Assembly (NCBI GenBank): GCA_965202915.1
Contig: OZ241847.1
Span: 1,665,972 to 1,729,971 of the forward strand
Reading direction: 5' to 3'
DNA: 64,000 nucleotides
Source: Gammaproteobacteria bacterium
GTDB lineage: Bacteria > Pseudomonadota > Gammaproteobacteria > Eutrophobiales > Eutrophobiaceae
How positions within the stretch are numbered: the stretch's first letter is position 1; each line of letters opens with the position of its first letter. The translations under genes were made by a program, and so were the position numbers. This document shows, one piece after another, positions 1 to 64,000 of this stretch. Under the pieces are notes generated by a model, which worked only from the letters and a program-made list of their open reading frames with translations, did no database searches and was not told where the DNA came from.

Positions 1-1
1 G

Positions 2-220
2 CAAGAACCGAATGAAATCTGGATGACCTATTACGATAATGGAGAATTCAGGAAACATTACCTCAAAAGCTGGGATGATAATAAAGGCACGTTGAGCATT
101 ATCACAGAGTCGCGTGACGGCAGCCTGCTTTACAACTTCGTACCCCGATCACACATCAATAGCAGGCGCCTTGGAGTTCTGTTATACAAACAACAAGAGA
201 AAGGACGAGGGGGGCGGTGA
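2..220 (+). CDS. Hypothetical protein, C-terminal fragment truncated by the window edge. It may belong to the phage remnant.
   Basis: The frame is open from base 2 to the stop at 218-220. No recognisable motif. It lies directly upstream of a phage morphogenesis gene. Confidence 0.2.
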   Translation, partial: QEPNEIWMTYYDNGEFRKHYLKSWDDNKGTLSIITESRDGSLLYNFVPRSHINSRRLGVLLYKQQEKGRGGR

Positions 221-357
221 CGATCCGAATGCAACGCCTATCGAGTGGGCGCCCACCACAATCATTACCCGCTTCATAAGATCCCGACAATCCTGGCTGG
301 CAAGAGGACACCTAACCCCTCGTACTATAACTATAGCAAACCACACGGAGAAATTCA

Positions 358-867
358 ATGAAAATTATCGTCCAATACGAGGACAACGAGGTACTTACTG
401 CCTTGAACCGCTTGCTTGCCGCCGGGCGCAATTTAAACCCTCTTATGAAGATTATCGCCAGTCACTTGGAAGATACCATCGAGGAAGCCTTCAAGACCGA
501 GACATCACCCGAAGGCAAAAAATGGCAAGCCCTCAGCGAGGTTACCAAGGATCATCGCGCCAAACAGAAAAAACGGACGGGTGAAATTCTCCAACTCAGT
601 GGCGAACTCGCCCGCAGCATCGTATCCCGCCACGACGCCACCAGTGCTATCGCTGGCACCAACATCAAATACGCCACCACCCACCAATTTGGCGCTAAAA
701 AGGGCGAGTTTGGCAGATTCTCAATAATCAAAACGCGGCAAGTAGTACCTATTCCCTGGGGTGATATTCCAGCCCGGCCGTTTCTCGGTGTCTCCAAACA
801 AACCCGGGTACAAATCAACAACGCGGTCCGCCGCCACATCAAAACTGCTTTTTCACCTCATGGATAA
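358..867 (+). CDS. Phage virion morphogenesis protein (Mu gpG / P2 S-like tail-completion family).
   Basis: 169 aa. RBS GGAGA precedes the ATG. The C-terminal motifs ...GTNIKYATTHQFGAKKG... and ...IPARPFLGVS... are typical of the phage virion morphogenesis family. It is isolated, with an AT-rich flank at 868-1100. Confidence 0.55.
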   Translation: MKIIVQYEDNEVLTALNRLLAAGRNLNPLMKIIASHLEDTIEEAFKTETSPEGKKWQALSEVTKDHRAKQKKRTGEILQLSGELARSIVSRHDATSAIAGTNIKYATTHQFGAKKGEFGRFSIIKTRQVVPIPWGDIPARPFLGVSKQTRVQINNAVRRHIKTAFSPHG

Positions 868-1124
868 GAACTAGCTCTCTTGCCAAGTTTTAATCATAAT
901 TTACCGCCCTGATCAACAACGATTAAAACTCGATTAAAAAACGATTATTATAACCATTATTCCACTAATTTTTCATCAATAATCGGTTAAAAAGTACAAT
1001 TTCAAATGTTAATTCCCTCTATTTTTCAATCCAAGAAACCATCAACGATTCAAAAACTTACCCCCCACACGCCCCTAACTGCAAATTCCCATTCTAAACA
1101 TCCCCCTACATTGACGGCCTGTCG

Positions 1125-2132
1125 GTGCTTGTGACGTTGGATTTGGGTGGCAACGCCTTCACCACGCTACCCGCCGGTGTCTTTGACGGCCTGTCGGCGC
1201 TTGAGGATTTGCGTTTGAATGACAGCGCCTTCACCACTCTGCCCGCTGATGTCTTTGACGGCCTGTCGGCGCTTGAGACCTTGGATTTGATTAGAAACGA
1301 CTTCACCACTCTGCCCGACGGCGTGTTTGACGACGTGCTGGACACCTTGGGCGCCATAGGCGAAGACTCGATCGCGAGCTTCCGTGTTGACGACACCGTC
1401 CGCAACGCCCATTTTGTCTGCTCGCGGGCGGACGCCGATGCCATTGTAGCCGCCACCGCCGGTGTGACCGACTGCCTGCGGATCACCACCGCGCAACTCG
1501 TCGCCGCTCTCTCGAATGCCGGCCTGAGTACGCTGACGATTTCCCAAGGCACACTGACGCCGGTGTTTGATCCCGCCACCTTCACTTACAGTGCCATGGT
1601 GCCCAATACCGTGACCACCCTCACCCTCACCCCCACGGCCGCCGGCAGTGGCGCAACCGTAGCCGTGACAGTGAACGCGGGAGCGGCGATCCCCAACCTC
1701 CCATTCACCGCCGCCCTCAACGTCGGCGCCAACGACATAGCAATCGTCGTTACCGCCGCGAACCCCATCACGCAGACCTACAGACTGACCGTAACCCGCG
1801 CCCTTCCGCTGGACCTGAATCAAGACCAGACCGTCAACGCCCAGGATGCCCAGATCCTGTATTATCTCTCGCTGACGCCCCGGCCCGACAACCTGCTGAA
1901 CACACTGCTGGGGAACGCCGAAAATATTGCCGCACTGGAGGCCGGAGCCGATGCCCTGGCGGGCGCAAACCGGTTCGACCTGGTCGGTAATGATGGCCTG
2001 AACCAGAATGACTGGCGGCTGCTGTACTATGCCCTGCGGTTTGAGGATGAGCTGAGTGCCAGCCCGGCACTGCAAGATGCGCTGGGGGTGACGGAGGCGA
2101 CTCTGCGTGCCGTGCGGTTGCTTATTGAATGA
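1125..2132 (+). CDS. Modular surface protein: leucine-rich repeats, a cadherin-like beta-sandwich and a C-terminal dockerin-like double repeat. Probably 5'-truncated.
   Basis: LRR-type repeats (FTTLPxGVFDGLSALExL) run from residue 1, and the repeat frame stays open upstream to a stop at 1095 without a convincing start. The mid region (GTLTPVFDPATFTYSAMVPNTVTTLTLTPTA...IAIVVTAANPITQTYRLTVTR) matches the Cadherin-like (PF12733) pattern. The C-terminus carries two D-x-N-x-D...LYY dockerin-like segments that are homologous to the N-terminus of the 36091..39123 protein. Confidence 0.55.
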   Translation: MLVTLDLGGNAFTTLPAGVFDGLSALEDLRLNDSAFTTLPADVFDGLSALETLDLIRNDFTTLPDGVFDDVLDTLGAIGEDSIASFRVDDTVRNAHFVCSRADADAIVAATAGVTDCLRITTAQLVAALSNAGLSTLTISQGTLTPVFDPATFTYSAMVPNTVTTLTLTPTAAGSGATVAVTVNAGAAIPNLPFTAALNVGANDIAIVVTAANPITQTYRLTVTRALPLDLNQDQTVNAQDAQILYYLSLTPRPDNLLNTLLGNAENIAALEAGADALAGANRFDLVGNDGLNQNDWRLLYYALRFEDELSASPALQDALGVTEATLRAVRLLIE

Positions 2133-2800
2133 CAGGAGTCGGGGTCTCCCGACCCCGATAAAACACACAATCGGCACGCCGGATTCTCTGTACAGGAGTC
2201 GGGGTCTCCCGACCCCGATAAAACACACAATCGGCACGCCGGATTCCCTGTACAGGATGACGGGTTTTCAACCCGTAGGCGGGTTTGGAAACCCACCCTC
2301 CTGTTTAAAACACACAATCGGCACGCCGGATTCTCTGTACAGGAGGACGGGTTTCCAAACCCGTCATAAATCATTCAACTTTTAATGTGTTTTTTTTTAT
2401 AGGAGTCGGGGTCTCCCGACCCCGATAAAACACACACTCGGCACGCCGGATTCTCTGTACAGGAGGACGGGTTTTCAACCCGTAGGCGGGTTTGGAAACC
2501 CACCCTCCTGTTTAAAACACACACCCGGCACGCCGGATTCCCTGAGCAACCGGGGTTTTCCAATCCGTCTTAAATCATTCAACTTTTAATGTGTTTTTTT
2601 TTAGGCGGGTTTGGAAACCCACCCTCCTGTTTAAAACACACACCCGGCGCGTCGGATTCTCTGAGCGACCGGTATTTCTGGACTGCATCGGGGCTTTTAA
2701 ATATAATGAAACAAGAGGTGGACGGGTTTTCAAATCCGTCTTTAATCATTCAACTTTTAATGTGTTTTTTTTAGGCGGGTTTGGAAACCCACCCTCCTGT
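2133..2800. repeat. Mosaic hairpin-repeat array (BIME/REP-like) in the intergenic region upstream of tkt.
   Basis: Six copies of a ~40-bp core (taaaacacacaNNcggcRcgYcggattcYctg). Each is flanked by short hairpin modules (caggag+tcggggtc-tccc-gaccccga; gacgggttttcaacccgt; gggtttggaaaccc) in both orientations. A 38-bp module (aaatcattcaacttttaatgtgttttttttt) occurs three times. Confidence 0.85.
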
Positions 2801-2814
2801 GGGAGCAATATATA

Positions 2815-4809
2815 GTGTTATCCAGGCGTGAACTTGCTAATGCGATACGAGTGTTGAGTATGGATGCGGTGCAGAATAGTAATTCCGGGCATCCGGGGGC
2901 GCCTATGGGTATGGCGGATTTTGCCGAGGTCCTGTGGAATGATTTTATTCGGCATAATCCGGGTAACCCGGATTGGTATAATCGCGACCGGTTTGTGATG
3001 TCGAATGGTCATGGTTCCATGTTGTTGTATTCCATCCTGCATCTGTGCGGTTATGATATTTCCATGGATGAGATAAAAAATTTCCGGCAACTGCATTCAA
3101 AGACGCCCGGCCATCCCGAATATGGCGATGCGCCCGGTGTGGAGGCGACCACCGGGCCGCTGGGACAGGGGCTGGCGAATGCGGTGGGTATGGCGGTCGC
3201 CGAGCGGGCGCTGGCGGTGCGTTTTAATCGCGATCGGTTCAATGTGATCGACCATCATACGTATTTTACGGTTGGCGACGGCTGCCTGATGGAGGGTATT
3301 TCGCATGAGGCCTGTTCATTGGCGGGCACGTTCAAACTCGGCAAATTGATCGGATTGTTTGACAGTAACCGGATCTCGATAGACGGCGACGTCAGGGGCT
3401 GGTTCACCGAGGACACGGCGCAGCGTTTTCAGGCGTATGGCTGGCAGGTGATCGATGCGGTGGACGGCCATGATCCGGAGCAGATTAAAACCGCTATCGC
3501 TGCGGCGATAGCGGAACGCGAGCGGCCCAGCCTGATCTGTTGCAATACCATTATTGGCCTGGGTTCGCCAAATAAACAGGATACCGCGGCCAGCCACGGC
3601 GCGCCTCTGGGTGAGGCCGAGGTGGAATTGGTGCGACGATCCCTGGGTTGGGATTTCGGGCCGTTTGAAATGCCCGCGGAATATTACCGGGGATGGGACG
3701 CCAGACAAAAGGGCGGACGGCTTGAGGACGATTGGAATGATTTATTCTGCGAGTATGAACGGGCACACCCGCGGGAGGCCGCCGAATTTCGGCGACGCAT
3801 GCGGGCAAAACTGCCGGCAGCCTGGCCGGAAGCCGCGAGTGCGTATATCGACCAGGTAAAACCTGAAAATATCGCCTCCCGCAAGGGTTCTCAAAATGCC
3901 TTAAATGCTTATGCCCCGGTGTTGCCTGAGCTGATCGGCGGTTCGGCGGATCTCACCGGTTCCAATCTGACCCGCGTCGACGGGTCCCGCACGCTGTCGG
4001 CGGATCGCCCCGACGGCAATTATATCTATTACGGCGTGCGGGAGTTTGCAATGGTGGCGATCAACAATGGCATCGCCCTGCACGGCGGCTTTATTCCCTA
4101 CGGCGGTACGTTTTTAATTTTTTCCGAATACGCCCGCAATGCGATCCGGATGGCGGCACTGATGGAACTGCGTACTATCTTTGTGCTGACCCATGATTCC
4201 ATCGGTCTCGGCGAGGACGGCCCCACCCATCAGGCGGTTGAACAGGCGGCGACGCTGCGCCTGATCCCCGGACTGTCGGTGTGGCGCCCCTGTGATGGTA
4301 CGGAAACCGCGGTGGCCTGGCGGCTGGCGATAGAACGCCTCAACGGCCCCACTGCGTTATTATTATCGCGCCAGACCCTGCCCCATATTCCCAGAAGCGG
4401 GCAACAGGTGGAGCGTATTCAATATGGTGCGTATGCCCTCACTCAGGTTGATATTGAGCCGGAATTAATTATTATTGCAACGGGTTCGGAAGTCGGTCTG
4501 GCCTATAATGTGGCCGTCAAACTCGGCGAGCAGGGTAAAAAGGTGCGGGCGGTGTCGATGCCGTCCACCGACGTGTTTGATCGACAACCGCGGGAGTACC
4601 GGGATTCGGTGTTAACGCCCGGCTGTAAAAAGCGTATTGCGATAGAAGCGGGGGTAAGCGATTACTGGAGAAAATACGTAGGCCTGGATGGGGCGGTGAT
4701 CGGGCTGGACGGCTTTGGTCGGTCGGCGCCGGGGGATGAGGTGTATCGCTATTTCGGCATTACCGAGGAATGCCTGACGGCGCTGGCGGTGGACGTTCTC
4801 GATTCATAA
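2815..4809 (+). CDS. tkt: Transketolase.
   Basis: 664 aa from a GTG start. The N-terminus [41 protein letters not shown] closely matches the E. coli TktA N-terminus. It is the first gene of a tkt-gap-pgk-fba cluster. Confidence 0.97.
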
Positions 4810-4824
4810 ACGGGGTATAAAAAC

Positions 4825-5838
4825 ATGGCAATTAGAGTGGGAATAAACGGATACGGCAGAATTGGCCGCAATATATTGCGCGCCGCCTATGAGTCCGGGC
4901 GCGATAAAGAGATTCAAATTGTGGCCATCAATGATCTGGGCGACGCCGGCAGCAACGCCCATCTGACCCGTTATGACACCGCCCACGGCAAATTTCCCGG
5001 CAGCGTCGAGACCGAACGCGATTGGATGATCGTCAATGGCGACCGGATAAAGGTGTTGTCTGAGCGGGATCCGGCGCGCCTGCCCTGGGGTGAACTGGAG
5101 GTCGATATCGTCTATGAATCCACCGGTTTGTTTGTCACCGGGGAAAAGGCCGGCGCCCACTTACAAGGCGGGGCAAAGAAGGTGATCATCTCGGCGCCCG
5201 GGGGCGAAGACGTGGATGCGACCATCGTCTATGGCGTCAATCATCACCTCCTGAAGGCCTCCGACCGGGTGATTTCAAATGCCTCGTGTACGACCAACTG
5301 TCTGGCGCCGGTGGTGCAGGTCATCGACGAACACGTTGGGCTTGTGAGCGGTATTATGACAACGGTGCACGCCTATACCAATGATCAGGTGCTCAGCGAC
5401 GTCTATCATCCCGATCTGCGGCGCGCCCGCTCGGCCACCATGTCGATGATCCCGACCAAAACCGGCGCCGCCAGGGCCGTGGGCCTGGTACTGCCGCAAC
5501 TCAAGGGCAAACTCAATGGTTACGCCATACGGGTGCCGACCCTTAATGTTTCGGTTATCGATCTCAGTCTGATCGCCGCCAGAGAAACCAGTGTCCGCGA
5601 AATTAATGCCCTTATGCGGGACGCCGCCGACGGCCGCTTGAAGGGGGTGCTGGCCTATAATGCGGAACCGTTGGTGTCGATAGATTTTAATCACCACCCG
5701 GCGTCTGCGATCCATGATGCGCCATTAACCCAGGTTATCGACGGTACCCTGGTGAAGGTGGTCGCCTGGTATGATAATGAATGGGGGTTCTCAAATAGAA
5801 TGCTGGACGTGGCGGTGGCGCTGATGCGGGCCGGCTGA
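4825..5838 (+). CDS. gap: Glyceraldehyde-3-phosphate dehydrogenase (type I).
   Basis: 337 aa. NAD-binding [10 protein letters not shown] and the active-site SCTTNCLAP motif are present. Confidence 0.97.
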
Positions 5839-5847
5839 GCAGTAACC

Positions 5848-7062
5848 GTGTCTATACTGGTAAAAATTGCCGATCTGGATCTGAATAATAAAACGGTACT
5901 CATCCGGGAAGATTATAATGTGCCGCTCAGAGACGGTCGGGTTGCGGACGATACCCGCATCGTCGCCAGCCTGCCGACCCTGCGGGAGATCGGCGCCGCC
6001 GAAAACGTGAAGATCATTATCGTCGCCCACCTGGGGCGTCCGATAGAGGGTGAATATGATGCGGCCTTTTCATTGCGCCCGGTTGCGGAGTGTCTGTCGC
6101 AACACCTGGGCGAGCCCATCCCACTGCTTAAAAACTGGATCGATGGCGTTGATTTTGGCGGTCATAAGCTGGTGCTGTGTGAAAACGTCCGCTTTGAGCG
6201 GGGCGAGAAAGATAATGAAGATGCGCTGGCCCGAAAAATGGCGGCACTGTGCAATATTTACGTGAACGATGCGTTTGCCACCGCCCACCGGGTTCAGGCT
6301 TCCACTTACGGGGTCGCCAAATATACCGCGATGGCCTGCGCCGGACCGTTATTGATCTCCGAACTCAAGGCCCTGTCCAAGGGGATCAAAGACCCTGAGC
6401 GGCCGTTGGTGGCGGTCGTCGGCGGGGCCAAGATCTCCACCAAACTGGTATTGCTGGAATCACTGGTGAATATTGCCGATCAACTGATCGTAGGCGGGGG
6501 CATAGCCAATACCCTGCTCCGGGCCGCGGGGTATCATATCGGTCGCTCACTGTATGAAGCCGATCTGGTTGGGGTCGCGGAAAAGATACTGCAACGGGCT
6601 GAAACCAGGCAATGCGCGATACCCCTGCCGGTGGACGTGGTCTGTGCAAAGGAGTGCAATGAGTCCGCCGGCGCCGAGGTAAAGCCGATAGCGGCGGTCG
6701 CCGATGATGATTTGATCCTGGACGTGGGCCCTGAAACCACCGCCACCCTGGTTGATTCCCTGGCGGGCGCCAATACCATCGTATGGAACGGGCCCCTGGG
6801 GGCGTTTGAATTTGATCAATTCGGTCAGAGTACCGGCGCGATAGCCGCCGCGATAGCCGCCAGTCCGGCGTATTCGATAGCCGGCGGCGGGGACACGCTG
6901 GCGGCGGTGACAAAATACGGCGTCACCGCCGGGATTGATTATATCTCCACCGGCGGCGGGGCATTTCTGGAATTTCTGGCGGGACAAAAATTACCGGCGA
7001 TAGCGATGCTGGAGGAAGCCACCCGCGCCTGGGTGGCGATGGAGCACGGCCGGGAACTGTAA
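5848..7062 (+). CDS. pgk: Phosphoglycerate kinase.
   Basis: 404 aa from a GTG start, with Pgk hallmarks (REDYNVPL, AHRAxAS, GGGAKISTK). Confidence 0.95.
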   Translation: MSILVKIADLDLNNKTVLIREDYNVPLRDGRVADDTRIVASLPTLREIGAAENVKIIIVAHLGRPIEGEYDAAFSLRPVAECLSQHLGEPIPLLKNWIDGVDFGGHKLVLCENVRFERGEKDNEDALARKMAALCNIYVNDAFATAHRVQASTYGVAKYTAMACAGPLLISELKALSKGIKDPERPLVAVVGGAKISTKLVLLESLVNIADQLIVGGGIANTLLRAAGYHIGRSLYEADLVGVAEKILQRAETRQCAIPLPVDVVCAKECNESAGAEVKPIAAVADDDLILDVGPETTATLVDSLAGANTIVWNGPLGAFEFDQFGQSTGAIAAAIAASPAYSIAGGGDTLAAVTKYGVTAGIDYISTGGGAFLEFLAGQKLPAIAMLEEATRAWVAMEHGREL

Positions 7063-7147
7063 GCGGCGATGATCGGCGGGGCCTGGCGTTGCCGGCAAAG
7101 TCCCAGGCATTCATTATAATATTCAAACTAACAACGCGGGGAGAGCT

Positions 7148-8173
7148 ATGACGATACGACAACAACTGCAGGAGACGGCGGCGGCGCTGGTTGCCCGGGG
7201 CAAGGGCATACTCGCGATAGACGAAAGCACGCCCACGATAAAGAAACGGTTTGATGCCATCGACGTCGAATCCACCGAGCAAAATCGCAGGAGCTATCGG
7301 GATCTGCTGATCACCAACCACGGCGACGCCGAATATATCAGCGGCATGATTCTGTATGACGAAACCATCCGCCAGGCCGCCGCCGACGGCACGCCCTTCC
7401 CACGGGTATTGATGAACAAAAACATTATGCCCGGCATTAAAGTCGACAAGGGCGCAAAAGAGCTGGCCCTGCACCCGGATGAAAAGGTAACCGAAGGACT
7501 GGATGGACTGGCCGACCGATTGGCCGAATACAACGCCCTCGGCGCGAAATTTGCCAAATGGCGCGCGGTGATCACGATAGGGGACAAGCTCCCCAGCCCG
7601 GCCTGCATAGACGCCAACGCCCATGCACTCGCCCGTTACGCCGGCCTGTGCCAGGCGGCCGGGCTGGTGCCGATAGTGGAACCGGAGGTATTGATGGACG
7701 CCGACCATACCATCGAGTGCTGTTACGAGGTGACCGCAAAAACCCTGTCGACCCTGTTTAATACGTTGCGTGGCCAGGGGGTCAGCATTGAACACACCCT
7801 GTTAAAAACCAATATGGTGATCGCCGGCAAACAATGTTCAAAGCAGGCCGGCGTCGACGAGGTGGCCGCGCAAACGGTGCGCTGTTTACGGCAAAACGTA
7901 CCGGCCGAGTTGCCGGGCATCGTGTTTCTTTCCGGCGGCCAGACCGCGGTACTTGCGACCGCCCACCTTAATGCAATGAACGCCGCCCATTCCGATCTGC
8001 CCTGGCCGTTGAGTTTTTCTTATGGCCGCGCATTGCAGGAGCCCTGCTTAAAGGTCTGGGGCGGCGACGCGGCAAATATTGCGGCGGCCCAAAAGGCATT
8101 ATTGCATCGTGAGCGATGCAACAGCCTGGCCTGTCTGGGGAAATATACGGAGGACGTGGAGCAGGCGGCCTGA
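7148..8173 (+). CDS. fba: Fructose-bisphosphate aldolase, class I.
   Basis: 341 aa. GKGILAIDES, the Schiff-base lysine context and the overall length are typical of class I FBA. Confidence 0.85.
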   Translation: MTIRQQLQETAAALVARGKGILAIDESTPTIKKRFDAIDVESTEQNRRSYRDLLITNHGDAEYISGMILYDETIRQAAADGTPFPRVLMNKNIMPGIKVDKGAKELALHPDEKVTEGLDGLADRLAEYNALGAKFAKWRAVITIGDKLPSPACIDANAHALARYAGLCQAAGLVPIVEPEVLMDADHTIECCYEVTAKTLSTLFNTLRGQGVSIEHTLLKTNMVIAGKQCSKQAGVDEVAAQTVRCLRQNVPAELPGIVFLSGGQTAVLATAHLNAMNAAHSDLPWPLSFSYGRALQEPCLKVWGGDAANIAAAQKALLHRERCNSLACLGKYTEDVEQAA

Positions 8174-8228
8174 TGCGCTTGTAGTGTACAAACTCTCCGG
8201 CGTTGGCCTATAATACAGGCTGTTTCAG

Positions 8229-8957
8229 ATGCTGAACAGGGGCAAAATAATGAGCAAACGCGGGGCTTACGGCGTGAACGAGGCCGTCGATTATAATGCG
8301 ATAAGCAGTGTTTGGACCGGCACGGATGCCGCGCTGCTTACGGAAATGCTGGATTTCTATCCGGTCATCGACACCGAGCCGATCCTGGATGCCACCTATA
8401 ACACGGGCCGCATGTGGCGGGGAACGGGCCGTAACCCTGTGTCCATGGACATCGACCCGCGGTACGCCCCCGATATTGTGGCGGACAACCGCGTTATGGC
8501 GGGCGTCCGGGACAATTCCTACGCAGTCGTGGTGTACGATCCGCCGCACGTCGGGCCGCAGGGCCGAGATAAGAGCAAAAAGCGCTTCGATGTGGACTTC
8601 GGCGCGACCATGGCTTGCGGAAAGGAGCACGGATGGAGCCTGAGCTACCTGTATCCGCCGTTCCTGGAGCAGGCCAGGCGCGTCCTCAAGCCGGATGGCA
8701 TTCTGCTCGCCAAGATCACCGACATTGTGAACAACCATCGCCAGCGCTGGGCGCACTGCGACTTCATAGCGATGGCCGGGAATGCCGGGTTCGTGGTCTG
8801 CGATCTGATTGTGAAAGTGCGAAAAGGGCCGATGAAGTCCACCAAATGGAAAAATGCTCAGCATGCCCGCAAGCGTCATTGTTTCTGGATCGTATGCCGC
8901 AACGGGCCATACAGCGAACGCAGGCTGAGTACCGGGGCCGATGTTGCGGTCGTATAA
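8229..8957 (+). CDS. Putative DNA amino-methyltransferase (N6-adenine/N4-cytosine type, DPPH variant of the DPPY motif).
   Basis: 242 aa. VVVYDPPH (motif IV-like) is preceded by a Gly-rich motif I-like segment. Its end overlaps the downstream GIY-YIG nuclease gene by 17 bp, as in R-M operons. Confidence 0.5.
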   Translation: MLNRGKIMSKRGAYGVNEAVDYNAISSVWTGTDAALLTEMLDFYPVIDTEPILDATYNTGRMWRGTGRNPVSMDIDPRYAPDIVADNRVMAGVRDNSYAVVVYDPPHVGPQGRDKSKKRFDVDFGATMACGKEHGWSLSYLYPPFLEQARRVLKPDGILLAKITDIVNNHRQRWAHCDFIAMAGNAGFVVCDLIVKVRKGPMKSTKWKNAQHARKRHCFWIVCRNGPYSERRLSTGADVAVV

Positions 8958-9474
8958 CCCACTCAGCATCGATGAACTGGGCCGGAACGCCGTGCGTGCC
9001 CTGATGGCCTACGACGTCGCCGAACTGCCACCCGGCGATCCGTTCCAGGGCGCAGGCGTCTATACGATCCACTACGCTGGGTCGTTTGCGCCATATGCAG
9101 GACTGGGTGAGACGCCGATCTATGTCGGCAGGGCAGACAATGACCTGCATGGCCGGCTGTCGGAGCACGCAGCGTCCATTGAAGCCGCAGAGAATCTGCG
9201 CCGCGATGAGTTCGGCTGCCGCTGGCTCGTGCTCGAACCGATCTGGATCAATCTGACCGAGAAAATCCTGATCGACCGGTACCGCCCCATCTGGAACAAG
9301 GTGCTGATAGGGTTCGGCATCCATGATCCGGGCGGTGGACGGCGCAATCAGCGTCGCTCCCAATGGGACACCGTGCATCCGGGAAGATCATGGTCGGCAA
9401 AGCAGCGCGAACCAGAGGAACCAGCCGGGCAACTGCTGGAACGAATCACACAGCATCGACGGCAAGAGCAATGA
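8941..9474 (+). CDS. GIY-YIG family nuclease, candidate type II restriction endonuclease (Eco29kI-like).
   Basis: 177 aa. GVYTIHY...PIYVGRADNDLHGRLSEH followed by conserved E and N residues gives the GIY-YIG catalytic pattern (Y, Y, R, H, E, N). It is translationally coupled to the upstream MTase. Confidence 0.5.
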   Translation: MLRSYNPLSIDELGRNAVRALMAYDVAELPPGDPFQGAGVYTIHYAGSFAPYAGLGETPIYVGRADNDLHGRLSEHAASIEAAENLRRDEFGCRWLVLEPIWINLTEKILIDRYRPIWNKVLIGFGIHDPGGGRRNQRRSQWDTVHPGRSWSAKQREPEEPAGQLLERITQHRRQEQ

Positions 9475-9593
9475 CGAAATAAGGACGGATCACAGGACAA
9501 AATTGACGCTGTTGCGCGAAAAGAATGGCCGTGCAGTGGCAACCGATGAATGCAACCGCTTGACTGTATTGCGCAACATGCTACACTTCATTT

Positions 9594-9866
9594 ATGATCA
9601 AGTCCTTCAAGCACAGAGGCCTGGAGATGTTTTACGAAAGTGGCAGTGTTAGAGGAATTCAGGCGAAGCACGCCGACAGACTGAGAATGCGACTGGCGGC
9701 CCCGGATACCGCTCAATCCATCGATGACATCGATATTCCAGGGTATCGATTGCATCCGTTGACGGGTGAGCGAACAGGTGGCTGGTCGATCACTGTAAAT
9801 GCAAACTGGCGCCTTTGAATTTAAAGAAGGAAATGTATATATATTAAATTACGAGGATTATCACTA
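9594..9866 (+). pseudogene. higB: HigB (RelE/ParE-superfamily) toxin interrupted by a +1 frameshift near 9813-9816.
   Basis: Frame 0 gives MIKSFKHRGLEMFYESGSVRGIQAKHADRLRMRL...GWSITVNANWRL then a stop at 9816-9818. The +1 frame continues FEFKEGNVYILNYEDYH and stops at TAA 9865-9867, overlapping the higA ATG (TAATG). Both parts match the canonical HigB (PF05015) N- and C-termini. Confidence 0.8.
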
Positions 9867-10160
9867 ATGGCTATGCACAATCCCCCCCATCCGGGTGAAT
9901 TTATCGTGGCTTCCTATATGGAACCATTTGGTTTAAGTTGCCACTATCTTGCTGCGAAATTAGACGTTGCCGCATCAACCCTTAACCGAGTGCTGAAAAA
10001 GCAAAGTGGTATCAGCCCGAAAATGGCACTGCGCCTGTCTAAAGCCCTGGGGCGTAGTCCTGAAAGCTGGCTGGTGATGCAGGATAATTATGATCTTTGG
10101 AAGGCAAGGGGACGGGTGGAACTTCAAAAGATCAAAAAGATACCCCTTAACGCCGCATAA
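9867..10160 (+). CDS. higA: HigA antitoxin (XRE-family HTH).
   Basis: 97 aa. The HTH segment ...LSCHYLAAKLDVAASTLNRVLKKQSGISPKMALRLSKALG... is present, and it sits immediately downstream of higB. Confidence 0.85.
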   Translation: MAMHNPPHPGEFIVASYMEPFGLSCHYLAAKLDVAASTLNRVLKKQSGISPKMALRLSKALGRSPESWLVMQDNYDLWKARGRVELQKIKKIPLNAA

Positions 10161-10277
10161 CCGCCCCCGGACGGGAACAACAAAGCCCTGGTCCGTGTGT
10201 TTGAGGGGTTGTTCAGAGGTGCTCTGATGATCAGTTGATTTGTATATTTAATCCAGCCGACGTAACATAGTAATACT

Positions 10278-10673
10278 ATGGCTGATATATGTCCCACAGT
10301 AGTCGTTATAGACGACAATAAAACCGTACTCTCTCAATTCCAGAGGAGTGTCGACAAACTCGATATGGAATTGAAGTTGATCTGTTTTGATGCTACGGCC
10401 GCGGCAATGGACTATTTAAAGGATAATAAACCCAAGGTCATCTTTCTGGATATACTGATGCCGGATATGAATGGCATTACTTTTTTGACCACCCTCAGAA
10501 AAATGCCCATGCACCAGTCAACATTTGTTATTATGATCACGTCCAAGGATTATGCCCAGGACCGACAGCTTGCAAGGGAATTGGGGGCGTTGGATTTTTT
10601 AACGAAACCCATCCCGACGCAGGTCATTACAGATTTAATTCTTACATATATCGATAAAGACAATCCTTATTAA
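10278..10673 (+). CDS. Single-domain response regulator (CheY-like receiver).
   Basis: 131 aa. The acidic pocket (VIDDN, ...FLDILMPDMNG) and conserved T/K positions are present, with no output domain. Confidence 0.8.
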   Translation: MADICPTVVVIDDNKTVLSQFQRSVDKLDMELKLICFDATAAAMDYLKDNKPKVIFLDILMPDMNGITFLTTLRKMPMHQSTFVIMITSKDYAQDRQLARELGALDFLTKPIPTQVITDLILTYIDKDNPY

Positions 10674-10689
10674 TTCGCCGCATTAAAGC

Positions 10690-11598
10690 ATGACCAGATA
10701 TTTGCACTTTTGGGGCGTGCGAGGTTCTTATGCCGCCCCGTTTGCAACCCATTTGAAGGTGGGGGGGAATACGTCTTGCGTGGAAATCAACGTCGATGGT
10801 CATTGTCTGATCTGCGACGCCGGTACCGGCATCATCCCTTTTGGGGAGGAGGCGATGACTAAAAACCAAACCAAAGAGCTGTTGGTTGTCCTGACCCATT
10901 ATCATTGGGATCATATCTGTGGCCTGCCTTTTTTTGTGCCGGCCTTTACCCCGGAATGGAAAATCCGGTTTTTTGGTCCCGGTGAAACGGAGGCGGAGAT
11001 ACGGCAAAATATCGGTTCCCAGATGCAGGCGCCTTATTTCCCGGTGGGCACTGAGACCTGGGCGGCGAATATCTCCTATATCGATCCGGCAATAACGCAT
11101 ATACCATACGGCCCGTTTTCAATTTCGAGATACGGGGTGCATCACCCCGGATTAACCTATGGTTACCGAATTGATACCGGTGGCAAATCGATAGTCTATG
11201 TTTCCGACAATGAGTGTCAGTTTTTTGATAAGTCGATAAAACGCGATTGGCCCAAATTCAGTGAAGAAGAGAAGGCGATGTTCCAGGAAATGAATCGGGA
11301 AGAATATGAAATTGAACTGCGCGGGGTCCGGGAGGCGGATATTTTAATCCATGACGCGCAGTATTCTCCCGAAGATTACCAGACGAAACGGGGCTGGGGT
11401 CATTCCTGTTATACCGACGTGGTCAACATGGCCATAGACGCCGGGGTGAAATCACTCTATATGTATCATCATGATCCAAACCATAATGATGATGAGATCG
11501 AAGCCTTCCATGAGGAAAGTTTGAAAATCATTCAGCAAAGAGGGGCTTCGTTACAATGTCACGTCGCCAGAGAAGGTCTGATCGTTCCTCTTGATTAA
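10690..11598 (+). CDS. MBL-fold metallo-hydrolase.
   Basis: 302 aa with the HxHxDH motif (LTHYHWDHICGLPFF) and downstream His/Asp ligands. Confidence 0.75.
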   Translation: MTRYLHFWGVRGSYAAPFATHLKVGGNTSCVEINVDGHCLICDAGTGIIPFGEEAMTKNQTKELLVVLTHYHWDHICGLPFFVPAFTPEWKIRFFGPGETEAEIRQNIGSQMQAPYFPVGTETWAANISYIDPAITHIPYGPFSISRYGVHHPGLTYGYRIDTGGKSIVYVSDNECQFFDKSIKRDWPKFSEEEKAMFQEMNREEYEIELRGVREADILIHDAQYSPEDYQTKRGWGHSCYTDVVNMAIDAGVKSLYMYHHDPNHNDDEIEAFHEESLKIIQQRGASLQCHVAREGLIVPLD

Positions 11599-11621
11599 CC
11601 GGTCACCATTGGGCCTTTAGC

Positions 11622-11822
11622 ATGATGCAAGTGATAGTGAACGGTCAAGATTATCATCTGGCCGAGGGCAGCACCATTGCCGGTCTCCTCACGCTGTTGG
11701 ACGTGGACGGAAAACTGGCGGTGGAAATCAATCACAGTATTATTCCCCGCGGCAATTTTGCCTCGCATACCATCCACCCCGGCGATGCGATAGAAATTAT
11801 CCGCGCCATTGGCGGCGGTTGA
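11622..11822 (+). CDS. thiS: Sulfur carrier protein ThiS.
   Basis: 66 aa ending in GG, with a ubiquitin-like fold pattern. It sits directly upstream of thiG. Confidence 0.85.
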
Positions 11823-11842
11823 TCCAGCCTGCGTATCGTAAT

Positions 11843-12640
11843 ATGAATACTCATACCCCCGCTGATCAACCACTGATTATTGCGAACGAGCGGTATCATT
11901 CACGTCTGCTGGTCGGCACCGGCAAGTATAAAGACGCGCGGGAAATGGACGCGGCCATTGCGGCAAGCGGCGCGCAGATCGTCACCATCGCAATCCGACG
12001 CATGAATATCGGACGAGACAAAGGCCAAACGGATCTGCTGGACCTGATCTCGCCGGATCAATACACGCTTTTACCGAACACGGCCGGCTGTTATGACGCC
12101 GAGTCGGCAATCCGTACCTGCCGGCTGGCGAGGGAATTACTCGATGGCCACACACTTATAAAACTGGAAGTCCTTGGCGATGAGAAAACGCTTTATCCCC
12201 ACCTGCCACAAACACTGAAGGCCGCGGAGCAGTTGATCAAGGATAATTTTGACGTTATGGTTTATACCACCGACGACCCGGTCATGGCGCGCGAATTTGA
12301 ACAGCTTGGTTGCGTTGCAGTGATGCCGCTGGCCGCACCCATCGGTTCCGGTCTGGGGATACGCAACCGCTATAATATACGCACCATCGTTGAAAATGCG
12401 TCCGTTCCAATTCTGGTGGACGCCGGCGTCGGCACCGCCTCTGACGCCGCTATCGCGATGGAGCTCGGCTGCGACGGGGTATTAATGAACACCGCCATTG
12501 CCGAGGCAAAGCAGCCGGTTTTAATGGCGGCGGCAATGAAAAAGGCAATGGCGGCCGGTCGGGAAGCCTATCTTGCCGGAAGAATGCCGCGCCGCGCCTA
12601 TGCCAGCGCGTCCTCTCCGATAGACGGCACTTTCTTTTAG
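11843..12640 (+). CDS. thiG: Thiazole synthase ThiG.
   Basis: [36 protein letters not shown] matches the ThiG N-terminus. An ATG at 11843 is chosen as the start (the ORF is open from 11819). Confidence 0.9.
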
Positions 12641-12646
12641 GCCAAC

Positions 12647-13378
12647 GTGCCGATGGGCAATGATCCGCCCGGCCGCCGCAGGATCCGCAGCTTTGTAAGG
12701 CGGGAAGGCAGAATGACCCCGGCTCAGCGGGCCGCGCTGGATGGCCTGTGGCAAAATTACGGCGTCGCCTATTCGCAGGCATTGCTTGCCCTCGCGGATA
12801 TTTTTGGCCGCAATGCGCCCGTTATTATCGACATCGGTTCGGGTGCGGGCACGTTCACCTTGCAGCACGCCCGGTGCCACCCCGAAAACAATTATATCGC
12901 CATCGAGGTCCACAGGCCGGGCGTGGGCCGGCTGTTGCGGGATATTCATAAATCCGGATTAAAAAATATTCGGATCATCAACCATGACGCGGTTGAGGTA
13001 CTGGAACATCAGATTCCATCAAACACCATAGATGAGATAACCATTTTCTTTCCCGATCCCTGGCCAAAAAAACGACATCACAAGCGCCGACTCATCCAAC
13101 CGCCTTTTCTGCAAACGCTCAAATCCGCGTTAAAATCAAACGGCCGGCTGTTCATCGCAACCGACTGGCCGGATTATGCCGCGCATATCATCGCCCTGTG
13201 CGACCATGATCCGGAATTAATTAATCTCGCCGGCCGCGGCAACCCGGCACCGCGCCCCAAATGGCGGCTGTTGACCGCATACGAAAACCGCGGATTAAAA
13301 TTAAAGCACGAGGTTAAGGATTTTTATTACGCCAAATCGCATGGCCGCCCGCAAATGCCATCGGCTTCCGGAGAATAG
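12647..13378 (+). CDS. trmB: tRNA (guanine46-N7)-methyltransferase TrmB.
   Basis: The N-terminal RRIRSFVRREGRMT resembles E. coli TrmB, and SAM-MTase motifs (IDIGSGAG, FFPDPWPKKRHHKRR) are present. Confidence 0.9.
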   Translation: MPMGNDPPGRRRIRSFVRREGRMTPAQRAALDGLWQNYGVAYSQALLALADIFGRNAPVIIDIGSGAGTFTLQHARCHPENNYIAIEVHRPGVGRLLRDIHKSGLKNIRIINHDAVEVLEHQIPSNTIDEITIFFPDPWPKKRHHKRRLIQPPFLQTLKSALKSNGRLFIATDWPDYAAHIIALCDHDPELINLAGRGNPAPRPKWRLLTAYENRGLKLKHEVKDFYYAKSHGRPQMPSASGE

Positions 13379-13509
13379 GGCGACCTTGCCGGCCCGCGTC
13401 CCGATCACTTTTTCCGGTCCGGGCTGCACCGGATTTGACGGCATTGATGCCGGTGGTACAATGGCACACAAGATACATCGTCATATTGAGTAATACAGTC
13501 GGGTGATCC

Positions 13510-14322
13510 ATGTCCAATCCAAGCAAACGCGATCCAGGCGGCCTCATCGATGAGGTCATTGCAATTGCCCGTAACGCCGGCGAAAAAATCATCGATATAT
13601 ACGACTCCAAATTTTCCATTGAATATAAAGCCGATAAATCGCCTTTGACCGCCGCCGATATTGCCGCGCATAACGCCATCTGCGAGCATTTGCAGCGGCT
13701 TACCCCGGAGCTCCCTATCCTGTCCGAAGAATCGGCTGCGATTCCGTATTCCACCCGCCGGACCTGGACGCAATACTGGTTGGTTGATCCCCTCGACGGC
13801 ACCCGTGAATTTGTTAAACGCAATGGTGAATTCACGGTCAATATTGCCCTTATTGACAACAATCAGCCGTTACTGGGCGTGATCCAGATACCGGTGTCCG
13901 ATGTATGCTATTACGGCATAGCGGGGCGGGGTGCGTACAAACAGGACCCGCACGGAACCACAACCGAGATCACCACCAAAACCACGGACCCGAATAATCT
14001 CACCATCGCCGGCAGCCGTTCCCATGGGAATAACCGGCAACGGGCATTCCTTGAGCAATTTCCCGACGCCAGAATAGTCGCCCTCGGCAGTTCATTAAAA
14101 CTATGTATGATAGCCGAAGGCATGGTGGATATTTATCCGCGTTTTGGCCCAACCTCGGAATGGGACACCGCCGCCGCCCAGGCCATAGTCGAAGCAGCCG
14201 GGGGCAGGGTCACGACCATGGCCATCGAACCCCTGATGTACAATCAAAGGGATACTCTGGTTAATCCCCATTTTGTCGTTATTGCCGACAAGCAGTTTGA
14301 CTGGCGACCCTATTTGCAATGA
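13510..14322 (+). CDS. cysQ: 3'(2'),5'-bisphosphate nucleotidase CysQ.
   Basis: 270 aa with inositol-monophosphatase-family motifs (WLVDPLDGTREF, the metal-binding D residues). Confidence 0.85.
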   Translation: MSNPSKRDPGGLIDEVIAIARNAGEKIIDIYDSKFSIEYKADKSPLTAADIAAHNAICEHLQRLTPELPILSEESAAIPYSTRRTWTQYWLVDPLDGTREFVKRNGEFTVNIALIDNNQPLLGVIQIPVSDVCYYGIAGRGAYKQDPHGTTTEITTKTTDPNNLTIAGSRSHGNNRQRAFLEQFPDARIVALGSSLKLCMIAEGMVDIYPRFGPTSEWDTAAAQAIVEAAGGRVTTMAIEPLMYNQRDTLVNPHFVVIADKQFDWRPYLQ

Positions 14323-14334
14323 GTGGAGATTCAG

Positions 14335-14350
14335 TGCCCCGGACGGGCAC
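14335..14350 (+). terminator. Weak candidate hairpin downstream of cysQ.
   Basis: gtgccc-ggac-gggcac forms a 6-bp GC stem with no strong U-run, so this is low-confidence. Confidence 0.25.
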
Positions 14351-14572
14351 CGGAATATTTAGAATCCGGAAACCGGCGTGTATGGATGGGTAAAGTGTGC
14401 CATCCCTGGCACGTTATTCTTCCGTGACCGCATCCTTTTTTATGTGCTATCCCTAAGGCCTTGGTATATCCTTATTGTTAAGGCCCAAACTTCTTCCTAT
14501 CCATGAAGTATAGGATATTGCCCGGGAATGTCTTGGTCAGGATGGGGTATTTTTCAATTAAAATATCTCACC

Positions 14573-16258
14573 TTAATGTAGTAAGAAATGGACAAGAACA
14601 AGGTAATAAAGCAGGCTGAGTCCCAGCAGGCCGATGATCAGCATGAGTTTATAACTCATGGTGTTATCAAATAATCTTGAGAGCCAGACGTTATTCCAGT
14701 CTGGTCGCCAGTGATCAATATGCCGCCGTATGTGGTTGCCGCCACCAATAATCATACCGCCGATATAATCAGCACCGGCCGGAAAACACTTTCTATAGAA
14801 CCAGTCAAAATCGAGGCTGATGGTTAAAGTGCGCCGCATCCGCGGGAGCATGATAAAAAACGCAAGCCCGGCAAACAGTAATAACTGCAATTGCGCCAGT
14901 ACGTGTTCACCGGTATAGGGAATATATTCAACCGGGTAGGGCAAAAGCGAATACAGGTAATTCGGAAATATCCCCAATAACAGACATAATAATGCAAACA
15001 GGATCATTGCCAATCGCATGTTCCACGGCGGATCATCGGGTCGCAACCCGGAATCTTTGTGGAAAAATACAAGCCATGGAAATTTAATCCCGGCGTGCAG
15101 AACCGCACCCGCGGAGGCGGCCTGTAACAACAGCCATACGTACGGCATGTGTTGGTCCACCGACGCCTGGGTTATCATGGATTTGCTGACAAAGCCGGAA
15201 GTCAGGGGGAAGGAAAGAGTGGACAGGGCGCCAATGATCGCGCACAGCGCGGTAATGGGCATGGATTGTATCAATCCCCCCAAATCAGTGCATTTACGTT
15301 TGCCGGTCATATATAAGACTGAGCCGGCCGCCATCAATAACAGGGCCTTGTAAATAATATGCGCGAACGCATGGGCGGCGGTACCGTTTAACGCCATCGG
15401 GGTGCCTATGCCTATGCCGCAGATCATGAAACCGACCTGGTTCACTATGCTATAGGCCAGGATTCGACGCATATCATTTTCAAGCAATGCGTAGATTATG
15501 CCGTAGAAGATCATGAATAGTCCGATCCAGATCAGAATCTCGGCCCCGGGAAATCCCCTGATTAATACATATACGGCGGTCTTGGTGGTAAATGCGGATA
15601 AAAATACCATGCCACAGAATGAGCTTTCAGGGTAAGCATCGGCCAGCCAGGCCGATAACGGTGGCGCTCCGGCGTTCAGCAGGAAACCGATCAATATCAG
15701 CCACGAGTAATAGTGGTCAAGGTCCATCAGCGAAAACTGAATCGATTGAGTTTCGATGAATTGGGCGGCTATCCCGGTCATTAAAATGACGCCACCCAGT
15801 AAATGGATAATGATATATCGGAATCCGGCCCGACGCGATAGATCGGTGGCGGCGGACCAAATCAAGATGGTCGAACCCACCGCCATGAGCTCCCAAAAGA
15901 TAAACAGGGAAATCAAGTCACCCGCGAGCACAACCGCCATTGCCGAGCCGGCATAGATAAACGCGGCCGATAGTTCAATGGGTTTTATTTGTCTAAAACA
16001 AAAAAAAGTGCCGCCAAACACGGTCAATCCGAACACAATAAGGAACAGGCGGCTAAGCTTATCCACCACGAGAGGCTGTAATTCAAATCCCAGGTAGGAG
16101 ATCCGACAGGCGTTTTCGGGATGGAGATCGACAATGCAATATAACGCCAGAAGAGGTATAAGCAAGGCCGCGTATTTTTTTATATTACCCCTCAGTATGG
16201 CCAGCACCAGTCCGCCGACAATCAGAATCAGCCCGGGATGAATGCAGCTATACGTCAT
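14573..16258 (-). CDS. Proton-conducting membrane transporter of the MrpD/NuoL/M/N antiporter family, with a C-terminal extension.
   Basis: 561 aa, polytopic, with the conserved antiporter-like core of the family. It is the last gene of a C-D-D-x-D cluster. Confidence 0.8.
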   Translation of the reverse strand: MTYSCIHPGLILIVGGLVLAILRGNIKKYAALLIPLLALYCIVDLHPENACRISYLGFELQPLVVDKLSRLFLIVFGLTVFGGTFFCFRQIKPIELSAAFIYAGSAMAVVLAGDLISLFIFWELMAVGSTILIWSAATDLSRRAGFRYIIIHLLGGVILMTGIAAQFIETQSIQFSLMDLDHYYSWLILIGFLLNAGAPPLSAWLADAYPESSFCGMVFLSAFTTKTAVYVLIRGFPGAEILIWIGLFMIFYGIIYALLENDMRRILAYSIVNQVGFMICGIGIGTPMALNGTAAHAFAHIIYKALLLMAAGSVLYMTGKRKCTDLGGLIQSMPITALCAIIGALSTLSFPLTSGFVSKSMITQASVDQHMPYVWLLLQAASAGAVLHAGIKFPWLVFFHKDSGLRPDDPPWNMRLAMILFALLCLLLGIFPNYLYSLLPYPVEYIPYTGEHVLAQLQLLLFAGLAFFIMLPRMRRTLTISLDFDWFYRKCFPAGADYIGGMIIGGGNHIRRHIDHWRPDWNNVWLSRLFDNTMSYKLMLIIGLLGLSLLYYLVLVHFLLH

Positions 16259-16490
16259 AATAATCGTCCCTGCGTTTAATAAAATAACCCAGCAATTTTA
16301 CAACCACTATCATCAAGGTGCAGACAATAAATCCATACACCACGTTGAAGGAAAAAAAATCGGCAATACTGAAATAGGCGTGCATTTTGATAAAAAATTC
16401 CGCAAATATGGTGATGATCAGGATCGCAGCGGCACCAATCCGAATCTTTTTAACGGTACTCGGCTGATATAGAAATTTAAGATTTATCAT
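16248..16490 (-). CDS. Small hydrophobic protein within the Mrp-like cluster.
   Basis: 80 aa with two predicted TM segments. It is translationally coupled (overlapping) to its neighbours. Confidence 0.4.
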   Translation of the reverse strand: MINLKFLYQPSTVKKIRIGAAAILIITIFAEFFIKMHAYFSIADFFSFNVVYGFIVCTLMIVVVKLLGYFIKRRDDYYDV

Positions 16491-16493
16491 CAG

Positions 16494-17951
16494 TTAAATG
16501 ATCCGCTCGGCAAGATTCAACACCCCGCCGGGCATGATAAAAAATAAAATGGTCAGCATCGCGGTAAGGCTTAATGCAATTAAAATGGGTGTGGGCGCTT
16601 CATGCACGCCCGGCGCCTGATCCGCTTGCCTGCGTTCAAAAAAGGCGGAATACACGATGGGCAGGAAATAGGCCGCGTTCAATAGCGTACTGATAATGAT
16701 GACCGCGATAGCAAACCAGGCTTCCATCGAATACGCGCCTTGCAGGATATACCATTTGCTCACGAATCCGGCCGTCGGTGGAATGCCTATCATCGACAAA
16801 CAACCGATGGTGAACGCGGTCATGGTAACCGGCATGGCGCGGCCCACTCCGGCTAATTCACTGACCCTGGTTTTGTGCGTGGCCGTATAAATCGAACCGG
16901 CGGCAAAAAACAGAGTGATTTTTCCAAACGCATGCGCAACCAGATGCAGTATTGCGCCGGTGATTGAAATCGGCACGAGTATGGCCGAGGCCATTATGAT
17001 GTAAGACAGTTGGCTGATTGTGGAATAGGCCAGTCGGCGTTTCAGATTATCCGATTTTAATGCAATGATTGAGGCATAGATAATAGTGGCGCCTGATATA
17101 TACAGCAATACCTGAGTATCCGGGGCGGCAAGCAGATAATCGGTGCCAAATACATAGATGATCACCTTGGTGACCGTGAACACACCGGCCTTTACAACGG
17201 CCACCGCATGTAACAGGGCGCTCACCGGGGTGGGTGCGACCATTGCGGCCGGCAACCATAGATGTATCGGTAACAACGCCGCCTTGCCGATGCCGTACAT
17301 AAACAGCAATAGTAGAATTAAAACGTATTCGGTCTGCATATGCCCCGCAAGCATGCCCCCGGGCTTGAAATCCAAGGTGCCGGTGATACTCCAGACCCAT
17401 ATCATCGCCGGCAGCAGCAAACAGATAGAAGTCGATAACAGAAATCCAAGATAAACCCGGCCCGCCTTTACCGCTTTATCATCGCCTTTATGGGTGACCA
17501 GGGGATAGGTTGAAAGTGTCAGGCCTTCATAAAAAATAAATAATGTTAACAAGTCGCCGGCGAAGGCAATGCCGATGGTAAAAAAAATCGCCAACGCAAA
17601 GAATATATAGAATCGAGTTTGATGTTTTTCATTATTCCCCCGCATATACCCGATAGAATAGATCGAGTTCACGATCCACAGCAATGAGGCCACCAGGGCA
17701 AAAATCAGTCCCAGGGGTTCAATCAAAAAATTGATTCCCGCGCCGCCCGGGAAGATCTGTATGAGATCGATTTTTGGCGGATTGCCGTCAAGCACCGGTT
17801 TGATAAGCAGGCTGATCAGTGCCAGTAGAATAATGCCGCCGATGATGGTGGCCGTCTCTCTTATATCCGGGCGCGCGCGGTTTAACGCGATAAAAAACAC
17901 GGTGATGATCGGCGTCAGCAAAGCCAATAGGATGACCGTGGCACTATCCAT
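16494..17951 (-). CDS. MrpD/NuoM/N-like antiporter subunit.
   Basis: 485 aa of the PF00361-type family. Its end overlaps the upstream paralog. Confidence 0.85.
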   Translation of the reverse strand: MDSATVILLALLTPIITVFFIALNRARPDIRETATIIGGIILLALISLLIKPVLDGNPPKIDLIQIFPGGAGINFLIEPLGLIFALVASLLWIVNSIYSIGYMRGNNEKHQTRFYIFFALAIFFTIGIAFAGDLLTLFIFYEGLTLSTYPLVTHKGDDKAVKAGRVYLGFLLSTSICLLLPAMIWVWSITGTLDFKPGGMLAGHMQTEYVLILLLLFMYGIGKAALLPIHLWLPAAMVAPTPVSALLHAVAVVKAGVFTVTKVIIYVFGTDYLLAAPDTQVLLYISGATIIYASIIALKSDNLKRRLAYSTISQLSYIIMASAILVPISITGAILHLVAHAFGKITLFFAAGSIYTATHKTRVSELAGVGRAMPVTMTAFTIGCLSMIGIPPTAGFVSKWYILQGAYSMEAWFAIAVIIISTLLNAAYFLPIVYSAFFERRQADQAPGVHEAPTPILIALSLTAMLTILFFIMPGGVLNLAERII

Positions 17952-19431
17952 TATTCGGCCCCAGGAGAAATGCCGCGGCTTGTTCGGCGATACCGGCGGT
18001 CAATGCGGTATTCAGGCCAAAAAACAGATTCAACGCCGCCAGTACGGATAACGCCGCCATGATCCCCGATAGTCGCCCGTTGCCGGATAACCCCGTTGCC
18101 GCGGTTAATGGCTTGAAATAAATCGATTCAGCAACCCGCCAGACGTAGATCACCGCCAGCAATGAGGCCACGAGGATAACCAGTGCAATGATCCATAATC
18201 CCTGTTCCAGACTGGCCTGGATCAAATACCATTTACTGATGAACCCGGCGGTTAACGGGACGCCGATAAGGCTTAGGCCGGCGATCATAAATATCGCCAT
18301 GGTCCAGGGCATCAGTTTGCCGGTACCATTGAGCCGGTCGATTGAAAGGGTATTGAATTTGTACCCTATCGAACCGACGCACATGAATAAGGTTGTTTTA
18401 ATGATCGCGTGATTAAACATGTGCACTAATGCCGCGGTGATTCCGGCAATGCTGTTAAAACTGATCGCCAACACCATGTAGCCTATTTGGGCAATGCTTG
18501 AATAAGCGAGCAGCATCGGAAGATTATCCTGCCTTATGGCCATTATCGACCCATAAAAAATGGTGATCACCGAGAGCAGCATCAAAATATGGCCTATTTG
18601 CATTGTATCAAAGACATACTCAGGGGGAAAAACCGAATAGAGAAACCGAATGAATACGTAAATAAACACTTTGGTTGTAGTGCCGGCCAGGAAAGTGGCG
18701 ACGGAGGAAGGGGCATGGGTATAGGCGTTGGGCAACCATGTATGCAATGGAAATACCGCGCATTTGATAAAAATCCCTATGGTAAAAAACGCCAGCGCAG
18801 TTTTAACGGTGCTGGTGTGTATGACCTCCGGCAGGCGCTGATAAATATCGGCCATATTGAGTGTCCCGGTCATAACGTACAATAACCCGACGGAGAGGAG
18901 TATGAAGGTCGCGCCTATGGTGCCATATATCAAATATTCATAGGCTGAAAACAATGCCCGTTTATCCTTGCCGACACTGATTAAGGCATAGGATGAAAGA
19001 GAGGCAATTTCTATAAACACAAACAGGTTGAACGCATCGCCGGTGACGATCACGCCCAGCAGTCCGGCCAGATTCAGTAAAAAAGCCGCATAAAAAAGAT
19101 AAATCCGGTCACTGGCAACTTCACTCCTGACCAGGCCGTGACTGCCGGATAAAATGATCGCCGCGAGCCCGGTTATGAAAACGGATACAAACGCATTGAC
19201 CTTATCCAGTCGGTATTCTATTCCCCAGGGAGCTAACCAGTCTCCTATGGCGTAACTCATCATCCCGGTATCAATAACCTGCTGTAATAATAAACAGGAT
19301 ATGATAAAGCTCGCCCAGGCCACCGCCGCGGTCAGCAGCCAGGTCAAGGTAACGTGGCGGATGATGATGCAGATTGGGGCAAAGATAAGCGGCACCAATA
19401 CCTGCAGGATGATAAGATGCGCGCCGATCAC
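17944..19431 (-). CDS. MrpD/NuoM/N-like antiporter subunit.
   Basis: 495 aa of the PF00361-type family. Confidence 0.85.
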   Translation of the reverse strand: MIGAHLIILQVLVPLIFAPICIIIRHVTLTWLLTAAVAWASFIISCLLLQQVIDTGMMSYAIGDWLAPWGIEYRLDKVNAFVSVFITGLAAIILSGSHGLVRSEVASDRIYLFYAAFLLNLAGLLGVIVTGDAFNLFVFIEIASLSSYALISVGKDKRALFSAYEYLIYGTIGATFILLSVGLLYVMTGTLNMADIYQRLPEVIHTSTVKTALAFFTIGIFIKCAVFPLHTWLPNAYTHAPSSVATFLAGTTTKVFIYVFIRFLYSVFPPEYVFDTMQIGHILMLLSVITIFYGSIMAIRQDNLPMLLAYSSIAQIGYMVLAISFNSIAGITAALVHMFNHAIIKTTLFMCVGSIGYKFNTLSIDRLNGTGKLMPWTMAIFMIAGLSLIGVPLTAGFISKWYLIQASLEQGLWIIALVILVASLLAVIYVWRVAESIYFKPLTAATGLSGNGRLSGIMAALSVLAALNLFFGLNTALTAGIAEQAAAFLLGPNNG

Positions 19432-19787
19432 GGATCACCCATATGATCTTTAATTTCGTCTTCTTCCACGGTCCCAAAGGCCTTATATATTCTGGCGGTC
19501 AATGCAAGCCCCAACGCGGTGGTGGCAATACCGACGACAATTGCGGTAAGGATCAGTACGTGCGGCAGCGGACTCGAGTAGAGGCTGTAGGAGTCGGATA
19601 ATATGGGCGCCGTCCCCCCCTGAATTTTTCCCATGGAAATGAAAAAAACAAATACCGACGCCTGAAATAAACTCAGGCCGATCAATTTCTTGATCAGGTT
19701 GCCATGGGTAATAATAATATAAAAACCCACCATCATTAAGATGATCACCATCCAGTAACTAAACAGGCCGACTATGCTCATGTTCAC
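19428..19787 (-). CDS. MrpC/NuoK-like small antiporter subunit.
   Basis: 119 aa with 3 TM segments and a typical MnhC/NuoK pattern. It is the first gene of the cluster. Confidence 0.75.
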   Translation of the reverse strand: MNMSIVGLFSYWMVIILMMVGFYIIITHGNLIKKLIGLSLFQASVFVFFISMGKIQGGTAPILSDSYSLYSSPLPHVLILTAIVVGIATTALGLALTARIYKAFGTVEEDEIKDHMGDP

Positions 19788-20072
19788 GTCTCAAATATAT
19801 AGAATCAGAAAATTTCAGGACAGAATTTGTTAAAGCTGGTGTATTATAACGGAAAATGTCGTTAGCAAGGCCATTGGGTCGGATTGAATGTTTGTTAAGC
19901 CCATAATGGATCGATCCCTTGCTCCCAGGGCCGCCCAAACGTGCCAAGTGAACGCGGATGATAATTGCTGATGGGTAATGCTGAAGCCAGATACAATCAA
20001 AATCGACGTTGGTACGGGCCGGTCGGGGATTTTTGTCGCCCTGGTAATAAGGCATCGGGGGGTTCGGACGCG

Positions 20073-20157
20073 GCGAAAGTGGCGGAATTGGCAGACGCGC
20101 TGGGTTTAGGTCCCAGTGGGGTAACCCGTGAGAGTTCGAGTCTCTCCTTTCGCACCA
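20073..20157 (+). tRNA. tRNA-Leu (anticodon TAG).
   Basis: Cloverleaf with a 7-bp acceptor stem gcgaaag/ctttcgc, a long variable arm, anticodon loop tt-TAG-gt, and an encoded CCA. Confidence 0.9.
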
Positions 20158-20182
20158 ACCATACAACACGGAAATACTGTTA

Positions 20183-21520
20183 ATGCAAGTAGTTGTTGAA
20201 AATACAGGTTCATTGGAACGCAAAATACGCGTGGACCTGCCGGAAGAAAGAGTGCTGGGTCAGATTAAAGAGCGTTTGCATTCGCTGATGCGCACCACCC
20301 GAGTAAGCGGATTTCGCCCCGGCAAGGTCCCGATGAAGATTATCGAAAGCCGCTATGGAGGCAGAGTAAGGCGGGAGATCGTCAGTGAAATGATTCGTAC
20401 CAGCCTGTATGAGGCCTTGCAGCAGGAAAATCTAAAGCCGGCCAATACCCCCCGGATCGATCAAATAGAGGACAAAGAGGGCAATGATCTGAGCTACACC
20501 GCGTCTTTCGAGGTGTATCCCGAAATTAATTTGACCCCGATGGATGCATTGGAGATAGAAAAGCCGACCACCGATATCAGTCAGCGGGACGTTGATAAAA
20601 TGGTGGAGGGGTTGAGAAGACGGCACGCCGGTTTCAACAGCGTTGCGAGGGTGGCGGCGATTGGAGACGTATTGAACATTAATTTTGAAGGGAAAATAGA
20701 CGGGCGGGTTTTTGACGGCGGTAACGCGGAACAATACGAGCTGGAATTGGGGTCCGGTGCATTGATTGAAGGCTTTGAACAGGGGTTGACGGGAAAATCA
20801 GCAAACCAGGACGTACGGCTTAAATTGAAATTGCCGGAAAATTATTATGATCAGGATTTGAAGGGTAAAGAGGCCGAGTTTGATATTCATATTAATGAGG
20901 TCAAAGAGGTTGTATTACCGGAACTGAATGACGAATTATTTCAGAAATACGGGGTTAAACAGGGCGGCGTTGATGCGTTCAGGGCGGAGATACGGGATAA
21001 TATGGACCGTCAGGCCGGAATGGTGATCCGTGGTAAATTAAAGGACGCGGTATTGGAGGCATTATTAAATGCAAATAAAATCGAACTGCCTCAATCCCTG
21101 ATACACAAGGCAGAGGATAGGCTGCGACAACAGATGAAGCAAAACCTGAGCCCGAATGATACGACCTCTTCGGGGCCGGATACGGCCGCCGATAAACGAT
21201 TTGTCGCGCAGGCGAGCAGGCAGGTTGCATTACAGCTGATTCTATCCGCGGTGATCAGCAAAAATGAGCTCAAGACCGATCCGGCCAAAGTCAGGGCCAT
21301 TATTGAGCAGGTGGCCGCGGGCTATGAAAGCCCGGACACGGTGATAAACTGGTACTATTCCAACCAGCAAAAGCTTGCCGAGGTGGAGGCTTTGGCATTG
21401 GAAGACGAGGTGGTTGACTGGGTCGCAAAACAGGCCAATATCACCGACAGGGCTTATACGTTTGACGAACTTATGAATAACGGGCAGACTATTCCCCCGG
21501 GCGTTCCATTAAACACTTGA
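20183..21520 (+). CDS. tig: Trigger factor.
   Basis: 445 aa with the N-terminus [20 protein letters not shown]. It is followed by clpP and clpX. Confidence 0.95.
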
Positions 21521-21528
21521 ATAGCTTC

Positions 21529-22182
21529 ATGGAAAATAAGGAAACACAAGCACTCAACCTGGTGCCGATGGTGGTTGAACAGACTTCTCGCGGGGAGCGT
21601 GCCTATGATATTTATTCCCGCTTGCTGAAGGAGCGGGTCGTATTCCTGGTCGGTCCGGTTGAAGACCACGTTGCCAATCTGATCGTGGCGCAATTATTGT
21701 TCCTGGAATCGGAAAATCCCGACAAGGATATTCATCTCTACATTAATTCACCCGGCGGCTCGGTTTCATCGGGCCTGGCAATTTATGATACCATGCAGTT
21801 TATCAGGCCGGACGTGAGCACAATGTGTATCGGACAATCGGCCAGCATGGGGGCGTTATTGCTGACCGGCGGCACCAAAGGCAAACGCTATGCTCTGCCT
21901 CATTCAAGGGTCATGATCCATCAACCATTGGGTGGATTTCAGGGGCAGGCCACCGATATAGACATCCATGCCAGGGAAATTCTGAAGGCCCGTGAACGTT
22001 TAAATGAAATTTTGACCCGGCATACCGGGCAGCCGTTGGAGACGATTCAGGCGGACACCGAACGCGACTATTTTATGAGCTCAGCCGAGGCCTGTGAATA
22101 CGGCTTAATTGACACAGTGCTTGAAGAAAGAACGAAGATTAATGAACAGGACGAAAAAGAAGCCGAGATGGTGAAGAAATAG
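21529..22182 (+). CDS. clpP: ATP-dependent Clp protease proteolytic subunit.
   Basis: [32 protein letters not shown] and the catalytic Ser/His/Asp context are present. ATG 21529 is taken as the start. Confidence 0.95.
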
Positions 22183-22222
22183 TCGGGATAAATATGATTT
22201 CCATAACTCTTGAGAACACGTT

Positions 22223-23503
22223 ATGAGTGACGGCACACAAAACAATAACAGCGAATCTGAGCGTCTTCTTTATTGCTCTTTTTGCGGCAAGAGCCAGCAT
22301 GAAGTGAGAAAATTAATCGCCGGTCCTTCGGTATTTATCTGTGATGAATGCGTTGAACTCTGCAACGATATCATCCGCGAGGAAATACACGGCACGTCGG
22401 TCAACGATAGAAGGGCGAGCCTGCCCACCCCGCATGAAATCAAGCAATTTCTGGATGAATACGTTATTGGCCAGGAACAATCCAAAAAGATCCTTTCGGT
22501 TGCGGTCTATAACCATTATAAGCGCCTTGAACAGGGATTGGAGAACTCGGAAGTCGAATTGGCCAAGAGTAACGTGCTGTTAATCGGGCCGACCGGCAGC
22601 GGTAAAACGCTGCTTGCGGAAACCATGGCTCGATTATTAAACGTACCCTTTACCATAGCCGATGCCACGACGCTCACCGAGGCCGGCTACGTCGGGGAAG
22701 ACGTCGAAAATATCATTCAGAAACTGTTGCAAAAATGCGACTACGACGTTGACAAGGCGCAAACCGGCATCGTCTATATCGATGAAATCGATAAAATCTC
22801 CCGTAAATCCGATAATCCTTCCATTACCCGCGACGTTTCCGGGGAAGGCGTGCAACAGGCCCTGTTGAAACTGATCGAAGGCACAATAGCCTCGGTTCCG
22901 CCGCAAGGGGGAAGAAAGCATCCGCAACAGGAATTTCTCAAGGTCAACACGGCAAATATCCTGTTTATGTGCGGCGGCACGTTTGCCGGTCTGGACAAAA
23001 TTATCAGAGACCGTTCCGAAAAGGGCGGGATAGGATTTTCGGCCAGGGTCAAGAGTAAGGACGATAAAAAGAGCATGAGCGATCTGTTACGCGAGATCGA
23101 ACCCGAAGATTTGATTCAATATGGCCTGATCCCGGAATTTGTCGGCCGGTTGCCGGTGGTGACAACCCTGGATGAACTGGATGAAGAGCAATTGGTGAGG
23201 ATCCTGTTGGAACCAAAGAATGCGATCACCAAACAATATACCCGACTGTTTGAAATGGAGGGTTGCGTGATTGAATTTTTTGAGGACGCATTACGCGCCG
23301 TGTCTAAGAAATCCATGGAACGGAAAACCGGCGCCCGCGGGTTGAGATCGGTGCTTGAAAACGTGCTGCTCGATACCATGTATGATTTGCCTTCCACGAA
23401 CAATGTATCGAAAGTGGTGATCGATGCAAACGTGATTAATAACAACGCCAAACCCTTGATCATCTATGAAGGCTCTGATATGCCTCAGGTGGCGGCGGAT
23501 TGA
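22223..23503 (+). CDS. clpX: ATP-dependent Clp protease ATP-binding subunit ClpX.
   Basis: Zinc-finger [32 protein letters not shown] and Walker A GPTGSGKT are present. Confidence 0.97.
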
Positions 23504-23605
23504 TCCCGTTTTTTATTGCGGCGGGCTTGAATTTTTGTTGCCAACGGCCATCTAATTGGATAGATACCGAGAACCAAAGCGGGAGTAATCAAAGCGGGGC
23601 TGAAT

Positions 23606-26041
23606 ATGCAAAAGAAACAATCTAAAAAAGACACGGCTTCATTCACTTATCCGATATTGCCGCTAAGAGACGTTGTGGTATATCCGCACATGGTCATTCC
23701 ATTATTTGTCGGTCGGGAAAAATCCGTCAGGGCCCTGAACAAGGCCATGAAAGGAGACAAACAAATACTGTTGGTCGCCCAGAAAAGCGCGGTGGAAGAT
23801 GAGCCCGGCAGAAACGAGATTTACAAGGTCGGCACCCTGGCAAATATTCTGCAACTGCTTAAATTGCCGGACGGCACGATTAAGGTGCTGGTGGAAGGTA
23901 CCACAAGAGTGCGTATCGTCAGCTTTGCCGAGGTTGAAAATATGTTCGCCGCAAAGGCGGAATTACTGGATACCGTGGATTTCGATGAACGTCAAATAGA
24001 TATAATATCACGTTCCGCGCTCCATCACTTTGACCAGTACGTGAAACTCAATAAAAAAATTCCCCCGGAGATCATTTCTTCTCTGACCAGCATAGATGAT
24101 CCCGGTCGTCTGGCCGATACCATCGCCGCACATATGTCGATCAAGATTGAGGACAAGCAACACGTACTTGAGATCACCGATATCCGCGATCGGCTGGAGC
24201 ATTTGATCCTCCTTATGCAGGAAGAAATGGACCTGCTGCAGGTGGAGAAACGCATTCGCGGTCGGGTTAAGAACCAGATGGAAAAGAGTCAACGCGAATA
24301 TTATCTGAATGAACAAATGAAGGCCATTCAGAAAGAATTGGGCGACGTGGAGAATGTAACCACCGAAGCCGACACGCTTGCCCAGAAGATAAAAAAAGCC
24401 GGCATGCATAAAGATGCAAAAGAGAAGGCGGTGGCCGAACTGAATAAATTAAAACTGATGTCACCGATGTCGGCCGAGGCCACCGTGGTTAGAAATTATA
24501 TCGATTGGCTGGTCGGAATGCCGTGGAAAAAACGCAGCAAGGTTTCAAAAAACATTGCCCGGGCTGAGCAGATCCTTGAGCAGGATCACTATGGTCTGGA
24601 AAAAGTGAAAGAGCGTATTCTCGAATATATGGCGGTGCAGCAACGCATCAAAAAAATGAAAGGGCCGATTTTATGTCTGGTTGGCCCGCCGGGGGTGGGT
24701 AAAACCTCGCTGGGGCGCTCGATAGCGCGGGCGACCTGCCGGGAATTTGTGCGCATGTCCCTGGGCGGCGTGCGCGATGAAGCCGAAATAAGGGGGCATC
24801 GCCGTACTTATATAGGCTCCATGCCCGGGAAAATCATCCAAAGCATGTTTAAGGTGGGTAAAAAGAATCCCCTGTTTCTATTGGATGAGATCGACAAGAT
24901 GGCAATGGATTTTCGGGGAGACCCGGCCTCGGCCCTGTTGGAAGTGCTCGATCCGGAACAAAATAACAGCTTTAGTGACCATTACCTTGAGGTGGATTAT
25001 GATTTATCGGAGGTAATGTTCGTCACCACCGCAAACAGTCTCAATATTCCCGCGGCCTTGCTCGATCGTATGGAAGTGATACATATTTCGGGTTACACCG
25101 AAGATGAAAAAGTCAACATTATGAAGCGCTATCTGTTCCCAAAACAGCTTGAACGCAACGGCCTCAAATCGGATGAGATAAGTATTGGTGAAAATACCAT
25201 CAGGGATATTATTCGCTATTATACCCGTGAGGCGGGGGTGCGCAGTCTGGAAAGGGAGGTGGTGAACATCTGCCGCAAAGTGGTGAAACAAATACTGCTT
25301 AAACCCACCGGCAAACGCAATATCATCACTCCCAAAAAACTTGAAAAGCTGCTGGGCATAAAACGGTTTCGCTTTGGCCGGGCCGAAGAGGAAAACCGCA
25401 TCGGTCAGGTTACCGGCCTGGCATGGACTGAGGTGGGCGGTGACTTATTAACCATTGAAGCGGCGGTCGTTCCCGGCAAAGGCAGGGCAACCCGCACCGG
25501 GCAGTTGGGCGACGTCATGCAGGAGTCGATCGAAGCCGCGATGACCGTGGTCAGGAGCCGAAGTAACATTCTTGGGATAGACGCGGAGTTCTATAAAACC
25601 CATGATTTTCATATACACGTTCCGGAGGGGGCGACCCCGAAAGACGGACCCAGCGCCGGGGTTGCGATGTGTACCGCGTTGGTTTCCGCCTTATGCGGCA
25701 TACCCGTTAAATCAAGCGTGGTAATGACCGGTGAAATTACCCTCAGGGGTGAGGTCTTGCCGATAGGCGGGTTGAAGGAAAAATTACTGGCGGCATTACG
25801 AGGGGGAATAGAGACCGTGCTGATTCCCCATGATAATGAAAGAGAATTGGCCGAGATACCGAAAAATATCAAGCAAAAACTGGATATAAAACCGGTACGC
25901 TGGATAGATGAAATACTGGAAATAGCGTTACAACACATGCCTGTTCCATTGAGCGACGATGGCCGGCAAGCGGATAAAATCATCGATAAGGAAAAAAAGA
26001 CCGGCGGCCAGAAAAAGGACCGCACCATAAGGCCGCATTGA
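23606..26041 (+). CDS. lon: Lon protease.
   Basis: 811 aa with the N-terminal LPLRDVVVYPHMVIPLFVGREKS, Walker A GPPGVGKTS, and the proteolytic S/K dyad region. Confidence 0.97.
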   Translation: MQKKQSKKDTASFTYPILPLRDVVVYPHMVIPLFVGREKSVRALNKAMKGDKQILLVAQKSAVEDEPGRNEIYKVGTLANILQLLKLPDGTIKVLVEGTTRVRIVSFAEVENMFAAKAELLDTVDFDERQIDIISRSALHHFDQYVKLNKKIPPEIISSLTSIDDPGRLADTIAAHMSIKIEDKQHVLEITDIRDRLEHLILLMQEEMDLLQVEKRIRGRVKNQMEKSQREYYLNEQMKAIQKELGDVENVTTEADTLAQKIKKAGMHKDAKEKAVAELNKLKLMSPMSAEATVVRNYIDWLVGMPWKKRSKVSKNIARAEQILEQDHYGLEKVKERILEYMAVQQRIKKMKGPILCLVGPPGVGKTSLGRSIARATCREFVRMSLGGVRDEAEIRGHRRTYIGSMPGKIIQSMFKVGKKNPLFLLDEIDKMAMDFRGDPASALLEVLDPEQNNSFSDHYLEVDYDLSEVMFVTTANSLNIPAALLDRMEVIHISGYTEDEKVNIMKRYLFPKQLERNGLKSDEISIGENTIRDIIRYYTREAGVRSLEREVVNICRKVVKQILLKPTGKRNIITPKKLEKLLGIKRFRFGRAEEENRIGQVTGLAWTEVGGDLLTIEAAVVPGKGRATRTGQLGDVMQESIEAAMTVVRSRSNILGIDAEFYKTHDFHIHVPEGATPKDGPSAGVAMCTALVSALCGIPVKSSVVMTGEITLRGEVLPIGGLKEKLLAALRGGIETVLIPHDNERELAEIPKNIKQKLDIKPVRWIDEILEIALQHMPVPLSDDGRQADKIIDKEKKTGGQKKDRTIRPH

Positions 26042-26197
26042 TATTGGCTCAGAGTATCAATTCGCGTGCCGCCCAGGCTCGCCCGCCCGGGCAATAACCC
26101 GACCACCGAAGCCACATTATTTTCCCAACCGGCCACCGCCGCCCGCAGGCCGGGCAATTAAAATCGTTGCCGCTGTCCGCCGGCGTCAAATGTTTGC

Positions 26198-26226
26198 TTG
26201 ACAATGGATATTCTTTAGTTTAGACT
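26198..26226 (+). promoter_or_regulatory. Candidate sigma70 promoter for the rubrerythrin gene, with an overlapping inverted repeat (26215..26239) as a possible repressor operator.
   Basis: TTGACA-N17-TAGACT. An imperfect palindrome TTAGTTTAGA-cttat-TCTAAATTAA overlaps the -10 element. Confidence 0.4.
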
Positions 26227-26265
26227 TATTCTAAATTAACTATTGAAGAGTATGGAGGAAAAATA

Positions 26266-26685
26266 ATGGGCTTAAAAGGATCCAAAACAGAGGATAATCT
26301 GAAAGAGGCATTTGCCGGTGAATCACAGGCAAACCGGCGCTATCTCTATTTCGCTCAAAAGGCGGACGTTGAGGGTTATAACGATGTATCTGCGGTATTT
26401 CGTTCCACCGCCGAAGGTGAAACCGGTCACGCGCACGGGCATATGGAATACCTGGAAGCGGTGGGTGATCCGGCAACCGGGGAACCCATAGGTTCAACCG
26501 ATCTGAATCTGAAGGCGGCCATAGCCGGTGAAACCTATGAATACACCGATATGTATCCGGGCATGGCGAAAACCGCGCGCGATGAAGGCTTTGATGAAAT
26601 CGCCGATTGGTTTGAAACCCTGGCGAAGGCGGAGCGTTCTCATGCAAATCGTTTCCAGAAGGCGCTGGATTCATTGGCGGCTTAA
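26266..26685 (+). CDS. Rubrerythrin/erythrin-like diiron four-helix-bundle protein (no rubredoxin domain).
   Basis: 139 aa with E...EXXH diiron ligand pairs ([47 protein letters not shown]). RBS GGAGG. Confidence 0.8.
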
Positions 26686-26710
26686 TCTCTTGTCGGTTAT
26701 CGCCTCTGAT

Positions 26711-26740
26711 AAAGCCGGGTTTGTCCCGGCTTTATTTATT
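26711..26740 (+). terminator. Rho-independent terminator after the rubrerythrin gene.
   Basis: aaagccggg-tttgt-cccggcttt is an 8-9-bp GC stem, followed by TATTTATT. Confidence 0.7.
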
Positions 26741-26763
26741 GATTTCAACGACGGATCGCAATA

Positions 26764-28107
26764 GTGGCGATCTCGTCCGACGCCCGCGAAGGCAGCCTGG
26801 AAGCGCCCACGCGCCACCCGATCAACTGGAAAGACGCTTCATTCTATGATGAGGCGGCGCTGTTCGGCGAATTGGAACGAGTCTATGATATTTGTCATGG
26901 TTGTCGCCGCTGCGTCAGTTTGTGCCATGCCTTTCCAACGCTTTTCGATTTGATCGATAACTCCGATACGCTGGAGGTGGACGGCGTGGCAAAGCCGGAT
27001 TACTGGAAGGTCGTGGAGCAGTGCTATCTTTGCGATCTGTGTTATCTGACCAAATGCCCTTATGTTCCACCGCATGAATGGAACGTCGATTTTCCCCATT
27101 TGATGCTGCGGGCGAAGGCGGTCAAACATAAAAATGGCGGCAATAACGCAAGGGATAAAATACTTACCTCCACCGATCGAGTCGGGACTCTTGCCGGTAT
27201 TCCGGTTATCGCCCAGACTGTAAACGCGGTGAACGCCAATCCGATGGCCAGGAAGATCGTCGAAGCAACGACCGGCATATCGGCGAAGGCGGTATTACCC
27301 AAATTCCATGGCAGGACCCTGCGGAAACGATTCAAGCACGGGCCGGCACAGGATATGGAGCCGCTAAAGACCGAGCGCACCCATGGCCGGGTCGCGATTT
27401 TTGTGACTTGCTACGGCAACAGAAACGGTCCCGGGCCGGTTGAAGATTTAATCAGCGTCCTCAGGCATAACGATATACCGGTCACCCTGGTAAAACAGGA
27501 AAAATGCTGCGGGATGCCGAAACTGGAGCTGGGTGATCTTGATGCGGTTGAAAAATTGAAGCAATATAATATACCGCAACTGGCCGGACTCGCCGATGAG
27601 AATTGGGACCTGATCGCGCCGATTCCTTCCTGTGTGCTGATGTACAAACAGGAGTTGCCGTTATTATTCGCCGATGACGGTGCAGTGGCAAAAGTGGCCC
27701 GGGCTTTTTTTGACCCGTTTGAATACCTCATGCTGAGACACCGGGAAAATCTGTTGAAAACCGATTTTGCCAATCGCCTGGGTTCGGTTGCATATCACGT
27801 TCCATGTCATCAACGGGTTCAGAACATTGGTTTGAAGACCAAACAAATACTGCAACTTGTCCCGGACACCAGGGTCGAGGTGATAGAGCGTTGTTGCGGC
27901 CACGACGGGGTGTACGCGGTGAAACGGGAATATTATGATATTGCCGCGAAAATCTGCAGGCCGGTGGCGGATAAAATCCGGCAATACGACGCCGATCATT
28001 ATATCAGTGATTGCCCGATGGCCGGGAGCCATATTGAAAATCAAATGGATACCGGCAAAACCGCCGCCAGTCCGTTCACTCTGTTACACCGGGCCTATGG
28101 CATTTGA
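26764..28107 (+). CDS. (Fe-S)-binding protein with CCG domains (GlpC/GlcF/HdrD-like).
   Basis: 447 aa. It has 4Fe-4S motifs (CHGCRRCVSLC, CYLCDLCYLTKCP) and two Cys-rich CCG-type segments (CCGMP..., CCGHDG...). Confidence 0.7.
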   Translation: MAISSDAREGSLEAPTRHPINWKDASFYDEAALFGELERVYDICHGCRRCVSLCHAFPTLFDLIDNSDTLEVDGVAKPDYWKVVEQCYLCDLCYLTKCPYVPPHEWNVDFPHLMLRAKAVKHKNGGNNARDKILTSTDRVGTLAGIPVIAQTVNAVNANPMARKIVEATTGISAKAVLPKFHGRTLRKRFKHGPAQDMEPLKTERTHGRVAIFVTCYGNRNGPGPVEDLISVLRHNDIPVTLVKQEKCCGMPKLELGDLDAVEKLKQYNIPQLAGLADENWDLIAPIPSCVLMYKQELPLLFADDGAVAKVARAFFDPFEYLMLRHRENLLKTDFANRLGSVAYHVPCHQRVQNIGLKTKQILQLVPDTRVEVIERCCGHDGVYAVKREYYDIAAKICRPVADKIRQYDADHYISDCPMAGSHIENQMDTGKTAASPFTLLHRAYGI

Positions 28108-28116
28108 GGAGATGAT

Positions 28117-28704
28117 ATGAAGAAATTAAGCCGCGCGGAGCTGCTGTCTCTGGAGGAGTACTCGACCAGGCGTAAAGAGTTTCGTGCCAGGGTAATGCAA
28201 CACAAAAAAAATCGGCGCTTGTCCATCGGCCCGAACGCAACCTTATATTTTGAAGACTCTTTAACGGTGCAATACCAGATTCAGGAAATGTTGCGCGCCG
28301 AACGCATATTTGAGGCCGACGGCATACAGGAAGAATTGGACGCCTATAACCCGCTCATTCCCGACGGCGGTAATTGGAAGGCCACCTTCATGATCGAATT
28401 TGCCGATTCCGACGACAGAAAAAAGGCCCTGCAGACTATGATTGATATCGAAAATTCAGTATGGTTAAGGATCAATGACATGAAGCAGGTATGGCCGGTC
28501 AGCGATGAAGATATTGAACGTTCATCCGATCAAAAAACCTCGGCCGTTCATTTTCTCAGGTTTGAATTGACCCCTGAGATGATCTCGGCGTTAAAAAATG
28601 GCGATGGCACCCTCGCCTGTGGCATCGATCACGCGGCCTATAATCATCGAGTGTCTCCGGTTCCGAACCAGATCCGCGATTCCCTGATAGCGGATTTGTC
28701 CTGA
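28117..28704 (+). CDS. Conserved hypothetical protein (DUF3501-like), co-transcribed with the CCG Fe-S protein.
   Basis: 195 aa with no catalytic motif recognised. The gene family is recalled from memory as frequently adjacent to HdrD-like and rubrerythrin genes. Confidence 0.4.
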   Translation: MKKLSRAELLSLEEYSTRRKEFRARVMQHKKNRRLSIGPNATLYFEDSLTVQYQIQEMLRAERIFEADGIQEELDAYNPLIPDGGNWKATFMIEFADSDDRKKALQTMIDIENSVWLRINDMKQVWPVSDEDIERSSDQKTSAVHFLRFELTPEMISALKNGDGTLACGIDHAAYNHRVSPVPNQIRDSLIADLS

Positions 28705-28862
28705 TAGCGGATTTAAGTTAATCCGCGGACTCTTGTACCGGATTTGTCTCCCGGCAGCCTGTCGCAACCAAATGCGGCAATGGCACTTCCGGTTTGACCC
28801 TTGCCGGTGTATGCTATTGCTTTCCGCCCGGATATAAAACCCGTCAGTATGGATAGATAGCC

Positions 28863-30749
28863 TTGGTTGCAAAATACAACGCCTCAGATATAGAGATATT
28901 GACCGGCCTGGAACCGGTCCGCAAACGCCCGGGCATGTACACCGATACAAGCTGTCCCAATCATCTGGTGCAGGAGCTTGTCGATAACAGCGTTGACGAG
29001 GCGATAGCCGGTCACGCCGCCAGCATAGAAGTCGTGTTGCATGCGGATGCGTCCATATCGGTCAGTGATGATGGCAGGGGTATGCCGGTGGACACCCATC
29101 CGGGCAAAAACATATCCGGGGTTGAAGTGATCCTGACTTGTCTGCATTCGGGGGGGAAATTCTCCGATAAAAATTACAAATTTTCCGGCGGCCTGCACGG
29201 CGTCGGGGTGTCGGTTGTGAACGCGCTGTCCAGGCATCTGGAAATATGGGTGCGGCGTGACGGCAAACAATACCATATGGCGTTTGCCGATGGTGACAAG
29301 CAATCCGAACTCGAGGTGATCGGCAGCCTGGGCAAAAAAAACACCGGCACCATGATCCGTTTCCGGCCTGATCCGCAATATTTCAGCTCGATACAGATCT
29401 CCCGCGGCCGCCTGAAACATCTGCTCAGAGCGAAGGCGATACTGGCGTCGGGATTGCTGGTGCGGCTGCGGGATGAAGCAAACGATGAAACCATGGAATG
29501 GTCTTATCAGGACGGGATCCGCAATTATTTGACCAATCAGTTGCAGGGCCGGGAACTATTGCCGCCTGAGCCGCTGATCGGTTCAATGGAAGGCAACAAA
29601 GAAGCCGTCGACTGGGCAATACACTGGTTGCCGGAAAAGGCGGATTTAATCACCGAAAGTTTTGTCAACCTGGTGCCAACCCCGCTGGGGGGCACGCATG
29701 TGAATGGCCTGAGGCAGGGATTATTGGAGGCAATTCGGGAGTTTTGCATCTCGCGCAATCTGTTGCCCAGGGGGATGAAGCTGGTTTCCGAAGACGTCTG
29801 GGAACGCTGCTGTTATCTGTTATCAGTCAAACTGGACGCGCCCCAGTTTGTCGGACAAACCAAGGAAAGATTATCGTCAAGAGAATGCCTGGCCTTTATA
29901 TCCGGCGTCGTTAAAGATACCACCGGCCACTGGTTGCATCGGCACGTGGAAATGGGCCAGAAAATTGCCGAACTGGTGATTGCCAGCGCCCAAACGCGGA
30001 TCAAAAACAGTAAAAAAATTGTCAGGAAAAAAGTATCCGGCGGCCCGGCGTTGCCGGGTAAACTCGCCGATTGCGCGATTCAGGATAATCAGGTTTCAGA
30101 ATTATTTTTGGTGGAGGGTGATTCCGCCGGCGGTTCGGCGAAACAGGCAAGAGAGCGCGAATACCAGGCGATCATGCCGTTACGCGGCAAAATACTGAAT
30201 TCATGGGAACTGGATTCCGCCGAGGTGCTGGCCTCAAAAGAGGTGCATGATATTGCGATTGCAATCGGCATCGAACCGGGGAGTGGCGATCTCAACGGCC
30301 TGCGCTACGGCAAGATATGTATTCTGGCCGACGCCGATTCAGACGGCGCCCATATCGCAACCTTATTATGCGCGTTATTTATGAAACATTTCCGGCCGCT
30401 GGTACAGGCGGGTCGGATCTACGTGGCGATGCCGCCCCTGTATCGCATAGACGCGGGCAGGGACGTGTATTACGCACTTGACGAGGCCGAAAGAGACGGC
30501 ACCCTGGATCAGATTTCGGCGGAAAAAAAGTCCGGCAAGGTCTCGGTACAGCGGTTCAAGGGCCTGGGGGAAATGAACCCGATGCAACTGCGTGAGACCA
30601 CCATGGCACCGGAAACCCGGCGGCTGATTCGCCTGGGCCTGGATGATATTCCCGGCACGGAACAGATGCTGGACATGTTGCTTGCCAAAAAAAGGGCGGG
30701 TGACCGCAGAGACTGGCTCGAATCCAAGGGAGACCTGGCAAAGATTTAA
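28863..30749 (+). CDS. parE: DNA topoisomerase IV subunit B.
   Basis: 628 aa (ParE length, not GyrB). GHKL ATPase and Toprim motifs are present, and it is followed by parC. Confidence 0.9.
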
Positions 30750-30763
30750 TCCGGGGATCAGAG

Positions 30764-33085
30764 TTGCCGTCATCTTCACAGGGGGGCAAACCGCATTCGG
30801 AGCAGATTCTAAACGCTATTGTTATGCCCAAATCACTGAACCTCGATCTCGAACAACCGGAAAAACAGCCCCTGCATGAATTTGCCGAGCAGGCTTATCT
30901 GGATTATTCCATGTACGTCATTCTGGACCGGGCGATCCCCGCCATCGGTGACGGTCTTAAACCGGTGCAGCGCCGGATCATTTATGCCATGTCCGAATTG
31001 GGCCTAAAGGCGACCGCAAAATATAAAAAATCCGCCCGTACCATCGGCGACGTGATCGGTAAATTTCATCCCCACGGCGATGCCGCCTGTTATGAATCGA
31101 TGGTATTAATGGCGCAGGATTTTTCCTGCCGTTATCCATTGATCGATGGTCAGGGTAATTGGGGGTCCATGGATGATCCCAGGTCCTTTGCCGCAATGCG
31201 TTATACCGAGTCAAAACTGACCGCCTATGCCGACCTGTTGATGAGCGAGGTCGGCCAGGGTACGGTCGACTGGATGCCGAATTTTGACGGCACCCTGCGG
31301 GAACCGCAATTACTGCCGGCGCGCTTGCCCAATATCCTGTTAAACGGATCGGCGGGCATTGCGGTGGGCATGGCCACCAATATTCCGCCGCATAACCTGC
31401 GCGAGGTCGCGGCCGCCTGCATCCATTTGCTGGACTCGCCCAGGGCCACGGTTGAAGAACTCTGTGAATATATCAAAGCCCCTGATTTTCCCACCAACGC
31501 CGAAATCATTACCCCGGTCGAGGAGCTTTTGGAGATCTATAAAAGCGGCGGCGGCTCAGTCAAAATGCGGGCCGTGTGGCAGCGGGAGGACGATAATATT
31601 ATTATCACCGCGTTGCCGTACCAGAGTGCCGGCGGTCGGGTGTTGGAACAGATAGCCGCGCAAATGCAGGCGAAAAAACTGCCGATGCTGGCCGATCTGC
31701 GAGATGAATCCGATCATGAGAACCCCACCCGGCTGGTGTTGATCCCCCGTTCCGGCCGATTCGACCCGGATAAATTGATGTCGCATCTGTTTGCCACCAC
31801 CGATCTGGAGAAAAGCAGCCGGGTTAATCTGAATATCATCGGCATCAATGGCCGGCCACGGGTAAAAGACCTGGCGACGATCCTCAGGGAATGGTTGCAA
31901 TATCGGCTGGCGACGGTCAGACGCCGCCTGCAGCATCGCCTGGACAGCATAGAGGCACAACTGCATATATTGGCGGGCCTGATGATCGCCTATCTGAACC
32001 TGGACGCGATCATTGCGATAATACGGGAACAGGAGAACCCGAAATTAATACTGCGGCGGCAGTTTGCACTCAGCGACCGGCAGGCCGAGGCGATACTGGA
32101 ATTAAAATTACGCAAACTGGCCCGATTGGAGGAGCTCAAACTCAAGGGCGAACTCGATAAACTTGAGGCCGAACGCCGCTCATTGCAGCAGATTCTCGGC
32201 TCCCGGCGGCGGCTCAATACATTGATCAAACGAGAGTTACAGGCGGACGCGAAAACCTTTGGCGATGACAGACTATCACCATTGAAGCAAAGACGGGAAG
32301 CCAGGGCCATCGACCCGGTAAGCCTGGTGCCCACCGAACCGATCACCGTTATTCTTTCAAAAAAAGGCTGGATCAGGGCCGCAAAGGGCCATAACATCGA
32401 TCCGCTGGCATTGAATTATCGCAGTGGTGACGGCCTCCGGCAGACCAGCGCCGGCAGAAGTAATCAAAACGTTTTATTGCTGGATTCCACCGGCCGCTGC
32501 TATTCCCTGCCGGCACATTCCCTGGCCTCCGCACGCGGTCTGGGTGAACCGGTTTCAGGACGGTTGATGCCGCCGGATGGCGCGGTATTTATCGGCGTGA
32601 TGACCGGCGATCCCGAGGCCATGTATTTGCTGGCCTCGGACGCCGGCTATGGTTTTGTTGCAACCCTGGCGGCGCTGCATACCAGGAATAAAAACGGCAA
32701 GGCGGTGATCACCGTGCCGGCAGGGGCAAAGCTGCTTTGCCCGGCGGGGGTTGACGACGTGGAAACCGGTCGAGTGGCGGTAGTCAGCTCAATCGGGCGG
32801 TTGCTGATTTTTCCAATCGCTGAATTACCGGTATTGTCGAAGGGCAAGGGCCTGAAGATCATTCAAATTCCGCCGCAAAAATTGAAGACAGGAGCGGAAC
32901 GGGTCGCCGCAATCACCGCCCTTGGCCACGCCGATGATCTGATCATTCACTCAGGCCAGAGATATATGACCCTCAGGCGGCGCGATCAGGAATACTATCT
33001 TGGCCGCCGCGGACGCCGAGGCAACACCCTGCCGCAGGGGTTTCGCAACGTCGCCCGGTTAAAGGCCGGCGGGGTCGATACGTGA
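30764..33085 (+). CDS. parC: DNA topoisomerase IV subunit A.
   Basis: 773 aa. The N-terminus [45 protein letters not shown] matches E. coli ParC. Confidence 0.9.
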
Positions 33086-33426
33086 ACGGCGGTTGCGTCG
33101 GAAGACGACCCTTGCCAGGCGGTGAATCTGCACATCCTATGACCACTTGCACACCGCCTATAACCACGAACATCGTAAAGCACGGCACAAAGGCGTATAT
33201 GAATGGAATGGCTCACACAAACGGCATTGAGAGTGTCTGGGCGATGCTGAAAAGAGGGATTTACGGCACCTATCACCATGTCAGCAAAAAGCACCTTAAC
33301 CGCTATATTGACGAGTTCATATTCCATTTGAATGAGGGAAACGTCAATGTCTTGCTGGTAAGCCGTATCGCTTCGTTGAGTTGTATGAGCGCAGGCATGC
33401 CCTATAAGCCACTGCTCAGGGGATGA
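33082..33426 (+). mobile_element. IS1595-family (ISXO2-like) transposase C-terminal remnant.
   Basis: ...HTNGIESVWAMLKRGIYGTYHHVSKKHLNRYIDEFIFHLNEGNV... matches the C-terminal DDE-region tail of IS1595-family transposases. The N-terminal ~250 aa are absent, and the fragment abuts the parC stop codon. Confidence 0.65.
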
Positions 33427-34343
33427 GCACAATGCCAAGTCTCAATGCTATTGCGGCTAGTTGTTCAAAGTCCATATTCCAGTCACGCATTATCACCGGC
33501 GATGTTCTGAAAACACTGAAAAACCAGCCCTTTAATCTGAAGTTTGATGTAGTAATTGCCGACCCGCCGTATAACATTGGCAAGGATTTTGGGAACAACA
33601 ACGATAGCCTACCTATTGACGATTATGTCGACTGGTGCAACCAATGGCTAGAGCAATGCTTTCGCCTGTTGACCGATAATGGATTGGTCTATGTGTACGG
33701 GTTCCACGAGGTTTTAGCGCGTATTGCAGTAAATTATCCGGTGGATGAGCAACGCTGGCTGGCGTGGCATTACACTAACAAAGCAGTGCCATCCTCAAAG
33801 TTCTGGCAACGATCCCACGAGGCAATCCTGTGCCTGTGGAAACCGGGGACCAAGCGGCCAATATTGGAAATTGACCAAATCCGAGAACCATACACACCCA
33901 ATTTCCTCAAATGTGCTGGCAGGGAGAGAAACGACACAAAGGGCAGGTACAGCAAAAAAGGAAAAAAGACAATTTACAACGACAACGGCGGCGCACTTCC
34001 TCGTGATGTAATTGATATACCTGCATTAGCTGGCGGTGCTGGTCGGGTGGAGCGGTGGTTTTCATGCCGGGAATGTGGCGGAGAGGTGAGGCCGCCTAGT
34101 GAATTGGCAAATCATGCTGGCCACAGCATACTCAAACATCCTACTCAAAAACCAATGGAGTTGACTAGGCGGCTGATATTGTCCCGAATCAACGGCCGGC
34201 AGGGCCGCACCTTGATACCCTTCACAGGGTCAGGCTCCGAGTGTGTAGTTGCAAAATCGCTTGGAGTCGAGTTTCTTGGCATTGAAATCAATCCTGAATA
34301 CGCTAAATTCGGGCGCAGTTGGTTAAAGCAATGTACCACTTGA
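33423..34343 (+). CDS. Site-specific DNA methyltransferase (N4/N6 amino-MTase, beta class).
   Basis: 306 aa. DPPY (VVIADPPYNIG) lies upstream of motif I (IPFTGSGSECVVA). The HPTQKP motif and a Cys-rich insert are present. Confidence 0.85.
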   Translation: MSTMPSLNAIAASCSKSIFQSRIITGDVLKTLKNQPFNLKFDVVIADPPYNIGKDFGNNNDSLPIDDYVDWCNQWLEQCFRLLTDNGLVYVYGFHEVLARIAVNYPVDEQRWLAWHYTNKAVPSSKFWQRSHEAILCLWKPGTKRPILEIDQIREPYTPNFLKCAGRERNDTKGRYSKKGKKTIYNDNGGALPRDVIDIPALAGGAGRVERWFSCRECGGEVRPPSELANHAGHSILKHPTQKPMELTRRLILSRINGRQGRTLIPFTGSGSECVVAKSLGVEFLGIEINPEYAKFGRSWLKQCTT

Positions 34344-34921
34344 CTCCGCGAATGACGCAACGGCTCAAAGCGGACCTGGCCAAATACCACGATCTGTTCA
34401 CAGGAAAACGATGCGAGAGTTGGGAATTGGAAGAGTTGATTGTTGCAGCAATCAAATCAGACACGCAGGCACAGCATCATGTTCGTTGGCAGGAAAAGGG
34501 GCATGATGATCTCGCCGATATTGTCGTGCGGACGAATGGATCACAGCATTCAATTCAAATCAAATCCGGGCAGATAAAAGCAGGCAAGTTGATATTGTCT
34601 GGCCACAGATTGGGCCGATTCAATGGCGTAATGGATGATATTGGCGCATACCTCAATACGCCGAGAGCAAATATCATGGCGGTTCCGCACAGATTGATAG
34701 ATGATAGCAAAGGGCGCCAGCATATTTATCGCGTATGCTATGTGGATATTAAGATAATGACTGGCCTTGAGACCAATAAATGGGAAAAGCGGGGCGCGCA
34801 ATATGTCCAAACAAACGCGGGAGGTGTAGAGTTCTCTTTGCGGCCGTCTATGAGTTGGCAAATCTGGTGGGCTATACCCGTAAGCCTAATTGAACAAACC
34901 GATGAGTTTGTTATCGGCTAG
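34319..34921 (+). CDS. Putative type II restriction endonuclease (PD-(D/E)XK-like), cognate to the upstream MTase.
   Basis: 200 aa overlapping the MTase by 25 bp. A candidate catalytic core HDDLADIVVR...SIQIKSG (D...D...QxK) is present. The assignment rests mainly on context. Confidence 0.45.
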   Translation: MVKAMYHLTPRMTQRLKADLAKYHDLFTGKRCESWELEELIVAAIKSDTQAQHHVRWQEKGHDDLADIVVRTNGSQHSIQIKSGQIKAGKLILSGHRLGRFNGVMDDIGAYLNTPRANIMAVPHRLIDDSKGRQHIYRVCYVDIKIMTGLETNKWEKRGAQYVQTNAGGVEFSLRPSMSWQIWWAIPVSLIEQTDEFVIG

Positions 34922-34991
34922 TTTGTTTATTTCAGGGTATAATTCCCTAATATAGCCTCTTTTCCAGCCCATCTATATTTTAAAGAAAAAA

Positions 34992-35554
34992 ATGACGACC
35001 TTCAGCACCAATCAATTCAAACCCGGCTTAAAGCTGATGATAGACGGCGAGCCGTGCTCGATTATTGAAACCGAATTTATTAAATCCGGCAAGAGACAGG
35101 CGTTCAACCGGGTGAAATTGCGCAACCTGAAAAATGGCCGGGTACTGGAAAAAACCTGGAATTCGGGTGACAGTGTCGCCGCCGCGGACGTGATGGAACT
35201 GGATATGCAGTATCGGACGGCGGTCTGTGGCATTTTATGGATCCAGATTCATATGAACAATACGCCGCCACCGCAACCGTGATGACCGACGTCAGTCCCT
35301 GGCTGAAAGGCGGCGAAGTATGCCTGGTCACACTCTGGAATGACTCACTTTTATCCGTGCTGCCGCCGAATTTCGTGATGCTGGCAATAGCCGAAACCGA
35401 TCCGGGGCTGGTGGGAGATACCGTATCATCCGGCACAAAGCCGGCAAAATTGGAAACCGGCGCGATGATAAAAGTGCCGCTGTTTATTGACACCGGTGAA
35501 ATTGTCAAAATAGACACCCGCACCGGTGAATACGTTGGCCGCAGCAAATCCTAG
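34992..35554 (+). CDS. efp: Elongation factor P. Its frame is interrupted by an apparent 1-nt deletion near 35211-35216 (ORFs 34992..35282 and 35237..35554).
   Basis: The N-terminal part [46 protein letters not shown]...MQY and, in the -1 frame, [16 protein letters not shown]...[27 protein letters not shown] align collinearly with E. coli EF-P. The junction is TAT-CGG versus an expected TATTCG. Confidence 0.85.
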
Positions 35555-35595
35555 CGGTCACCGCCGCAGTTAGCCGCGTCGCAACAAACATTTTA

Positions 35596-35624
35596 TTGAC
35601 GTTTCGGTGCAATATGGCTATACT
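35596..35624 (+). promoter_or_regulatory. Strong candidate sigma70 promoter for the FG-GAP protein gene.
   Basis: TTGACG-N17-TATACT, followed by a direct repeat ttttggttaagat x2 and the RBS AGGAG before ATG 35742. Confidence 0.55.
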
Positions 35625-35741
35625 TTCAATGATTGGCCCGATAGGTGATTTACGGGGCTATTTCGGGACCATTTCGTTTTTGGTTAAGATTTTGGTTAAG
35701 ATATTACCCCTTACAACGCTTAGGATATACAGGAGCTTCAG

Positions 35742-36032
35742 ATGGGCAGCAAGGCAAAATTCAAGGGCGGCTTATTGCGCCCGGTATCGCTGACGACCGG
35801 GTTGCCGGTGCTCGGTGCCTTTGGCAGCAACCGGATTTACCGCAGCACTGAGCAAACCGACGCCGAGATCGACCCCGGAGCCGGGCTTATTTTGTCGCCG
35901 GACGCAACGACTGGATTGCCGGGGCAAGTTGAGGCGCTTATCCTGTCGGCAAACCCGGCCTCTGGTCCGCTGAGTTTTACCCCCCCCCCCCCCCCTCAAT
36001 CCCAAGCCAGGCCTAGCGTCACAGGCATATAG
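35742..36032 (+). CDS. 5' segment (96 codons) of the FG-GAP repeat protein gene, terminated by a frame shift at the poly-C tract.
   Basis: A good promoter and RBS sit upstream. The ORF runs into the C16 tract (coding TPPPPP) and stops 36 nt later. The downstream 1010-codon frame is open from 35974 through the same tract. Confidence 0.6.
   Translation: MGSKAKFKGGLLRPVSLTTGLPVLGAFGSNRIYRSTEQTDAEIDPGAGLILSPDATTGLPGQVEALILSANPASGPLSFTPPPPPQSQARPSVTGI
35980..35995 (+). repeat. Homopolymeric poly-C tract (16 nt) inside the coding region, a candidate slipped-strand phase-variation switch.
   Basis: C16 read directly from the sequence. C15 or C18 would fuse 35742..36032 with 36091..39123 into one ~1,126-codon ORF. 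Confidence 0.9.
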
Positions 36033-36090
36033 CCCCTCCGGGCACCTGGCCCTGTCCGCCAGTCTGCCGTACCTGCCGGCCGCGCAGTCG

Positions 36091-39000
36091 GTGGCACCAC
36101 CACCGCCGGTGACCCCGGCAAACCCGTTACCCCCGGCGTCCGCGCTTATCGACCAACAATCGCAGGCCTTTGAGCCGCTTGCACTGCACGCCACCGCAAC
36201 CGGGCCACAGCGGCCCGAAGTCGCATTTCAGACCGGCGCTGTATCCCTGGTCTCTCTGAACCTGAACCAACAGCAGGGTATAGAGGCGCAAGACGCACAA
36301 ATACTGTATTACGTCGCCCTGTCGCCGGCCAATTTGACGACCCTGCTGGACAATCTGAGGGGAACCGACGCCGAGGCGGATCTTATAACCCGTGCGAATG
36401 CCTGGCTGAACCAGGACCTGGGCCTGAGCACCCTGCCCGATCTGAACAATGACAATATCCTGAACCAGGAGGATGCACGCATCCTGTACTATGCCTATCG
36501 GTTTGGCGATCTGCTGCGCGTCAGTCCCAGCCTGCGCGAGGCAATACTGGGCGATCTGACCGACGAAGACGATAGTGCCGCCAATCCGGATGACGTATAT
36601 CGGGAGATACTGGACCGGACTGGGTTATTCAGGCCGTCGGTGATCGACCTGACCAGCCTTGGTGAGGCCGACGGCTTTATTATCCAGGGCGATGCGGCCA
36701 GGGACGGGGCGGGCGTGAGCGTATCCACTGTCGGCGACGTCAACGGCGACGGCTATGCCGATGTAATCGTCGGGGCGCGCGGTGGCGACGACGGTGGCAG
36801 GAATGCCGGCGAGGCCTACGTGGTATTTGGCAGGGCGGGCGCCTTTGGCAGCCTGGACGGCACCAACCGCCGGGTGATCGACCTGACCAGCCTTAGCGAG
36901 GCGGACGGTTTTATCATCCAGGGCTTGGGAGGCGACCAGGTGGGCGAGGGCATATCCGGCGCCGGCGACGTCAACGGCGACGGCTATGCCGACCTGATTG
37001 TTGGGGCGCACCTGGGTGACGACGGTGGCAGGAATGCCGGCGAGGCCTACGTGGTGTTTGGTAAGGCGGGCTTCTTTGGCAGCCTGGACGGCACCGACCG
37101 CCGGGTGATCGACCTGACCAGCCTTAGCGAGACGGACGGCTTTATTATCCAGGGCGACGCGGTCGGGGACCGTGCAGGCGAGCGCGTATCCGGCGCCGGG
37201 GACGTGAATGGCGACGGCTTTGCCGATCTGATCGTCGGGGCGCAGTCGGCCAACGACGGTGGTACCGATGCCGGCGAGGCCTACGTGGTGTTCGGCAGGG
37301 CGGGCCCCTTTGGCAGCTTGGACGGCACCAGCCGCCGGGTGATCGACCTGACCCGCCTTAGCGAGACGGACGGCTTTATTATCCAGGGCGACGCGGTCGG
37401 GGACCGTGCGGGCTGGAGCGTATCCGGCGCCGGGGACGTGAACGGTGACGGCTATGCCGACCTGATCGTCGGGGCGCTCTATGGCGACGACGGCGGGGAA
37501 AATGCCGGCGAGGCCTATGTCGTGTTCGGCAGAGCATCCGGCTTTGGCAGTGACGTCACCACCACAGTGGATGGGGAAGGCAGCTTCATCCGCCGGGTGA
37601 TCGACCTGACTGGTCTGAGCGAAGCCGATGGCTTTATCATCCAGGGCGATGAGGCCGGTGCCTATGCGGGCAATAGAGTTGGTGATACTGCGGGCTTTAG
37701 CGTATCCGGCGCCGGGGACGTGAACGGCGACGGCTATGCCGACCTGATTGTCGGGGCACGCCGGGGTGACGACGGTGACGACGTTGACGTCAATGCCGGC
37801 GAGGCCTACGTGGTGTTAGGCAAGGCGGGCGGCTTTGGTATTGACGTCACCACCACAGTTGAGAGGGAAGGCAGCTTCACCCGCCGGGTGATCGACCTGA
37901 CGAGCCTGGCCGCGGAGGACGGCTTTATCATCCAGGGCGATATGGCTGGGGACAATGCGGGCTTTAGCGTATCCACTGCCGGGGACTTCAACGGCGACGG
38001 CTTTGCCGACCTGATCGTCGGGGCACTTGGGGGCGACGACGGTGGGGAAAATGCCGGCGAGGCCTACGTGGTGTTCGGCAAGGCGGGCGGTTTTGGTATT
38101 GACGTCACCACCACAGTTGAGGGGGAAGGCAGCTTCACCCGCCGGGTGGTCGACCTGGATGGCCTGGTTGCAACGGACGGCTTTATTATCCAGGGTGATG
38201 CGCCTGGCGACTATGCGGGCTATAGCGTATCCGCTGCCGGCGATATAAACGGCGACGGCTATGCCGACCTGATCGTCGGAGCAATCAGGGGCGACGACGG
38301 TGACGACAGTGACATCAATGCCGGCGAGGCCTACGTGCTGTTCGGCGGCCTGGCCGCCGGCCTAAGTTCCGAGGCCACCGTATTACTCGGCACCGGCGGC
38401 AACGACGACCTCAACGTCGACGGCCGTGCCACGGTTGTACTCGCCGGCGCCGGCGATGACGTGCTGACCGTGGACGGCTTCACCAATACCGATCTGCTCA
38501 AATTCGATGGCGGCACCGGCACCGATACCCTGCGCTTCGCCAACCCCGACGCAGACACCGGCCTGAGCCTGGATTTAAGCACCCTCGCCGACACCCGCCT
38601 GAGCAGCATAGAGCGCATAGACCTCAGTGGCAGCGGCGACAATAGGCTAACCCTGATCCGTCTGGACCTGTTGAACCTGTCCGAGGCGCGCACTAATGGC
38701 CGCGCCGAGCTACGGGTCGACGGCAACGCCGGCGACCGCGTCAGCGCCACCGATACCGGCTGGACGCAGCAGGCTGATATCATCACCGACGACGGCATGT
38801 ACAGGGTCTTTGACAACGGCAATGCCCGCCTGCTGGTCAATATGGAGGTGGCGCTGGGCGACAATTTAATGGCGGCCAGCATGGCCAGCCGGGATGAGCT
38901 CCTGCAAAGCTGTTGCGGCACGCAGACCGTCGATATCCGCGCATTGCTGCAGGCCCTGCCGCCGCCGGACGAAGAGCAACAGCGCAGGATCATGGAAGAT

Positions 39001-39123
39001 GAATTGGCGATGTTGGGGCCGTCACCGGAGGCAAAGGCGGCGATGATGCCTGATGAACCCACGGCGGCACCGGAGACCGACCTGTTCGACCTGCCGCCGC
39101 TCATCCCGGATGATGGCATGTAG
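36091..39123 (+). CDS. Large FG-GAP (integrin-alpha-like beta-propeller) repeat protein with an N-terminal Pro-rich linker plus a dockerin-like module and a C-terminal Gly/Asp-rich region loosely reminiscent of RTX repeats. It is probably the distal part of the phase-variable gene starting at 35742.
   Basis: About 10 tandem ~72-aa repeats (RRVIDLTSLSEADGFIIQGD...GDVNGDGYADLIVGA...DGG.NAGEAYVVFG.AG.FG) match the FG-GAP consensus. The N-terminus carries a dockerin-like pair (LNLNQQQGIEAQDAQILYY..., DLNNDNILNQEDARILYYAYRF). The C-terminus has GGNDDLNVDG...AGAGDDVLTVDG...FDGGTGTDTLRF. Confidence 0.8.
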   Translation: MAPPPPVTPANPLPPASALIDQQSQAFEPLALHATATGPQRPEVAFQTGAVSLVSLNLNQQQGIEAQDAQILYYVALSPANLTTLLDNLRGTDAEADLITRANAWLNQDLGLSTLPDLNNDNILNQEDARILYYAYRFGDLLRVSPSLREAILGDLTDEDDSAANPDDVYREILDRTGLFRPSVIDLTSLGEADGFIIQGDAARDGAGVSVSTVGDVNGDGYADVIVGARGGDDGGRNAGEAYVVFGRAGAFGSLDGTNRRVIDLTSLSEADGFIIQGLGGDQVGEGISGAGDVNGDGYADLIVGAHLGDDGGRNAGEAYVVFGKAGFFGSLDGTDRRVIDLTSLSETDGFIIQGDAVGDRAGERVSGAGDVNGDGFADLIVGAQSANDGGTDAGEAYVVFGRAGPFGSLDGTSRRVIDLTRLSETDGFIIQGDAVGDRAGWSVSGAGDVNGDGYADLIVGALYGDDGGENAGEAYVVFGRASGFGSDVTTTVDGEGSFIRRVIDLTGLSEADGFIIQGDEAGAYAGNRVGDTAGFSVSGAGDVNGDGYADLIVGARRGDDGDDVDVNAGEAYVVLGKAGGFGIDVTTTVEREGSFTRRVIDLTSLAAEDGFIIQGDMAGDNAGFSVSTAGDFNGDGFADLIVGALGGDDGGENAGEAYVVFGKAGGFGIDVTTTVEGEGSFTRRVVDLDGLVATDGFIIQGDAPGDYAGYSVSAAGDINGDGYADLIVGAIRGDDGDDSDINAGEAYVLFGGLAAGLSSEATVLLGTGGNDDLNVDGRATVVLAGAGDDVLTVDGFTNTDLLKFDGGTGTDTLRFANPDADTGLSLDLSTLADTRLSSIERIDLSGSGDNRLTLIRLDLLNLSEARTNGRAELRVDGNAGDRVSATDTGWTQQADIITDDGMYRVFDNGNARLLVNMEVALGDNLMAASMASRDELLQSCCGTQTVDIRALLQALPPPDEEQQRRIMEDELAMLGPSPEAKAAMMPDEPTAAPETDLFDLPPLIPDDGM

Positions 39124-39131
39124 CCACCACC

Positions 39132-39424
39132 GGAGCCCGTGACTCCCGTCGCGGGTAAAACAACCCCCCCTGACAAGGGGGCAGGGGGGGTTCCCCCAAC
39201 ACCGGCACCTTACCCCAATCACCCCGGATTCCCAAACTGCACCGAGTCTTTGCCGAACAACACCAAACCACCCCAATTAACACCAAACCCCCCAACCCCC
39301 CTTGTCAGGGGGGCTACTGAGCGACACCGGCACCTTTCCCCCAACCAACACCGTGAGCGGGGCTGAGTTGCGGGTTGACGATAATGTTGATTGTTATATA
39401 CCCGCGACGGGAGTCACGGGCTCC
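39132..39424. mobile_element. MITE-like element copy A (293 bp) with 26-bp perfect terminal inverted repeats.
   Basis: ggagcccgtgactcccgtcgcgggta ... tacccgcgacgggagtcacgggctcc. The interior shares ~200 bp with copy B and carries C/G homopolymer hairpins. It begins 9 bp after the stop codon of the FG-GAP gene. Confidence 0.8.
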
Positions 39425-39580
39425 TGTGATGAGCGGTGCAGGCCTCTGCTGAACAATTTCATTTGATAACGGCGGGGCGTGGGTCTATACTGACTATATG
39501 AAAGATACGAGCATACCGGTAACACCCTGTGGCAAGTGGATGATAACTGTCGTCCCGTATAAATTATCCGGTACCTGAAT

Positions 39581-40027
39581 ATGGAAGCCATCGCATTTGA
39601 TACCCATAAATTTGTCAAGCACCTGACTGCATCGGGTTTCACCGAAGCGCAGGCGGAAGCCCTGGCCGGTGAGCAGGTCGATATGATTAACAGCAATCTG
39701 GCCACCAAGGCCGACATAGAGAAACTGCGCCTGGCCACCAAGGCCGACATAGAGAAACTGCGCCTGGCCACCAAGGCGGACATAGAGCAACTGCGCGCGG
39801 ACACCAGGGCGGACATTGCCGAGGTGAAGGCGGACATAGAGAAACTGCGCCTGGCCACCCAGGAGGACATAGAGAAACTGCGCCTGGCGACCCAGGCGAA
39901 CATAGAGCAACTGCGCGCGGACACCAGGGCGGACATTGCCAATACCGAATCAAGACTGACGCGCTGGATCGTTGGTGCGATGATTGCGCAGATCGGCGTG
40001 GTTGTCGGGTTGATTAAATTGAGTTGA
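39581..40027 (+). CDS. DUF1640-like coiled-coil protein with a C-terminal transmembrane helix and internal 11-aa tandem repeats.
   Basis: 148 aa. The N-terminus MEAIAFDTHKFVKHLTASGFTEAQAEALAG is followed by (LATKADIEKLR)n encoded by 33-nt tandem repeats (~39697-39950) and a C-terminal hydrophobic WIVGAMIAQIGVVVGLI. Confidence 0.6.
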   Translation: MEAIAFDTHKFVKHLTASGFTEAQAEALAGEQVDMINSNLATKADIEKLRLATKADIEKLRLATKADIEQLRADTRADIAEVKADIEKLRLATQEDIEKLRLATQANIEQLRADTRADIANTESRLTRWIVGAMIAQIGVVVGLIKLS

Positions 40028-40029
40028 CA

Positions 40030-40292
40030 GGAGCCCGTGACTCCCGTCGCGGGTAAAACCCACACCCAGCACGCCGGATTCCCCAACCCCCCCGGATTCC
40101 CAAACTGCACCGAGTCTTTGCCGAACAACACCAAACCACCCCAATTAACACCAAACCCCCCAACCCCCCTTGTCAGGGGGGCTACTGAGCGACGCCGGCA
40201 CCTTTCCCCCAACCAACACTGTGAGTCGTGCTGAGTTGCGGGTTGACGATAATGTTGATTGTTATATACCCGCGACGGGAGTCACGGGCTCC
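40030..40292. mobile_element. MITE-like element copy B (263 bp), same family and orientation as copy A.
   Basis: Identical TIRs. Its 5' module (caggag+hairpin+taaaacccacacccagcacgccggattcc) is homologous to the core unit of the 2133..2800 array. Confidence 0.8.
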
Positions 40293-40411
40293 TGTAACTA
40301 TAAGGCAACCGCCGGACAAAACCCGCCAGGCCGGATCTGCCGGGATCAAACAATATCTATTATGCTCGGCCTGCTTTACAATGTAAGCGATATGAACGGA
40401 ATGAGCCTGCA

Positions 40412-41443
40412 ATGATTAAAGCCGGAATTATTGGCGCCGCCGGTTACAGTGGCGTTGAATTAATGCGTCTGTTGCTGAGCCATCCCGAAGTTGATTTGCA
40501 TTGCGCGACCTCGGATACGGAAAATGGCAACAAAATAAGTGACTGTTTTCCGGGGTTTCGCGGGCACCTTGATTTGGTCTTCAGCGATCATGACGCTGAT
40601 TTGTTATTTCAGTCGGACGTGATTTTTTTTGCCACGCCGAGTGCGGTGGCGATGGCCAAAGCGGCGACGTATCTGGCAAAAAAGATCAGGATCATAGACC
40701 TGTCGGCTGATTTCCGTCTGCGGGATGAGACGACCTGGCAGCAGTGGTATGGGGTAAAACATGCCCATCCTGAGTTATTGCGGGAGGCCGTTTATGGCTT
40801 GCCTGAAATAAACCGGGAGCGAATAAAAACCGCGCAACTGGTTGCCAATCCGGGTTGTTACCCCACCGCCATCCTGTTGGCATTGATACCCCTTATGGAA
40901 ACCAACGGGATCGATGTTAATGAGATCATCGCGGATGCAAAATCCGGGGTCAGTGGCGCCGGTCGCCAACGGCGGCCGGAACAGGGCTACTGTGAAATTG
41001 ACGGTGGCTTCAGGGCCTATGCGGCTTCAGGGCACCGGCATTTGCCGGAAATATTGCAGATATTGCAGGTTTATAGCGAGGCCAAAATCGATTTGACTTT
41101 CGTCCCGCATCTGGCCCCGATGATACGCGGTATAGAGGCCACAATCTATGCCCGTTTAAGCGACGTCGGTGTCGATGTTCGGAGGCTTTATCAGGAGCGC
41201 TATCAAAATGAGTATTTTGTGGACGTGATGCCGGTCGGCGCACACCCGGACACGCGCTCGGTCAAAGCCACTAATCTATGCCGAATAGCATTGCATCGGC
41301 CCGGCGATGGTGATCGCCTGGTGGTGCTGTCGGTGCTTGATAACCTGGTTAAAGGGGCGGCCGGTCAGGCCGTGCAGAACATGAATCTTATGTTCGGTAT
41401 CGAGGAAAAGACCGGTCTCGTCAACCTGGCTGAGTGCCCTTGA
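40412..41443 (+). CDS. argC: N-acetyl-gamma-glutamyl-phosphate reductase.
   Basis: 343 aa with MIKAGIIGAAGYSGVELMRLL and the catalytic Cys region (ANPGCYPTA). Confidence 0.93.
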   Translation: MIKAGIIGAAGYSGVELMRLLLSHPEVDLHCATSDTENGNKISDCFPGFRGHLDLVFSDHDADLLFQSDVIFFATPSAVAMAKAATYLAKKIRIIDLSADFRLRDETTWQQWYGVKHAHPELLREAVYGLPEINRERIKTAQLVANPGCYPTAILLALIPLMETNGIDVNEIIADAKSGVSGAGRQRRPEQGYCEIDGGFRAYAASGHRHLPEILQILQVYSEAKIDLTFVPHLAPMIRGIEATIYARLSDVGVDVRRLYQERYQNEYFVDVMPVGAHPDTRSVKATNLCRIALHRPGDGDRLVVLSVLDNLVKGAAGQAVQNMNLMFGIEEKTGLVNLAECP

Positions 41444-41456
41444 TGGACGCAATCCC

Positions 41457-42173
41457 ATGCACAGGCTGATCGTTAAACCGCATCGCCCGTTATATTCTTA
41501 TCTGATCATGATAGCCGCGGGTATTGCGCTGTTTGCCGGCGTCTGGCTGCCGCTCAATTATTATCAGCCGAATATCGCTCAGGAGCTGGTGACGCCTAAG
41601 GACGTTCAGTCGTCGGAGGGGGGTAAGCGGCCGCTGGAGAGTGAAAATAAGGTATTGGCAGAAAAGATAATACGATTGGAACGCGATCTGCAGATAGACC
41701 GCATGACCGCTATCGCTCTACAGAAGGAGATCATGGAGCTACAGGGTAAAGTCGGTGAATTGACCGGTGAACTGGAATTTTATCAGAGCATTATGGGCTC
41801 AACTCAAAACTCCAATGGCTTGAATATACATAAATTGCTGGTCGAACCGATGAAAGCGCCATACTATTACCGCTTCAAACTTATATTAACGCACGTCGCC
41901 AAGGATCGTATTGTTGCGGTCGAGGGAGAGATGGATTTATTGATAGACGGAATAAAAGATGGTAATATGCAGATCTTGAAATTAAAGGACATAGTCGCCG
42001 ATGGTGAATGGGTGCCAAACTTCAAGTTCAAGAATTTCAAGCGCATTCATGGAAGTCTGGTTTTGCCGGAAGGGTTTGAACCGGTTAGAATAACCGCTCG
42101 GCTTGATCGCAAGGGGCGAAAAAATACGGTGATTGAAAAGACCCTGGATTGGTCGGACGCAATTAAACAATGA
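41457..42173 (+). CDS. Hypothetical membrane-anchored coiled-coil protein.
   Basis: 238 aa with an N-terminal TM (IMIAAGIALFAGVWLPL), a ~60-aa coiled coil and a C-terminal globular region. It overlaps the downstream bactofilin gene. Confidence 0.5.
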   Translation: MHRLIVKPHRPLYSYLIMIAAGIALFAGVWLPLNYYQPNIAQELVTPKDVQSSEGGKRPLESENKVLAEKIIRLERDLQIDRMTAIALQKEIMELQGKVGELTGELEFYQSIMGSTQNSNGLNIHKLLVEPMKAPYYYRFKLILTHVAKDRIVAVEGEMDLLIDGIKDGNMQILKLKDIVADGEWVPNFKFKNFKRIHGSLVLPEGFEPVRITARLDRKGRKNTVIEKTLDWSDAIKQ

Positions 42174-42183
42174 AGAGATAAAT

Positions 42184-42615
42184 ATGTTTGGCGGACAAAA
42201 AAAACGTAAATCCACGCGGATAGACACCTTGATTGGGCAATCCTCCAAATTTGCCGGTGATATTCATTTTAGTGGCGGACTGCATATTGATGGTACCGTC
42301 AAGGGTAACGTGTATGCGGAGCATGATGGTAAATCCATGCTATCGCTCAGCGAGTCCGGCCGTATTGAAGGCGAGGTGAAGGTTCCATTCGTGGTGCTCA
42401 ACGGGATCGTTATCGGTGACGTCCACGGAGGCGAGCACGTGCAACTCTCTCCGAAGGCAAATATTACCGGCAACGTGTATTATAATTTGATAGAAATAGC
42501 AATAGGCGCTGAAGTCAACGGCAAATTGGTGCGCTATACGGACGCCGAAGATGAACAATCAGAAGTCGATCATATTGACGTGCTGGAAACAGCCAATAAC
42601 GGAGGTTTAACATGA
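42184..42615 (+). CDS. Bactofilin family cytoskeletal protein.
   Basis: The N-terminus [44 protein letters not shown] matches the bactofilin (DUF583) beta-helical repeat pattern. ATG 42184 is taken as the start. Confidence 0.85.
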
Positions 42616-42956
42616 CGGATCAGGAACAAAGCCCGGTTATTTTTACCGACGCCGCCGCCTCCAAGGTAAAACGACTCATTGCAGAGGAGGACAATGACGG
42701 GCTGATGCTGAGAGTATTTATCAGTGGTGGCGGTTGTTCGGGGTTTCAATATGGCTTTACCTTTGATGAAGATATGACTGAGGGCGACACGGTGGTGGAA
42801 AATGCCGGCGTCAAACTTTTAATCGATCCTATGAGTTTTCAATATCTGGCGGGGGCGGAGATAGACTATACCGAGGGCCTTGAAGGCGCACAGTTTTTGA
42901 TTCGCAATCCCAATGCCACCACAACCTGCGGCTGTGGCCAGTCTTTTACGGCTTGA
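42612..42956 (+). CDS. erpA: Iron-sulfur cluster insertion protein ErpA (HesB/IscA family).
   Basis: 114 aa with [14 protein letters not shown]...CGCGQSF, three conserved Cys. Confidence 0.9.
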
Positions 42957-43012
42957 GCGTGAGGGTCGAAGTAGCTCTATGGGTGGCTCTATGGGCCGTT
43001 CTATGGGGGGCT

Positions 43013-43753
43013 CTATCGGCGTTCGGCTTCGGCTCTGGCGATGACCCAGATATCAAGATTGGCGATCTGCTGTTTTTTCAATAGTCGACTGATCTCATTC
43101 ACGGTTGCGCCGGTGGTGATCACGTCGTCCACCAGCGCGATTCTTTTGCCTTTATAACTATCGTTAAGCCTGAACGCCCTGGCAATGTTGCTCCTGCGCT
43201 GTCGTGCATTCAAGGTCGCCTGCGGTTTGGTGGGTCTGACGCGGCTTATGCCTTGACTGCGGCATTCGATCCCAAGCAATGAGGATAATTTCTCGGCAAA
43301 TAAAACCGATTGATTAAACCCGCGCCGGCACTGCCTTTGCCAATGCAGCGGCACCGGCAGCAGCAAATCCGGCGGATCGCGATAGTTGGATAGTTTGTCT
43401 TTATGAAAATAGTATGCAAAACAAGCGGCGAGCTCGGCAAAGTATTGATATTTGTATTTGCCGATGATGCGGTCCGAGGGGTAGCGATAATGATAAAGGG
43501 CCAGACAGGAATTGTAAGCGGGCGGGGCGGTGATGCAATTACCGCAAACTCCCTGATGGCCGACCGGCATGGAACATATCGCGCAATAGGGCGGATTAAT
43601 CAGCATATCCCGGTGGCATTGCCGGCACCAGGCCAGAGGGCTGTCGCCGCCACAGAGCAGGCAGTAACCGGCGCGTTTTATAACGCCACCGCGGTCTTTG
43701 GAGGCCAGTCCTTTGCAACGGCTCAGTATCCGGGAAATCCTTTTCAATGACAT
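43013..43753 (-). CDS. comF: ComF family protein (phosphoribosyltransferase-domain competence protein).
   Basis: 246 aa with N-terminal Cys pairs (CLLCGG...C..C) and the C-terminal PRTase motif IALVDDVITTGATV. Confidence 0.85.
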   Translation of the reverse strand: MSLKRISRILSRCKGLASKDRGGVIKRAGYCLLCGGDSPLAWCRQCHRDMLINPPYCAICSMPVGHQGVCGNCITAPPAYNSCLALYHYRYPSDRIIGKYKYQYFAELAACFAYYFHKDKLSNYRDPPDLLLPVPLHWQRQCRRGFNQSVLFAEKLSSLLGIECRSQGISRVRPTKPQATLNARQRRSNIARAFRLNDSYKGKRIALVDDVITTGATVNEISRLLKKQQIANLDIWVIARAEAERR

Positions 43754-43851
43754 GCTTATGAATCAACAACGATTATCGATGATTCATTATAAATGAATTA
43801 ATCACGTTATATAATGACCAGCTCCCCTGATCCGGTTAGGCCAGATAAATA

Positions 43852-44832
43852 ATGATAAGCGAACAAGCCGCTGAAGTCCGCACCAACGACACCGCCATAC
43901 GCCACGATTGGCAAATCGACGAGGTGGTCGATCTGCTGTCCGCGCCGATCTCTGAGCTGCTGTTCTCAGCCCAGGCAATCCATCGTCAATATTTTGACCC
44001 CAATACTATCCAGTTGAGCACCCTGGTGAACATCAAGACCGGCGGTTGCCCGGAGGATTGTGCCTATTGTCCGCAAAGCGCCCGTTATCATACCGGGGTG
44101 TCGGCGACGCCGATGATGAGCGTTGATGCGGTCAGGAAATCGGCCGAACGGGCCAGGGCCAACGGCGCCGGCCGTTTCTGTATGGGCGCCGCCTGGCGAC
44201 AACCGCGGGACCGTGATATTGAAACGGTGGTCGATATGATCAAAAGCGTCAAGGAGACCGGCCTTGAAAGTTGCGCGACCCTCGGCATGTTGACCGGCAA
44301 ACAGGCGCGCCGCCTGCAACGGGCGGGGCTTGATTTCTATAATCATAATCTCGATAGCTCCGCGTCTTTTTATAAAAAGATCATCTCCACCCGCGAATAT
44401 CAGGATCGTTTAACCACTCTGTCTCATGTCCGGGCGGCGGGTATTAAGGTCTGCTGCGGCGGTATCATAGGCATGGGTGAACGCATCACCGACCGGGCCG
44501 GGTTATTATTAACCCTGGCAAACATGGCCCGACATCCTGAAAGCGTGCCGATCAATTATCTGGTGAAAATTGCCGGCACGCCCCTTGAGGCGGTTGCCGA
44601 GGTCGATCCTTTTGATTTCATAAGAACCATAGCGGCGGCCAGGATCATGATGCCCAAATCGTGGGTCAGATTGGCCGCGGGCCGGGATCAGATGAATGAA
44701 CAAATGCAGGTGCTGTGTTTTCTTGCCGGCGCAAATTCGATATTCTACGGCGACAAATTGCTTACCGCAAAGAATCCTGAGATCCGCCGGGACCGGGCCT
44801 TGTTACAACGCCTGGGAATAAAACCCGCGTAA
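43852..44832 (+). CDS. bioB: Biotin synthase.
   Basis: Radical-SAM [11 protein letters not shown] and the overall BioB pattern. Confidence 0.95.
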
Positions 44833-44857
44833 AAACGGACATGACCGGGTCGCGTCA

Positions 44858-46024
44858 TTGAGCATTGCAAAGCAAGCATGGGCCGGCGAACTGCGGCAGA
44901 GAAAAATCGCTCATCTATCGCGTGTGCGACACAGAATCGACGCGGTCGATAACACCAGGATCACTCTGAATGGCAGACAGTTAGTCAATTTCTCCAGCAA
45001 TAATTACCTTGGGCTGGCGCAGCACCCCAATCTCAAACACGCCTTTATAAAGGCTGCCGAAATTTACGGCATGGGTGCCGGCGCCTCGCAATTGGTGTCC
45101 GGCTACAGCCACCCGGCAAGGCAACTGGAAGACGAGATCGCCGAGTTCACCGGCAGACAGCGAAGCATCCTGTTTTCAAGCGGTTATCTTGCCAACCTGA
45201 GCGCGGTTTCCTCGTTTCTCGACCACAAAGGCAGCGTCTATCTCGACCGGCTTTGTCATGCCTCGTTAATTGACGCGGCGTTATTGTCACGGGCAAAATT
45301 TAAACGCTATCGGCATGCCAGTGCCGAGTCTTTGAATCAATGCCTGAGCAAGGACCTTCGGGCAACAAAACTGGTGCTTACCGATACTATATTCAGCATG
45401 GATGGTGATTTTGCACCGGTACCTGAAATGGCAAAAATATGCGGTCATCATCGCGCGTTGCTGGTTGCGGATGATGCCCACGGCATTGGGGTAATGGGCG
45501 CAACCGGGGCCGGGTCGCTGGAGTATCTCAAGCTGTCCCAGGATGACGTGCCGGTATTGGTGGGCACCTTCAGCAAGGCCTTTGGCCTGTCCGGGGCGTT
45601 TATTGCGGGGTCAAATGAGCTGGTCGAAATGGTCATACAAAAAGGCCGTTCAGCCATATATTCAACCGCGTTAATGCCGGCCGTCGCGGCGGCGGCCAGT
45701 GAGGCGCTGAAGTTGATAAAAACCGAATCATGGCGCCGGGAGAAACTGTTCGATTTGATTCAATTCTTCAGATCGGAGAGCGTCAAGGCGGAATTGAACG
45801 TGCTGGATTCCAGTACGCCGGTGCAGTCTTTGATTATCGGCGCCAGCCAGGCGGCGGTGGAAGCCGGCAGGCAATTACTCGCCGCCGGATTTTATATCCC
45901 GGCAATACGCCCTCCAACCGTGCCGGCGGGAACGGCAAGGCTACGAATAACCCTCACCGCGGAGCATACGAAAAAGGATATAAAGACATTGCTGCAATCG
46001 CTGTCACGGCTAAGCCCGGCATGA
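44858..46024 (+). CDS. bioF: 8-amino-7-oxononanoate synthase.
   Basis: 388 aa PLP-dependent acyltransferase with the Lys motif region TFSKAFG. Placed between bioB and bioC. Confidence 0.9.
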   Translation: MSIAKQAWAGELRQRKIAHLSRVRHRIDAVDNTRITLNGRQLVNFSSNNYLGLAQHPNLKHAFIKAAEIYGMGAGASQLVSGYSHPARQLEDEIAEFTGRQRSILFSSGYLANLSAVSSFLDHKGSVYLDRLCHASLIDAALLSRAKFKRYRHASAESLNQCLSKDLRATKLVLTDTIFSMDGDFAPVPEMAKICGHHRALLVADDAHGIGVMGATGAGSLEYLKLSQDDVPVLVGTFSKAFGLSGAFIAGSNELVEMVIQKGRSAIYSTALMPAVAAAASEALKLIKTESWRREKLFDLIQFFRSESVKAELNVLDSSTPVQSLIIGASQAAVEAGRQLLAAGFYIPAIRPPTVPAGTARLRITLTAEHTKKDIKTLLQSLSRLSPA

Positions 46025-46146
46025 AAAAACATGTATCATTACCCTTAAAACCGGGCGATAGGGATGGCCTCCTGTTGTCGCCGTGCTTTGTTTATGCCAC
46101 AGGCTGATTTGTTGCGGAAGTTGTCTAATATGCGCCGGGATCAATA

Positions 46147-47031
46147 ATGGAAGATGATCATTTCATATCCCCCGATCAGATTAGGGCGGCATTTGACTCG
46201 GCGGCGAAAGAATATGATAAACACGCGGTATTGCAACGGACGGTGCTGGCCCATCTGATGGAGAGACTGGAATTAATCAGGCTAAACGGCGATACCCTCC
46301 TGGATTTGGGCGCCGGTACCGGCGGGGGGGGGAAACTGTTACGTAAACGCTTCAAAAAAGCGACCATTATCGCGGCCGATATCTCTCACGGCATGTTATT
46401 GCATTCGGCCAATCGGGGTATTTTATCGGGCAGAAAGCATTATCGAGTTTGTACCGACGCGCATGGGTTGCCGTTCACGGATAGTTTGTTTGAATTGGTG
46501 TTCACCAATCTAATGTTGCAGTGGAGCAGCGACGTCGACCGGGTGTTCGGCGAAATACGGCGGGTATTAAGGCCCGGCGGTCTGGTGGTATTCAGCAGTT
46601 TTGCCCCCGCTACCCTGCAAGAGCTGCGGCAAAGCTGGAACAGAGTCGATGACCGTATTCACGTCAATGCCTTTTATGACGTGCATGATCTTGGCGACGC
46701 CCTGGTCAGGGCCGGTCTGAGCGAGGCAGTGCTGGATACCGAAAATATCGTCGTCCAATATGCCAGATGCCGGGATTTATTAATGGATTTGAAGAAGATC
46801 GGCGCCGGCAACAGGGTGCATGGCCGGCGCAGGACCTTGACCGGCAAACAACGATTCCGGGACATGATGAATGCCTACGAGGCCCGCCGCAACGATGACG
46901 GCTTGCCGGCCACCTATGAAATCGTCTATGGTCATGCATGGAATGTGGGCGATGGGCCGGATCAGTCCGCCGTCGATGGCGAGCATATCGTGCCGCTGGA
47001 ACAAGTCACAAGATCGTTAAGGTCCCGCTGA
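46147..47031 (+). CDS. bioC: Malonyl-[ACP] O-methyltransferase.
   Basis: 294 aa SAM-MTase (LLDLGAGTGGG) in the bio operon. Confidence 0.8.
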   Translation: MEDDHFISPDQIRAAFDSAAKEYDKHAVLQRTVLAHLMERLELIRLNGDTLLDLGAGTGGGGKLLRKRFKKATIIAADISHGMLLHSANRGILSGRKHYRVCTDAHGLPFTDSLFELVFTNLMLQWSSDVDRVFGEIRRVLRPGGLVVFSSFAPATLQELRQSWNRVDDRIHVNAFYDVHDLGDALVRAGLSEAVLDTENIVVQYARCRDLLMDLKKIGAGNRVHGRRRTLTGKQRFRDMMNAYEARRNDDGLPATYEIVYGHAWNVGDGPDQSAVDGEHIVPLEQVTRSLRSR

Positions 47032-47033
47032 CA

Positions 47034-47726
47034 TTGGCCGGGGGCATTTTTGTAACCGGGACCGACACCGACGTCGGTAAAACCTGGTTTTGCCGGGGTC
47101 TGATGGCGGCGTTACAGGCTCAGGGTCGGACAGTCTGCGGCATGAAGCCGGTCGCGAGTGGCGCCAACGCCCGCCTGGTCAATGAAGATGCGCTGCAACT
47201 GCAACGGCAAAGCAGCATAGAGTTCGATTATCAACTGGTTAACCCGTTTGTCTATCGTCCCGCGATTGCTCCACATATTGCCGCTGAGCTGGCGGCCAAT
47301 CCGGTCAATCTTGATGTGTTGAAAAGCGCATTTGCGGCCATACAGTCGCGTTCGGAGCTGGTGATCGTTGAAGGCATAGGTGGCTGGCGGGTGCCGCTTT
47401 CCAAAGAGCTGTTCCTGCCTGAGCTGGTGCGGGCATTACGGTTACCGGTGATCATGGTAGTGGGGCTGCGGGTTGGCTGTCTAAATCACGCCATTTTAAC
47501 GGCCGAGGCAATAATGAGGGATAATATCAACCTGTTGGGTTGGGCCGCAAATTGTATCGACCCGGATTTTCAGTATCTGCAACATAACCTGGCGACCCTG
47601 GAACAAGCCATTAGCGCGCCGTTAATCGCACAAATTCCATATTTAACGGAATTAAATGTTGGCACCATCATGGAAGCGATAACAAACCGTCCGGGGGTTG
47701 ATTGGGATAAATGGTGCGATGGGTAA
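47034..47726 (+). CDS. bioD: Dethiobiotin synthetase.
   Basis: GIFVTGTDTDVGKT P-loop at the N-terminus. A TTG at 47034, immediately after the bioC stop, is preferred over the long overlapping ORF start at 46938. Confidence 0.8.
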   Translation: MAGGIFVTGTDTDVGKTWFCRGLMAALQAQGRTVCGMKPVASGANARLVNEDALQLQRQSSIEFDYQLVNPFVYRPAIAPHIAAELAANPVNLDVLKSAFAAIQSRSELVIVEGIGGWRVPLSKELFLPELVRALRLPVIMVVGLRVGCLNHAILTAEAIMRDNINLLGWAANCIDPDFQYLQHNLATLEQAISAPLIAQIPYLTELNVGTIMEAITNRPGVDWDKWCDG

Positions 47727-47834
47727 AATCCCGTATGAATTTGAGTGTGTTGATCCCAAAAAACGTGTAATACGTGTTGGACCGATACAGCGGGTTGATG
47801 CAGATCAGATATATTGATACCATGGCGTTTCATT

Positions 47835-47910
47835 TCCCCGGTAGCTCAGTTGGTAGAGCGGGTGACTGTTAATCACTAGGTCGGCGGTTCGAGCCCGTCC
47901 CGGGGAGCCA
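47835..47910 (+). tRNA. tRNA-Asn (anticodon GTT).
   Basis: 76 nt with acceptor tccccgg/ccgggga, anticodon loop cu-GUU-aa, TPsiC loop ttcgagc, and an encoded CCA. Confidence 0.9.
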
Positions 47911-48228
47911 GATTATTCATTAATAAGCAGATAACGTGCAATTTTCTCGAAAGATTGAGATGGGAAGACGGCAAGATGGGCCAAATTGACTGTATTGTGG
48001 ACTGACGCCCATTAAAATAAGAAAATTATTATTCATCACGATCACTATTAACACATGAGTATCTGTCCAATATGAACGGCATAACCGCAATTTTCATAAG
48101 CAGGCGCCGGCTCCATGGGGTTGTCGTTATGCTGGCTAAAGGAGTGGATGCATTGGGTCATGATCATGATCTTTGATCAACCCTGTGAACAAGCGAAATT
48201 CATTTCCTCAAAGACGGGTGGTACGCTG

Positions 48229-49122
48229 ATGGATGACGTTACTCAGGCCGGCTTTCATAAGAAAATCAACAGCCTGGAGTTAATTCACAGCGGCAAGGTC
48301 AGAGACAGCTATGCCGTTGATGACCAACATATGCTGATGGTTGCTTCTGATCGACTATCCGCGTTTGACGTGATTTTGCCCGATCTGATCCCGGGTAAAG
48401 GCCGGGTTCTGACCGCAGTATCCAACTTCTGGCTGGCACGCACGCGCGGTATTATCAGAAATCATTTAAGCGAATTGACCGTGGATGAGGTTGTTGCTGA
48501 CGCCGAGGAACGCCGGGTTTTGACGGGACGAAGCGTGGTTGTAAAAAGATTAACCCCGCTGCCGGTGGAGGCCATAGTGCGGGGTTATATCATCGGTTCC
48601 GCCTGGGAACAGTATCGCCAAACCGGGGCCATTTGTGGAATGACACTGCCATCGGGGTTGCGCCAGGCACAACGGCTGCCGGAGACGATTTTTACTCCCT
48701 CAACCAAAGCGGCGGTGGGTGATCATGATGAAGCCATGAGCTTTGAAAAAATGACCGATATGATCGGAGCGGCACTGGCCGAACGAATCAGACAAGCGAG
48801 TTTGCGGATATATGCCGAATCGGCCGGATATGCGCTACAACGCGGTATTATTATTGCCGACACTAAATTTGAATTTGGCCTGGACGAGGATAAGGAATTG
48901 GTTTTGATGGATGAAGTATTAACCCCGGATTCATCGCGTTTTTGGCCGGTCGATTCTTATCGGATGGATATGAGCCCTGCCTGCCTCGACAAACAATATG
49001 TGCGCGACTATCTGCAAACACTGGACTGGGATAAGACTGCGCCGGGGCCAAATCTGCCGCAGCAGGTGCTGCACCAGACCGCTGCGAAATATCGTGAAGT
49101 GGAACGAAGGTTAATTGCCTGA
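48229..49122 (+). CDS. purC: Phosphoribosylaminoimidazole-succinocarboxamide synthase (SAICAR synthetase).
   Basis: LIHSGKVRDSY...SDRLSAFD... motifs. ATG 48229 is chosen, because the ORF's upstream extension has no homology. Confidence 0.9.
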   Translation: MDDVTQAGFHKKINSLELIHSGKVRDSYAVDDQHMLMVASDRLSAFDVILPDLIPGKGRVLTAVSNFWLARTRGIIRNHLSELTVDEVVADAEERRVLTGRSVVVKRLTPLPVEAIVRGYIIGSAWEQYRQTGAICGMTLPSGLRQAQRLPETIFTPSTKAAVGDHDEAMSFEKMTDMIGAALAERIRQASLRIYAESAGYALQRGIIIADTKFEFGLDEDKELVLMDEVLTPDSSRFWPVDSYRMDMSPACLDKQYVRDYLQTLDWDKTAPGPNLPQQVLHQTAAKYREVERRLIA

Positions 49123-49767
49123 GTGGACGCAATTAATAAACTCATAGCCGGGTTTCACCGGTTTCGTGAACACTATTACGTGGCACGACCGGAGTTAATT
49201 GCACAACTGGTCAAACAAGGCCAATCACCGCAGACACTGGTGATCGCCTGTTGTGACTCCCGCGTGAATCCGGCGATGGTGCTGAATACCGAGCCCGGTG
49301 ATATTTTTGTCATTCGCAACGTCGCCAATATTGTTCCGCCCTGTGAAGATGATGGCAAATCCCACCACGGCACCGGCGCCGCAATAGAATTTGCAGTAAA
49401 ACATCTCGGCGTTAAGCATATTATCGTTTTTGGTCATAGTCAGTGCGGTGGCATTAGAAGTCTGATGGAAGGCAGGCACGCCGGCTCAGATTATGGCTTT
49501 ATTGACCCATGGATGAGCATACTCGCGTCGGCACAGGCACGGATACTAAAAGAATTTTCCGGGAGCCCTTTTGATGATCAGTGCCATCAATGCGAGCTGG
49601 CCGGCATAGAGGTTTCCCTGGATAATATTTGCAGTTTCCCATGGATAAAAAATAAAATGGCTCAAGGCGCTTTATATGTGCACGGCTGGTACTTTAATAT
49701 AGGCGCGGGTGAATTATTGAGAAAAGACCTTGAATCCGGCGAGTTTGTCCCGGTCGATCACAGCTAG
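49123..49767 (+). CDS. can: Beta-class carbonic anhydrase.
   Basis: 214 aa with CCDSRV, HGHSQCGG and other beta-CA zinc ligand motifs. Confidence 0.9.
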   Translation: MDAINKLIAGFHRFREHYYVARPELIAQLVKQGQSPQTLVIACCDSRVNPAMVLNTEPGDIFVIRNVANIVPPCEDDGKSHHGTGAAIEFAVKHLGVKHIIVFGHSQCGGIRSLMEGRHAGSDYGFIDPWMSILASAQARILKEFSGSPFDDQCHQCELAGIEVSLDNICSFPWIKNKMAQGALYVHGWYFNIGAGELLRKDLESGEFVPVDHS

Positions 49768-50048
49768 GCGGCTCGACCCGGACAGAAATTGGGGTTTTTA
49801 CCAAGGTTGACGGCAACCTTAGCATCGATCCCCTAAGCGATCAAAGGTGGTACTTGAAAGTAAAGGGTGAACCGGTCCGGAAAGATCAAACCGCAGCCAT
49901 AGGCCATGCCGGCAACAGGAATGGTCTGAAATAATGCGGCTGACATAACCAGACCAGCGGTATATAACAGGATGATATAGTGAAACAGAATAATTTTTGC
50001 CTCTTCGGGAAGGCAATCACCTGTTAAAATTTGGAATAATACCTGCGA

Positions 50049-50122
50049 TTGGGGGTTCGTCTAATGGTAGGACTGCGGACTCTGACTCCGCCAGTAGAGG
50101 TTCGAATCCTCTACCCCCAGCC
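50049..50122 (+). tRNA. tRNA-Gln (anticodon CTG).
   Basis: 74 nt with acceptor tgggggt/accccca and anticodon loop cu-CUG-ac. The 3' half is nearly identical to E. coli tRNA-Gln (ggttcgaatcc...cccagcca). Confidence 0.9.
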
Positions 50123-50616
50123 AATAAAATTCCAATAACATTCCAATAACATTCCGGGATCCCCTAAAAAATTGATTTCGCGGATGCGGAAGTTTTTGCG
50201 CCCGGCCGCGAATTTCGGAATATATCCGTCCTCATAAAAGATGATTTTCGGGTATAATAAATACAAATACCACCCGGATGAGGCTATTATGGCTGATTGC
50301 CCGGGTTATTTGAGGTGCCGGCCGGCGGTCGTCTGCGATAGTGATTGCCGGATCATGCAAATACTGCTATATTGACAGTCCGGCCGGTTTTGGGCTTTTT
50401 ATAATGGTGGACGTTCGTGGCAGGTGAAAAAACCAGCCCGGTCAACCCTATGGCCAACAAAACGGCGGTTACGGCTCAAGTTAAAGAGAATGCCCTGTTG
50501 AATACGGAACGCAGGGCTGAACGATTGCTTAGCTTGATATAAATTAAGTCAACAATGAAATGTGTGCTCCGACATAACTGAAGCAATGGTTAAGCGCGCA
50601 GACAAAGGATTTTAAA

Positions 50617-52773
50617 ATGAAAAGAATGCTAATCAACGGCACTCAGCCTGAAGAGCTGCGTGTTGCAATGGTTGATGGTCAGCGATTATACGATCTGTAT
50701 ATCGAGTCAACCATCAGGGAACAAAAGAAAGCCAATATTTATAAAGGCCAGGTTATCCGCATTGAACCGAGTTTGGAGGCGGCGTTTATCAATTATGGCG
50801 CTGACCGCTACGGGTTTCTTCCGTTTAAGGAAATAGCCCATACCTTGTTCAAGGGTCACCAGAACGACGCCGATGACGGCAAAACTGTGGTTAAGGAAAG
50901 GCTCAGGGAAGGACAGGAATTTACCGTGCAAATAGAAAAGGAAGAGCGCGGCAACAAGGGGGCGGCCCTTACCACCTTTATCAGTTTGGCCGGTCGCTAT
51001 TTGATATTAATGCCCAATAACCCCGGTGCGGGGGGCGTATCCCGGCATATAGAGGGGAATGATCGCGTTGAAGCAAAAGAGGCGCTGAGGGTGCTTGAGT
51101 GTCCTCAGGGGATGGGAATAATTCTACGCACCGCCGGTGGCGGCAAATCATCTGAAGAGCTCCAATGGGACCTGGATTATTTGTTGCAGCTATGGAATGC
51201 AATCAAGACCGCCGCCGATTCAAAACCGGCTCCGTTCCTGATTTATCGGGAAAGTGAAACCATCATTCGCGCTATTCGAGATTATTTGAGAAAAGACATT
51301 AACGAAATATGGGTGGATGATCCGGATATTCACAAGCGCACCTATGATTTTATGAAACAGGTGATGCCACATAACCTGGAAAAACTAAAACTTTACACCG
51401 ACAGTGATCCGCTGTTCGTGCGGTATCAGATCGAAACCCAGATTGAATCGGCATTCTCCAGAGAAGTCAGACTGCCTTCCGGGGGGGCATTGATTATCGA
51501 TCATACCGAAGCGCTGACGTCCGTCGATATCAATTCGGCTCGGGCAACCGCGGGCAGTGATATTGAAGAAACTGCAATGACTACCAACCTTGAAGCCGCG
51601 GAAGAAATAGCGCGGCAGTTGCGCCTTAGAGATCTGGGCGGCTTGATCGTGATAGATTTTATCGATATGACAAGTACGCGCAATCAACGTCAAATTGAGA
51701 ATAAGATCAGGGAGCAGTTGCGCGTGGATCGGGCCCGGGTACAAATTGGTCCGATATCACGCTTTGGCTTACTGGAGATGTCACGCCAGCGCCTGCGCCT
51801 GTCCCTGGGGGAGTCCAGTCATATTGTCTGCCCCCGTTGTGACGGACAAGGCACTATCCGGGGGGTTGAATCGTTTGCTTTGGCGGTATTGCGCATCATA
51901 GAAGAACAGGCGATTAAAGATCTGACGGCGAAAGTTGTGGTGCAATTGCCTATCGATACGGCAACATTTCTATTGAATGAAAAACGCGGCATGCTGAGTG
52001 ATATTGAACATCGTCACGACATTAGTATTGTACTGACGCCCAATGCCTTGATGGCCACTCCGCATTACCGGCTGGAGCGCGTCAGACTCTCCGAATCCAA
52101 TCTTCAAGAGCATAAGAAGGCCAGTTATGAACTGCCGACTCAATCCATGGAGGAGGAAAATGACGGCACCTATACTCACCATCGCAAGCGGCAAATTGAG
52201 CAGCCTGTAATAAAACGGCCCATCCCAACAAGAATCCCGGCGCCCAATGCCGGCGAAAAAAAGAGTTTTTTGGTTAGAATCTTCAGAAAGCTGTTTGGCC
52301 TGTCTGAGGAAAATGACTCCGGCAAAAAAACTGATCGCCGCGAATACTCGGGGCGTGGACGCAGATATTCCAATAACAGCGAGCGCAGACGCAACCGAAA
52401 TCGGAGGCGGGGCCGCAGGCAAACCGGTGACGCCGTGGAGAATAAAATGCGCCACAATGATCGGACCGGGAAAGATGGACAGCGGCGCCGAGGATCAGAG
52501 ACGGGCAATAGCGAGCGATCCTCAAATCCACGCCGGGGCAGACGCGGCGGGAACCGTAGAAACAGTCGGAACACGAATCATACCGTGTCGGCAAACGAGA
52601 CTAACCCGGGTAATAAGAAACAGGACGATATGCCAACGGTAACGGCGGATCAAGATCGGTTTTATCCCTTGCCTCAAACTAATAAACCGGTTGATGCATT
52701 GGATTTACCCAAAAAAGAACTAAGCCGAACTCCATCCGTCCCAAGGGTCCAACCTTACGAAGATACTGATTAG
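50617..52773 (+). CDS. rne: Ribonuclease E.
   Basis: The N-terminal [30 protein letters not shown] and S1/catalytic domains are present, with an Arg-rich C-terminal scaffold region. A long 5' UTR (50123-50616) is typical of rne. Confidence 0.93.
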
Positions 52774-52811
52774 GACGGCGTTGCCGGCACAATCTCCGAT
52801 TTGGCACATGG

Positions 52812-54392
52812 CTAAGCGCCGGTGGCATATTCTCGAATTGCATGAAACTGAATATCCGGCCAACGTTTCATAGTAAGGTTTAAATTAACCATGGACGGGG
52901 CTAAATAGGCCAACCTATCCCTCCCATCGATGGCAAGATTATCGAGAGCTCTGTGTTTGAATAACCCCAACCGCTTGTCATCGGGACATTCTATCCAACG
53001 GGCGGCAACGGTCGGAATATTATCATAACTGCAGGTTACGCCATACTCTTCCCGCAAACGCCAGGCAACGACGTCAAACTGTAATACGCCCACTGCTCCA
53101 AGAATCAAATCATTATTATTTAATGGCTTGAACAGTTGTGCCGCGCCTTCTTCCCCAAGCTGTATCAATCCTTTATGCAATGCCTTTAATTTCAACGGGT
53201 CACGCAGGCAAATACGACGAAACAATTCCGGGGCGAAATGGGGAATGCCGGTGAAGGTTAAATGTTCGCCTTCTGTAAAGGTGTCACCGACTTGTATCGT
53301 ACCGTGATTATGCAGTCCGATAATATCACCCGGCCAGGCTTCTTGAGTTTGGCTGCGTGCTCCGGCCATGAACGTCAGGGCATTACTGATCTGCGCGTCC
53401 CGATTTAATCTGACGTGATGCAACTTCATTCCCTTTCGATATTGGCCCGAGCAAACACGTAAAAATGCAATTCGATCATGATGAGCACGATCCATATTAG
53501 CCTGGACCTTGAAAACAAAACCGGTCAACTTCGATTCATCCGGTTCAACTCTGCGCTCCTCACATTTTCTTACCAGCGGTGCCGGCGCATACGATGAGAA
53601 ATAGTCCAGCAGTTCCTTTATGCCAAGATTGTGCAACGCTGAGCCAAAAAATACCGGGGTTTGCCGTCCGGAAAGAAATTTCTTCGCATCATGTTGTTCG
53701 CAGGCCCCCAGGATCAGTTCCGTTTCTTCGCGTAATTGATTGATCTCCCCAGCCGGCATGTTCGCGTCGCTTATATCAATCGGCTCAGCATGCACCACTT
53801 TATTTTTTTTATCATAAATCCTTATAGTATTGCGGGACAAATGATAAATCCCTCCAAGTCTTTGTCCCGCGCCAATTGGCCAGGTTATCGGGACGCATTT
53901 AATATCAAGATCGCGTTCTATTTCATCGAGCAGTTCAATCGGTTCTTTTCCCTCCCGGTCCAATTTGTTGATAAAGGTGATAATCGGAGTATTGCGCAGC
54001 CGGCAAACGTCCATGAGTTTGCGTGTTCTTTGCTCCACGCCCTTTGCCAGGTCAATAACCATTAACGCCGAGTCCACTGCGGTCAAAGTACGATAGGTAT
54101 CTTCCGAAAAATCAGCATGTCCCGGGGTGTCCAGCAGGTTTATTATTTTGTCATTATATTCAAATCGCATTACCGAACTGGTAATCGAGATGCCTCGCTG
54201 TTTTTCCATGTCCATCCAATCCGAGGCGGCATGCCGTGATGATTTTTTTGCTTTTATTGTGCCTGCCGTTTGTATTGTGCCGCCGTGCAATAGCAATTGC
54301 TCAGTAACCGTGGTTTTGCCGGCGTCCGGATGGGAAATGATTGCAAACGTGCGTCTCTTGTTGATTTTATTGACAAAACTACTATCACTCAT
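52812..54392 (-). CDS. prfC: Peptide chain release factor 3.
   Basis: 526 aa with the GTPase G1 [12 protein letters not shown], and full-length similarity to RF3. Confidence 0.95.
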
Positions 54393-54498
54393 ACCGCTAA
54401 AACCCCAGTTTGTACTTAAATTTGTACTTGTTTGTTAAATTGCCCTTTCGGGGCTAAAAAGTGCGCTATTCTACCGAATAACCGCAACTCTAACTATT

Positions 54499-55398
54499 TT
54501 ACTGCTCTAAAACATCTTTCAACGTATCAATCTGCTGCTGATAGATTTCCGGCCTATCCCGCCTGAATTGCTCTAAGTTCGAGAGTTTCCATTTTACCGA
54601 TGGAAATTCCTGAAAATCATAAATCGACCAATCTGGCTCTAAACCATTAAGGCTTAGTAAAAACGCTCTATCATTTTCATTTAAACTCGTCTTTACCGTT
54701 TCGATTAATTGCAGTCTTGTGGCCTCATATTCATCGTAACTAAACTCAATCACGTTCATGCCTTCAAACTGATTTTCAAACGCCGTTCGCTGATCGATCA
54801 AATGAGGAACAAGCATTTCATGGGTCGGGCGATTACTGCTCACCAGACCCAAAATGAAGCCTTGCTTGATCTCATCGGTAAAGCCTTCATTATCCAGTAA
54901 CAGCTTTACATCAAATAAATCTCGTGGATGTTGCCTGTCCAGGGCAGCACATAACTTGCCACCATATAATTGCGCCAAGGGTACAAGCGGCATCGCACAA
55001 AACGCATCAAATTCCTCTTGAGCGGCTTCGCAAAGTGGCTTCTTATTGGAGTCACCCAGCAGGCCTCGCCCTACCATGTTTACTTCTATCTTGATGAGTA
55101 CACCGTGCTCATCCAGTTGTAATTTGCAAACCTTCTCTTTGTGTTGAACGCGTATTGACGAGCGCAACCCTTCGATACGATCTTTAATGCGAACAAGCGC
55201 CGCATTAATCCCATCAAGCGTTTCATTACGTTCAGCAATCTCGACATAGGTTAAATCGATATCAACCGACAGCCTTGGCATATCGCGCATAAAGAGATTG
55301 ATCGCCGTGCCGCCATGCATGGCAAAACATGCTTCTTTAGCTACTTCTGGCAACACATCCAAAAGCAGCCTGACCTGTTTTTTGCAGGCGTCATTCAT
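54499..55398 (-). CDS. AbiEii/AbiGii-family nucleotidyltransferase toxin (type IV TA / abortive infection).
   Basis: 299 aa. The N-terminal MHGGTAINLFMRDMPRLSVDIDLTY matches the DUF1814/AbiEii motif. Confidence 0.8.
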   Translation of the reverse strand: MNDACKKQVRLLLDVLPEVAKEACFAMHGGTAINLFMRDMPRLSVDIDLTYVEIAERNETLDGINAALVRIKDRIEGLRSSIRVQHKEKVCKLQLDEHGVLIKIEVNMVGRGLLGDSNKKPLCEAAQEEFDAFCAMPLVPLAQLYGGKLCAALDRQHPRDLFDVKLLLDNEGFTDEIKQGFILGLVSSNRPTHEMLVPHLIDQRTAFENQFEGMNVIEFSYDEYEATRLQLIETVKTSLNENDRAFLLSLNGLEPDWSIYDFQEFPSVKWKLSNLEQFRRDRPEIYQQQIDTLKDVLEQ

Positions 55399-56165
55399 GC
55401 CGCCGCCTCTAATTCCCTGGGAACGGTTATCTGGTATTTCGAGACATAGACGCCATCGCTCACGATGGCACGTTTACCTGAGCCCAAATCAACCTTATCC
55501 AGATTGATATAACCAAGCCATTCATGGCCTGCCTTATCTGCCAAATACAAAAACAGGCGCTTCACTTTGATAGAGGTGCAGGCTTCAAGTAATTTTTGTA
55601 CTGTTGCCGGCCGCAAATTATTCAAGCCTTGCATCAGCTCAAACACCTCGACAAGCGGCTGAGACTTGGGTGCCAAATATAAACATTCCATTACTGCACG
55701 AGCAGAGCCGGATATCTGCACCTTAAAACTTTTATGATCGATCTCGACCAAACCAAGATCAGGCGGCAAAAAGCTCGTCAGCTTACACTCTACGCTCAAG
55801 CCCCAATCCCGCTTTTTAAACCAAAGCGGCAAGCTCTCATCCTTACCACCAAAAAGCTGTGCCCTCTTTGTAGAAAGCTCCAAATAGTGGGATTTCCCCT
55901 GCAATGACAGTGCTGTTTTGCCCGCCGGATGCACATAGAGGCCGAGCTGAGACTGCAAAGCATAGATGCCCCCCAAATAGTCCACTTGATCACCATGGCG
56001 TATCAGAGCACCCGTGCCGATAGAATCAAACCACTGGCTTTTCTTGTACTGTTTTTGCAGATCGAGGCTATAGCCCTGTTCTGTCAACCATGCGGAAGAG
56101 AGCACTATGCCCGAAGGCTGAGTGCTAAGCAGAGTGTTTAATTTTGACTCTCTCTCGGTATTCAT
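55395..56165 (-). CDS. AbiEi-family antitoxin/transcriptional regulator.
   Basis: 256 aa. The N-terminal winged-HTH pattern LLSTQPSGIVLSSAWLTEQGYS...YKKSQWFDSIGTGALI is typical of AbiEi. It overlaps AbiEii by 4 bp. Confidence 0.7.
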   Translation of the reverse strand: MNTERESKLNTLLSTQPSGIVLSSAWLTEQGYSLDLQKQYKKSQWFDSIGTGALIRHGDQVDYLGGIYALQSQLGLYVHPAGKTALSLQGKSHYLELSTKRAQLFGGKDESLPLWFKKRDWGLSVECKLTSFLPPDLGLVEIDHKSFKVQISGSARAVMECLYLAPKSQPLVEVFELMQGLNNLRPATVQKLLEACTSIKVKRLFLYLADKAGHEWLGYINLDKVDLGSGKRAIVSDGVYVSKYQITVPRELEAAA

Positions 56166-56507
56166 AATCCCAATATATCTATTTTTTTAAACTAAATCAA
56201 CGAAAAGGTTTATATTATCTACTATTTAGGAATTTTAAATACCTTAATATAATATTTTTTAAACACAAAAGAACGACACTCGTGTCAACATTGTTTTAGC
56301 CCTTGTGACAGACCAGGCGCAAGGGCTGTTTTGGGGGCTCAGTTTGGCCCGGCAGGAGACAATACAAGCAGAAGCATGAAGCGATTAAGGCCAAAAGGCC
56401 GATGAGCCCCAAAAGCGCGAACGAGTCAATATGGCAACCTGAGACAGGTTGTAACGATTTGAATTTAATATAGTTAATGTCTTTTGGTGACTCTGGTTGT
56501 CTTATTG

Positions 56508-56567
56508 GTCTGAATCGGGATGGGAAATGATTGCAAACGTGCGGCGCTTTGATAACTTTTCAGTTAT
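56508..56567 (-). pseudogene. Displaced 5' fragment of prfC (codons ~8-26), left at the far side of the AbiE insertion.
   Basis: The minus-strand translation ...[19 protein letters not shown] matches the prfC N-terminus [19 protein letters not shown]. At the nucleotide level ggatgggaaatgattgcaaacgtgcg is shared with 54328-54353. Confidence 0.7.
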
Positions 56568-56597
56568 CGGGTGGGATAATCGAGTCCTGAGTACAGG

Positions 56598-57305
56598 TTA
56601 AGTTATCAGATGTTTCATCTGTTTCACGGCTTCATACATACCGACAAATACAGCCCTGGCAACAATGCTGTGACCGATATTGAGTTCCGTGAGCCCGGGA
56701 ATCGACGCAATTTGTGCAATGTTTTCATAATGCAATCCGTGCCCGGCATGGACGTTTAGGCCCAAATCATTGCCAACAACAACGCCGGCCTTGATCTTTT
56801 CCAATTCCATCGCGATCTCCGAATCGTCGGCATCGGCAAAATGTCCGGTATGCAGTTCGATACAGGGCGCACCGACCTCCGCCGCCGCCTCCAACTGCTC
56901 GGGCACGGCGTCAATAAAAAGTGATACCCTTATCCCCGCGTCGGCAAGTCTGATTGATGCATTCCTGATGGTTTCGGTTTGATTGATAACGTCAAGCCCG
57001 CCTTCGGTCGTCAGTTCCCGTCTTTTTTCAGGGACTAAACAGCAATATTGCGGTCTCATCGCTTCGGCGCACCGTATCATTTCTTCCGTTACCGCCATTT
57101 CCAAATTGATCGGGATGGTGACCGCCTGTTGCAGGTTTTTCAGGTCCGCGTCCTGGATATGGCGGCGGTCTTCGCGTAAATGCACGGTGATTGAATCAGC
57201 CCCGGCCTTCTCCGCGATCAGCGCCGCCGACACCGGATCAGGGTATTGCGTGAACCGCGCCTGTCGCAACAGGGCAACGTGATCTATATTTACCCCCAGT
57301 AACAT
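56598..57305 (-). CDS. pdxJ: Pyridoxine 5'-phosphate synthase.
   Basis: 235 aa with [17 protein letters not shown] and conserved PdxJ barrel motifs. Confidence 0.95.
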
Positions 57306-57332
57306 GATCGATGAACGTTCAACCGGGTAACG

Positions 57333-58058
57333 TCAACCCGCGCATTCAGATAAATAGGCGCTGTAGAGGCGGCGGCTGGCCAAAGGTTTATTCCCCAGAT
57401 ATATTCCGAGCACGGCCCGCATTAATGCTTTTGTTTCCGACTGGACTTTTTCATCGTTGGCGTCTATGGTTTCCTGATGTAATGCGATTAATGCCCGCCC
57501 CGATATTGCAACGTAATTACTTGAATCGGGAGGGTTGAGTAACGGCCCCGAATCATATTGATAGTAATATTGGGCATCCACGTCTATCGTGTCTCCGGCG
57601 CCTATTGGCTGATCCAAAATCAATCCATAGCCCAATGATTGCAACAGCCGCTTTTCAAAATACCGGATAATGGCGCCTTCCGGGTAATCCCTGGACAGTT
57701 TTGACAGGACGGTATCGTAGGCCGCAAATAAATCCGGGTGCGCTTCGTGTTTATGCAATAAACGGATGATTATTTCATTGATATAAAACCCGCTCATAAT
57801 TTGATGCGGTTTCCAGGTGATCATTTTTGTCTCAGGTTCAATCTGGGTAAGCGTGCCCAATTCACTGCGTATCGTCCATCCGAGTTGCAGGCGCTGATAG
57901 GGTTTGAATAAAAAACGCCGGCTGTTTGATCGACGTTTGGCGCCTTTGGCGACCAGATCGACCCGGCCATGAACCATGGAAAACACCTGTAATAACAGGC
58001 TGGTCTCCCGATAATTGCGCATGTGCAGAATATAGCAGGAGTGGGCCGGAACTTTCAT
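57333..58058 (-). CDS. recO: DNA repair protein RecO.
   Basis: 241 aa with the N-terminal OB-fold pattern ...YILHMRNYRETSLLLQVFSMVHGRVDLVAKGA. Its position between pdxJ and era is conserved. Confidence 0.9.
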   Translation of the reverse strand: MKVPAHSCYILHMRNYRETSLLLQVFSMVHGRVDLVAKGAKRRSNSRRFLFKPYQRLQLGWTIRSELGTLTQIEPETKMITWKPHQIMSGFYINEIIIRLLHKHEAHPDLFAAYDTVLSKLSRDYPEGAIIRYFEKRLLQSLGYGLILDQPIGAGDTIDVDAQYYYQYDSGPLLNPPDSSNYVAISGRALIALHQETIDANDEKVQSETKALMRAVLGIYLGNKPLASRRLYSAYLSECAG

Positions 58059-58070
58059 GATCGGAGCACT

Positions 58071-58976
58071 CTAGTTTATATAACCAAATTGTCTTAACGC
58101 AAATTCCGAATCCGCCCATTTCTTGCGTATTCTGACCCAGGTATTTAAATTAACCTGCGCGTGCAACATATCCTGCAAGTCTTTCCTTGCCTCTTGCCCG
58201 ACTTGCTTTAACAGTTTTCCACCCCTGCCAATAACTATCGCTTTTTGTCCCATTGTTTCCACCCAGATCACCGCATTGACGTGGATAATTTTTTCCGTAC
58301 ATTTGAAGTCTTCAATTGTGACCGATAGTTTATATGGTAACTCTTGCCCCAGTCTTTTCGTGAGTTTTTCACGGATAAACTCAGAGGCAAAAAACCGTTC
58401 ACTGCGATCGGTGATCCGGTCTTTGGAATAAATCGGTTCCGCGACCGGCAGGTAACCGGGGATGCAGGCTTCAACTCGCTCCACGCCTTTGCCTCTGCTT
58501 GCCGATATCGGAATTATTTCAGCGAATGAATAGCGTTGCACCATGTCTTCAATAAATGGCAACAGGGCCCGTTTACGGCCTGCTTTATCAATTTTATTGG
58601 CGATCAAGATGGGTGATTTATTATTCTTCAGCAAAAATTCCATGACCTTTCCATCCATCCTGGTCCAATTCAAGGCTTCCACTATCAACAGCACTACGTC
58701 AACGTGCCGTATCGAATTTATGACCTCTCGATTCATGTAGCGATTCAGCGCAAGTCGCGGCGCTATCTGAAAACCGGGCGTATCTATAAAGATGGCCTGA
58801 TGCTGTCGGTCGGTCTTGATCCCGGCCAACCTCCAGCGCGTAGTTTGGGGTTTGCGAGAAACAATGCTGAGTTTCCGGCCCAATAACCTGTTCAGCAACG
58901 TCGACTTGCCGACGTTGGGCCGACCGATCAATGCCACGTGACCGCAACGAAATTTGCCGTCTTGATTCCTATTCAA
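58071..58976 (-). CDS. era: GTPase Era.
   Basis: G1 GRPNVGKSTLLN plus a KH domain. A TTG at 58976, immediately after the rnc stop, is preferred. The annotated ORF extends further with no homology. Confidence 0.9.
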   Translation of the reverse strand: MNRNQDGKFRCGHVALIGRPNVGKSTLLNRLLGRKLSIVSRKPQTTRWRLAGIKTDRQHQAIFIDTPGFQIAPRLALNRYMNREVINSIRHVDVVLLIVEALNWTRMDGKVMEFLLKNNKSPILIANKIDKAGRKRALLPFIEDMVQRYSFAEIIPISASRGKGVERVEACIPGYLPVAEPIYSKDRITDRSERFFASEFIREKLTKRLGQELPYKLSVTIEDFKCTEKIIHVNAVIWVETMGQKAIVIGRGGKLLKQVGQEARKDLQDMLHAQVNLNTWVRIRKKWADSEFALRQFGYIN

Positions 58977-59631
58977 GATGAGTATCGCCCCGGTGAATTT
59001 TATCCAAAACCAGACCGGCCGCACTTTGTTCGGCATTGCGCCTGCTTGTGCCTTCCGCCACCACGGATTCATCCATGCCTTCTATCGCACACTGGACGGT
59101 GAAAACACGATCGTGCGGCCGGCCGGATTCATTAATCACGGAATAAACGGGCAGGGGTAATTGCCTCGCCTGCATATATTCCTGCAACGTCGTCTTTGGG
59201 TCTTTGGGAAGTGTGTCGGGAGAGATGGAAGCCAATAATTCGGCATAAATATTCAAAATGCAATCGCGACAGTCGGCAAAATCAGAATCCAGGTAAATTG
59301 CACCTATCAATGCCTCGAGTGCATCGGCTAATATCGAATCACGGTGCCAGACACCGCTTTTCAACTCGCTCCCTCCCAGTTTTAAATGCCGGGATAAATC
59401 CGCTTCTCCGGCAAGTCTGGCCAATGTTTCCTTTTTGACCAGAAACGCCCTGAGCCGGCTCAACTCTCCGACGGCGGCGGAGGGAAATTTCAGGAACAGT
59501 GCCTCGGCAATCACACAACCCAAAATGGCGTCACCCAGATATTCAAGCCTGTCATTATTGCATGAATCAGCACTGCGATGGGTTAATGCCTGTTGCAACA
59601 GGCCCGTATCTTTAAATTTATAGTCCAGCAA
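58969..59631 (-). CDS. rnc: Ribonuclease III.
   Basis: Signature HRSADSCNNDRLEYLGDAILG and a C-terminal dsRBD. Confidence 0.95.
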   Translation of the reverse strand: MLDYKFKDTGLLQQALTHRSADSCNNDRLEYLGDAILGCVIAEALFLKFPSAAVGELSRLRAFLVKKETLARLAGEADLSRHLKLGGSELKSGVWHRDSILADALEALIGAIYLDSDFADCRDCILNIYAELLASISPDTLPKDPKTTLQEYMQARQLPLPVYSVINESGRPHDRVFTVQCAIEGMDESVVAEGTSRRNAEQSAAGLVLDKIHRGDTHLE

Positions 59632-59645
59632 ATCCCGTAAGTGTA

Positions 59646-60113
59646 CTATTTTTCAGCATCGGCATCGCCGTTTGCGTCGGCACTGTCGAGTAATGAGACC
59701 GTGCTTGTGGCACCTTCTCCAAGTGGAATTGCTTCTTTCACGTTAAGCATCAGATTAAGATTGGAAAAAAGTTTGTTGGCCGCCTGATAGGTCACGATCA
59801 AGGTTTTTTTATTGGTTTTTCTGTTCGTATCAACAACCACACGTTGCTTATTTTCTCTTAGTTCACTCTCTCCGAACCGATTAAGATTATTGATATCCGC
59901 TCGTTTTACAAAGGCTCTGATGATATCTCTGTCATTTTTAACTTTTTCTTTTGGCTCTGCCGCCACCCCTTGCATTATCGTCCGCAGGCCGAAGTATTCA
60001 TTATATAGAGGGAATACCGATAACACAAAGAGTAAATAAGTCGCGATGATGCCCATCACAATGCATACTCCCAGGAAGGTTATGCCCGATTGTTTTTTTA
60101 CAGGATATTTCAT
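59646..60113 (-). CDS. DUF4845-like small membrane-anchored protein between lepB and rnc.
   Basis: ATG with RBS GGGAGA. An N-terminal TM (ITFLGVCIVMGIIATYLLFVL) is present, and the position is conserved in gammaproteobacteria. Confidence 0.6.
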   Translation of the reverse strand: MKYPVKKQSGITFLGVCIVMGIIATYLLFVLSVFPLYNEYFGLRTIMQGVAAEPKEKVKNDRDIIRAFVKRADINNLNRFGESELRENKQRVVVDTNRKTNKKTLIVTYQAANKLFSNLNLMLNVKEAIPLGEGATSTVSLLDSADANGDADAEK

Positions 60114-60142
60114 TATCTTGTCTCCCAAAAATATTTCGGTTA

Positions 60143-60931
60143 TCAAATCATCTTCATGCCAATTCTACTGAAATCGATGCCGCCGTTTTTAGAATCCCAA
60201 TTCATCCAGATCATGAACGCCCTGCCGATAAGATTCTCTTCCGGCACAAATCCCCAAAAACGACTATCCCTGCTGTTGTCACGATTATCCCCCAGGACAA
60301 AATAATGACCTTCCGGGACAATGCTCTCAATTCGTTGAGAAGCCCGGTTCGGATCGATAAGTATTTCATGTTCGATATCACCCAGAATTTCCGTGCGCAA
60401 TGATGCACCGTTCATAATAATACCCGATCCATAGGCTTTATACCTGCCTTTTAGTATTTGGGTAATGGATACGTCATTGATATGCAGACCTTTATCAGAA
60501 TAGGCGATCCTGTCTCCTGGCAGGCCCACTATTCTTTTGATAAAAGGGATGCCGGGGTCCTGCGGATAGCGGAATACCACAATATCACCCCGCTCAGGCG
60601 TACTCATGGCAAGAATTTTATTATGCAAAACCGGCAGGCGCAGGCCATATTCGTATTTATTCACCAAAATAAAATCGCCGATTAAAAGCGTCGGCATCAT
60701 CGATGCCGATGGGATCTTGAATGGCTCAACCAAAAATGACCGCAATAACAGTACAACCAGAAATATGGGGAAAAAGGAACGGGCGTATTCCACCACAAGC
60801 GGTACCCTGGATTGTTCATTTGCGTCCTCCCGCTGCGAACGCCCGGCCGCAAACAATAGCGCGTCCAGTCCCCAAATCAGGCCGCTGCCAAAAGTGAGCA
60901 CGACCAGCAATGCCGCAAAATCAAAGTTCAT
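60143..60931 (-). CDS. lepB: Signal peptidase I.
   Basis: Catalytic Ser region [10 protein letters not shown] and Lys box; 262 aa. Confidence 0.93.
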
Positions 60932-62724
60932 TTTCCCTTGCCTACGTGCAAGACGGCCATGAACGCCGCCTGCGGAATTTCGACCGATCCAAATTGTTTC
61001 ATGCGTTTTTTGCCGGTTTTCTGTTTTTCAAGCAGCTTGCGTTTGCGAGTGACGTCACCGCCGTAACACTTTGCGGTAACATTTTTTCTCAACGCCTTGA
61101 CGGTTTGTCTGGTAAGTATCTTTGAACCAATCGCCGCCTGAATCGTGACGTCAAACATCTGCCTGGGAATAAATTCTTTAATTTTCTCCGCCAATTCTCT
61201 GCCCCGCGTCCGAGATTGTTCATGGTGTACTATGCAGGACATTGCGCCCACCTGCTCATTGTTAATCAATATATCCAGTTTTACCAGCTTGGCGGGTTCG
61301 AACCTTAAAAAGGTATAATCAAACGATGCAAACCCTCTGCTTACGGATTTAAGCCTGTCGAAAAAATCGAGCACGACTTCGCGCATTGGCATTGCAAATG
61401 ACAAGGCAACCTGTTTGCCCGAATACTGTAATTTTTTCTGTATCCCCTGCTTTGCGATGCACAGGGTGATCACGTTACCCAGATATTCCTGAGGTACCAG
61501 TATATCCACCTGAATAATCGGTTCTCTGATCTCGATAATATTATTGACAGGAGGCAAATCGGAGGGATTATCAATGGCAATAATACCATCGTTTCTGGTC
61601 ACCACCTCATACACGACGGTGGGCGCGGTGGTGATCAAATCCAGATTATATTCCCGTTCCAGTCTTTCCCGAATGATCTCCATATGCAACATGCCAAGGA
61701 ATCCGCAACGGTAACCAAATCCAAGCGCCTGAGACGTTTCCGGTTCGTAGTGCAAGGCGGCGTCATTCAACCGCAACCTGGCCAGCGCCTCTCTGAATGA
61801 ATCATAATCAGCGGCATTTACCGGAAACAAACCTGCAAATACCCGCGGTTTGATCACCTGAAATCCGGGCAGCGCAACCGTTGCCCCTGATCTGACCGCG
61901 GTTAAGGTATCGCCAACCGGCGCGCCGTCTATATCCTTTATGCTGGCGACAACGTAACCGATTTCCCCGGTATGCAAAACCTCATCCGATACGCGTTTAG
62001 GGGTAAATCGTCCAAGCTGATCGACCAGATAATCACGCCCGGTGGACATGACTCGTATCTTTTCACCGGCCCTGAGCGTACCGTCGACCACCCGGACCAG
62101 TGACACTACTCCCGAATATTTGTCAAACCATGAGTCGATAATCAACGCCTTTAACGGATTTTCCGGTTTGCCGTTCGGCGGTGGCACCCTGGAGATCAAA
62201 CTGTCGAGCAGGGGTTTTATGCCGCGGCCGGTTTTGGCACTGACGCAAATGGCGTCCCGTGCCTCAATACCAATAATTTCTTCTATTTCCCTGATCACCC
62301 TGTCCGGTTCGGCAGAGGTCAAATCAATCTTGTTCAGCACCGGCACCACTGTAAGACCATTGTCTATTGCGGTAACACAGTTTGCGACGCTTTGGGCCTC
62401 CACGCCCTGTACCGCGTCTATGACCAGCAAAGCACCCTCGCATGCCGCCATGGAGCGGGATACTTCATAACTGAAATCCACGTGTCCGGGGGTGTCGATC
62501 ATATTGAACTGATAACAATTACCATCATCCGCTTTATAATTGAGGGAAACACTTTGTGCCTTGATGGTTATCCCCCTTTCCCGCTCAAGCTCCATCGAAT
62601 CGAGCACCTGCGCCGACATTTCGCGGTCGGACAGGCCGCCGCAAATCTGGATAAATCGGTCGGCCAGGGTCGATTTGCCATGGTCAATATGGGCGATGAT
62701 TGAAAAATTGCGTATTTTCTTCAT
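60928..62724 (-). CDS. lepA: Elongation factor 4.
   Basis: 598 aa with the N-terminus [23 protein letters not shown] and the LepA C-terminal domain. Confidence 0.97.
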
Positions 62725-62860
62725 TGGGAACTTACAGTCGAACGTGCCGGGGACGCCGCGATTCTAATTGCATACGGCGGACGATTCAAACTTGTGCCGG
62801 GGGCCATAATCCGGGTGCTAATCTCACGCGCACCGAATATCATTACCATGCAATGATCAT

Positions 62861-64000
62861 CTAGCCGGCTTTTATATCGGGCAGGCCCAGGATATTTATC
62901 TTTATCCGTCGTATTTCGTCGCGATTTTTTGCCGCCTGTTCGAATTCAAGATCACGAGCATGCTGATGCATTTGCTCCTCCAGTTTTTTCACTTTCTTCA
63001 TGAGTAATTCCGGAGACATGCCATTATAAACGGCTTTTTCCTCGGCAACCTTATTATATTTTCTGTTCTTGCCGGCGTGGTGGGTATCGGACAGCTCCAT
63101 GATATCGGTAACCGTCTTGCTTATGCCTTGCGGTTCAATACCGTGGCGCTTATTAAATTGCCGTTGTTTTTTTCTTCTGCGCTGCGTTTCGTCCACCGCC
63201 TTCCGTATTGAACCGGTGATATTGTCGGCATAGAGTATCGCCTTGCCGTTGATATTTCTCGCCGCCCGCCCTATGGTCTGAATCAAGGTGGTGCCGGACC
63301 GTAAGAATCCTTCTTTATCCGCGTCCAGAATCGCGACTAATGAAACCTCCGGCATATCCAGCCCTTCACGCAATAGATTGATGCCAACCAGCACGTCAAA
63401 CTCACCCAGGCGCAAATTACGAATAATCTCCACCCGTTCCACCGTGTCGATATCGGAATGCAGGTATCTGACGCGGACGTCGTGATCGGTCAGATAATCG
63501 GTTAAATCTTCCGCCATGCGCTTTGTCAAGGTGGTCACCAATACCCGCTCATTTAACGAAACCCGTTCGTTAATCTCCGAGAGCAGATCATCCACTTGAC
63601 TGACAACCGGTCTCACCTCCACTTCCGGATCCAACAGCCCGGTCGGTCTGACAAGCTGCTCAACGACGTGGCCCGAACGTTCGAGCTCGTAAGTCCCCGG
63701 AGTGGCTGAGATAAAAACCGTCTGCGGTGACAGTGATGTAAATTCATCAAAGCACAGCGGCCGATTATCCAGCGCCGAAGGCAGGCGAAAACCATACTCC
63801 ACCAGTGTTTGCTTTCTTGATCGGTCGCCTCTGTACATTCCCCCCAACTGGGGAACCGTAACGTGGCTTTCATCGATAAATAACAACGCATCTTTCGGCA
63901 AATAATCGATCAAAGTCGGCGGCGGTTGCCCAGCCGCGCGTCCGGATAAATAACGAGAGTAATTCTCAATACCGCTGCAATAGCCAATTTCGAGGATCAT
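62861..64000 (-). CDS. uvrB: Excinuclease ABC subunit B, C-terminal ~379 aa. The 5' end lies beyond the window.
   Basis: Helicase C-terminal motifs and the terminal UVR domain (...[28 protein letters not shown]). Confidence 0.93.

Follow-up and report, generated by a model that had tools for sequence, protein, structure and literature searches.

The spacer in front of the transketolase operon of this gammaproteobacterium very probably carries a real, lineage-specific family of structured repeats that grows by tandem duplication and turns over between strains. The window, which is the whole 64,000-nucleotide stretch of contig OZ241847.1 analysed here, has a spacer of about 670 bp before the genes tkt, gap, pgk and class I fba. 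Sequence reading combined with a repeat finder resolves positions 2133-2800 into reiterated modules throughout, from the TGA stop of the upstream gene (2130-2132) to 15 nt short of the GTG start of tkt (2815). This module map bears out the original prediction that the spacer is built entirely of such modules. A 33-nt core is present six times, hairpin A three times, hairpin B five times, hairpin C four times and an AT-rich linker three times, in the following arrangement.

2133-2159, plus strand: A-end 1 (CAGGAG, hairpin tcggggtc-tccc-gaccccga, T), directly after the TGA of an LRR/cadherin-like ORF.
2160-2192, plus strand: core copy 1 (aaaacacacaatcggcacgccggattctctgta).
2193-2252, plus strand: A-end 2 and core copy 2, together the second copy of the 60-bp tandem unit.
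2253-2303, no strand assigned: short B/C doublet 1 (CAGGAT, hairpin B, A, hairpin C, CTCCTG).
2304-2339, plus strand: TTT and core copy 3.
2340-2399, plus strand: tag and hairpin B (gacgggtttccaaacccgtc), then AT-rich linker copy 1 with a T9 end.
2400-2459, plus strand: A-end 3 (tag TAGGAG) and core copy 4, opening the second 207-bp tandem unit.
2460-2510, no strand assigned: short B/C doublet 2.
2511-2602, plus strand: TTT and variant core copy 5, degenerate hairpin B, AT-rich linker copy 2.
2603-2629, minus strand: hairpin C and CTCCTG, its 5' foot being the exact start of identity with the sister strain.
2630-2662, plus strand: TTT and variant core copy 6.
2663-2720, plus strand: 58-nt 'prom' module with a sigma-70-like match inside.
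2721-2799, no strand assigned: proximal REPIN-like unit (hairpin B, linker copy 3 with a T8 end, hairpin C, CTCCTG).
2801-2817, plus strand: tkt ribosome-binding site GGGAG (2801-2805) and the GTG start at 2815.

Hairpin A reads CAGGAG-tcggggtc-tccc-gaccccga-T in its three copies, hairpin B caggag-gacgggttt(t)c(c)aaacccgtc in five copies, one of them degenerate, and hairpin C aggcgggtttggaaacccacc-ctcctg in four. Hairpin C is an inverted variant of hairpin B, the two being distinguished by one compensatory pair and one wobble. The six core copies that had been proposed could all be located: a 39-nt query with at most two mismatches finds four close copies at 2160, 2220, 2307 and 2427 (shuffle expectation 0), and two more diverged copies lie at 2514 and 2633. 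Likewise, shuffles give 0 expected matches in the pattern searches for core, hairpin A and hairpin C, and of the 36 CAGGAG/CTCCTG sites in the window, 11 lie directly beside a stem of at least 7 bp, compared with 0-1 in 20 shuffles. One other point of the original prediction held in part. Hairpins in both orientations are found for the family as a whole, but inside the array each type has one orientation only, with the tag on the plus strand for A and B and on the minus strand for C. The AT-rich module occurs three times, with T9, T9 and T8 at its 3' ends. Tandem Repeats Finder reports a 60-bp unit in 2.1 copies at 98% and a 207-bp unit in 2.0 copies at 91%, one nested in the other and both including flanking core. 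Much of the reiteration in the array is two nested tandem duplications and not many independent copies.

The basic unit of the family is a tagged hairpin, consisting of an unpaired 5' tag, (A)CAGGAG, of which GGAG or GGTG is the minimal form, a GC-rich stem of 8-9 bp, a TCCC or CC loop and a following T(A). For the covariation analysis, 28 TCCC-type ends from the window and related loci were reduced to 10 distinct variants, and pairing was counted on a defined 8-bp helix against 500 shuffles and slid-partner controls. Across the 10 variants 95% of the stem cells are paired and both sides have changed in five of the eight pairs, and the pairing and covariation scores are each matched by none of the 500 shuffles. 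With the partner shifted by 1-3 columns, pairing falls to 32-52%. At one stem position the intermediates G-C (v2), G.T (v10) and A-T (v3) are preserved, and at a second T-A, G.T and A-T are all present. The compensatory changes that had been read between hairpin A and the hairpins at 39132 and 40030 are confirmed, with pairing and the TCCC loop retained, and pairing is kept across the wider set of copies as well. These data support the view that the hairpin is conserved rather than its sequence. The non-Watson-Crick pairs are nearly all G.T on the tag-bearing strand (about six events to one, not significant), and such pairs are seen, too, in right-end copies in which the tag lies antisense to all genes nearby. 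This argues that single-stranded DNA would fit the selected form better than mRNA. Fold predictions further support REPIN-like folding of the inverted B/C units: the short B/C doublet forms one long hairpin (-27.5 kcal/mol, z = -4.4), and so does B-linker-C with its 32-nt linker (-40 kcal/mol, z = -3.5), which is found at 2548-2629 and 2721-2799. As a general property of palindromes, their symmetry may also persist via DNA-level processes without selection.

The same tagged units recur farther along the window, where they end two small elements on either side of a DUF1640 gene.

39129-39433, plus strand: MITE-like element 1, 305 bp, non-coding, with inverted repeats made of the tag and cccgtgac-tccc-gtcgcggg.
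39572-40026, plus strand: DUF1640/CCDC90-like coiled-coil gene, 151 aa, PF07798, between both elements.
40027-40295, plus strand: MITE-like element 2, 269 bp, ending in the inverted repeats of element 1, with a core copy beside the left hairpin.

The terminal inverted repeats of these elements are perfect over 27-29 bp, and the only ORFs inside are spurious. The element ends agree with hairpin A of the array in tag, TCCC loop and T-AAAAC continuation, and differ from it in the stem. Tag, loop, 3' flank and core are thus shared, and the proposed relationship between the array and the elements at 39.1 and 40.0 kb is upheld. In this lineage, two inverted tagged units end each MITE/REPIN-like element, which is non-coding and 270-390 bp long, and within one element the left hairpin is often another variant than the right one, each of them still paired. 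No target-site duplications were found at any complete copy examined, and the flanks differ (for 39129-39433 ..ccacc on the left and tgatga on the right, for 40027-40295 ttga and taacta). In inverted repeats, small size and lack of coding capacity the elements agree with MITEs, in target-site duplications they do not. The TGA stop of the gene at 39572-40026 abuts the CAGGAG tag, the head of an element always begins at a DUF1640 stop codon, and complete head-to-tail elements lie on both sides of DUF1640 gene(s) at four unlinked loci. The encoded coiled-coil protein has no catalytic domain. The idea that the hairpin is an intrinsic part of DUF1640 genes in general was rejected, since the distant homologues L100 and L101 have no tagged hairpin. 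The paralog L102 is without flanking elements.

Comparison with a sister strain, represented by the long-read contig L078 (ENA ERZ25068762), separates a stable from an unstable part of the array. Positions 2602-8169 of the window match L078 7778-13345 at 99.6%, and the tkt-proximal ~200 bp are identical. The identity breaks off at the 5' foot of hairpin C, and upstream of it neither the array nor the adjoining genes correspond between the strains. L078 has a 150-bp tandem unit in 3.4 copies (hairpin A, core, prom, hairpin B and linker) and a 115-bp 'tail' unit in 2.9 copies, and its tkt array directly follows three DUF1640 genes that are themselves preceded by AsmA-MutY-YggX, whereas in the window a phage-tail gene and the LRR/cadherin-like gene lie upstream. 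A DUF1640 3'-end remnant within this LRR gene was considered and rejected, as the local alignment was matched by shuffles in 155 of 500 cases. The closest tkt outside the lineage is 76% identical, and in that relative AsmA-MutY-YggX is followed by a 144-bp spacer without any modules and then by tkt. The module-free spacer of the relative, together with the difference between the strains, argues that the array is a lineage-specific gain with fast distal turnover. Arrays of this type are real, as an independent contig shows with its identical proximal part and a comparable array. The array in the window is real, its distal copy number being given as assembled. The segment 39129-40295 is 100% identical in the sister strain, and no insertion or excision polymorphism was seen there between the two strains.

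The conserved proximal unit contains a sigma-70-like match, TGGACT (2679-2684) and TATAAT (2702-2707) with a 17-nt spacer, and 2679-2707 is the only site in the array that reaches 10/12 to the sigma-70 consensus. The site is kept in L078, and in both strains it is confined to the conserved proximal unit. From these sequence features we infer that the proximal unit supplies the predicted tkt promoter. The MITE-like elements contain, in their interior, a homologue of the 5' half of the 'prom' module with the -35 element included, so that the tkt promoter may be partly repeat-derived. The tkt leader would then be about 100 nt long, with the long B-linker-C hairpin predicted to form just before the ribosome-binding site. 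A terminator on the plus strand was not found inside the array. We regard the conserved proximal unit as a candidate for a repeat-derived promoter and leader in front of a key operon of carbon metabolism.

How far the family extends was addressed with a survey of tagged hairpins across 133 kb of non-redundant DNA from the lineage, in which the copies were located mostly through DUF1640 paralogs and which is biased in that direction. In this sample 31 tagged hairpins lie at most 1 kb from DUF1640 genes and eight in the tkt array of the window, that is 39 of 41; the remaining 118 kb contribute two, both chance-like. The family is not a dispersed high-copy extragenic repeat within the available sample. 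Scanning GTDB representative genomes, JGI metagenomes and IMG/VR for the core pattern gave single chance matches without extended similarity, and neither blastn of the array against plasmids nor blastn of the element against phages produced a match. Judged by these searches, the repeat family is confined to this bacterial lineage. A mobilising enzyme was sought as well. Neither in the window nor in ~115 kb of related loci is there a copy with a RAYT, an IS200/IS605 TnpA or another transposase close by, and no insertion sequence with ACAGGAG-hairpin ends was found in the DNA sampled. A Pfam scan of 34 ORFs of the window finds transposase only in the region of an unrelated IS1595-type fragment at about 33130-33410, with no tagged repeats nearby.

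The family invites comparison with REPs, which are palindromes of 20-40 bp with an unpaired GTAG or CGTC tag, stems of 6-13 bp and short loops (Di Nocera et al., PMC3733652). Their sub-families show complementary stem changes, G.T pairs and HH, TT and HT dimers, and in REP clusters the units are reiterated together with flanking DNA (PMC3733652). What is shared with REP/BIME/REPIN sequences (PMC3733652; PMC3116915) is a short, GC-rich and imperfectly palindromic build, in which a tag of 4-6 nt at one end stays unpaired, the stem has 6-13 bp and the loop 2-4 nt; the stems here measure 8-9 bp and the loops 2-4 nt. Shared are also the sub-families with complementary stem changes and G.T pairs, the lack of target-site duplications, the inverted dimers that fold into longer structures and the clusters reiterated with flanking DNA, for which the doublets at 2253-2303 and 2460-2510, the B-linker-C units and the tandem units with core are the examples here. 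There are also clear differences. The tag here is (CA)GGAG, and GGAG falls outside the degenerate GTAG forms (PMC3733652); 0 genuine copies are present in the 118 kb away from DUF1640 genes and the tkt array; the window and the related loci yielded no RAYT gene flanked by the repeats; and the units here also end elements of 270-390 bp. The IHF consensus WATCAANNNNTTR of BIME-1/RIP has no match with up to one mismatch on either strand of 2133-2815. Given that tag, dispersal, IHF site and transposase all depart from the known pattern, a REP/RAYT system is not demonstrated. The original reading as a REP/BIME-like array, with RAYTs named as an example of recognising enzymes, is therefore sustained for architecture, dimers and clusters, but not for tag, dispersal, IHF site and transposase. 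TIR families around tyrosine transposase genes (TIRtrons/TIRYT) are on record as well, and they resemble the family here in having longer inverted repeats, some of them self-complementary, that are moderately abundant and arranged in dimers or clusters (PMC3733652). However, the known repeats flank a Y1 transposase, while here a DUF1640 gene is flanked and no TIRYT was found. On sequence grounds, the family is a lineage-specific addition to the tagged-palindrome/MITE class and not a demonstrated REP/RAYT system.

Other mosaic repeats offer partial parallels. The pneumococcal BOX elements (boxA-boxB(n)-boxC) and the Correia elements of Neisseria are non-coding mosaics with inverted-repeat ends and internal modules of variable copy number. 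Like the family described here, they are intergenic, lie beside promoters and possibly affect expression of neighbouring genes. They are dispersed in tens to hundreds of copies, and TA duplications are made by the Correia elements. In sequence, the family here has no similarity to either, and its ends are covarying hairpins and not fixed sequences. PATEs derived from IS200/IS605 have subterminal hairpins that are read as single-stranded DNA, and they make no target duplications; the ends of IS200/IS605 are not mutual inverted repeats, and both hairpins are read on the same strand. PATEs differ from the family here also with respect to the TnpA or TnpB gene, which is not near the copies here. 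The feature is of an ordinary kind, akin to the REP/MITE 'junk' repeats of many bacteria, and what is unusual about it is the GGAG tag, the linkage to DUF1640 and the strain-level turnover beside a central carbon operon.

We favour, with moderate confidence, an explanation that covers the tagged-palindrome cluster, the origin of the array, an effect on tkt and a hairpin-recognising enzyme together. The yggX-tkt spacer was ancestrally about 144 bp long and repeat-free, and in this lineage DUF1640 cassettes and their flanking elements entered it. Element pieces beside tkt were subsequently amplified in tandem, as 60-bp and 207-bp units in the window and as 150-bp units in the sister strain, and modules were reshuffled at boundaries that coincide with hairpin feet. 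The distal array turns over within less than 0.4% sequence divergence, with the proximal ~200 bp fixed. A structure-specific enzyme whose gene lies elsewhere in the genome may recognise tag and hairpin in the form of single-stranded DNA. Covariation, the strand pattern of the G.T pairs, mismatched ends and the lack of target-site duplications suggest such an enzyme. An HUH/Y1 transposase of the RAYT/TIRYT type is the most likely candidate for it, a tentative assignment at best. The boldest version, in which the GGAG hairpins form a third super-family of tagged palindromes with its own single-strand enzyme, and pairs of them move DUF1640 cassettes and rebuild the promoter region of tkt-gap-pgk-fba, is quite improbable. 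If the mechanism is true, it would widen the range of tags recognised by structure-specific HUH-type enzymes and would add a case in which a gene other than a transposase, DUF1640, is moved about a genome by tagged hairpins. Otherwise, the repeats are one further lineage-specific family in an uncultured gammaproteobacterium.

A rather unlikely alternative is that the repeats are non-mobile flanks of DUF1640 cassettes, namely a 3' hairpin that stabilises or terminates the mRNA and an upstream regulatory region, which were spread only by segmental duplication and recombination, leaving the tkt array as debris. Several observations agree with it: the 39 of 41 tagged hairpins beside DUF1640 genes or in the tkt array, the position of the sister-strain array directly after three DUF1640 genes, the element heads that always sit at a DUF1640 stop codon, the lack of polymorphism at 39129-40295 and the fact that tandem duplication explains most of the array. 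However, at four loci a single, unlinked DUF1640 copy has complete units on either side, which requires movement of the units and not just local duplication. In addition, the paralog L102 has no such flanks, distant DUF1640 homologues are without such a hairpin, and one junction (2130-2133) is with an unrelated gene. Tail hairpins with the tag on the antisense strand keep their pairing and G.T wobbles, which speaks against a role in mRNA. Unlikely, too, is a reading of the elements as ordinary MITEs from a DDE-type insertion sequence, with ends recognised by sequence and an array produced by nested insertions and subsequent duplication. The perfect inverted repeats of 27-29 bp, the size of 270-305 bp and the lack of coding capacity would fit such MITEs, and an IS1595-type transposase fragment is present in the window at about 33130-33410. 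Against this reading, target-site duplications are absent at every copy, the two hairpins of an element often have unlike sequences yet both remain paired, and the stems covary. No insertion sequence with these ends was found, and the IS1595 fragment has no such repeats nearby. Recognition of the hairpin by its structure, as in our preferred explanation, would account for the covariation, the differing ends and the lack of duplications.

It is very improbable that the array acts as a transcribed regulatory RNA, either as a Csr/Rsm-type sponge or as a riboregulatory leader or attenuator of the tkt operon. The tags, the core (CCGGATTC) and the tip of hairpin C do contain GGA motifs, and the proximal unit probably lies in the tkt leader with a strong predicted fold. 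Yet the window yields only three tRNAs with Rfam 15 at gathering score, and at E<=1 there is nothing but noise, with no credible match in the array or the MITE-like elements. The sponge reading was rejected because a plus-strand terminator is absent within the array, the distal array is not conserved between strains that are 99.6% identical in tkt, and the units occur both ways round, as element ends elsewhere. Least credible of all is an array that is an assembly artefact (repeat collapse or expansion) or a degenerate CRISPR with a 27-nt repeat and a 33-nt 'spacer': repeats are hard to assemble and, with a period of 60 bp, a hairpin repeat and ATAAAAC after it, the array bears a superficial likeness to a type I-E repeat and spacer, but the copies differ by point changes (91-98% identity), an independent long-read contig has the identical proximal part and an analogous array, and the CRISPR reading was rejected because all 'spacers' are one sequence that recurs beside other hairpins and inside the MITE-like elements and no cas domains occur among the scanned ORFs of the window. 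As a hypervariable marker, the array tells apart strains whose adjacent genes are more than 99.6% identical.

The DUF1640/CCDC90-like coiled-coil proteins, which carry a C-terminal membrane anchor, form a multi-copy family with at least eight paralogs on the 2.49-Mb source contig. The family loci are the following.

Loci of the DUF1640/CCDC90-like family
Window, 39572-40026, between MITE-like elements 1 and 2
L078 (sister strain, tkt region), 4273-7194
L097 (related locus), 10001-11545
L098 (related locus), 10001-10468
L102 (related locus), 10001-10336

The paralogs range from 76 to 281 aa, and this variation stems from in-frame tandem repeats of 33-bp and 54-bp with the unit ADIEKLRLATK. These look like a family of variable genes for the surface or envelope. 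Giant FG-GAP/cadherin adhesin genes often adjoin these paralogs. In the window, an FG-GAP repeat protein of 1,010 aa is encoded at 36091-39123 by ~234-bp units in at least eight repeats (families D1-D7), and MITE-like element 1 begins 5 nt past the end of this gene. Long poly-G tracts of about 17-30 G are found at L097 12466-12494 and L098 11148-11165, in both cases within an ORF of 129-133 aa that closely precedes a 3,500-aa FG-GAP/cadherin gene. Their length is unequal between the two contigs, and they could be a phase-variable homopolymer or else a sequencing problem.

The MITE-like elements also contain palindromes of a second family, C6-TTRTCA-G6 (with TGACAA/TGATAA when inverted), and further copies lie close to, or within, the beginning of the giant adhesin genes.

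Positions of C6-TTRTCA-G6 palindromes
Window, 39164-39181
Window, 39296-39313
Window, 40164-40181
L078, 4636, 4674, 5895 and 5933
L097, within 11665-14034
L098, 9743, 11224 and 12685

Among the tagged hairpins, the one at L097 11812-11836 (tag on the minus strand) is a chimera of two variants joined at the TCCC loop, its 5' arm TCGGGGAC coming from one variant and its 3' arm GTTGCGGG from another, and only 6 of the 8 stem positions are paired. Such a chimera could have arisen if strands were exchanged, or the template switched, at the loop.

Two genes directly precede the hairpin array (window 358-2132), one for phage virion morphogenesis (PF05069), the other an LRR plus cadherin-like ORF. Relatives carry AsmA-MutY-YggX there instead, which points to a prophage insertion or rearrangement with its junction at the first tagged hairpin. 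Just downstream of fba lies a variable island, which in the window (8208-9474) encodes an Eco29kI-like restriction endonuclease together with a weak DNA-methylase match, whereas the sister strain (L078 13346-15181) carries DUF1652/EcsC genes and a third assembly (L079 4104-4153) only ~50 bp. Toxin-antitoxin modules at window 9594-10160 and 54499-56165 pair a HigB-like toxin with an HTH_3 protein and AbiEi with AbiEii. Relative to sister-strain locus L103 (4142-4535), window 33129-34944 is a 1.8-kb insertion containing a 200-aa ORF without Pfam match, an N6/N4 DNA methylase (PF01555) and an IS1595-type transposase fragment, apparently C-terminal; the matching site in L103 has only an 80-aa Zn_ribbon_IS1595 ORF.

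What the first reader, a model, noticed from the sequence alone, without database searches (positions are those of the whole stretch)
8229..9474. Compact R-M-like pair: small amino-MTase (DPPH) plus a GIY-YIG nuclease, inserted right after fba
Two overlapping genes encode a 242-aa methyltransferase-like protein with a DPPH variant of motif IV and a 177-aa protein with a complete GIY-YIG catalytic constellation (GVY...IYVGRA...H...E...N). GIY-YIG restriction enzymes (the Eco29kI family) normally pair with C5-MTases, so a GIY-YIG REase partnered with an amino-MTase would be an unusual combination. Together with the adjacent higBA genes this forms a ~2-kb defence islet.
Basis: partly seen in the sequence, partly recalled or inferred. 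Interest (0 to 1): 0.55.

Follow-up and report, generated by a model that had tools for sequence, protein, structure and literature searches.

The report
Compact restriction-modification pair, IS1595 cargo elsewhere
The two overlapping genes are an intact restriction-modification pair (an Eco29kI-type GIY-YIG nuclease plus a tiny, poorly annotated amino-methyltransferase) that in many other bacteria is carried inside IS1595-family jumping genes; here it sits without its transposase.

Summary
ORF 8229-8957 (242 aa, DPPH motif) and ORF 8941-9474 (177 aa) overlap by 17 nt.

- **Nuclease.** It is a clear Eco29kI-family restriction enzyme (Pfam PF09517, E 5e-44). It is 42% identical to Eco29kI, and all six catalytic residues are kept.
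- **Methyltransferase.** It misses Pfam's threshold but has a class-I SAM-methyltransferase fold. By profile-profile comparison (98% probability) it is homologous to the experimentally validated small gamma-type M.NruI/M.Sbo13I group.
- **Pairing.** The pairing is systematic: 67 of 80 genome loci with this methyltransferase have an adjacent Eco29kI-like gene, and 6 of 6 loci found from the nuclease have the methyltransferase.
- **Selection.** Both genes are under purifying selection.
- **Likely function.** A Type IIP system that probably cuts CCGCGG and protects it by N4-cytosine methylation. The target and the modified base are inferred.

The unexpected part is mobility. In about a quarter of loci the pair lies directly downstream of an IS1595 transposase, inside terminal inverted repeats with 8-bp target duplications, and one genome carries four copies. 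The window copy has no transposase or IS ends. A second cassette at 33.1-34.9 kb does keep a transposase stub.

The "defence islet" idea is weak, because higB is frameshifted.

The parts
8185..8214 (+). Promoter-like site (TGTACA-18 nt-TATAAT, 10 of 12 matches) in the 55-nt spacer between the fba stop and the methyltransferase ORF. It is a candidate own promoter for the cassette.
   Evidence: Consensus scan. It is a consensus match only; function is inferred.
8229..8957 (+). Small amino-methyltransferase gene (242-aa ORF; probable true start ATG 8250, 235 aa). It has a class-I Rossmann SAM-MTase fold with motif order I-II-III-IV-V-VIII and no separate target-recognition domain. It belongs to a DPPH family distantly related to the M.NruI/M.Sbo13I gamma subgroup.
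   Evidence: ORF. Weak Pfam, PADLOC and PDB matches. Family of at least 1437 clusters, 119 of the top 120 without a Pfam domain. Structure model pLDDT 70.7, pTM 0.73. Fold matches. Full-length alignment with the pSB13 (Sbo13I) MTase. hhalign 98.1%, E 1e-13. dN/dS 0.035-0.055.
8538..8549 (+). Codons for DPPH (residues 104-107). This is motif IV of amino-methyltransferases with His in place of the usual Tyr/Phe/Trp, at the C-terminal end of predicted strand beta-4 (residues 98-104).
   Evidence: Sequence. Secondary structure. DPPH and LDxTxNxGR are present in 120 of the 120 top homologues. It aligns with DPPY of M.Sbo13I.
8941..9474 (+). Eco29kI-family GIY-YIG Type II restriction endonuclease gene (177 aa). 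Its start overlaps the methyltransferase gene by 17 nt (8941-8957), which suggests translational coupling.
   Evidence: Pfam PF09517 E 4.9e-44. PADLOC REase_II 1.5e-35. PDB Eco29kI E 4e-29. Six catalytic residues conserved, 68/163 identity. dN/dS about 0.2.

Best explanation
Positions 8229-9474 encode an intact two-gene Type IIP restriction-modification system.

Shown:
- The downstream gene is an Eco29kI-family GIY-YIG endonuclease with a complete active site.
- The upstream gene is a minimal SAM-dependent amino-methyltransferase of about 220-240 aa. Its fold and motif order are those of the small gamma-type M.NruI/M.Sbo13I enzymes.
- The two gene families are almost always adjacent, across at least nine phyla.
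- Both genes are under purifying selection.

Inferred:
- The nuclease cuts unmethylated CCGCGG, because every characterised family member does.
- That site has no adenine and the partner has no C5-MTase motifs, so the methyltransferase should protect host DNA by N4-methylating a cytosine in CCGCGG.
- The invariant but structurally unresolved segment right after DPPH (residues 108-133, HVGPQGRDKSxKRFDxDFGA) is the likely DNA-recognition element.
- The M-then-R order with a 17-nt overlap lets methylase translation precede and gate nuclease translation.

Origin (partly shown, partly inferred): the same cassette is cargo of IS1595-family transposable elements in other genomes (Tnp-M-R, sometimes with a small extra ORF, inside GGG[G/A]ATTAT... 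inverted repeats with 8-bp target duplications, up to 4 copies per genome). The window copy is a transposase-less version lodged at a synteny break after fba, probably expressed from its own promoter-like site.
For: - Nuclease identity. Catalytic residue list from PMC1952068.
- Methyltransferase fold and motifs.
- Homology to the experimentally cloned Sbo13I methylase: tblastn E 4e-8 over 83% of the query; pSB13 annotation; alignment; hhalign 98.1%, E 1.1e-13 over 196 columns; biochemical background in PMC2890505.
- Systematic pairing: 35 co-directional plus 32 convergent Eco29kI-like ORFs next to 80 MTase loci. The convergent type was confirmed as PF09517, E 9e-17. Reciprocally, 6 of 6 loci found from the nuclease have the MTase.
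- No other MTase gene was called within 5 kb in L002-L006, L087, L088 and L090-L092.
- Purifying selection.
- m4C/CCGCGG precedent with an Eco29kI-like nuclease: PMC10855626 and PMC6712171.
- CCGCGG depletion in DNA flanking nuclease-positive cassettes (O/E 0.73, z -5.1) but not methylase-only loci (1.03).
- IS1595 cargo.
- Transposase or its 3' remnant directly upstream in 20 of 80 loci.
- Tnp and MTase divergence correlated (Mantel r 0.52, 8 of 5000 permutations).
- Promoter-like site.
Against: - No biochemical or methylome data exist for this methyltransferase family. The Pfam match is below threshold, and the fold searches return generic SAM-MTases, not specifically DNA MTases.
- Motif I has N-x-G instead of G-x-G, and motif IV has His instead of an aromatic Tyr/Phe/Trp.
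- Specificity is extrapolated from 42% identity. I could not read the Eco29kI-DNA structure paper, so DNA-contact residues were not checked.
- The window itself shows no CCGCGG avoidance: 38 sites against 37.5 expected, Markov O/E 0.95.
- The flank-depletion contrast is confounded by taxonomy, and many other palindromes are depleted as well.
- The window cassette has no transposase, no IS ends and no target duplication. Its IS1595 origin is therefore circumstantial.
Confidence: 0.75

Rival explanations
1. It is a working R-M pair, but with a different target and/or chemistry than inferred: the nuclease recognises something other than CCGCGG, and the methyltransferase makes m6A, as proposed for M.NruI.
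For: - The nuclease is only 42% identical to Eco29kI and lacks a 19-aa loop.
- The convergent partner nucleases are only 28-39% identical to it.
- The nearest validated methylases act on TCGCGA, and M.NruI is probably m6A (PMC2890505).
- There is no CCGCGG avoidance in the window.
Against: - All characterised Eco29kI-family enzymes (Eco29kI, Cfr42I, R.DraR1) cut CCGCGG, including R.DraR1, which the authors describe only as highly similar to Eco29kI.
- The missing loop contains R86, shown to be dispensable, and is absent in many intact relatives.
- The family-specific C-terminal block GFGxHxPGxxRxxQxxSxWDxxHPGRxW is conserved.
- CCGCGG is depleted in flanks of nuclease-positive loci but not methylase-only loci.
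Confidence: 0.2
2. The module is primarily part of the transposon's own life cycle and not host defence. It could act as an addiction module that kills cells losing the IS. Alternatively, the GIY-YIG nuclease could make breaks at unmodified sites that promote spread of the element (homing-like), with the methylase as self-protection.
For: - The genes form a tight operon-like fusion with the transposase gene: the Tnp stop overlaps the MTase start.
- The pair lies inside the IRs in six independent elements.
- One genome has four copies.
- Tnp and MTase divergence correlate.
- GIY-YIG nucleases are common in homing elements (general knowledge; PMC3045582 abstract).
Against: - About 75% of loci, including the window, have no transposase, yet both genes remain intact under purifying selection. 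The pair therefore has value independent of transposition.
- The nuclease is a bona fide Eco29kI-type REase, not an I-TevI-type enzyme with a long-target DNA-binding domain.
- Post-segregational killing is a general property of Type II R-M systems, so it is not an alternative mechanism so much as an additional role.
Confidence: 0.12
3. The pair in this window is a decaying or silent remnant: the nuclease is inactivated or the genes are unexpressed after loss of the transposase promoter.
For: - There is no transposase or IS ends.
- The neighbouring higB is frameshifted.
- 13 of 80 related loci have lost the nuclease altogether.
- The nearly invariant His211 is Gln in the window MTase.
Against: - Both ORFs are full length, with every invariant and catalytic residue except that one.
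- dN/dS is well below 1.
- A promoter-like site lies in the upstream spacer.
- An identical 1.8-kb sequence was assembled from an independent read set.
Confidence: 0.1
4. The 242-aa protein is not a DNA methyltransferase at all (for example an RNA or small-molecule methyltransferase, or a non-catalytic nuclease inhibitor). The pair would then be a toxin-antitoxin-like couple.
For: - Pfam is below threshold.
- The top structural neighbours are tRNA, rRNA and small-molecule MTases.
- Motifs I and IV are atypical.
Against: - Full-length homology to M.Sbo13I, which protects DNA from Sbo13I in vivo (PMC2890505).
- The D-P-P motif sits at the beta-4 end, as in exocyclic-amine MTases.
- PADLOC Type II MTase models hit at 4e-6.
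- In 13 loci it persists alone, as orphan methylases do.
Confidence: 0.05

Closest known systems
Eco29kI / Cfr42I Type IIP R-M systems (CCGC/GG; GIY-YIG nuclease plus C5-cytosine methyltransferase)
   Same: The nuclease is homologous (PF09517, 42% identity to Eco29kI). It has all six catalytic residues and the family-specific C-terminal block. The system is a compact two-gene unit.
   Different: The partner methylase is an amino-MTase of about 230 aa, not a C5-MTase of about 380 aa (no PC/ENV motifs). The nuclease lacks a 19-aa loop and about 8 N-terminal residues. The genes are co-directional and overlapping.
DraI system of Deinococcus radiodurans (R.DraR1 + M.DraR1, C-m4C-GCGG; PMC10855626, PMC6712171)
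   Same: An Eco29kI-like nuclease protected by an amino (N4-cytosine) methyltransferase. This is the precedent that makes m4C at CCGCGG the likely chemistry here.
   Different: M.DraR1 is a large alpha-class enzyme (FxGxG ... TRD ... SPPY) and is unrelated in architecture. Its gene lies ten ORFs away from the nuclease gene, and no IS1595 linkage is reported.
M.NruI / M.Sbo13I subgroup of gamma-type amino-methyltransferases (TCGCGA; PMC2890505)
   Same: Small size (about 250 aa). Motif order X-I-II-III-IV-V-VIII without a separate TRD. A conserved extension after motif IV. Shared blocks D.T.G.G.FW, DPPx, RVLK..G, GF...DL.V.VR and HARK.H. hhalign probability 98%. The target has a CGCG core.
   Different: Only 24-28% identity. 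Motif IV is DPPH, not DPPY. Motif I has N-x-G, not G-x-G. The partner nuclease belongs to a different family (the 224-aa pSB13 ORF has no Pfam match). That system also has an HTH controller gene, which is absent here.
IS1595-family insertion sequences with passenger genes ('frontier between IS and transposons', Siguier et al. 2009, cited in PMC2853133), and transposon-like R-M units (Furuta et al. 2010)
   Same: In relatives: a Zn-ribbon plus DDE_Tnp_IS1595 transposase, short imperfect terminal IRs, 8-bp target duplications, and passenger genes inside the IRs.
   Different: The window copy has none of these features. The specific, recurrent Tnp-M-R module with this MTase/nuclease pair was not found in the literature I could search. 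I could not read Siguier 2009, so prior description cannot be excluded.

Membership tests
Eco29kI family of GIY-YIG restriction endonucleases (Pfam PF09517) | Profile match above the curated threshold | tested here: met
   150.5 bits against a cut-off of 30.8, E 4.9e-44, profile positions 2-163 of 164. PADLOC REase_II 1.5e-35. PDB Eco29kI E 4e-29.
Eco29kI family of GIY-YIG restriction endonucleases (Pfam PF09517) | Catalytic residues Y49, Y76, R104, H108, E142, N154 (PMC1952068) | tested here: met
   They align to Y41, Y61, R72, H76, E107 and N119 of the window protein. They are also conserved in all 11 relatives aligned.
Eco29kI family of GIY-YIG restriction endonucleases (Pfam PF09517) | Recognition and cleavage of CCGC/GG | not testable with these tools
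   Inferred from family membership. Weak indirect support comes from CCGCGG depletion in flanks of nuclease-positive loci (O/E 0.73 against 1.03). There is no depletion in the window.
Eco29kI family of GIY-YIG restriction endonucleases (Pfam PF09517) | Cognate C5-cytosine methyltransferase next to the nuclease (canonical systems) | tested here: not met
   The adjacent gene is an amino-MTase-like protein. No PF00145 gene was called within 5 kb in the window's relatives, and no ORF resembling a C5 methyltransferase appears in window 5500-13000 (by inspection).
M.NruI/M.Sbo13I subgroup of gamma amino-methyltransferases | Significant sequence similarity over the whole catalytic core | tested here: met
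   tblastn E 4e-8, 83% coverage to the pSB13 MTase. hhalign probability 98.1%, E 1.1e-13, 196 columns.
M.NruI/M.Sbo13I subgroup of gamma amino-methyltransferases | Motif order I-II-III-IV-V...VIII in one small domain without a separate TRD | tested here: met
   Predicted strands and helices: beta1 52-56, beta2 71-74, beta4 98-104 (DPPH at its end), helix 142-152, beta5 153-165, helix 175-185, beta6 189-196, beta7 217-225. Alignment A4.
M.NruI/M.Sbo13I subgroup of gamma amino-methyltransferases | Motif IV = DPPY and motif I G-x-G loop | tested here: not met
   Motif IV is DPPH in 120 of 120 family members. Motif I is LDxTxNxGR, with one Gly only. The family is therefore a distinct sister group, not a member sensu stricto.
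M.NruI/M.Sbo13I subgroup of gamma amino-methyltransferases | SAM-dependent methylation of DNA that protects against the cognate nuclease | not testable with these tools
   Needs a protection assay or a methylome.
Beta-class N6/N4 DNA methyltransferases (Pfam PF01555) | Profile match above threshold, with motif IV N-terminal to motif I | tested here: not met
   20 bits against a cut-off of 26.7, partial match to profile positions 34-97 of 221. The motif order is I then IV. 119 of 120 homologues carry no Pfam domain.
IS1595-family transposable element carrying the pair as cargo | Zn-ribbon/DDE_Tnp_IS1595 transposase adjacent, terminal inverted repeats, 8-bp target duplication | tested here: not met
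   At the window locus there is no transposase (55-nt spacer to fba), no IS ends and no flanking repeats. The features are met in relatives: L003-L006, L090/L091, L034, L039, L110, L060.
   HigA is intact (TIGR02607, 109.5 bits against 47.7). The higB reading frame stops after residue 74, and the canonical C-terminus AFEFKEGNVYILNYEDYH is in the +1 frame. The Pfam match covers only positions 1-74 of 91.

The most novel reading that the evidence does not exclude
The DPPH methyltransferase and its Eco29kI-like nuclease form a dedicated, long co-inherited cargo of IS1595-family transposons: an 'R-M-armed insertion sequence' spread across at least nine bacterial phyla. The Tnp-methylase backbone is stable, while the nuclease gene is swapped between co-directional and convergent versions. 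The module stabilises the IS by post-segregational killing. Because the methylase escapes standard domain annotation, many Eco29kI-like nucleases now listed as 'orphans' would in fact be complete m4C systems. The window would then hold two decayed insertions of such elements (8.2-9.5 kb and 33.1-34.9 kb).
Probability: 0.35. Interest if true: 0.6.

Novelty: new variant of a known kind. Interest (0 to 1): 0.4.

Why it matters
- **Annotation gap.** A widespread, extremely conserved methyltransferase family has at least 1437 clusters, and 119 of the top 120 carry no Pfam domain. It is very probably the protective partner of Eco29kI-type nucleases. Surveys that rely on domain calls would score these nucleases as solitary and would undercount m4C systems. 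A 2024 survey found only 3 putative m4C CCGCGG systems against 310 m5C ones.
- **A minimal enzyme.** An enzyme of about 220 aa with no separate recognition domain, yet apparent 6-bp specificity, would be one of the smallest sequence-specific DNA methyltransferases. It would be a good structural target.
- **Mobility.** The recurrent Tnp-M-R architecture inside IS1595 ends, with multicopy genomes and transposase stubs left next to R-M genes, gives a concrete, testable route by which Type II systems reach positions between housekeeping genes.

For this window alone, the finding is an ordinary, intact Type II R-M cassette.

Tried and rejected
- IS ends in the window: searches with the L003-type end (6 hits against 8.8 expected, none flanking the cassette) and the L090-type end (0 hits), plus a repeat search around the cassette, gave nothing.
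- CCGCGG avoidance in the window: none (38 against 37.5; O/E 0.95).
- The Eco29kI-DNA co-crystal paper (PMC2955809) is not held, so base-contact residues could not be compared.
- Source names for the exact proteins: none. Only one relative is named ('DNA methylase N-4/N-6 domain-containing protein').
- Literature searches for a DPPH motif IV, and for IS1595 with methyltransferase passengers, gave no specific description.
- Empty-site comparison: the nearest fba relatives are only 77-78% identical and are non-syntenic downstream, so the insertion boundaries cannot be defined.
- The metagenome scan from the nuclease returned only 6 loci, so the reciprocal association rests on a small sample.
- dS is saturated, so the dN/dS values are rough.
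- The idea that high MTase identity reflects recent spread was rejected because synonymous sites are saturated.
Full report
**1. What is in the sequence**

ORF listing and direct reading confirm two co-directional ORFs at the stated coordinates: 8229-8957 (242 aa) and 8941-9474 (177 aa). They overlap by 17 nt and lie 55 nt downstream of a class-I fructose-bisphosphate aldolase gene (7148-8173). higB-like (9594-9818) and higA (9867-10160) ORFs follow. G+C is about 0.58-0.63 across the pair, as in the upstream glycolytic genes, and falls to about 0.47 from higB onward. A sigma-70-like site (TGTACA-18-TATAAT, 8185-8214) lies in the upstream spacer. Homologues begin near residues 8-22 of the first ORF, and AGGGG precedes ATG 8250, so 8250 is the likelier start.

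**2. The nuclease**

The 177-aa protein matches Pfam RE_Eco29kI at E 4.9e-44 (150.5 bits, cut-off 30.8). It also matches PADLOC Type II REase models at 1.5e-35 and the crystallised Eco29kI at E about 4e-29.

In a multiple alignment it is 42% identical to Eco29kI (68 of 163 positions). It keeps all six residues shown by mutagenesis to form the Eco29kI active site: Y49/Y76/R104/H108/E142/N154 correspond to Y41/Y61/R72/H76/E107/N119 (PMC1952068). It also keeps the family-specific block GFGxHxPGxxRxxQxxSxWDxxHPGRxW.

It lacks a 19-aa loop between the YVGKA strand and the R..EH helix. That loop contains R86, whose alanine mutant is fully active, and the same short form occurs in several intact relatives (L090, L089, L002). 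So this is a restriction-enzyme-type GIY-YIG protein, not a homing- or UvrC-type one.

**3. The methyltransferase-like protein**

Standard profiles are weak:
- Pfam N6_N4_Mtase: 20 bits, below the 26.7 cut-off.
- PADLOC MTase_II: 4e-6.
- M.TaqI in the PDB: E 0.15.

A database search shows it belongs to a large family (at least 1437 clusters at E <= 1e-3) of 216-270-aa proteins. The top hits are 69-88% identical to it, and 119 of the top 120 carry no Pfam domain. All 120 have DPPH followed by VGP, and all have LDxTxNxGR where motif I should be.

The decisive link came from annotated plasmids. The protein aligns over its full length (24-28% identity) with the methylase of pSB13 from Shigella boydii and with two similar plasmid genes annotated as DNA methyltransferases. 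pSB13 carries the methylase, a convergent 224-aa ORF and an HTH gene. I take it to be the Sbo13I plasmid, an identification based on its name and content. M.NruI and M.Sbo13I were cloned and shown to protect DNA. Their authors described them as a separate subgroup of gamma-type amino-methyltransferases with DPPY and extra motifs IVa and Xa, with M.Sbo13I probably an m4C enzyme (PMC2890505). A profile-profile comparison of the two families gives 98.1% probability, E 1.1e-13, over 196 columns.

The DPPH family is therefore a sister group of validated small DNA amino-methyltransferases. It differs in motif IV (His for Tyr) and in the motif I loop. The segment after DPPH (residues 108-133) is invariant in sequence but has pLDDT below 50. 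I infer that it is the DNA-recognition element and orders only on DNA.

**4. Is the pairing real?**

A scan of one genome per GTDB species found 251 relatives of the methylase, and 80 loci were fetched. They come from Planctomycetota, Chloroflexota, Acidobacteriota, Alpha- and Gammaproteobacteria, Cyanobacteria, Verrucomicrobia, Latescibacterota, Spirochaetia and others, at 65-77% identity.

ORF-level classification of the 80 loci:

| Arrangement | Loci |
|---|---|
| Co-directional Eco29kI-like ORF immediately downstream, as in the window | 35 |
| Convergent Eco29kI-like ORF immediately downstream | 32 |
| No nuclease detected | 13 |

Most convergent ORFs are a minimal form of about 153 aa, confirmed as PF09517 at E 9e-17. 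So 84% of loci carry an adjacent family nuclease. Starting from the nuclease instead, all 6 metagenome loci recovered have the DPPH methylase directly upstream. In the loci with gene calls, no other DNA methylase lies nearby.

Against its three nearest relatives, the window's methylase has dN/dS 0.035-0.055 and the nuclease about 0.2. Synonymous sites are saturated. Both genes are therefore maintained by selection, and the methylase's high identity reflects strong constraint, not recent transfer.

**5. Likely mechanism**

Every characterised Eco29kI-family enzyme cuts CCGC/GG (Eco29kI, Cfr42I, R.DraR1). That site has no adenine, and the partner lacks C5 motifs. The best inference is therefore N4-cytosine methylation of CCGCGG, as M.DraR1 does (C-m4C-GCGG).

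Weak independent support comes from site counts. In about 449 kb of DNA flanking nuclease-positive cassettes, CCGCGG has a Markov O/E of 0.73 (z -5.1). In about 86 kb flanking methylase-only loci it is 1.03. This contrast is confounded by taxonomy, and the window itself shows no avoidance.

Gene order and the 17-nt overlap suggest that nuclease translation is coupled to methylase translation. This is an inference.

**6. The unexpected context: IS1595 elements**

Exact-protein look-ups of relatives showed the pair directly downstream of, and overlapping, a Zn-ribbon/DDE_Tnp_IS1595 transposase gene. One 5.5-Mb Terriglobia chromosome carries four copies. Aligning those copies defines an element of about 2.4 kb. 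Its ends are GGGGATTATCCATTTAACTAGCC and the complement of GGGGATTATCCAGCAAACTAGCC, with 8-bp target duplications (CGAATTAA, AAGTAAAT).

The relative closest to the window that still has a transposase (methylase 86% identical) lies in a different IS1595 element. That element has perfect 25-nt IRs, the duplication ATTTCATA, a conserved 59-aa ORF and even a tRNA-Leu-like gene inside the IRs. Four more independent elements enclose Tnp+M+R within GGG(G/A)ATTAT... IRs. One of them has the convergent nuclease and the duplication CTCCGGTT.

Across the 80 loci, 13 have a full or nearly full transposase gene directly upstream, and 7 more retain only its 3' end abutting the methylase start. Among 14 full elements, transposase identity is 30-69% and methylase identity 66-91%, and the two are correlated (Mantel r 0.52; 8 of 5000 permutations reach it). 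The pair L034/L060 shares the most similar transposase (69%) and methylase (91%) but has nucleases of opposite orientation and type. This suggests nuclease replacement on a stable Tnp-methylase backbone.

Carriage on predicted viral contigs is rare (7 hits). R-M genes flanked by IS elements, and transposon-like R-M units with 8-bp duplications, have been noted in general (PMC2853133). I found no description of this particular module, but I could not read the IS1595 founding paper or query REBASE.

**7. Status of the window copy**

There is no transposase, IS end or flanking repeat around 8229-9474. DNA similarity to relatives is confined to the two coding regions (8264-9397). The closest relative of all (88% methylase identity) is likewise a bare pair wedged between two housekeeping genes.

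In the nearest fba-bearing genomes (77-78% identity), fba ends a conserved tkt-gap-pgk-pyk-fba cluster, and what follows differs in each. The site is therefore a synteny break, but no empty site is available. An IS1595 origin with later loss of the transposase is plausible but not shown.

Supporting that scenario, the same window contains a second cassette between parC and efp. It consists of a 3' stub of an IS1595 transposase (33082-33426; PF12762 E 9e-17; NF033547), whose stop overlaps the start of a beta-class N6/N4 methylase (33423-34343; PF01555 E 5e-32). An overlapping 200-aa ORF with no detectable family follows (34319-34921).

**8. The 'islet' claim**

higA is intact, but higB is frameshifted. 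Frame 0 stops after ...NWRL, and the canonical C-terminus AFEFKEGNVYILNYEDYH continues in frame +1, ending in a TAATG overlap with higA. The same sequence was assembled from another read set. None of the related cassettes examined has higBA next to it. The two modules look like independent arrivals at a variable spot, and the toxin is probably dead.

**9. Verdict**

The R-M interpretation is supported, with the partner methylase assigned by remote homology and by context. The 'unusual combination' is real relative to canonical m5C systems, but it has a functional precedent (DraI) and is common in environmental genomes.

It is best filed as a new variant of a known kind: a Type IIP system whose methylase belongs to an uncharacterised DPPH sister group of M.NruI/M.Sbo13I, and which is recurrently carried by IS1595 elements.

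Confidence levels:
- The pair is a functional R-M system: about 0.85.
- Target CCGCGG with m4C protection: about 0.6.
- This copy descends from an IS1595 insertion: about 0.5.

Noticed in passing
window 33082-34921: A second R-M-like cassette lies between parC (30764-33085) and efp (34992-). It has a C-terminal stub of an IS1595-family transposase (33082-33426). The stub's stop overlaps (ATGA) the start of a 306-aa beta-class N6/N4 DNA methyltransferase (33423-34343). An overlapping 200-aa ORF (34319-34921) follows, with no Pfam, NCBIfam, PADLOC or PDB match; it is a candidate novel restriction enzyme.
   Followed up: partly
window 9594-9867: higB is frameshifted. Frame 0 ends at 9818 after 74 codons (...ITVNANWRL*), and the canonical HigB C-terminus AFEFKEGNVYILNYEDYH* is in frame +1, ending in a TAATG overlap with higA (9867). 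higA is intact, so this looks like an orphaned antitoxin beside a dead toxin.
   Followed up: partly
L090 3431-3503 (also L091): A 73-nt tRNA-Leu(GAG)-like gene on the minus strand lies inside the inverted repeats of an IS1595-family element that carries Tnp, methylase, nuclease and a 59-aa ORF. A tRNA gene as IS cargo is odd. It may be a captured fragment or a false call.
   Followed up: no
L090 3222-3401 and L089 2602-2778; L003 6253-6411: Small ORFs of 52-59 aa directly follow the nuclease gene in several elements. The L090 and L089 versions are conserved with each other (…PTKAELE.R.KL.R). The L003 version is unrelated and rich in Lys/Arg (KRGRPIKR). No Pfam match was found. They could be controller-like proteins. 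The window has no such ORF.
   Followed up: partly
L034 versus L060 (genome-contig loci): These two elements share the most similar transposase (69%) and methylase (91%) of the set. L034 has a co-directional nuclease of about 190 aa, while L060 has a convergent minimal nuclease of 150 aa. The nuclease gene seems to be exchangeable on a constant Tnp-methylase backbone.
   Followed up: partly
flanks of L007-L086: CCGCGG is depleted (Markov O/E 0.73, z -5.1) in DNA flanking cassettes that have a nuclease, but not in flanks of methylase-only loci (O/E 1.03). This could be a way to infer the target computationally if repeated on whole genomes with phylogenetic control.
   Followed up: partly
window 4825-8173 versus L096-L098: Relatives have tkt-gap-pgk-pyk-fba, whereas the window has gap-pgk-fba with no pyruvate kinase gene between pgk and fba. 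In one relative (L096) the variable region after fba holds a different R-M pair (MethyltransfD12 + Endonuc-EcoRV). This spot may be a recurrent landing site for R-M genes.
   Followed up: no
window 9500-11600: G+C drops from about 0.60 to 0.42-0.49 from the higBA region through a lone response-regulator gene (10278-10673) and a metallo-beta-lactamase-fold-like ORF (10690-11598; assignment by eye, not tested). This suggests a separate acquired segment next to the R-M cassette.
   Followed up: no

Follow-up and report, generated by a model that had tools for sequence, protein, structure and literature searches.

Restriction-modification (R-M) systems are said, by Kobayashi and co-workers, to behave as selfish mobile elements and to be linked to insertion sequences (IS) and transposons. 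A tIS is a single-transposase element in which the inverted repeats enclose both the transposase gene and passenger genes; one of them, MTnSag1, carries a lincosamide resistance gene. Such elements are known in the IS1595 family, where they possess 25-bp repeats and 8-bp direct repeats, tISCpe8 being likewise a (lincomycin) resistance element (PMC5704250). Here, we analyse a window of 64,000 nucleotides (i.e. the whole stretch of DNA under study) in which the region between the core genes parC and efp is most probably the immobilised remnant of a 2.46-kb IS1595-family tIS, with a two-gene type II R-M system (the methyltransferase M and the nuclease candidate R) as its cargo.

The present elements resemble tISCpe8 (from Clostridium perfringens) and MTnSag1 (from Streptococcus agalactiae) in that one IS1595-family DDE transposase, repeats of ~25 bp, 8-bp duplications and internal passengers occur together (PMC5704250); their own repeats measure 23-26 bp, their duplications 8 bp, and the transposase gene (tnp) precedes the cargo. 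They differ in what they carry (a complete type II R-M pair, unlike the resistance of tISCpe8) and in their hosts, which are marine symbionts of many phyla rather than C. perfringens or S. agalactiae. Like mobile R-M units in general, they are horizontally mobile, leave insertion footprints and decay asymmetrically (R is lost first), but their vehicle is precisely defined as a single-transposase tIS with its own repeats and 8-bp duplications, and not as a composite transposon, a prophage or an unexplained insertion.

Remains of the element between parC and efp

The features of the locus, given in window coordinates, are as follows:

30764-33085, forward strand: parC (topoisomerase IV subunit A), left core flank; open reading frame 100% identical to P0121 (PF00521/PF03989)
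33086-33128, no strand: native parC-efp spacer left of the deletion junction (aligned to L082, L083 and L001)
33128-33129, no strand: junction left by the loss of 654 bp, with a microhomology of 1 nt (C), from the L001 alignment
33129-33426, forward strand: 3' remnant (pseudogene) of an IS1595-family DDE transposase (PF12762, NF033547, alignment to L052)
33423-34343, forward strand: M, beta-class exocyclic-amino DNA methyltransferase (PF01555, E 5e-32; PADLOC MTase_II, E 7e-39)
34331-34921, forward strand: R, predicted type II restriction endonuclease of 196 aa, from a previously unclassified PD-(D/E)XK family (longest open reading frame from TTG 34319)
34899-34917, forward strand: terminator-like hairpin and T-run, 3' end of R into the right inverted repeat (consensus scan; weak)
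34922-34947, reverse strand: right terminal inverted repeat (IRR) of the IS1595-family element; the minus strand reads GGGAATTATACCCTGAAATAAACAAA
34948-34955, no strand: right copy of the 8-bp target-site duplication, TAATATAG (the L001 left copy matches at 7/8)
34992-35554, forward strand: efp (elongation factor P), right core flank, frameshifted in the window

The three open reading frames claimed in the sequence-only reading of this DNA (33082-33426, 33423-34343 and 34319-34921) were all found in place. The leftmost of them, the GTG start of which overlaps the parC stop codon, is a mechanically delimited chimera and matches the IS1595 DDE domain over its C-terminal third only (PF12762, profile positions 98-153 of 153, E 9e-17); the NF033547 score of this frame (56 bits) stays under the 75-bit cutoff, as a fragment would be expected to do. 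The remnant aligns to residues 240-323 of the full-length 323-aa transposase of locus L052 (52% identity), and the presence of only a C-terminal IS1595 transposase piece abutting the parC stop was thus borne out.

The IRR, which has a single occurrence in the window, sits just 3' of the R stop codon and matches the left repeat of contig L001 (GGGAATGATTTACTTAAATAAACAAA) at 21 of 26 positions; GGGAATTATATAC-type termini also enclose tnp-M-R in L052, L034, L055, L071, L066 and L067. The window retains the right copy of the 8-bp duplication only, while the left copy (TAATATCG) was recovered from L001, immediately 5' of the left repeat. As the IRR and one duplication copy persist downstream of R, M and R are internal passengers of a tIS and not neighbours of an IS. 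The proposal that the R-M system hitch-hiked with an IS consequently holds for its carriage by the IS and has to be amended for its position, which is that of cargo inside the element rather than beside it. Terminator-like sites (consensus scan) were no more numerous in the window than in the shuffled expectation.

The alignment of the window to the strain-variant contigs L082 and L083 extends up to position 33128, and bases 1-19 of L001 equal window positions 33110-33128. L001, a near-identical contig from another dataset, carries the element in full (2461 bp), inserted between parC and efp at the position that it has in the window, with a left inverted repeat, a full-length dead transposase (stop codons and frameshifts) and the duplication at 7/8. 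Its bases 674-2563 are 100% identical to window positions 33128-35017 (1890 bp) and its bases 20-673 are missing from the window, the deleted segment comprising 13 nt of flanking DNA (with the left duplication among them), the left inverted repeat and approximately the first two-thirds of the transposase gene. In L083 and L001, two contigs of run SRR23871863 with 99.98-100% identity to the window, parC is joined to the full-length element; in a third allele (L082), M-R was cleanly lost at this site. The window's efp lacks 7 nt between 35214 and 35215 (TCTATCA, by the alignment to L082 and L084) and is thereby frameshifted, so that its EF-P domains are divided between two reading frames. In relatives with 76% ParC identity (L084, L085), parE-parC-efp are contiguous and the parC-efp spacer of 14 nt contains neither IS nor M-R; this comparison of synteny, which had been suggested beforehand, reveals an empty site and agrees with the view that the neighbourhood belongs to the conserved core.

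The comparison of alleles shows that insertion of the element into the parC-efp spacer duplicated 8 bp (TAATATNG), that the transposase decayed through the stop codons and frameshifts visible in the L001 allele, and that the 654-bp deletion, in the window's strain, then removed the left repeat together with some two-thirds of tnp; M, R and the right repeat were left fixed in place. The earlier suggestion that the cassette arrived with an IS that has since been deleted is upheld by the right repeat following R, by the complete element of L001 and by the window being the L001 allele minus 654 bp. Neither of the two outcomes that had been named as counting against it (relatives with the same genes but without IS traces, and a non-nuclease homologue of the 200-aa protein) materialised.

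The methyltransferase and the nuclease candidate

M is an intact gene, the ATG of which overlaps the transposase TGA (ATGA), and its product matches PF01555 with an E value of 5e-32 (26.7-bit cutoff). The DPPY (~residues 47-50) and FTGSGS (near the C-terminus) motifs follow the beta-class order and conform to the (D/S)PP(Y/F) and FxGxG pattern by which type II methyltransferases are recognised. Together with the PADLOC MTase_II match they confirm the previous assignment to the N4/N6 methyltransferases. The best solved relatives are M.BceJIV, M.MboIIA, CcrM and M.RsrI, which share with M (as does the YhdJ-type PRK11524) the PF01555 fold and the beta order of DPPY and FxGxG, and are its best sequence hits (M.BceJIV: 8URK/9C3U). 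Hence, M is probably an N6-adenine methyltransferase, N4-cytosine specificity being less probable. Because all scores fall far under the equivalog cutoffs (e.g., 111.7 bits for PRK11524, against a cutoff of 292), no specificity can be transferred to it. Unlike M.BceJIV, an orphan regulator, M is tightly linked to a nuclease gene.

For R, the likely start is the ATG at 34331 (196 aa), as homologues conserve an N-terminal MYxLTPRM. The 25-bp overlap with the methyltransferase that had been reported would apply if the TTG at 34319 were used, which is unlikely; the ATG gives 13 bp. Within a 34-sequence alignment, E38/E39, D63, D67, Q80 and K82 are invariant, E38/E39, D67 and Q80-x-K82 are conserved in 55 of 63 full-length copies, and position 80 is occupied only by Q, N, E or H across all 63. 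The AlphaFold2 model (mean pLDDT 91.6) has the alpha-beta-beta-beta-alpha-beta core fold; in it, helix 34-47 bears E38/E39, strand 68-72 is immediately preceded by D67, and strand 75-82 closes with Q80-x-K82. We stress that the catalytic residues were assigned from position and conservation only; the predicted active site would combine the helical E38/E39 with D67, where strand 2 begins, and with Q80-x-K82, where strand 3 ends. With these residues invariant and the secondary-structure elements where expected, the supposition of a 200-aa protein with a D...D...QxK nuclease core gains the support of prediction.

This placement matches the pattern of ThaI (Glu54 in mid-helix, Asp82 and Ser91-x-Lys93), an enzyme partnered by an N4-cytosine methyltransferase (PMC3025569). 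R.ThaI (PDB 3NDH) is a 208-aa, blunt-cutting (CG/CG) type II PD-(D/E)XK endonuclease with which R shares 10% identity and no relationship at the sequence level, and its N4-cytosine partner contrasts with M, which resembles N6-adenine enzymes. Members of the HinP1I/MspI group are larger (about 247-262 aa), are paired with C5-cytosine methyltransferases and have no sequence similarity to R. By sequence or profile, R had no match to a curated restriction-enzyme family in Pfam, NCBIfam, PADLOC or the PDB, and Foldseek returned no PDB hit at E <= 0.001 (the most probable hits being Hjc and EcoRV). As such absence is common for restriction enzymes, we regard the R family as unclassified, not as non-nuclease. 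The search for relatives of R on viral contigs yielded none, which neither supports nor excludes a role in defence.

R is immediately preceded, on its own strand, by a match to M in 74 of the 80 related loci (distributed over many phyla); R is thus a separate predicted endonuclease gene, adjacent to and co-inherited with M, as in type II systems. Both genes are intact in 59 of the 80 loci and M is intact beside a decayed R in 9; every one of the 63 full-length R copies has an M match next to it. Three loci combine a damaged M with a full-length R and two of these carry D67N or Q80H; in L017, M is apparently frameshifted and the catalytic residues of R are all intact, which counts against the R-M reading. 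The decay of R beside an intact M and the catalytic substitutions where M is damaged are what one would expect of an R that is toxic in the absence of M.

Complete elements in other genomes

Complete tnp-M-R elements, with inverted repeats of 23-26 bp and perfect 8-bp duplications, were found in distant genomes, mostly of sponge symbionts. Intact transposases of 305-323 aa (Zn ribbon and DDE_Tnp_IS1595) are encoded upstream of M in L046, L052 and L066, and pass NF033547 with 167-197 bits (75-bit cutoff). The inverted repeats have 23-nt arms in L052 and 26-nt arms in L066, match at 20 of the 20 positions searched in L071, and are present as pairs in L034, L055 and L067 as well. Perfect 8-bp duplications flank the elements in L052 (AAAAAAGA), L034 (CTTAAAAA), L055 (CAATTTTA), L067 (ATTTAATT) and L071 (TAAGAAAA); in L066 no 8-bp duplication was found. 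M and R have tnp on one side and the IRR on the other in the window, L001, L052, L034, L055, L066 and L067. The IRR motif follows R in nine loci, whereas chance would give ~0.4 such cases in the 80 loci together (0.005 per 95-nt stretch). In 11-12 loci, which belong to several phyla, tnp is located directly 5' of M. The elements therefore display the transposase, the ~25-bp repeats, the 8-bp duplication and the internal passengers of a tIS.

Homology between elements from different hosts ends at the inverted repeats, the flanks differ between genomes and one genome holds two copies. Judging by the differing insertion sites and the empty site, the unit appears to be mobile as a whole. That tnp-M-R is bounded by repeats and duplications in unrelated genomes suggests that transposition and horizontal transfer would have spread the system. 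In ~64 of the 80 M-R loci an IS trace was undetectable; these pairs either move by another mode or have outlived their carrier.

Competing explanations, mode of action and meaning

The present arrangement could have arisen by chance, through the insertion of an ordinary IS1595 element next to a resident, unrelated R-M cassette, as might be thought from the mere transposase fragment of the window and from the many related loci devoid of IS trace. Such a coincidence is extremely improbable and effectively refuted, given that the right inverted repeat lies 3' of R instead of between tnp and M, that 8-bp duplications bracket the whole tnp-M-R in five relatives (and at 7/8 in L001), and that the empty site lacks both IS and M-R; the recurrence of tnp upstream of M in several phyla and the end of inter-host homology at the repeats speak against it as well. 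Another question is whether the 654-bp and efp 7-nt deletions are assembly or consensus artefacts, the true genome having a full-length element as in L001. The near-identity of L083 and L001 to the window, despite parC being joined there to the full-length element, and a contig break exactly at this point, suggesting a branch in the SRR23871863 assembly graph, could be read in this way. We deem it quite improbable, since the deletion junction is clean (with 1-nt microhomology), neither deletion falls within a homopolymer and L082, a second differing structural allele at the same site, indicates a truly polymorphic locus; the identity of the element would in any case be unaffected, only its state of decay.

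As to function, R might have the PD-(D/E)XK fold without being the cognate restriction enzyme (i.e. a nicking/repair enzyme, a methyl-directed nuclease or a dead DNA-binding protein), M being an orphan or epigenetic methylase. The orphan status of M.BceJIV (the closest solved methyltransferase), the tolerated loss of M-R in L082 and the want of a curated family match for R would fit this. We consider it unlikely in view of the strict same-strand order of M then R, of the asymmetric decay (no full-length R stands without an M match beside it) and of the catalytic-site substitutions occurring where M is damaged; moreover, a methyl-directed nuclease would kill its host if the neighbouring methylase had the same specificity. 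It is conceivable, if doubtful, that the pair is mainly an addiction or stabilisation module of the transposon (a selfish R-M) with little phage defence for the host, an explanation that shares its mechanism with the tIS reading, overlaps with it, and differs on the beneficiary. The position of M-R inside a mobile element, operon-like with the transposase, its wide cross-phylum spread and its retention after the death of the transposase are in its favour, but many copies in which R has decayed survive with M, and the L082 allele without M-R persisted. The survival of this lineage implies that addiction is weak, or that R was already inactive.

Under the tIS reading, tnp, M and R probably form one operon in which M would be translated before R, as they are co-oriented and their stop and start codons overlap. 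No convincing promoter was found in the window and the element's own expected promoter region is deleted; M-R would probably be expressed by read-through from parE-parC along a chain of overlapping reading frames. M would methylate a short site and R, a ~196-aa PD-(D/E)XK endonuclease with a predicted ThaI/EcoRV-like fold, would cut unmethylated copies of it in incoming DNA, a presumed activity through which the locus may act as the small defence islet envisaged earlier; in addition, the pair may kill cells that lose it (post-segregational killing) and so stabilise the element.

We tentatively propose that this could be the first recognised complete type II R-M system that travels as an IS1595 tIS passenger, spread over at least ten phylum-level groups (sponge- or host-associated), with R perhaps founding an unclassified Q-x-K PD-(D/E)XK family, possibly of new specificity. 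It is a well-resolved example rather than a new principle and does not overturn current understanding. That R-M systems move is known, but what carries them has seldom been pinned down; here, the borders of the mobile unit can be set to the base (by repeats, duplications and an empty site), and they enclose a minimal transposon with an R-M pair as sole cargo. Among near-identical strains, the locus exists in three states (the full element; the transposase end deleted and R-M kept; R-M deleted), which offer a snapshot of domestication and loss. A family of about 250 'hypothetical proteins' can now be annotated as candidate restriction endonucleases, and their specificity may be useful for enzyme discovery. 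R-M genes and transposases were reported to be enriched in sponge microbiomes (PMC11410982, PMC5099237); if our reading is true, the element would provide a concrete vehicle for this long-noted pattern, and its recurrence in sponge-sharing symbionts of many phyla suggests a mechanism behind that enrichment.

Architecture of the parC-efp locus

The G+C content falls from ~0.55-0.57 in parC to 0.44-0.52 over 33200-35000, a stretch that holds a methyltransferase gene (M) and a predicted endonuclease gene (R) in the following neighbourhood.

Genes at the parC-efp locus of the window
28863-30749, forward strand: parE, open reading frame
30764-33085, forward strand: parC, open reading frame
33082-33426, forward strand: 114-aa open reading frame, IS1595 transposase remnant (partial match to PF12762)
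33423-34343, forward strand: 306-aa open reading frame, M (PF01555)
34319-34921, forward strand: 200-aa open reading frame, R (longest frame; likely start ATG 34331)
34992-35282 and 35237-35554, forward strand: efp, open reading frames in two frames

Of the IS1595 DDE domain, the 114-aa frame covers only the C-terminal third (positions 98-153 of the 153 of PF12762, E 9e-17), and it scores under the NCBIfam IS1595 cutoff, as expected of a fragment. Directly 5' of M, full-length transposases (305-323 aa, with a Zn ribbon and DDE_Tnp_IS1595, above the NF033547 cutoff) were present at three of the compared loci (L046, L052 and L066), and partial ones at eight or nine more. An inverted-repeat search recovered terminal repeats enclosing the transposase gene, M and R (e.g., L052 4055-4077/6604-6626 and L066 2563-2588/5153-5178); the extended elements span 2.35-2.9 kb and have termini of type GGGAATTATATAC.

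Perfect 8-bp target duplications
L052: AAAAAAGA
L034: CTTAAAAA
L055: CAATTTTA
L067: ATTTAATT
L071: TAAGAAAA

Nucleotide homology between elements from different hosts ends at the repeats (88.5% identity for L034/L055, 90% for L066/L067), and the right-end motif lies at most 95 nt 3' of R in 9 loci, against a background of 0.005 per 95 nt (~0.4 expected over 80). These elements agree with published features of IS1595-family transporter ISs (e.g., tISCpe8, MTnSag1), which carry passenger genes and have repeats of 25 bp and direct repeats of 8 bp (PMC5704250). The M-R pair is cargo inside an element of this family. The sequence-only reading had recognised the C-terminal part of an IS1595 transposase adjoining parC, suggested that the R-M pair arrived with an IS since deleted, and described a small defence islet in a conserved core neighbourhood. 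The remnant was confirmed by the PF12762 match, the shared arrival was borne out and refined (the repeats and duplications bound transposase, M and R together, which places the pair within the IS), and the synteny comparison of parC-efp upheld the islet: in two relatives with 76% ParC identity, parE, parC and efp follow one another uninterrupted, with 14 nt between parC and efp, and the insertion is absent. An exact search of JGI metagenomes for the predicted empty site gave no match, and the site came via ParC homologues instead.

Three alleles were found at this site. In the window, the right repeat (34922-34947) directly follows the R stop codon and precedes TAATATAG (34948-34955). A 2563-bp contig of run SRR23871863 (L001), 100% identical to window 33128-35017, has 654 more bases at the left, consisting of a 13-nt flank that ends in TAATATCG, the left repeat (matching the right one at 21 of 26 positions) and that portion of the transposase gene which the window lacks. 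Since its bases 1-19 equal window 33110-33128, which contig L083 joins to parC, the window corresponds to the full-length allele minus 654 bp; the deletion junction has a 1-nt microhomology. The transposase of L001 (122-972) is dead, having four or more in-frame stops, one or more frameshifts and an unrecognisable central DDE region; despite this, the M and R of L001 are intact and identical to those of the window. The third allele (L082, on contig ctg146746 of ERZ25068762) has a 100% identical ParC and 99.67% nucleotide identity; it retains bases 1-400 of L001 and lacks 401-2490, which hold the remainder of the transposase gene, both M and R, and the greater part of the right repeat. We regard the structure of the M-R element, its insertion, its decay series and the co-inheritance of M and R as demonstrated.

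The insertion point lies 44 bp 5' of the efp start, and because the relatives have a 14-nt parC-efp spacer at this site, efp may have been placed out of its normal co-transcription. In the window, efp is frameshifted: seven bases (TCTATCA) found in L082 and L084 (one of the relatives) are missing between 35214 and 35215, either through a real deletion or through a consensus error, and this splits EF-P into frames of 96 and 105 aa. The efp of L082 is without the 9-mer CAAACCCGG at codons 9-11 (in-frame loss of K-P-G, 186 aa), and the same 9-mer sits in its right-repeat remnant (6747-6759, between AATT and CCC), a displacement attributable either to microhomology-mediated rearrangement or to a polishing artefact. 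Just 3' of efp, window 36091-39123 encodes a 1010-aa FG-GAP repeat protein with strong internal DNA repeats (self-alignment at 73-82% identity in several registers; G+C 0.62-0.68, well above its neighbours).

The methyltransferase and the predicted endonuclease

PF01555 clearly identifies the 306-aa M product as a DNA methylase (E 5e-32), and PADLOC type II methyltransferase models match it as well (E 7e-39); DPPY precedes FTGSGS, the order of the beta class, and the nearest solved relatives of M are adenine methyltransferases (M.BceJIV, 8URK; M.MboIIA; CcrM; M.RsrI; DpnA). We did not carry over the specificity of M.BceJIV (GTWWAC) or YhdJ, as the likeness is confined to catalytic motifs and falls far under equivalog cutoffs. 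Palindrome avoidance in 545 kb of carrier flanks (CTAG, GATC, GGCC, CATATG) was likewise discarded as a guide to the recognition site, being generic and identical in loci with decayed R. M would methylate, probably at the N6 of an adenine, a short site that R would cleave when unmethylated.

Searches of Pfam, NCBIfam and PADLOC, and of the PDB by phmmer and by profile, returned nothing for the 200-aa R product apart from weak SIR2_2 and glucuronidase matches, which were dismissed as noise. The R family is compact, with 233 matches by word-indexed search and, by exhaustive profile search, 249 cluster representatives at E <= 1e-3 (128 at E <= 1e-10). Three putative relatives (P0261, P0335 and P0364) were rejected as tandem-repeat giants (up to 4589 aa) that reach a score against profile residues 36-72 only by adding up 7-37 weak repeat hits; an apparent M-R fusion (P0241, 520 aa) proved to be a frameshifted M reading through into R. 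Family members are ~196 aa long and most begin with MYxLTPRM, which makes ATG 34331 the likely start of R.

Among the 38 invariant columns of a 34-sequence alignment are E38, E39, H62, D63, D67, Q80 and K82. An AlphaFold2 model built from this alignment (mean pLDDT 91.6, pTM 0.87) places E38/E39 in helix 34-47, D67 at the opening of strand 68-72 and Q80-x-K82 at the close of strand 75-82. This placing of the predicted catalytic residues matches the description of the ThaI active site (Glu54 mid-helix, Asp82 and Ser91-x-Lys93; PMC3025569). Foldseek was weaker, with Hjc and EcoRV as high-probability matches and nothing at E <= 0.001. Position 80 is Q in 59 of the 63 full-length copies (N in 2, E in 1, H in 1), and the '(D/E)' site of known enzymes varies in this way. 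R is a predicted PD-(D/E)XK restriction endonuclease. Earlier claims of an N4/N6 methyltransferase with DPPY and FTGSGS, and of a plausible D...D...QxK nuclease core (D63, D67, Q80, K82), agree with these results; the 25-bp overlap proposed between the two genes persists as an overlap, albeit of 13 bp from the likely start.

Linkage was assessed at 80 loci from species-representative genomes, 74 of which had an M match (46-87% identity) directly 5' of R on the same strand. Both genes were intact at 59 loci; M was intact and R decayed at 9, M absent and R decayed at 5, both were decayed at 3, and a full-length R stood with a partial M at 4 (one of them at a contig edge). None of the 63 full-length R genes lacked an adjacent M match. 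M and R are a single co-inherited unit, and the asymmetry of their decay is what would be predicted for a toxic endonuclease that needs its methylase. Two of the three loci with damaged M and full-length R carry substitutions at predicted catalytic positions of R (D67N in L063, Q80H in L057), which would fit inactivation of R following loss of protection; L017, with an apparently frameshifted M and an unchanged R active site, is the exception.

The identities of M and R to the window are loosely correlated (r = 0.48, 58 pairs), as in a Dehalococcoidia genome (L006) with 87% for M and just 64.5% for R, and may reflect faster evolution of R or reshuffling of both genes among elements. In Ca. Porisulfidus (L031, 6709-7287), an intact R is followed in tandem by three additional partial copies of its 3' end (residues ~108-192). 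Two genomes carry M-R twice (L011/L068 on OY729418.1, L057/L069 on OZ251482.1), with one R of each pair decayed; the L011/L068 copies, ~71-84% identical, are not recent duplicates.

Expression, distribution and novelty

The transposase gene, M and R would form one transcription unit in which M is translated ahead of R, given that the stop codon of the transposase gene (TGA) overlaps the ATG of M and that 13 nt are shared by M and R. In the window, the chimeric frame 33082-33426 starts with a GTG that overlaps the stop codon of parC, so that M-R may now be expressed by parE-parC read-through. A promoter scan from parC to M-R found none convincing, and the promoter and terminator counts, not above shuffled controls, give a weak hint only.

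Carriers, identified by record title, include 19 Poribacteria loci, Ca. Spongiihabitans, Poriferihabitaceae, Porisulfidus, Poriferisocius and Tethybacter, along with many Dehalococcoidia, Alpha- and Gammaproteobacteria, Bacteroidota, Rhodothermales, Spirochaetota, Thermodesulfobacteriota, Binatia, Acidobacteriota, Verrucomicrobiota, SAR324 and Bdellovibrionales. Copies in decay were found in Rickettsiales, a tardigrade symbiont, a phytoplasma chromosome (L081) and a Spiroplasma citri plasmid (CP047444.1 21037-21560, L086), those of the last two being unannotated; the family thus extends to insect- and plant-associated Mollicutes besides marine symbionts. As vehicles, phages were rejected (0 R relatives among 2.9 million viral contigs), as were plasmids (the single decayed Spiroplasma citri copy). 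In seven phyla or more, M-R is found together with traces of an IS. An enrichment of R-M systems and of transposases has been reported for sponge microbiomes (PMC11410982; PMC5099237).

Within the open-access literature searched, we found no description of an IS1595-family transporter IS carrying an R-M system. Type II R-M systems, PD-(D/E)XK endonucleases that lack sequence relatives and IS1595-family transporter ISs are kinds already known. What appears to be new is their combination: an R-M pair is the only cargo of a transporter IS that is resolved to the base, its decay can be followed over three alleles, its distribution in holobiont bacteria spans phyla, and its endonuclease family is unclassified.

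Follow-up and report, generated by a model that had tools for sequence, protein, structure and literature searches.

Loss of elongation factor P (EF-P) is usually costly for bacteria. The canonical EpmA/EpmB-type factor, as in E. coli (PDB 6enj, 3a5z) and Coxiella (3tre), has three domains and a Lys34 at the tip of its modification loop that becomes beta-lysyl-Lys34. An invariant proline at −2 of the tip lysine has been described for Lys-type EF-Ps; in E. coli EF-P the P32S substitution abolishes activity and G35N leaves 3.8% of it (PMC6544042). EF-Ps of a PGKGP subfamily are unmodified (bioRxiv 10.1101/2023.09.18.558224). Historical losses or replacements of EF-P are ancient, and polyproline motifs were lost with them in Lon, FtsH, ValS and other proteins (Brewer and Wagner 2024, PMC11388002). 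A translation-factor gene split over two reading frames is known from prfB (RF2), whose programmed shift is +1, is conserved across bacteria and occurs at a defined slippery and stop site. The locus described here, in a gammaproteobacterial stretch of 64,000 nucleotides (the window), shares features with each of these systems and differs from all of them.

The feature is a broken copy of this well-known gene. Two overlapping ORFs on the + strand cross the interval, one at 34992-35282 (96 aa) and one at 35237-35554 (105 aa), and no single uninterrupted efp ORF of about 185-190 codons is present in the window. The 96-aa ORF contains the EFP_N/KOW-like N-terminal domain PF08207 (Pfam E 1e-24). 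The −1 frame, from ∼35192 to 35554, encodes the EF-P OB domain PF01132 (1e-12) followed by the C-terminal domain PF09285, Elong-fact-P_C (6e-26). The three domains are collinear, yet spread over two frames. When the halves are joined, the sequence scores above the NCBIfam cut-offs for EF-P (TIGR00038, 218.9 against 185.8; PRK00529, 225.4 against 161). The preliminary description of this DNA had efp running on in the −1 frame with both halves collinear with EF-P, and the Pfam and NCBIfam scores bear this out far beyond chance; the break is also where it was placed, at ...CAG TAT C(35214)|G(35215)G ACG. An identity as EfpL/YeiP was considered and rejected, with the joined sequence falling under both cut-offs (PRK04542, 96.1 against 216; TIGR02178, 86.4 against 264).

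The 5′ part of efp (34992..35214, + strand) holds codons 1-74 and the first base of codon 75, which encode KOW-like domain I with its beta3-beta4 loop, and indels aside it equals the sequence of the independent contigs L005, L006 and L174. The 3′ part (35215..35554, + strand, −1 frame) runs from the last base of codon 77 to codon 189 and the stop, and encodes OB domain II and C-terminal domain III. As it stands, the first ORF (34992..35282, + strand) reads 74 EF-P residues and 22 out-of-frame residues before its stop, for a total of 96 aa. The putative second ORF (35237..35554, + strand, 105 aa) begins at Met85 of EF-P and is absent from the protein collection, which contains instead a 90-aa efp fragment called from the source genome. 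The window gene is the organism's ordinary efp, broken in the window sequence.

DNA alignment against the intact relatives L001, L002 and L005 places a 7-nt deletion, TCTATCA, between C35214 and G35215. At this junction (35214..35215, + strand) the window reads CAGTATC, the gap, then GGACGG, where L001 reads CAGTATCTCTATCAGGACGG and L002 is alike but with TTTATCAT. The missing bases are TCTATCA in L001, L005 and L006 and TTTATCA in L002, and they appear in BLAST comparisons as gaps as well. The intact reading, CAG TAT C[TC TAT CA]G GAC, encodes Q-Y-L-Y-Q-D; the deletion takes two bases of the Leu75 codon, the whole of Tyr76 and two bases of Gln77, and shifts the frame within the first strand of domain II. 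Intact EF-P proteins of this lineage are 189 aa long and carry the motif MQYLYQDGGLWHF. Among 126 scanned sequences of EF-P length (the homologues listed by the EF-P protein search together with the lineage's own alleles), about 110 have the YLY motif. The lesion had been described as the loss of a single nucleotide, with a T doublet reduced to a single T. Alignment with three intact relatives shows it to be 7 nt. Insertion of one T does restore the frame, as had been proposed, but leaves Leu75 and Tyr76 of the YLY motif missing. The gap has only one possible placement, and there is no flanking microhomology and no homopolymer or simple repeat at 35214/35215; TCTATCA sits in complex sequence.

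Protein searches identified two intact 189-aa EF-Ps, P0001 (98% identical) and P0002 (88% identical), encoded on contigs L001 and L002. A closer relative is L005, a Logan assembly contig of SRR23871860 reached via the methyltransferase gene upstream of efp. Over window positions 33128-35945, L005 has no mismatches and one gap, the 7 nt, in 2825 columns, and its efp encodes an intact 189-aa protein (P0132). Because an otherwise identical strain lacks the deletion, the lesion is either very young or a local assembly error, and not an old pseudogene; taken as a mutation, it would be younger than any point mutation between the two sequences. This comparison, together with a dN/dS of 0.14 (at dS 0.34) that indicates purifying selection on efp within the lineage, agrees with the earlier judgement that a long-standing efp pseudogene is unlikely. 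The 96-aa product of the deleted allele is recorded from the 2,489,980-nt source contig only. Exact-product look-ups of the 96-aa, 105-aa and 90-aa fragments in the contig index returned no record, and in the cluster index the 96-aa and 90-aa products come from the source contig only. The EF-P cluster at 90% identity has four members: two intact proteins from Logan contigs, the 90-aa source fragment, and a protein designated P0134. More distant matches to the intact protein reach at best 68% (a Thiogranum MAG) among GTDB species genomes, in which the species itself has no entry, and a scan of JGI metagenome contigs gave no lineage members among the matches listed (best listed 66%). Identity to gammaproteobacterial EF-Ps is 64-71%.

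P0134 (186 aa) derives from contig ctg146746_58x_l of ENA assembly ERZ25068762, a locus represented by L006, L087 and L093. All three carry a 9-nt in-frame deletion corresponding to window positions 35018-35026 (L006 10027), which takes out Lys10-Pro11-Gly12 of the conserved F-[RK]-x-G motif. This site is 197 nt upstream of the 7-nt site, at which L006 is intact, and the window, L005 and L006 are otherwise identical over efp and about 1 kb of flank. In the 27.4 kb common to the window and the P0134 contig, the 7-nt and 9-nt gaps are the sole multi-base indels, and both lie in the first 225 nt of efp. The probability of both falling in one 563-nt gene by random placement is about 2%. A different deletion in the same gene of a sister assembly thus disfavors random sequencing noise. 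The sample closest to the window is SRR23871863, whose contig L174 has 3 mismatches in 22.9 kb. L174 matches the window perfectly from 33128 and ends at 35017, 1 nt from the boundary of the 9-nt indel, and no complete efp product from this sample is on record. Together these two observations hint that the reads may be heterogeneous inside efp. The contig end was considered as proof of a 9-nt polymorphism and downgraded to suggestive, since a pure k = 31 de Bruijn branch would end at 35018 rather than 35017.

To place the lesion against the background of assembly error, we compared the window with near-identical independent contigs gathered through exact-protein look-ups (L003, L005, L090, L091 and L092; 99.74-99.99% identity). 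The 7 nt in efp are the sole indel in 42.3 kb aligned (29.2 kb unique). A second frameshifted gene in the window, higB (9594-9870), is cut to 74 aa. Its C-terminus, FEFKEGNVYILNYEDYH, goes on in the +1 frame, for which a deletion of 2 or 5 nt after NWR would account, and the adjacent higA (9867-10160) appears intact. The truncated 74-aa HigB of the source genome is matched exactly on an independent Logan contig, and the assembly is therefore faithful for real small lesions. With no other indel in 42.3 kb and the higB lesion reproduced independently, the assembly is not generally indel-prone, and its noise cannot be gauged from the two frameshifts. The preliminary description had used them in this way, as a calibration of indel error, and that use is not supported. 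Whichever explanation of efp is true, its frameshift gives no reason to distrust lengths called elsewhere in the window, that of the poly-C tract included.

The surroundings of efp are ordinary core genome, with all of the following intact: tkt-gap-pgk-fba, the Mrp antiporter, tig-clpP-clpX-lon, rubrerythrin-CCG-DUF3501 and parE-parC, in addition to asd, bioBFCD, purC, rne, prfC, lepA and uvrB. Synteny is anchored by parC (30764..33085, + strand) and the upstream rubrerythrin, CCG, DUF3501 and parE genes. The relative L008 has the order rubrerythrin-CCG-DUF3501-parE-parC-htpX-efp-epmA, and because this neighborhood is common to both, the window gene is the positional ortholog of canonical gammaproteobacterial efp. 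No remnants of epmA, epmB or htpX were found in the window or in the sister loci. Near the 5′ end of parC, at 30781 (about 3915 in L001), a G run is G6 in the window, L003, L005 and L006 and G5 in L001, where the called ParC is 753 aa instead of 773 aa.

Directly upstream of efp is a strain-variable island (33129..34944, + strand). It has an IS1595 DDE remnant at about 33199-33426, the gene of an N6/N4 DNA methyltransferase at 33423-34343 and, at 34595-34921, an unknown ORF. We found four structural variants of this parC-efp island among near-identical strains. L001 has nothing between parC and efp, L006 has an IS1595 zinc-ribbon fragment alone, and L005 and L174 have the zinc-ribbon fragment, the DDE fragment, the methyltransferase and one ORF. 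The window is of the L005/L174 type minus the 654-nt IS1595 zinc-ribbon segment. Relative to L005, L174 and the tail of L003 this is a clean deletion at 33128, 2.1 kb upstream of the efp lesion, which suggests that the window is a distinct real haplotype. Deletions of 7, 9, 654 and about 2090 nt are thus found within 2.5 kb on a SNP-free background.

More unusual biology than the broken efp lies nearby, in the modification loop and in the missing genes for its modification enzymes. The intact lineage allele aligns residue for residue with the solved EF-Ps, E. coli included, over positions 1-188, and the three domains, the tip Lys34 and the chromosomal neighborhood (that of L008) are as in the canonical type. 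The window allele differs in its 7-nt frame break and in its loop, and there is no epmA or epmB at the efp locus, anywhere in the 64 kb, or at the related loci. Codons 31-37 (35082..35102, + strand) read K-S-G-K-R-Q-A, with the tip lysine kept, Ser in place of the usual Pro32 and Arg in place of the usual Gly35. The Lys-type pattern KPGKGQA, with proline at −2 of the tip lysine, is therefore absent here; of the 126 scanned sequences of EF-P length, 116 have it, as do 78/78 gammaproteobacterial loci. KSGKRQA is found in every lineage allele (window, L001, L002, L005 and L006) and, among the sequences sampled, in this lineage only. In other relatives epmA and epmB flank efp (L007, L009) or epmA follows it (L008). 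The serine at −2, the altered loop and the lack of epmA/epmB at the locus suggest, by inference from sequence, that the lineage EF-P may work without beta-lysylation or with another modification. The unmodified PGKGP subfamily offers a possible parallel, as a case of an altered loop working without EpmA/EpmB, although the two loops differ.

We favor the explanation that the window carries a real and very recent loss-of-function allele of efp, either a nascent pseudogene or a segregating deleterious variant rather than base-calling noise or an ancient loss, and consider the chances that this is correct to be about even. The clean assembly, a gap unlike a sequencing error, the linked 654-nt deletion and the independent 9-nt lesion all argue for it. 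The setting would be a mixture of near-identical strains whose deletions and insertions concentrate in a hot spot, the parC-efp region, and the assembled haplotype would be a deletion derivative of an L005-type strain. Loss of TCTATCA would inactivate the organism's ordinary efp, and translation would yield a 96-aa product consisting of KOW domain I and 22 junk residues. From the known three-domain architecture, such a product could not span the ribosomal E/P-site region, and the haplotype would thus be left with no functional EF-P. The deletion may be carried by a clone or sub-population that dominates the long-read assembly. Its main competitor, to which we give somewhat less than an even chance, is that efp is intact and that the 7-nt gap and the 9-nt gap of the sister assembly are local artefacts of assembly or polishing, generated when long reads of several co-occurring strains, which differ in structure at the parC-efp island, were merged or polished into one consensus. 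Several observations fit this competitor and count against a real allele: the deleted allele is on record from the deposited assembly alone, and L005, the sole independent same-strain contig crossing the site, is intact with no other difference. Intactness in L005 is what an error would produce, and it is equally compatible with an allele confined to a sub-population. The two deleted alleles derive from ENA/NCBI assemblies of long-read style (ctg146746_58x_l in the sister strain) and the two intact ones from k-mer (Logan) assemblies, as a technology or polishing effect would also give. The gaps lie 73-270 nt from the structural-variant boundary at 34945, where alignments of mixed-strain reads are error-prone. 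Purifying selection on efp in the lineage is a further point for an artefact, and a real allele also has to accommodate the usual cost of losing EF-P, with no second efp seen among the best relatives, and an L174 end that is 1 nt off the de Bruijn branch predicted for the 9-nt indel. Against an artefact, the consensus is otherwise excellent over the 42.3 kb compared, higB in this assembly bears a genuine lesion, and a short-read-style contig breaks beside the 9-nt site. The 7-nt gap lies in non-repetitive sequence, and to our knowledge such a gap corresponds to no base-calling error type. Moreover, both sites have the same sequence in all strains, and mixing of their reads should therefore not create a gap. 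If the deletion is nevertheless an artefact, efp is miscalled in the deposited genome, and even an otherwise clean assembly can acquire small consensus gaps beside strain-variable islands.

Two further explanations are less probable. The deletion could be real and harmless if a second EF-P-type gene elsewhere, either a canonical efp or an EfpL/YeiP paralog, had made this a decaying, dispensable copy. The atypical KSGKRQA loop and the lack of the adjacent epmA/epmB seen in relatives would suit a spare copy, and a spare copy would easily tolerate two independent disruptive deletions. We regard it as unlikely, however, given that the gene occupies the ancestral efp position (rubrerythrin-CCG-DUF3501-parE-parC-...-efp), evolves at a lineage dN/dS of 0.14 and belongs to a small genome of 2.49 Mb. 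Moreover, the 120 best relatives of this EF-P include no second efp from the source contig, and neither do those of the canonical P0016; this is a weak negative for a second canonical copy. Recoding is far less probable still. A programmed −1 ribosomal frameshift could in principle restore full-length EF-P, since the frames share 115 nt (35168-35282) and a −1 shift anywhere in the overlap would join them. Yet the overlap contains no X_XXY_YYZ slippery heptamer, the rescued product would still lack the conserved Leu75-Tyr76, and each of the listed homologues is one uninterrupted ORF, 187-221 aa long and in most cases 189 aa. Unlike the shift in prfB, the one in efp goes in the −1 direction, lacks a slippery site and is seen in no relative. 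With L001, L002 and L005 uninterrupted at 189 aa and without the frameshift, programmed frameshifting is effectively refuted.

If the allele is real, as we favor, the only efp detectable in this genome of free-living size (2.49 Mb) is a null allele at consensus frequency, and a second independent lesion is found in a sister strain. The locus would then be a natural system for studying how bacteria cope without EF-P, and would open the question of whether beta-lysylation is dispensable for a Lys-type EF-P that has Ser at −2 and Arg at +1. As in the lineages of historical loss or replacement (PMC11388002), efp is disturbed here in a natural lineage, and both cases raise the question of whether proteins that contain polyproline tolerate this. 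In contrast to those lineages, the polyproline motifs examined here are retained, GPPG of Lon (GPPGVGKT) and PPP of LepA, and the lesion postdates every SNP. Because these motifs are kept, the lineage is not adapted to life without EF-P; with the dN/dS of 0.14, they point to a continuing need for efp. A more far-reaching idea, which we hold to be doubtful, is that EF-P is on its way out in this uncultured lineage. The adjacent EpmA/EpmB genes would have been lost, the loop changed to KSGKRQA, and independent deletions would have reached consensus frequency in co-occurring strains with no second efp, making them natural efp-null bacteria. The source of such deletions would perhaps be an error-prone break-repair hot spot beside the IS1595/restriction-modification island.

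Several other features of the window were observed. Directly downstream of efp, a C16 tract (35980-35995) encodes PPPPP in a 96-aa ORF (35742-36032). The frame of the 1010-aa FG-GAP ORF that follows (36091-39123) is open backwards through the tract, and with C15, C12 or C18 the two ORFs would be fused into one protein of about 1130 aa. From its sequence the tract looks like a slipped-strand phase switch, and such a switch would be OFF in the window (C16), in L006 (C16) and in L001 (C13). The short-read contig L005 stops 35 nt short of it. The stretch from the FG-GAP gene to asd contains direct repeats of 215 nt (39213-39427 and 40081-40295; 96.7% identity, 868 nt apart) with nested 114-nt tandem-like repeats (39707-39820 and 39827-39940; 93.9%). 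On the minus strand, prfC and pdxJ are separated by an AbiEi/AbiEii toxin-antitoxin (abortive infection) pair (54499-56165) that L091 and L092 have as well.

Follow-up and report, generated by a model that had tools for sequence, protein, structure and literature searches.

A poly-C tract as a probable phase-variation switch in a family of very large FG-GAP proteins of an environmental proteobacterium

A run of 16 cytosines splits a gene for a large FG-GAP protein in the window, the whole stretch of 64,000 nucleotides analysed here, and at a probability that we put at roughly three in four the gene is subject to slipped-strand phase variation, is OFF as assembled and belongs to a multigene phase-variable family. 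As the tract divides what is a single gene and sister genes carry G runs of 18-28 bases in on and off lengths, it very probably constitutes one of the switches of a gene family that switches randomly. The tract differs in length between strains, and both ON and OFF states are found among the paralogs and at one syntenic locus. The slipped-strand mechanism is classical, while the family and its setting are new.

Structure of the split gene

The features of the locus, all on the forward strand, are as follows.

35596..35624, + strand: sigma-70-type promoter-like site TTGACG-N17-TATACT (10 of 12 matches)
35731..35735, + strand: Shine-Dalgarno sequence AGGAG, 6 nt before ATG 35742 (-6.6 kcal/mol)
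35742..35979, + strand: N-terminal coding part in frame 0, with the leader conserved in the family (aa 1 to about 56) and the start of the linker
35980..35995, + strand: C16 homopolymer, the candidate switch, which encodes a Pro run and at 16 nt puts the downstream part in frame +1
35996..36216, + strand: Pro/Ala-rich linker in frame +1, from the tract to the EVAFQTG motif
36030..36032, + strand: TAG stop of the 96-aa frame-0 product, 11 codons past the tract
36217..36642, + strand: helical module with two DxNxD...(I/V)LYY motifs, conserved in all paralogs and in P0001
36639..38400 (approximate), + strand: seven FG-GAP repeats (Pfam PF01839) of an integrin-alpha-like beta-propeller
38401..39123 (start approximate), + strand: C-terminal domain conserved among paralogs, with GxGxD-type motifs followed by an acidic Pro-rich tail and the stop codon

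No other homopolymer in the 64-kb window exceeds 9 nt, the longest after C16 being three 9-mers, and loci sampled from 80 further proteobacterial genomes, 1.24 Mb in total, contain none of at least 12 nt. C16 takes up codons 80-85 of the 1126, at about 7% of the gene's length. An Rfam scan of the window returns three tRNAs only and no RNA element near the tract. The original prediction had read the arrangement correctly: the tract begins in codon 80 of an ORF that starts at 35742 and ends at 36032 (frame 0, 96 aa), and the adjacent frame of the FG-GAP ORF is open straight through it from 35974, after a TGA at 35971-35973. The linker in this +1 frame has no in-frame start codon before GTG 36091, from which 1010 aa are encoded before the stop codon, whose last base is 39123. 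A one-base change in the tract is enough to restore the full ORF 35742-39123. When the tract length is altered in silico, C15 gives a single ORF of 1126 aa and C18 one of 1127 aa, in agreement with the continuous gene of about 1,126 codons that had been expected for these two lengths, and C14 and C17 lead to a stop after 90 and 91 aa, respectively. Over tract lengths of 10-20, the product is 1125-1127 aa in the 3n phase, 94-97 aa in the 3n+1 phase (termination 11 codons beyond the tract) and 89-92 aa in the 3n+2 phase (7 codons).

That 35742-39123 is one gene, with a predicted protein of about 1126 residues, is shown by homology and not by this frame arithmetic alone. A profile of the leaders of nine paralogs, built without the window sequence, has as its sole match among 1208 six-frame segments of the window the 96-codon ORF (E 1.9e-8), to which it aligns from its position 1 at ATG 35742. 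This ORF begins with the leader consensus M..KAK.KG..RP..LT...V.G..NRIYR, which is conserved at the N-termini of intact paralogs, and its first 80 aa match the N-termini of the intact P0024, P0016, P0035 and P0041 in pairwise BLAST with E values from 1e-11 to 1e-6. In the intact paralogs that carry the leader (these four and P0128), the leader runs unbroken into the EVAFQTG motif and the module with twin DxNxD..LYY motifs, then into the FG-GAP propeller and the C-terminal domain. At the tract, the codon-usage signal leaves frame 0 for frame +1, with a score of 16.4 over the 79 codons of 35742..35979 in frame 0, above the 99th percentile of reverse-strand controls, and of 5.3 over 37 codons for the frame-+1 linker, which is within the range of real genes. 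Leader homology, continuous intact paralogs and the frame switch in codon usage together bear out the earlier proposal of a giant gene split by a poly-C tract.

The start signals fit this structure. As predicted, a promoter and a ribosome-binding site precede ORF 35742. The promoter-like site is one of two 10/12 matches on the + strand within 35300-40500, and the scan of this region finds no other + strand site from there to the gene's end; similar "GCTATACT(A/T)T" -10-like boxes are found in the start-proximal regions of the paralogs in L084-L087, and L087b has TTGACA-N17-TATACT. The AGGAG at 35731-35735 ranks with the strongest Shine-Dalgarno sequences among the window's tested gene starts. 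The further claim that the downstream ORF has neither a promoter nor an RBS of its own held for the promoter and for GTG 36091 (Shine-Dalgarno energy -1.7 kcal/mol), but less well for GTG 36109, the gene-caller start in the related contig L001, which has a weak GGTGG 14 nt upstream (-5.1 kcal/mol, at a poor spacing). Many real genes in the window score no better than GTG 36109 in this respect.

This GGTGG, together with the automated calls of 96 aa and 1004 aa in L001, is what could be said for two separate genes, one for a 96-aa protein and one for an FG-GAP protein starting at GTG 36091 or 36109. Such an arrangement is scarcely credible, as the 96-aa ORF is the N-terminal leader of the family and is fused to the remainder in intact paralogs, the downstream ORF is devoid of a promoter and its Shine-Dalgarno spacing is poor, and frame +1 looks coding directly from the tract onwards.

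The FG-GAP identity suggested at the outset is confirmed by PF01839, which matches in seven stretches with E 1.9e-49 and 165 bits against a cut-off of 22.1. At the DNA level the region consists of tandem units of 234/258 bp, and the best PDB sequence matches, weak ones with E about 1e-6, are integrin alpha propellers. By contrast, the "dockerin" label that had been given to the same ORF is not supported: a Pfam search of the module at 36217-36642 gives no match at E<=1, including dockerin PF00404, and the paralog P0016 reaches only E 0.03 and 14.9 bits against PF00404, below the cut-off of 22.9. The AlphaFold2 model of the module is helical and of low confidence (pLDDT 50.5), which makes it unusable for fold comparison. 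Matches of the C-terminal domain to RTX-type NCBIfam models are all sub-threshold; the RTX nonapeptide repeats of PF00353 have no match in the window protein and are present in many of the more distant homologs. No known domain was found to cover the leader, which is only weakly hydrophobic, and the window holds no ABC, MFP or TolC genes; no secretion genes lie nearby. The large proteins of the family would be of a calcium-binding type and either located at the surface or secreted, and the FG-GAP protein may act as an adhesin. Past the end of the gene, direct repeats are detected by BLAST in the area 39213-40295.

Tract lengths among strains and paralogs

C16 encodes part of the linker, and in the proposed mechanism slipped-strand mispairing during replication would add or remove bases. 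Lengths of 3n (12, 15, 18) are in frame and would be ON, while at lengths of 3n+1 or 3n+2, and thus at C16, translation would stop 7-11 codons past the tract and the gene would be OFF. In many family members a long poly-G or poly-C tract lies 238-317 nt downstream of the start codon, and their ON and OFF states differ.

The same locus was found in two further assemblies, L001, an ENA metagenome contig that differs elsewhere from the window by SNPs and indels, and L082, a Logan contig about 97.5% identical at the locus. The comparison of orthologous loci for tract-length polymorphism, proposed at the outset, yields C16 in the window and in L001 and C13 in L082, so that 3/3 assemblies are out of frame and in the same phase. 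No fused ON allele of the locus was found among the three assemblies or in the protein collection and its clusters, and no record identical to the 1010-aa product was found.

At the DNA level, paralogous loci carry G18-G28 tracts in the linker, two of them in frame and four out of frame:

L084: G28, ON, 1662 aa
L087: G22, ON, 1449 aa
L085: G18, OFF, 103 + 1283 aa
L088: G20, OFF, 127 + 1296 aa
L089 and L090: G18, OFF

L087 and L088 are syntenic with flanks that are 97% identical, and yet have G22 in the ON and G20 in the OFF state. A one-base change gives a full-length ORF at each of the OFF loci. Within 170 kb there are 9 homopolymers of at least 10 nt, and every one is in the linker, 238-317 nt downstream of a family start codon. 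The C tract and the G tracts differ in base and occupy nearby but different linker positions, which means that tracts arose more than once in the family. In the source genome, where the tracts at the P0035 and P0023 loci are deduced from Gly runs in the proteins, P0035 is in frame with Gly6, and three short leader ORFs (P0127, P0130 and P0134) terminate directly behind a Gly run, which implies further split members. Family proteins have a size of 1000-4400 residues. When the fused N-terminal 300 or 179 aa were searched against 5.8e9 clustered proteins, 1.84e9 representatives, GTDB genomes and JGI metagenomes, no ortholog of the first 170 residues emerged outside the lineage: the clustered proteins matched in the helical module only (P0001), and the representatives returned the C13 allele (P0002) along with two low-complexity matches (P0003 and P0004), which were rejected as homologs because they are Pro/Ala-rich repeats. 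In a scan of GTDB genomes with ArgC, the highest identity was 59%, so that no close species could serve for a comparison of synteny. The candidate for phase variation put forward originally is thus supported by C16 versus C13 between strains, by G18-G28 tracts in ON and OFF states among paralogs and by the G22/G20 syntenic pair.

It is unlikely that the split is produced by a homopolymer miscall, in which case the true tract would be C15 or C18, the gene would be intact, and the frameshifts here and in the paralogs would be consensus errors. Every platform is prone to errors in tracts of 16-28 nt, and the ENA contigs, whose names carry coverage values, look like a long-read assembly, for which such tracts are hardest, so that single ON/OFF calls may be off by one; the ratio of two ON to four OFF paralog loci is also near the 1:2 that random errors in length would give. 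Against this, the same C16 is present in two assemblies that differ by SNPs, a 1.8-kb insert and two efp indels, and the third assembly, from another archive and more diverged, has C13 and is again out of frame. Moreover, all homopolymers of 7-8 nt agree between assemblies across about 19 kb of shared sequence, with single-base gaps only outside homopolymers. Tracts of this length cannot replicate stably, and the locus would therefore still switch even if single lengths were wrong.

The OFF phase common to all three assemblies, the number of family members that are split and the size of the family, in which the loss of one copy may cost little, could also point to an inactivated gene, that is, a fixed loss-of-function frameshift in a redundant paralog with the tract merely as the break point. 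This is quite unlikely, as the gene shows no decay: its frame of 1010 codons remains open without a second lesion, promoter and RBS are preserved, and one base restores the full ORF. The SNPs against L082 are biased to third positions (9/14 coding SNPs, and 2 of the 3 SNPs in 35742..35979), the length change between the lineages is exactly 3 and not drift, and both states are present at the syntenic paralog pair.

Recoding offers another explanation in which the 3n+1 state is not a true OFF state, since a +1 slip of peptidyl-tRNAPro on CCC-C, or slippage of RNA polymerase, would produce some full-length protein in an EF-P-dependent yield, recognizable by a junction peptide (..SFTPPPPPLNPKPG..). 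CCC-C is recognized as a slippery motif for +1 shifts, on which frameshifting in E. coli can reach about 1%, and the suppression of +1 slips by the GGG isoacceptor of tRNAPro requires EF-P (PMC4519876). The tract is a maximal CCC-C context whose five consecutive Pro codons should stall ribosomes, C13 and C16 each need exactly +1, and efp lies directly upstream in all three assemblies, with a 7-nt deletion that breaks it in the window only. That slippage is a non-programmed translation error, suppressed by m1G37 and EF-P, that was measured in E. coli reporters (PMC4519876). Recoding remains very improbable, given that intact paralogs are plain continuous ORFs, that the OFF G-tract paralogs occupy both other phases and need -1 or +1 with no consistent direction, unlike in a programmed +1 frameshift of the prfB type, and that L001 has the same C16 next to an intact efp. 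No stimulatory element, for example an SD-like site upstream or a stop in frame 0 where the shift would occur, was observed, and two alleles share a phase in one of three cases by chance. If recoding were true, loss or modulation of efp would raise the expression of a polyproline-gated surface protein and connect a translation factor with a contingency locus. The continuous ORFs of the ON paralogs and the two phases of the OFF G-tract paralogs are also why 3n+1, the phase shared by C13 and C16, was set aside as the "functional" one.

Known switches and the meaning of the family

Phase variation driven by homopolymers is textbook knowledge in host-adapted pathogens such as Neisseria, Haemophilus, Campylobacter and Helicobacter, and to our knowledge it has rarely been documented in free-living environmental bacteria. 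The closest multigene counterpart considered here is the Opa family of Neisseria, with about 4-12 paralogous genes that have CTCTT repeats in the region coding for the leader peptide and whose independent switching is experimentally established. Both families have a repeat of its own in each copy just after the N-terminal leader and mixed ON and OFF states in one genome, but Opa switches small outer-membrane proteins by pentanucleotide repeats, whereas the proteins here have 1000-4400 residues and are associated with homopolymers.

Homopolymeric tracts at the 5' end are inactivation switches across prokaryotes (Orsi et al. 2010, PMC2831843). In inlA of Listeria monocytogenes a 5' poly(A) likewise lies near the start of a surface-protein gene, where a frameshift leads to a short product and reversion restores the frame, but this is a single gene with an A/T tract of about 7 nt and a far lower switching rate, in contrast to the long-tract family described here (PMC2831843). 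In nalP and mspA of N. meningitidis, it is poly-C tracts of 6-15 bp in the coding sequences that switch expression (PMC3723659). In both cases the tract is inside the coding region of a large protein, exported there and presumably exported here, its length varies by strain (13 and 16 in the present gene), and one phase alone gives the protein. The differences are that ON and OFF were verified by immunoblot and population surveys in N. meningitidis and are deduced from assemblies here, that NalP and MspA are autotransporters unrelated to the FG-GAP propeller, that a human commensal or pathogen is compared with an uncultured environmental proteobacterium, and that the paralog tracts are much longer, up to G28.

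Tracts appear to switch a whole family of very large FG-GAP/cadherin-like proteins, with at least six loci at the DNA level; the tracts are up to 28 bases long and have at least two origins, one as poly-C and one as poly-G. Gene callers split such genes into a "hypothetical 100-aa protein" and a 5'-truncated giant protein, which makes the family leader invisible in databases and gives the genes the appearance of pseudogenes. To judge from neighbouring genes, the lifestyle may be one-carbon or autotrophic. Switching within a population would be frequent and reversible, and with family members in different ON and OFF states individual cells would display different subsets of the proteins. If this is real, the population would hedge its surface make-up combinatorially, and the putatively exported proteins may provide adaptive variation for which phages, grazers or trade-offs in attachment are the likely pressures.

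A gene divided by a poly-C tract

The FG-GAP surface-protein-like gene at 35742-39123 is interrupted by a C16 homopolymer, and the tract, the split frames and their coordinates match the original prediction, as do the promoter and ribosome-binding site before the first ORF.

Features of the locus (+ strand)
35596-35624: promoter-like site TTGACG-N17-TATACT, 5' of ATG 35742
35742-36032: leader ORF of 96 codons, from ATG 35742 (Shine-Dalgarno AGGAG, 6-nt spacer) to TAG 36030-36032, reaching the tract at codon 80
35980-35995: C16 homopolymer, the sole homopolymer longer than 9 nt within the window
35974-39123: downstream frame, adjacent to that of the leader, open across the tract as far as the stop ending at 39123; first start GTG 36091 (1010 aa)

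Removal of one C gives a single ORF of 1126 codons and addition of two gives 1127, in agreement with the claim that 15 or 18 C would yield one continuous gene, while the remaining tract phase leads to a stop after 90-91 codons. The downstream ORF had been said to have neither promoter nor ribosome-binding site of its own: the stretch from the tract to the gene end contains no promoter-like site, and GTG 36091 is without a Shine-Dalgarno sequence, but GTG 36109 does have one, albeit weak and badly spaced. The description as FG-GAP/dockerin holds for the first part, with seven FG-GAP repeats in the downstream protein (E 1.9e-49), but the dockerin label is without Pfam support.

Gene callers report two genes at this locus, of 96 aa and 1004 aa. 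Scored with a model whose training set was 33 long window ORFs, codon usage is coding-like for frame 0 over about 35710-35950 and for frame +1 from 35980. The 79 codons before the tract score 16.4, a value at the 5th percentile of real genes that exceeds the 99th percentile of the reverse-strand controls. Five database proteins of the same family (P0016, 1180 aa; P0035, 1444 aa; P0041, 1662 aa; P0024, 1291 aa; P0128, 1449 aa) are intact and run unbroken from the leader through EVAFQTG and a twin DxNxD..LYY module to a propeller and a C-terminal domain; all five share the N-terminus MT[DE]KAK.KGLRPL.LT..PL...LPV.GA..NRIYRAEE, and the 96-codon ORF begins with the same family leader (MGSKAKFKGGLLRPVSLTTGLPVLGAFGSNRIYRSTEQ). 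A leader profile built from nine paralog leaders, with the window sequence left out to keep the test non-circular, matched one of 1208 six-frame window segments, the one containing the 96-codon ORF (E 1.9e-8; next best E 1.3), with the match beginning at profile position 1, at ATG 35742. These three independent lines of sequence evidence indicate that the two called genes are halves of one gene. The reading as two separate genes is contradicted by the leader homology and is barely credible.

Variation of the locus between strains

The gene order efp - FG-GAP gene - CCDC90-like gene - argC was recovered two more times, in an ENA metagenome contig (L001) and in a Logan contig of SRR23871865 (L082; about 97.5% identity to the window here). 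L001 carries C16; SNPs, a 1.8-kb IS/methylase insert and two efp indels set it apart from the window. L082 carries C13. Tract length has therefore changed between lineages, which is the polymorphism that the original prediction proposed to look for in relatives. The out-of-frame phase is identical in all three copies, and the window gene is OFF as assembled, as predicted. This is consistent with a fixed pseudogene, a reading at odds with an otherwise intact, constrained ORF and unlikely: no second stop occurs within the 1010 codons of the downstream frame, and 9 of the 14 coding SNPs between the window gene and L082 are at third positions. Homopolymer miscalls as the source of the apparent frameshifts are rather unlikely. 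They could flip single ON/OFF calls, above all those of G18-G28 tracts in contigs of long-read appearance, but they do not remove tracts and leave C16 found twice and C13 from a different archive unexplained. Furthermore, the 7-8-nt homopolymers in the shared sequence of about 19 kb all agree between assemblies, which argues against a sloppy consensus.

Over 35215-42653 (7.4 kb, including the FG-GAP gene) the window and L001 are 100% identical, but in the flanks they diverge by 0.5-0.8%, a pattern suggesting that this segment underwent recombination or a sweep between strains in the recent past. The 5' UTR of the window gene holds a perfect 12-nt direct repeat (TTTTGGTTAAGA, twice; 35651-35662 and 35678-35702), and L082 has an 11-nt deletion slightly upstream of it. 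Elongation factor P is required for poly-proline translation, and in each of the three assemblies its gene efp (34992-35554) is the immediate upstream neighbour of the poly-C (poly-Pro) gene; efp is frameshifted in the window only, where 7 nt (TCTATCA) present in L001 and L082 are missing after 35214, leaving ORFs of 96 and 105 aa. A strain-specific insert between parC and efp (33129-34944) is missing in both other contigs, with L001 carrying an 80-aa IS1595 zinc-ribbon fragment at the site instead.

Features of the parC-efp insert
33082-33426: IS1595 transposase C-terminal fragment
33423-34343: N6/N4 DNA methyltransferase
34319-34921: 200-aa ORF with no family match

On the other side, the CCDC90-like (PF07798) coiled-coil gene (39581-40027) contains 33-bp tandem repeats and sits between two direct repeats of 215 bp (39213-39427 and 40081-40295; 96.7% identical) that carry G/C-rich hairpins; this gene type also adjoins family loci in L084, L085, L089 and L090. 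The window as a whole is core chromosome (tkt-gap-pgk-fba, lon, parE/parC, argC, bio genes, purC, rne/rng, prfC, era, lepA, uvrB). No GTDB species representative matches its ArgC at more than 59% identity, and the top matches are spread across Gamma- and Betaproteobacteria.

Tracts across the gene family

A search with the downstream protein found at least seven paralogs on the gene's own 2.49-Mb contig and more in ENA sample ERZ25068762, from which the DNA of paralogous loci L084-L090 was taken. H4MPT-type one-carbon genes adjoin family loci in this sample.

Tracts at the paralogous loci
L084: G28, in frame (ON), 1662 aa
L087: G22, in frame (ON), 1449 aa
L085: G18, out of frame (OFF), 103-aa leader ORF ending GGGGGGYL*, then 1283 aa
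L088: G20, out of frame (OFF), 127 + 1296 aa
L089, L090: G18, out of frame (OFF), 133 aa + more than 3560 aa
L086: no tract, intact, 1291 aa

A one-base change restores the full-length ORF at every OFF paralog locus. L087 and L088 are syntenic: each is preceded by a GHMP kinase, MtdB and an ATP-grasp gene and followed by a further giant family member, and their flanks are 97% identical. Judged from these assemblies, a single locus is thus ON in one strain and OFF in another that co-occurs with it. A leader-profile search returned ten short ORFs of 95-169 aa, most of which stop a few to about 30 residues past a Gly run, in either out-of-frame reading; two of the ten (P0132, P0136) are without a Gly run. 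Source-genome members among them include P0130 and P0134, and P0127 and the in-frame P0035 (Gly6) likewise come from the source genome. All nine homopolymers of at least 10 nt in 170 kb of the lineage are located 238-317 nt past a family start codon, and none of at least 12 nt was found in 1.24 Mb of loci from 80 other proteobacteria. The poly-C of the window and the poly-G of the paralogs occupy different linker positions, so the family acquired long tracts on at least two occasions. Recoding by a +1 slip on CCC-C is physically plausible (PMC4519876) and made intriguing by the neighbouring efp, yet a frameshift requirement is not conserved among the paralogs and this reading is very unlikely.

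The family member directly downstream of the G-tract gene (7932-10350 in L087, 14022-18384 in L088) shares the leader and is without a long homopolymer; it measures 4404 aa in L087, and a 2913-aa product is on record for L088. Proteins with cadherin-like domains and as many as 4.4 thousand residues belong to the family. Upstream of paralogs (L084 2800-3000; L085 2280-2476; L086 and L087 upstream of 3001), a GCTATACTATAATATGG box (-10-like TATAAT context) occurs in one to three copies. As their number varies by locus, promoter strength may also differ among family members.

Probable slipped-strand switching and its precedents

The finding is real, and its best explanation, with a probability of about three in four, is classical slipped-strand phase variation, which supports and extends the original prediction. 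The tract codes for a tolerant Pro or Gly linker; 3-base length changes are silent, and changes of 1 or 2 bases truncate the protein just past the leader. The window gene as assembled is in the OFF state. We infer the rate and reversibility of switching, export of the family proteins and a selective agent behind the variation; no known export signal was found for the window gene, nor secretion genes in the window.

Opa-type multigene families are among the closest precedents. So are the poly-C tracts in meningococcal nalP and mspA (PMC3723659) and the use of homopolymeric tracts at the 5' end as a general means of inactivation (PMC2831843). What is new is the protein family, the lengths of the tracts and the ecological setting, while the mechanism belongs to a known kind. 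Rather than an isolated case, the switch belongs to a family of homopolymer-gated genes, in which many paralogs switching independently would lead to different expressed subsets among cells.
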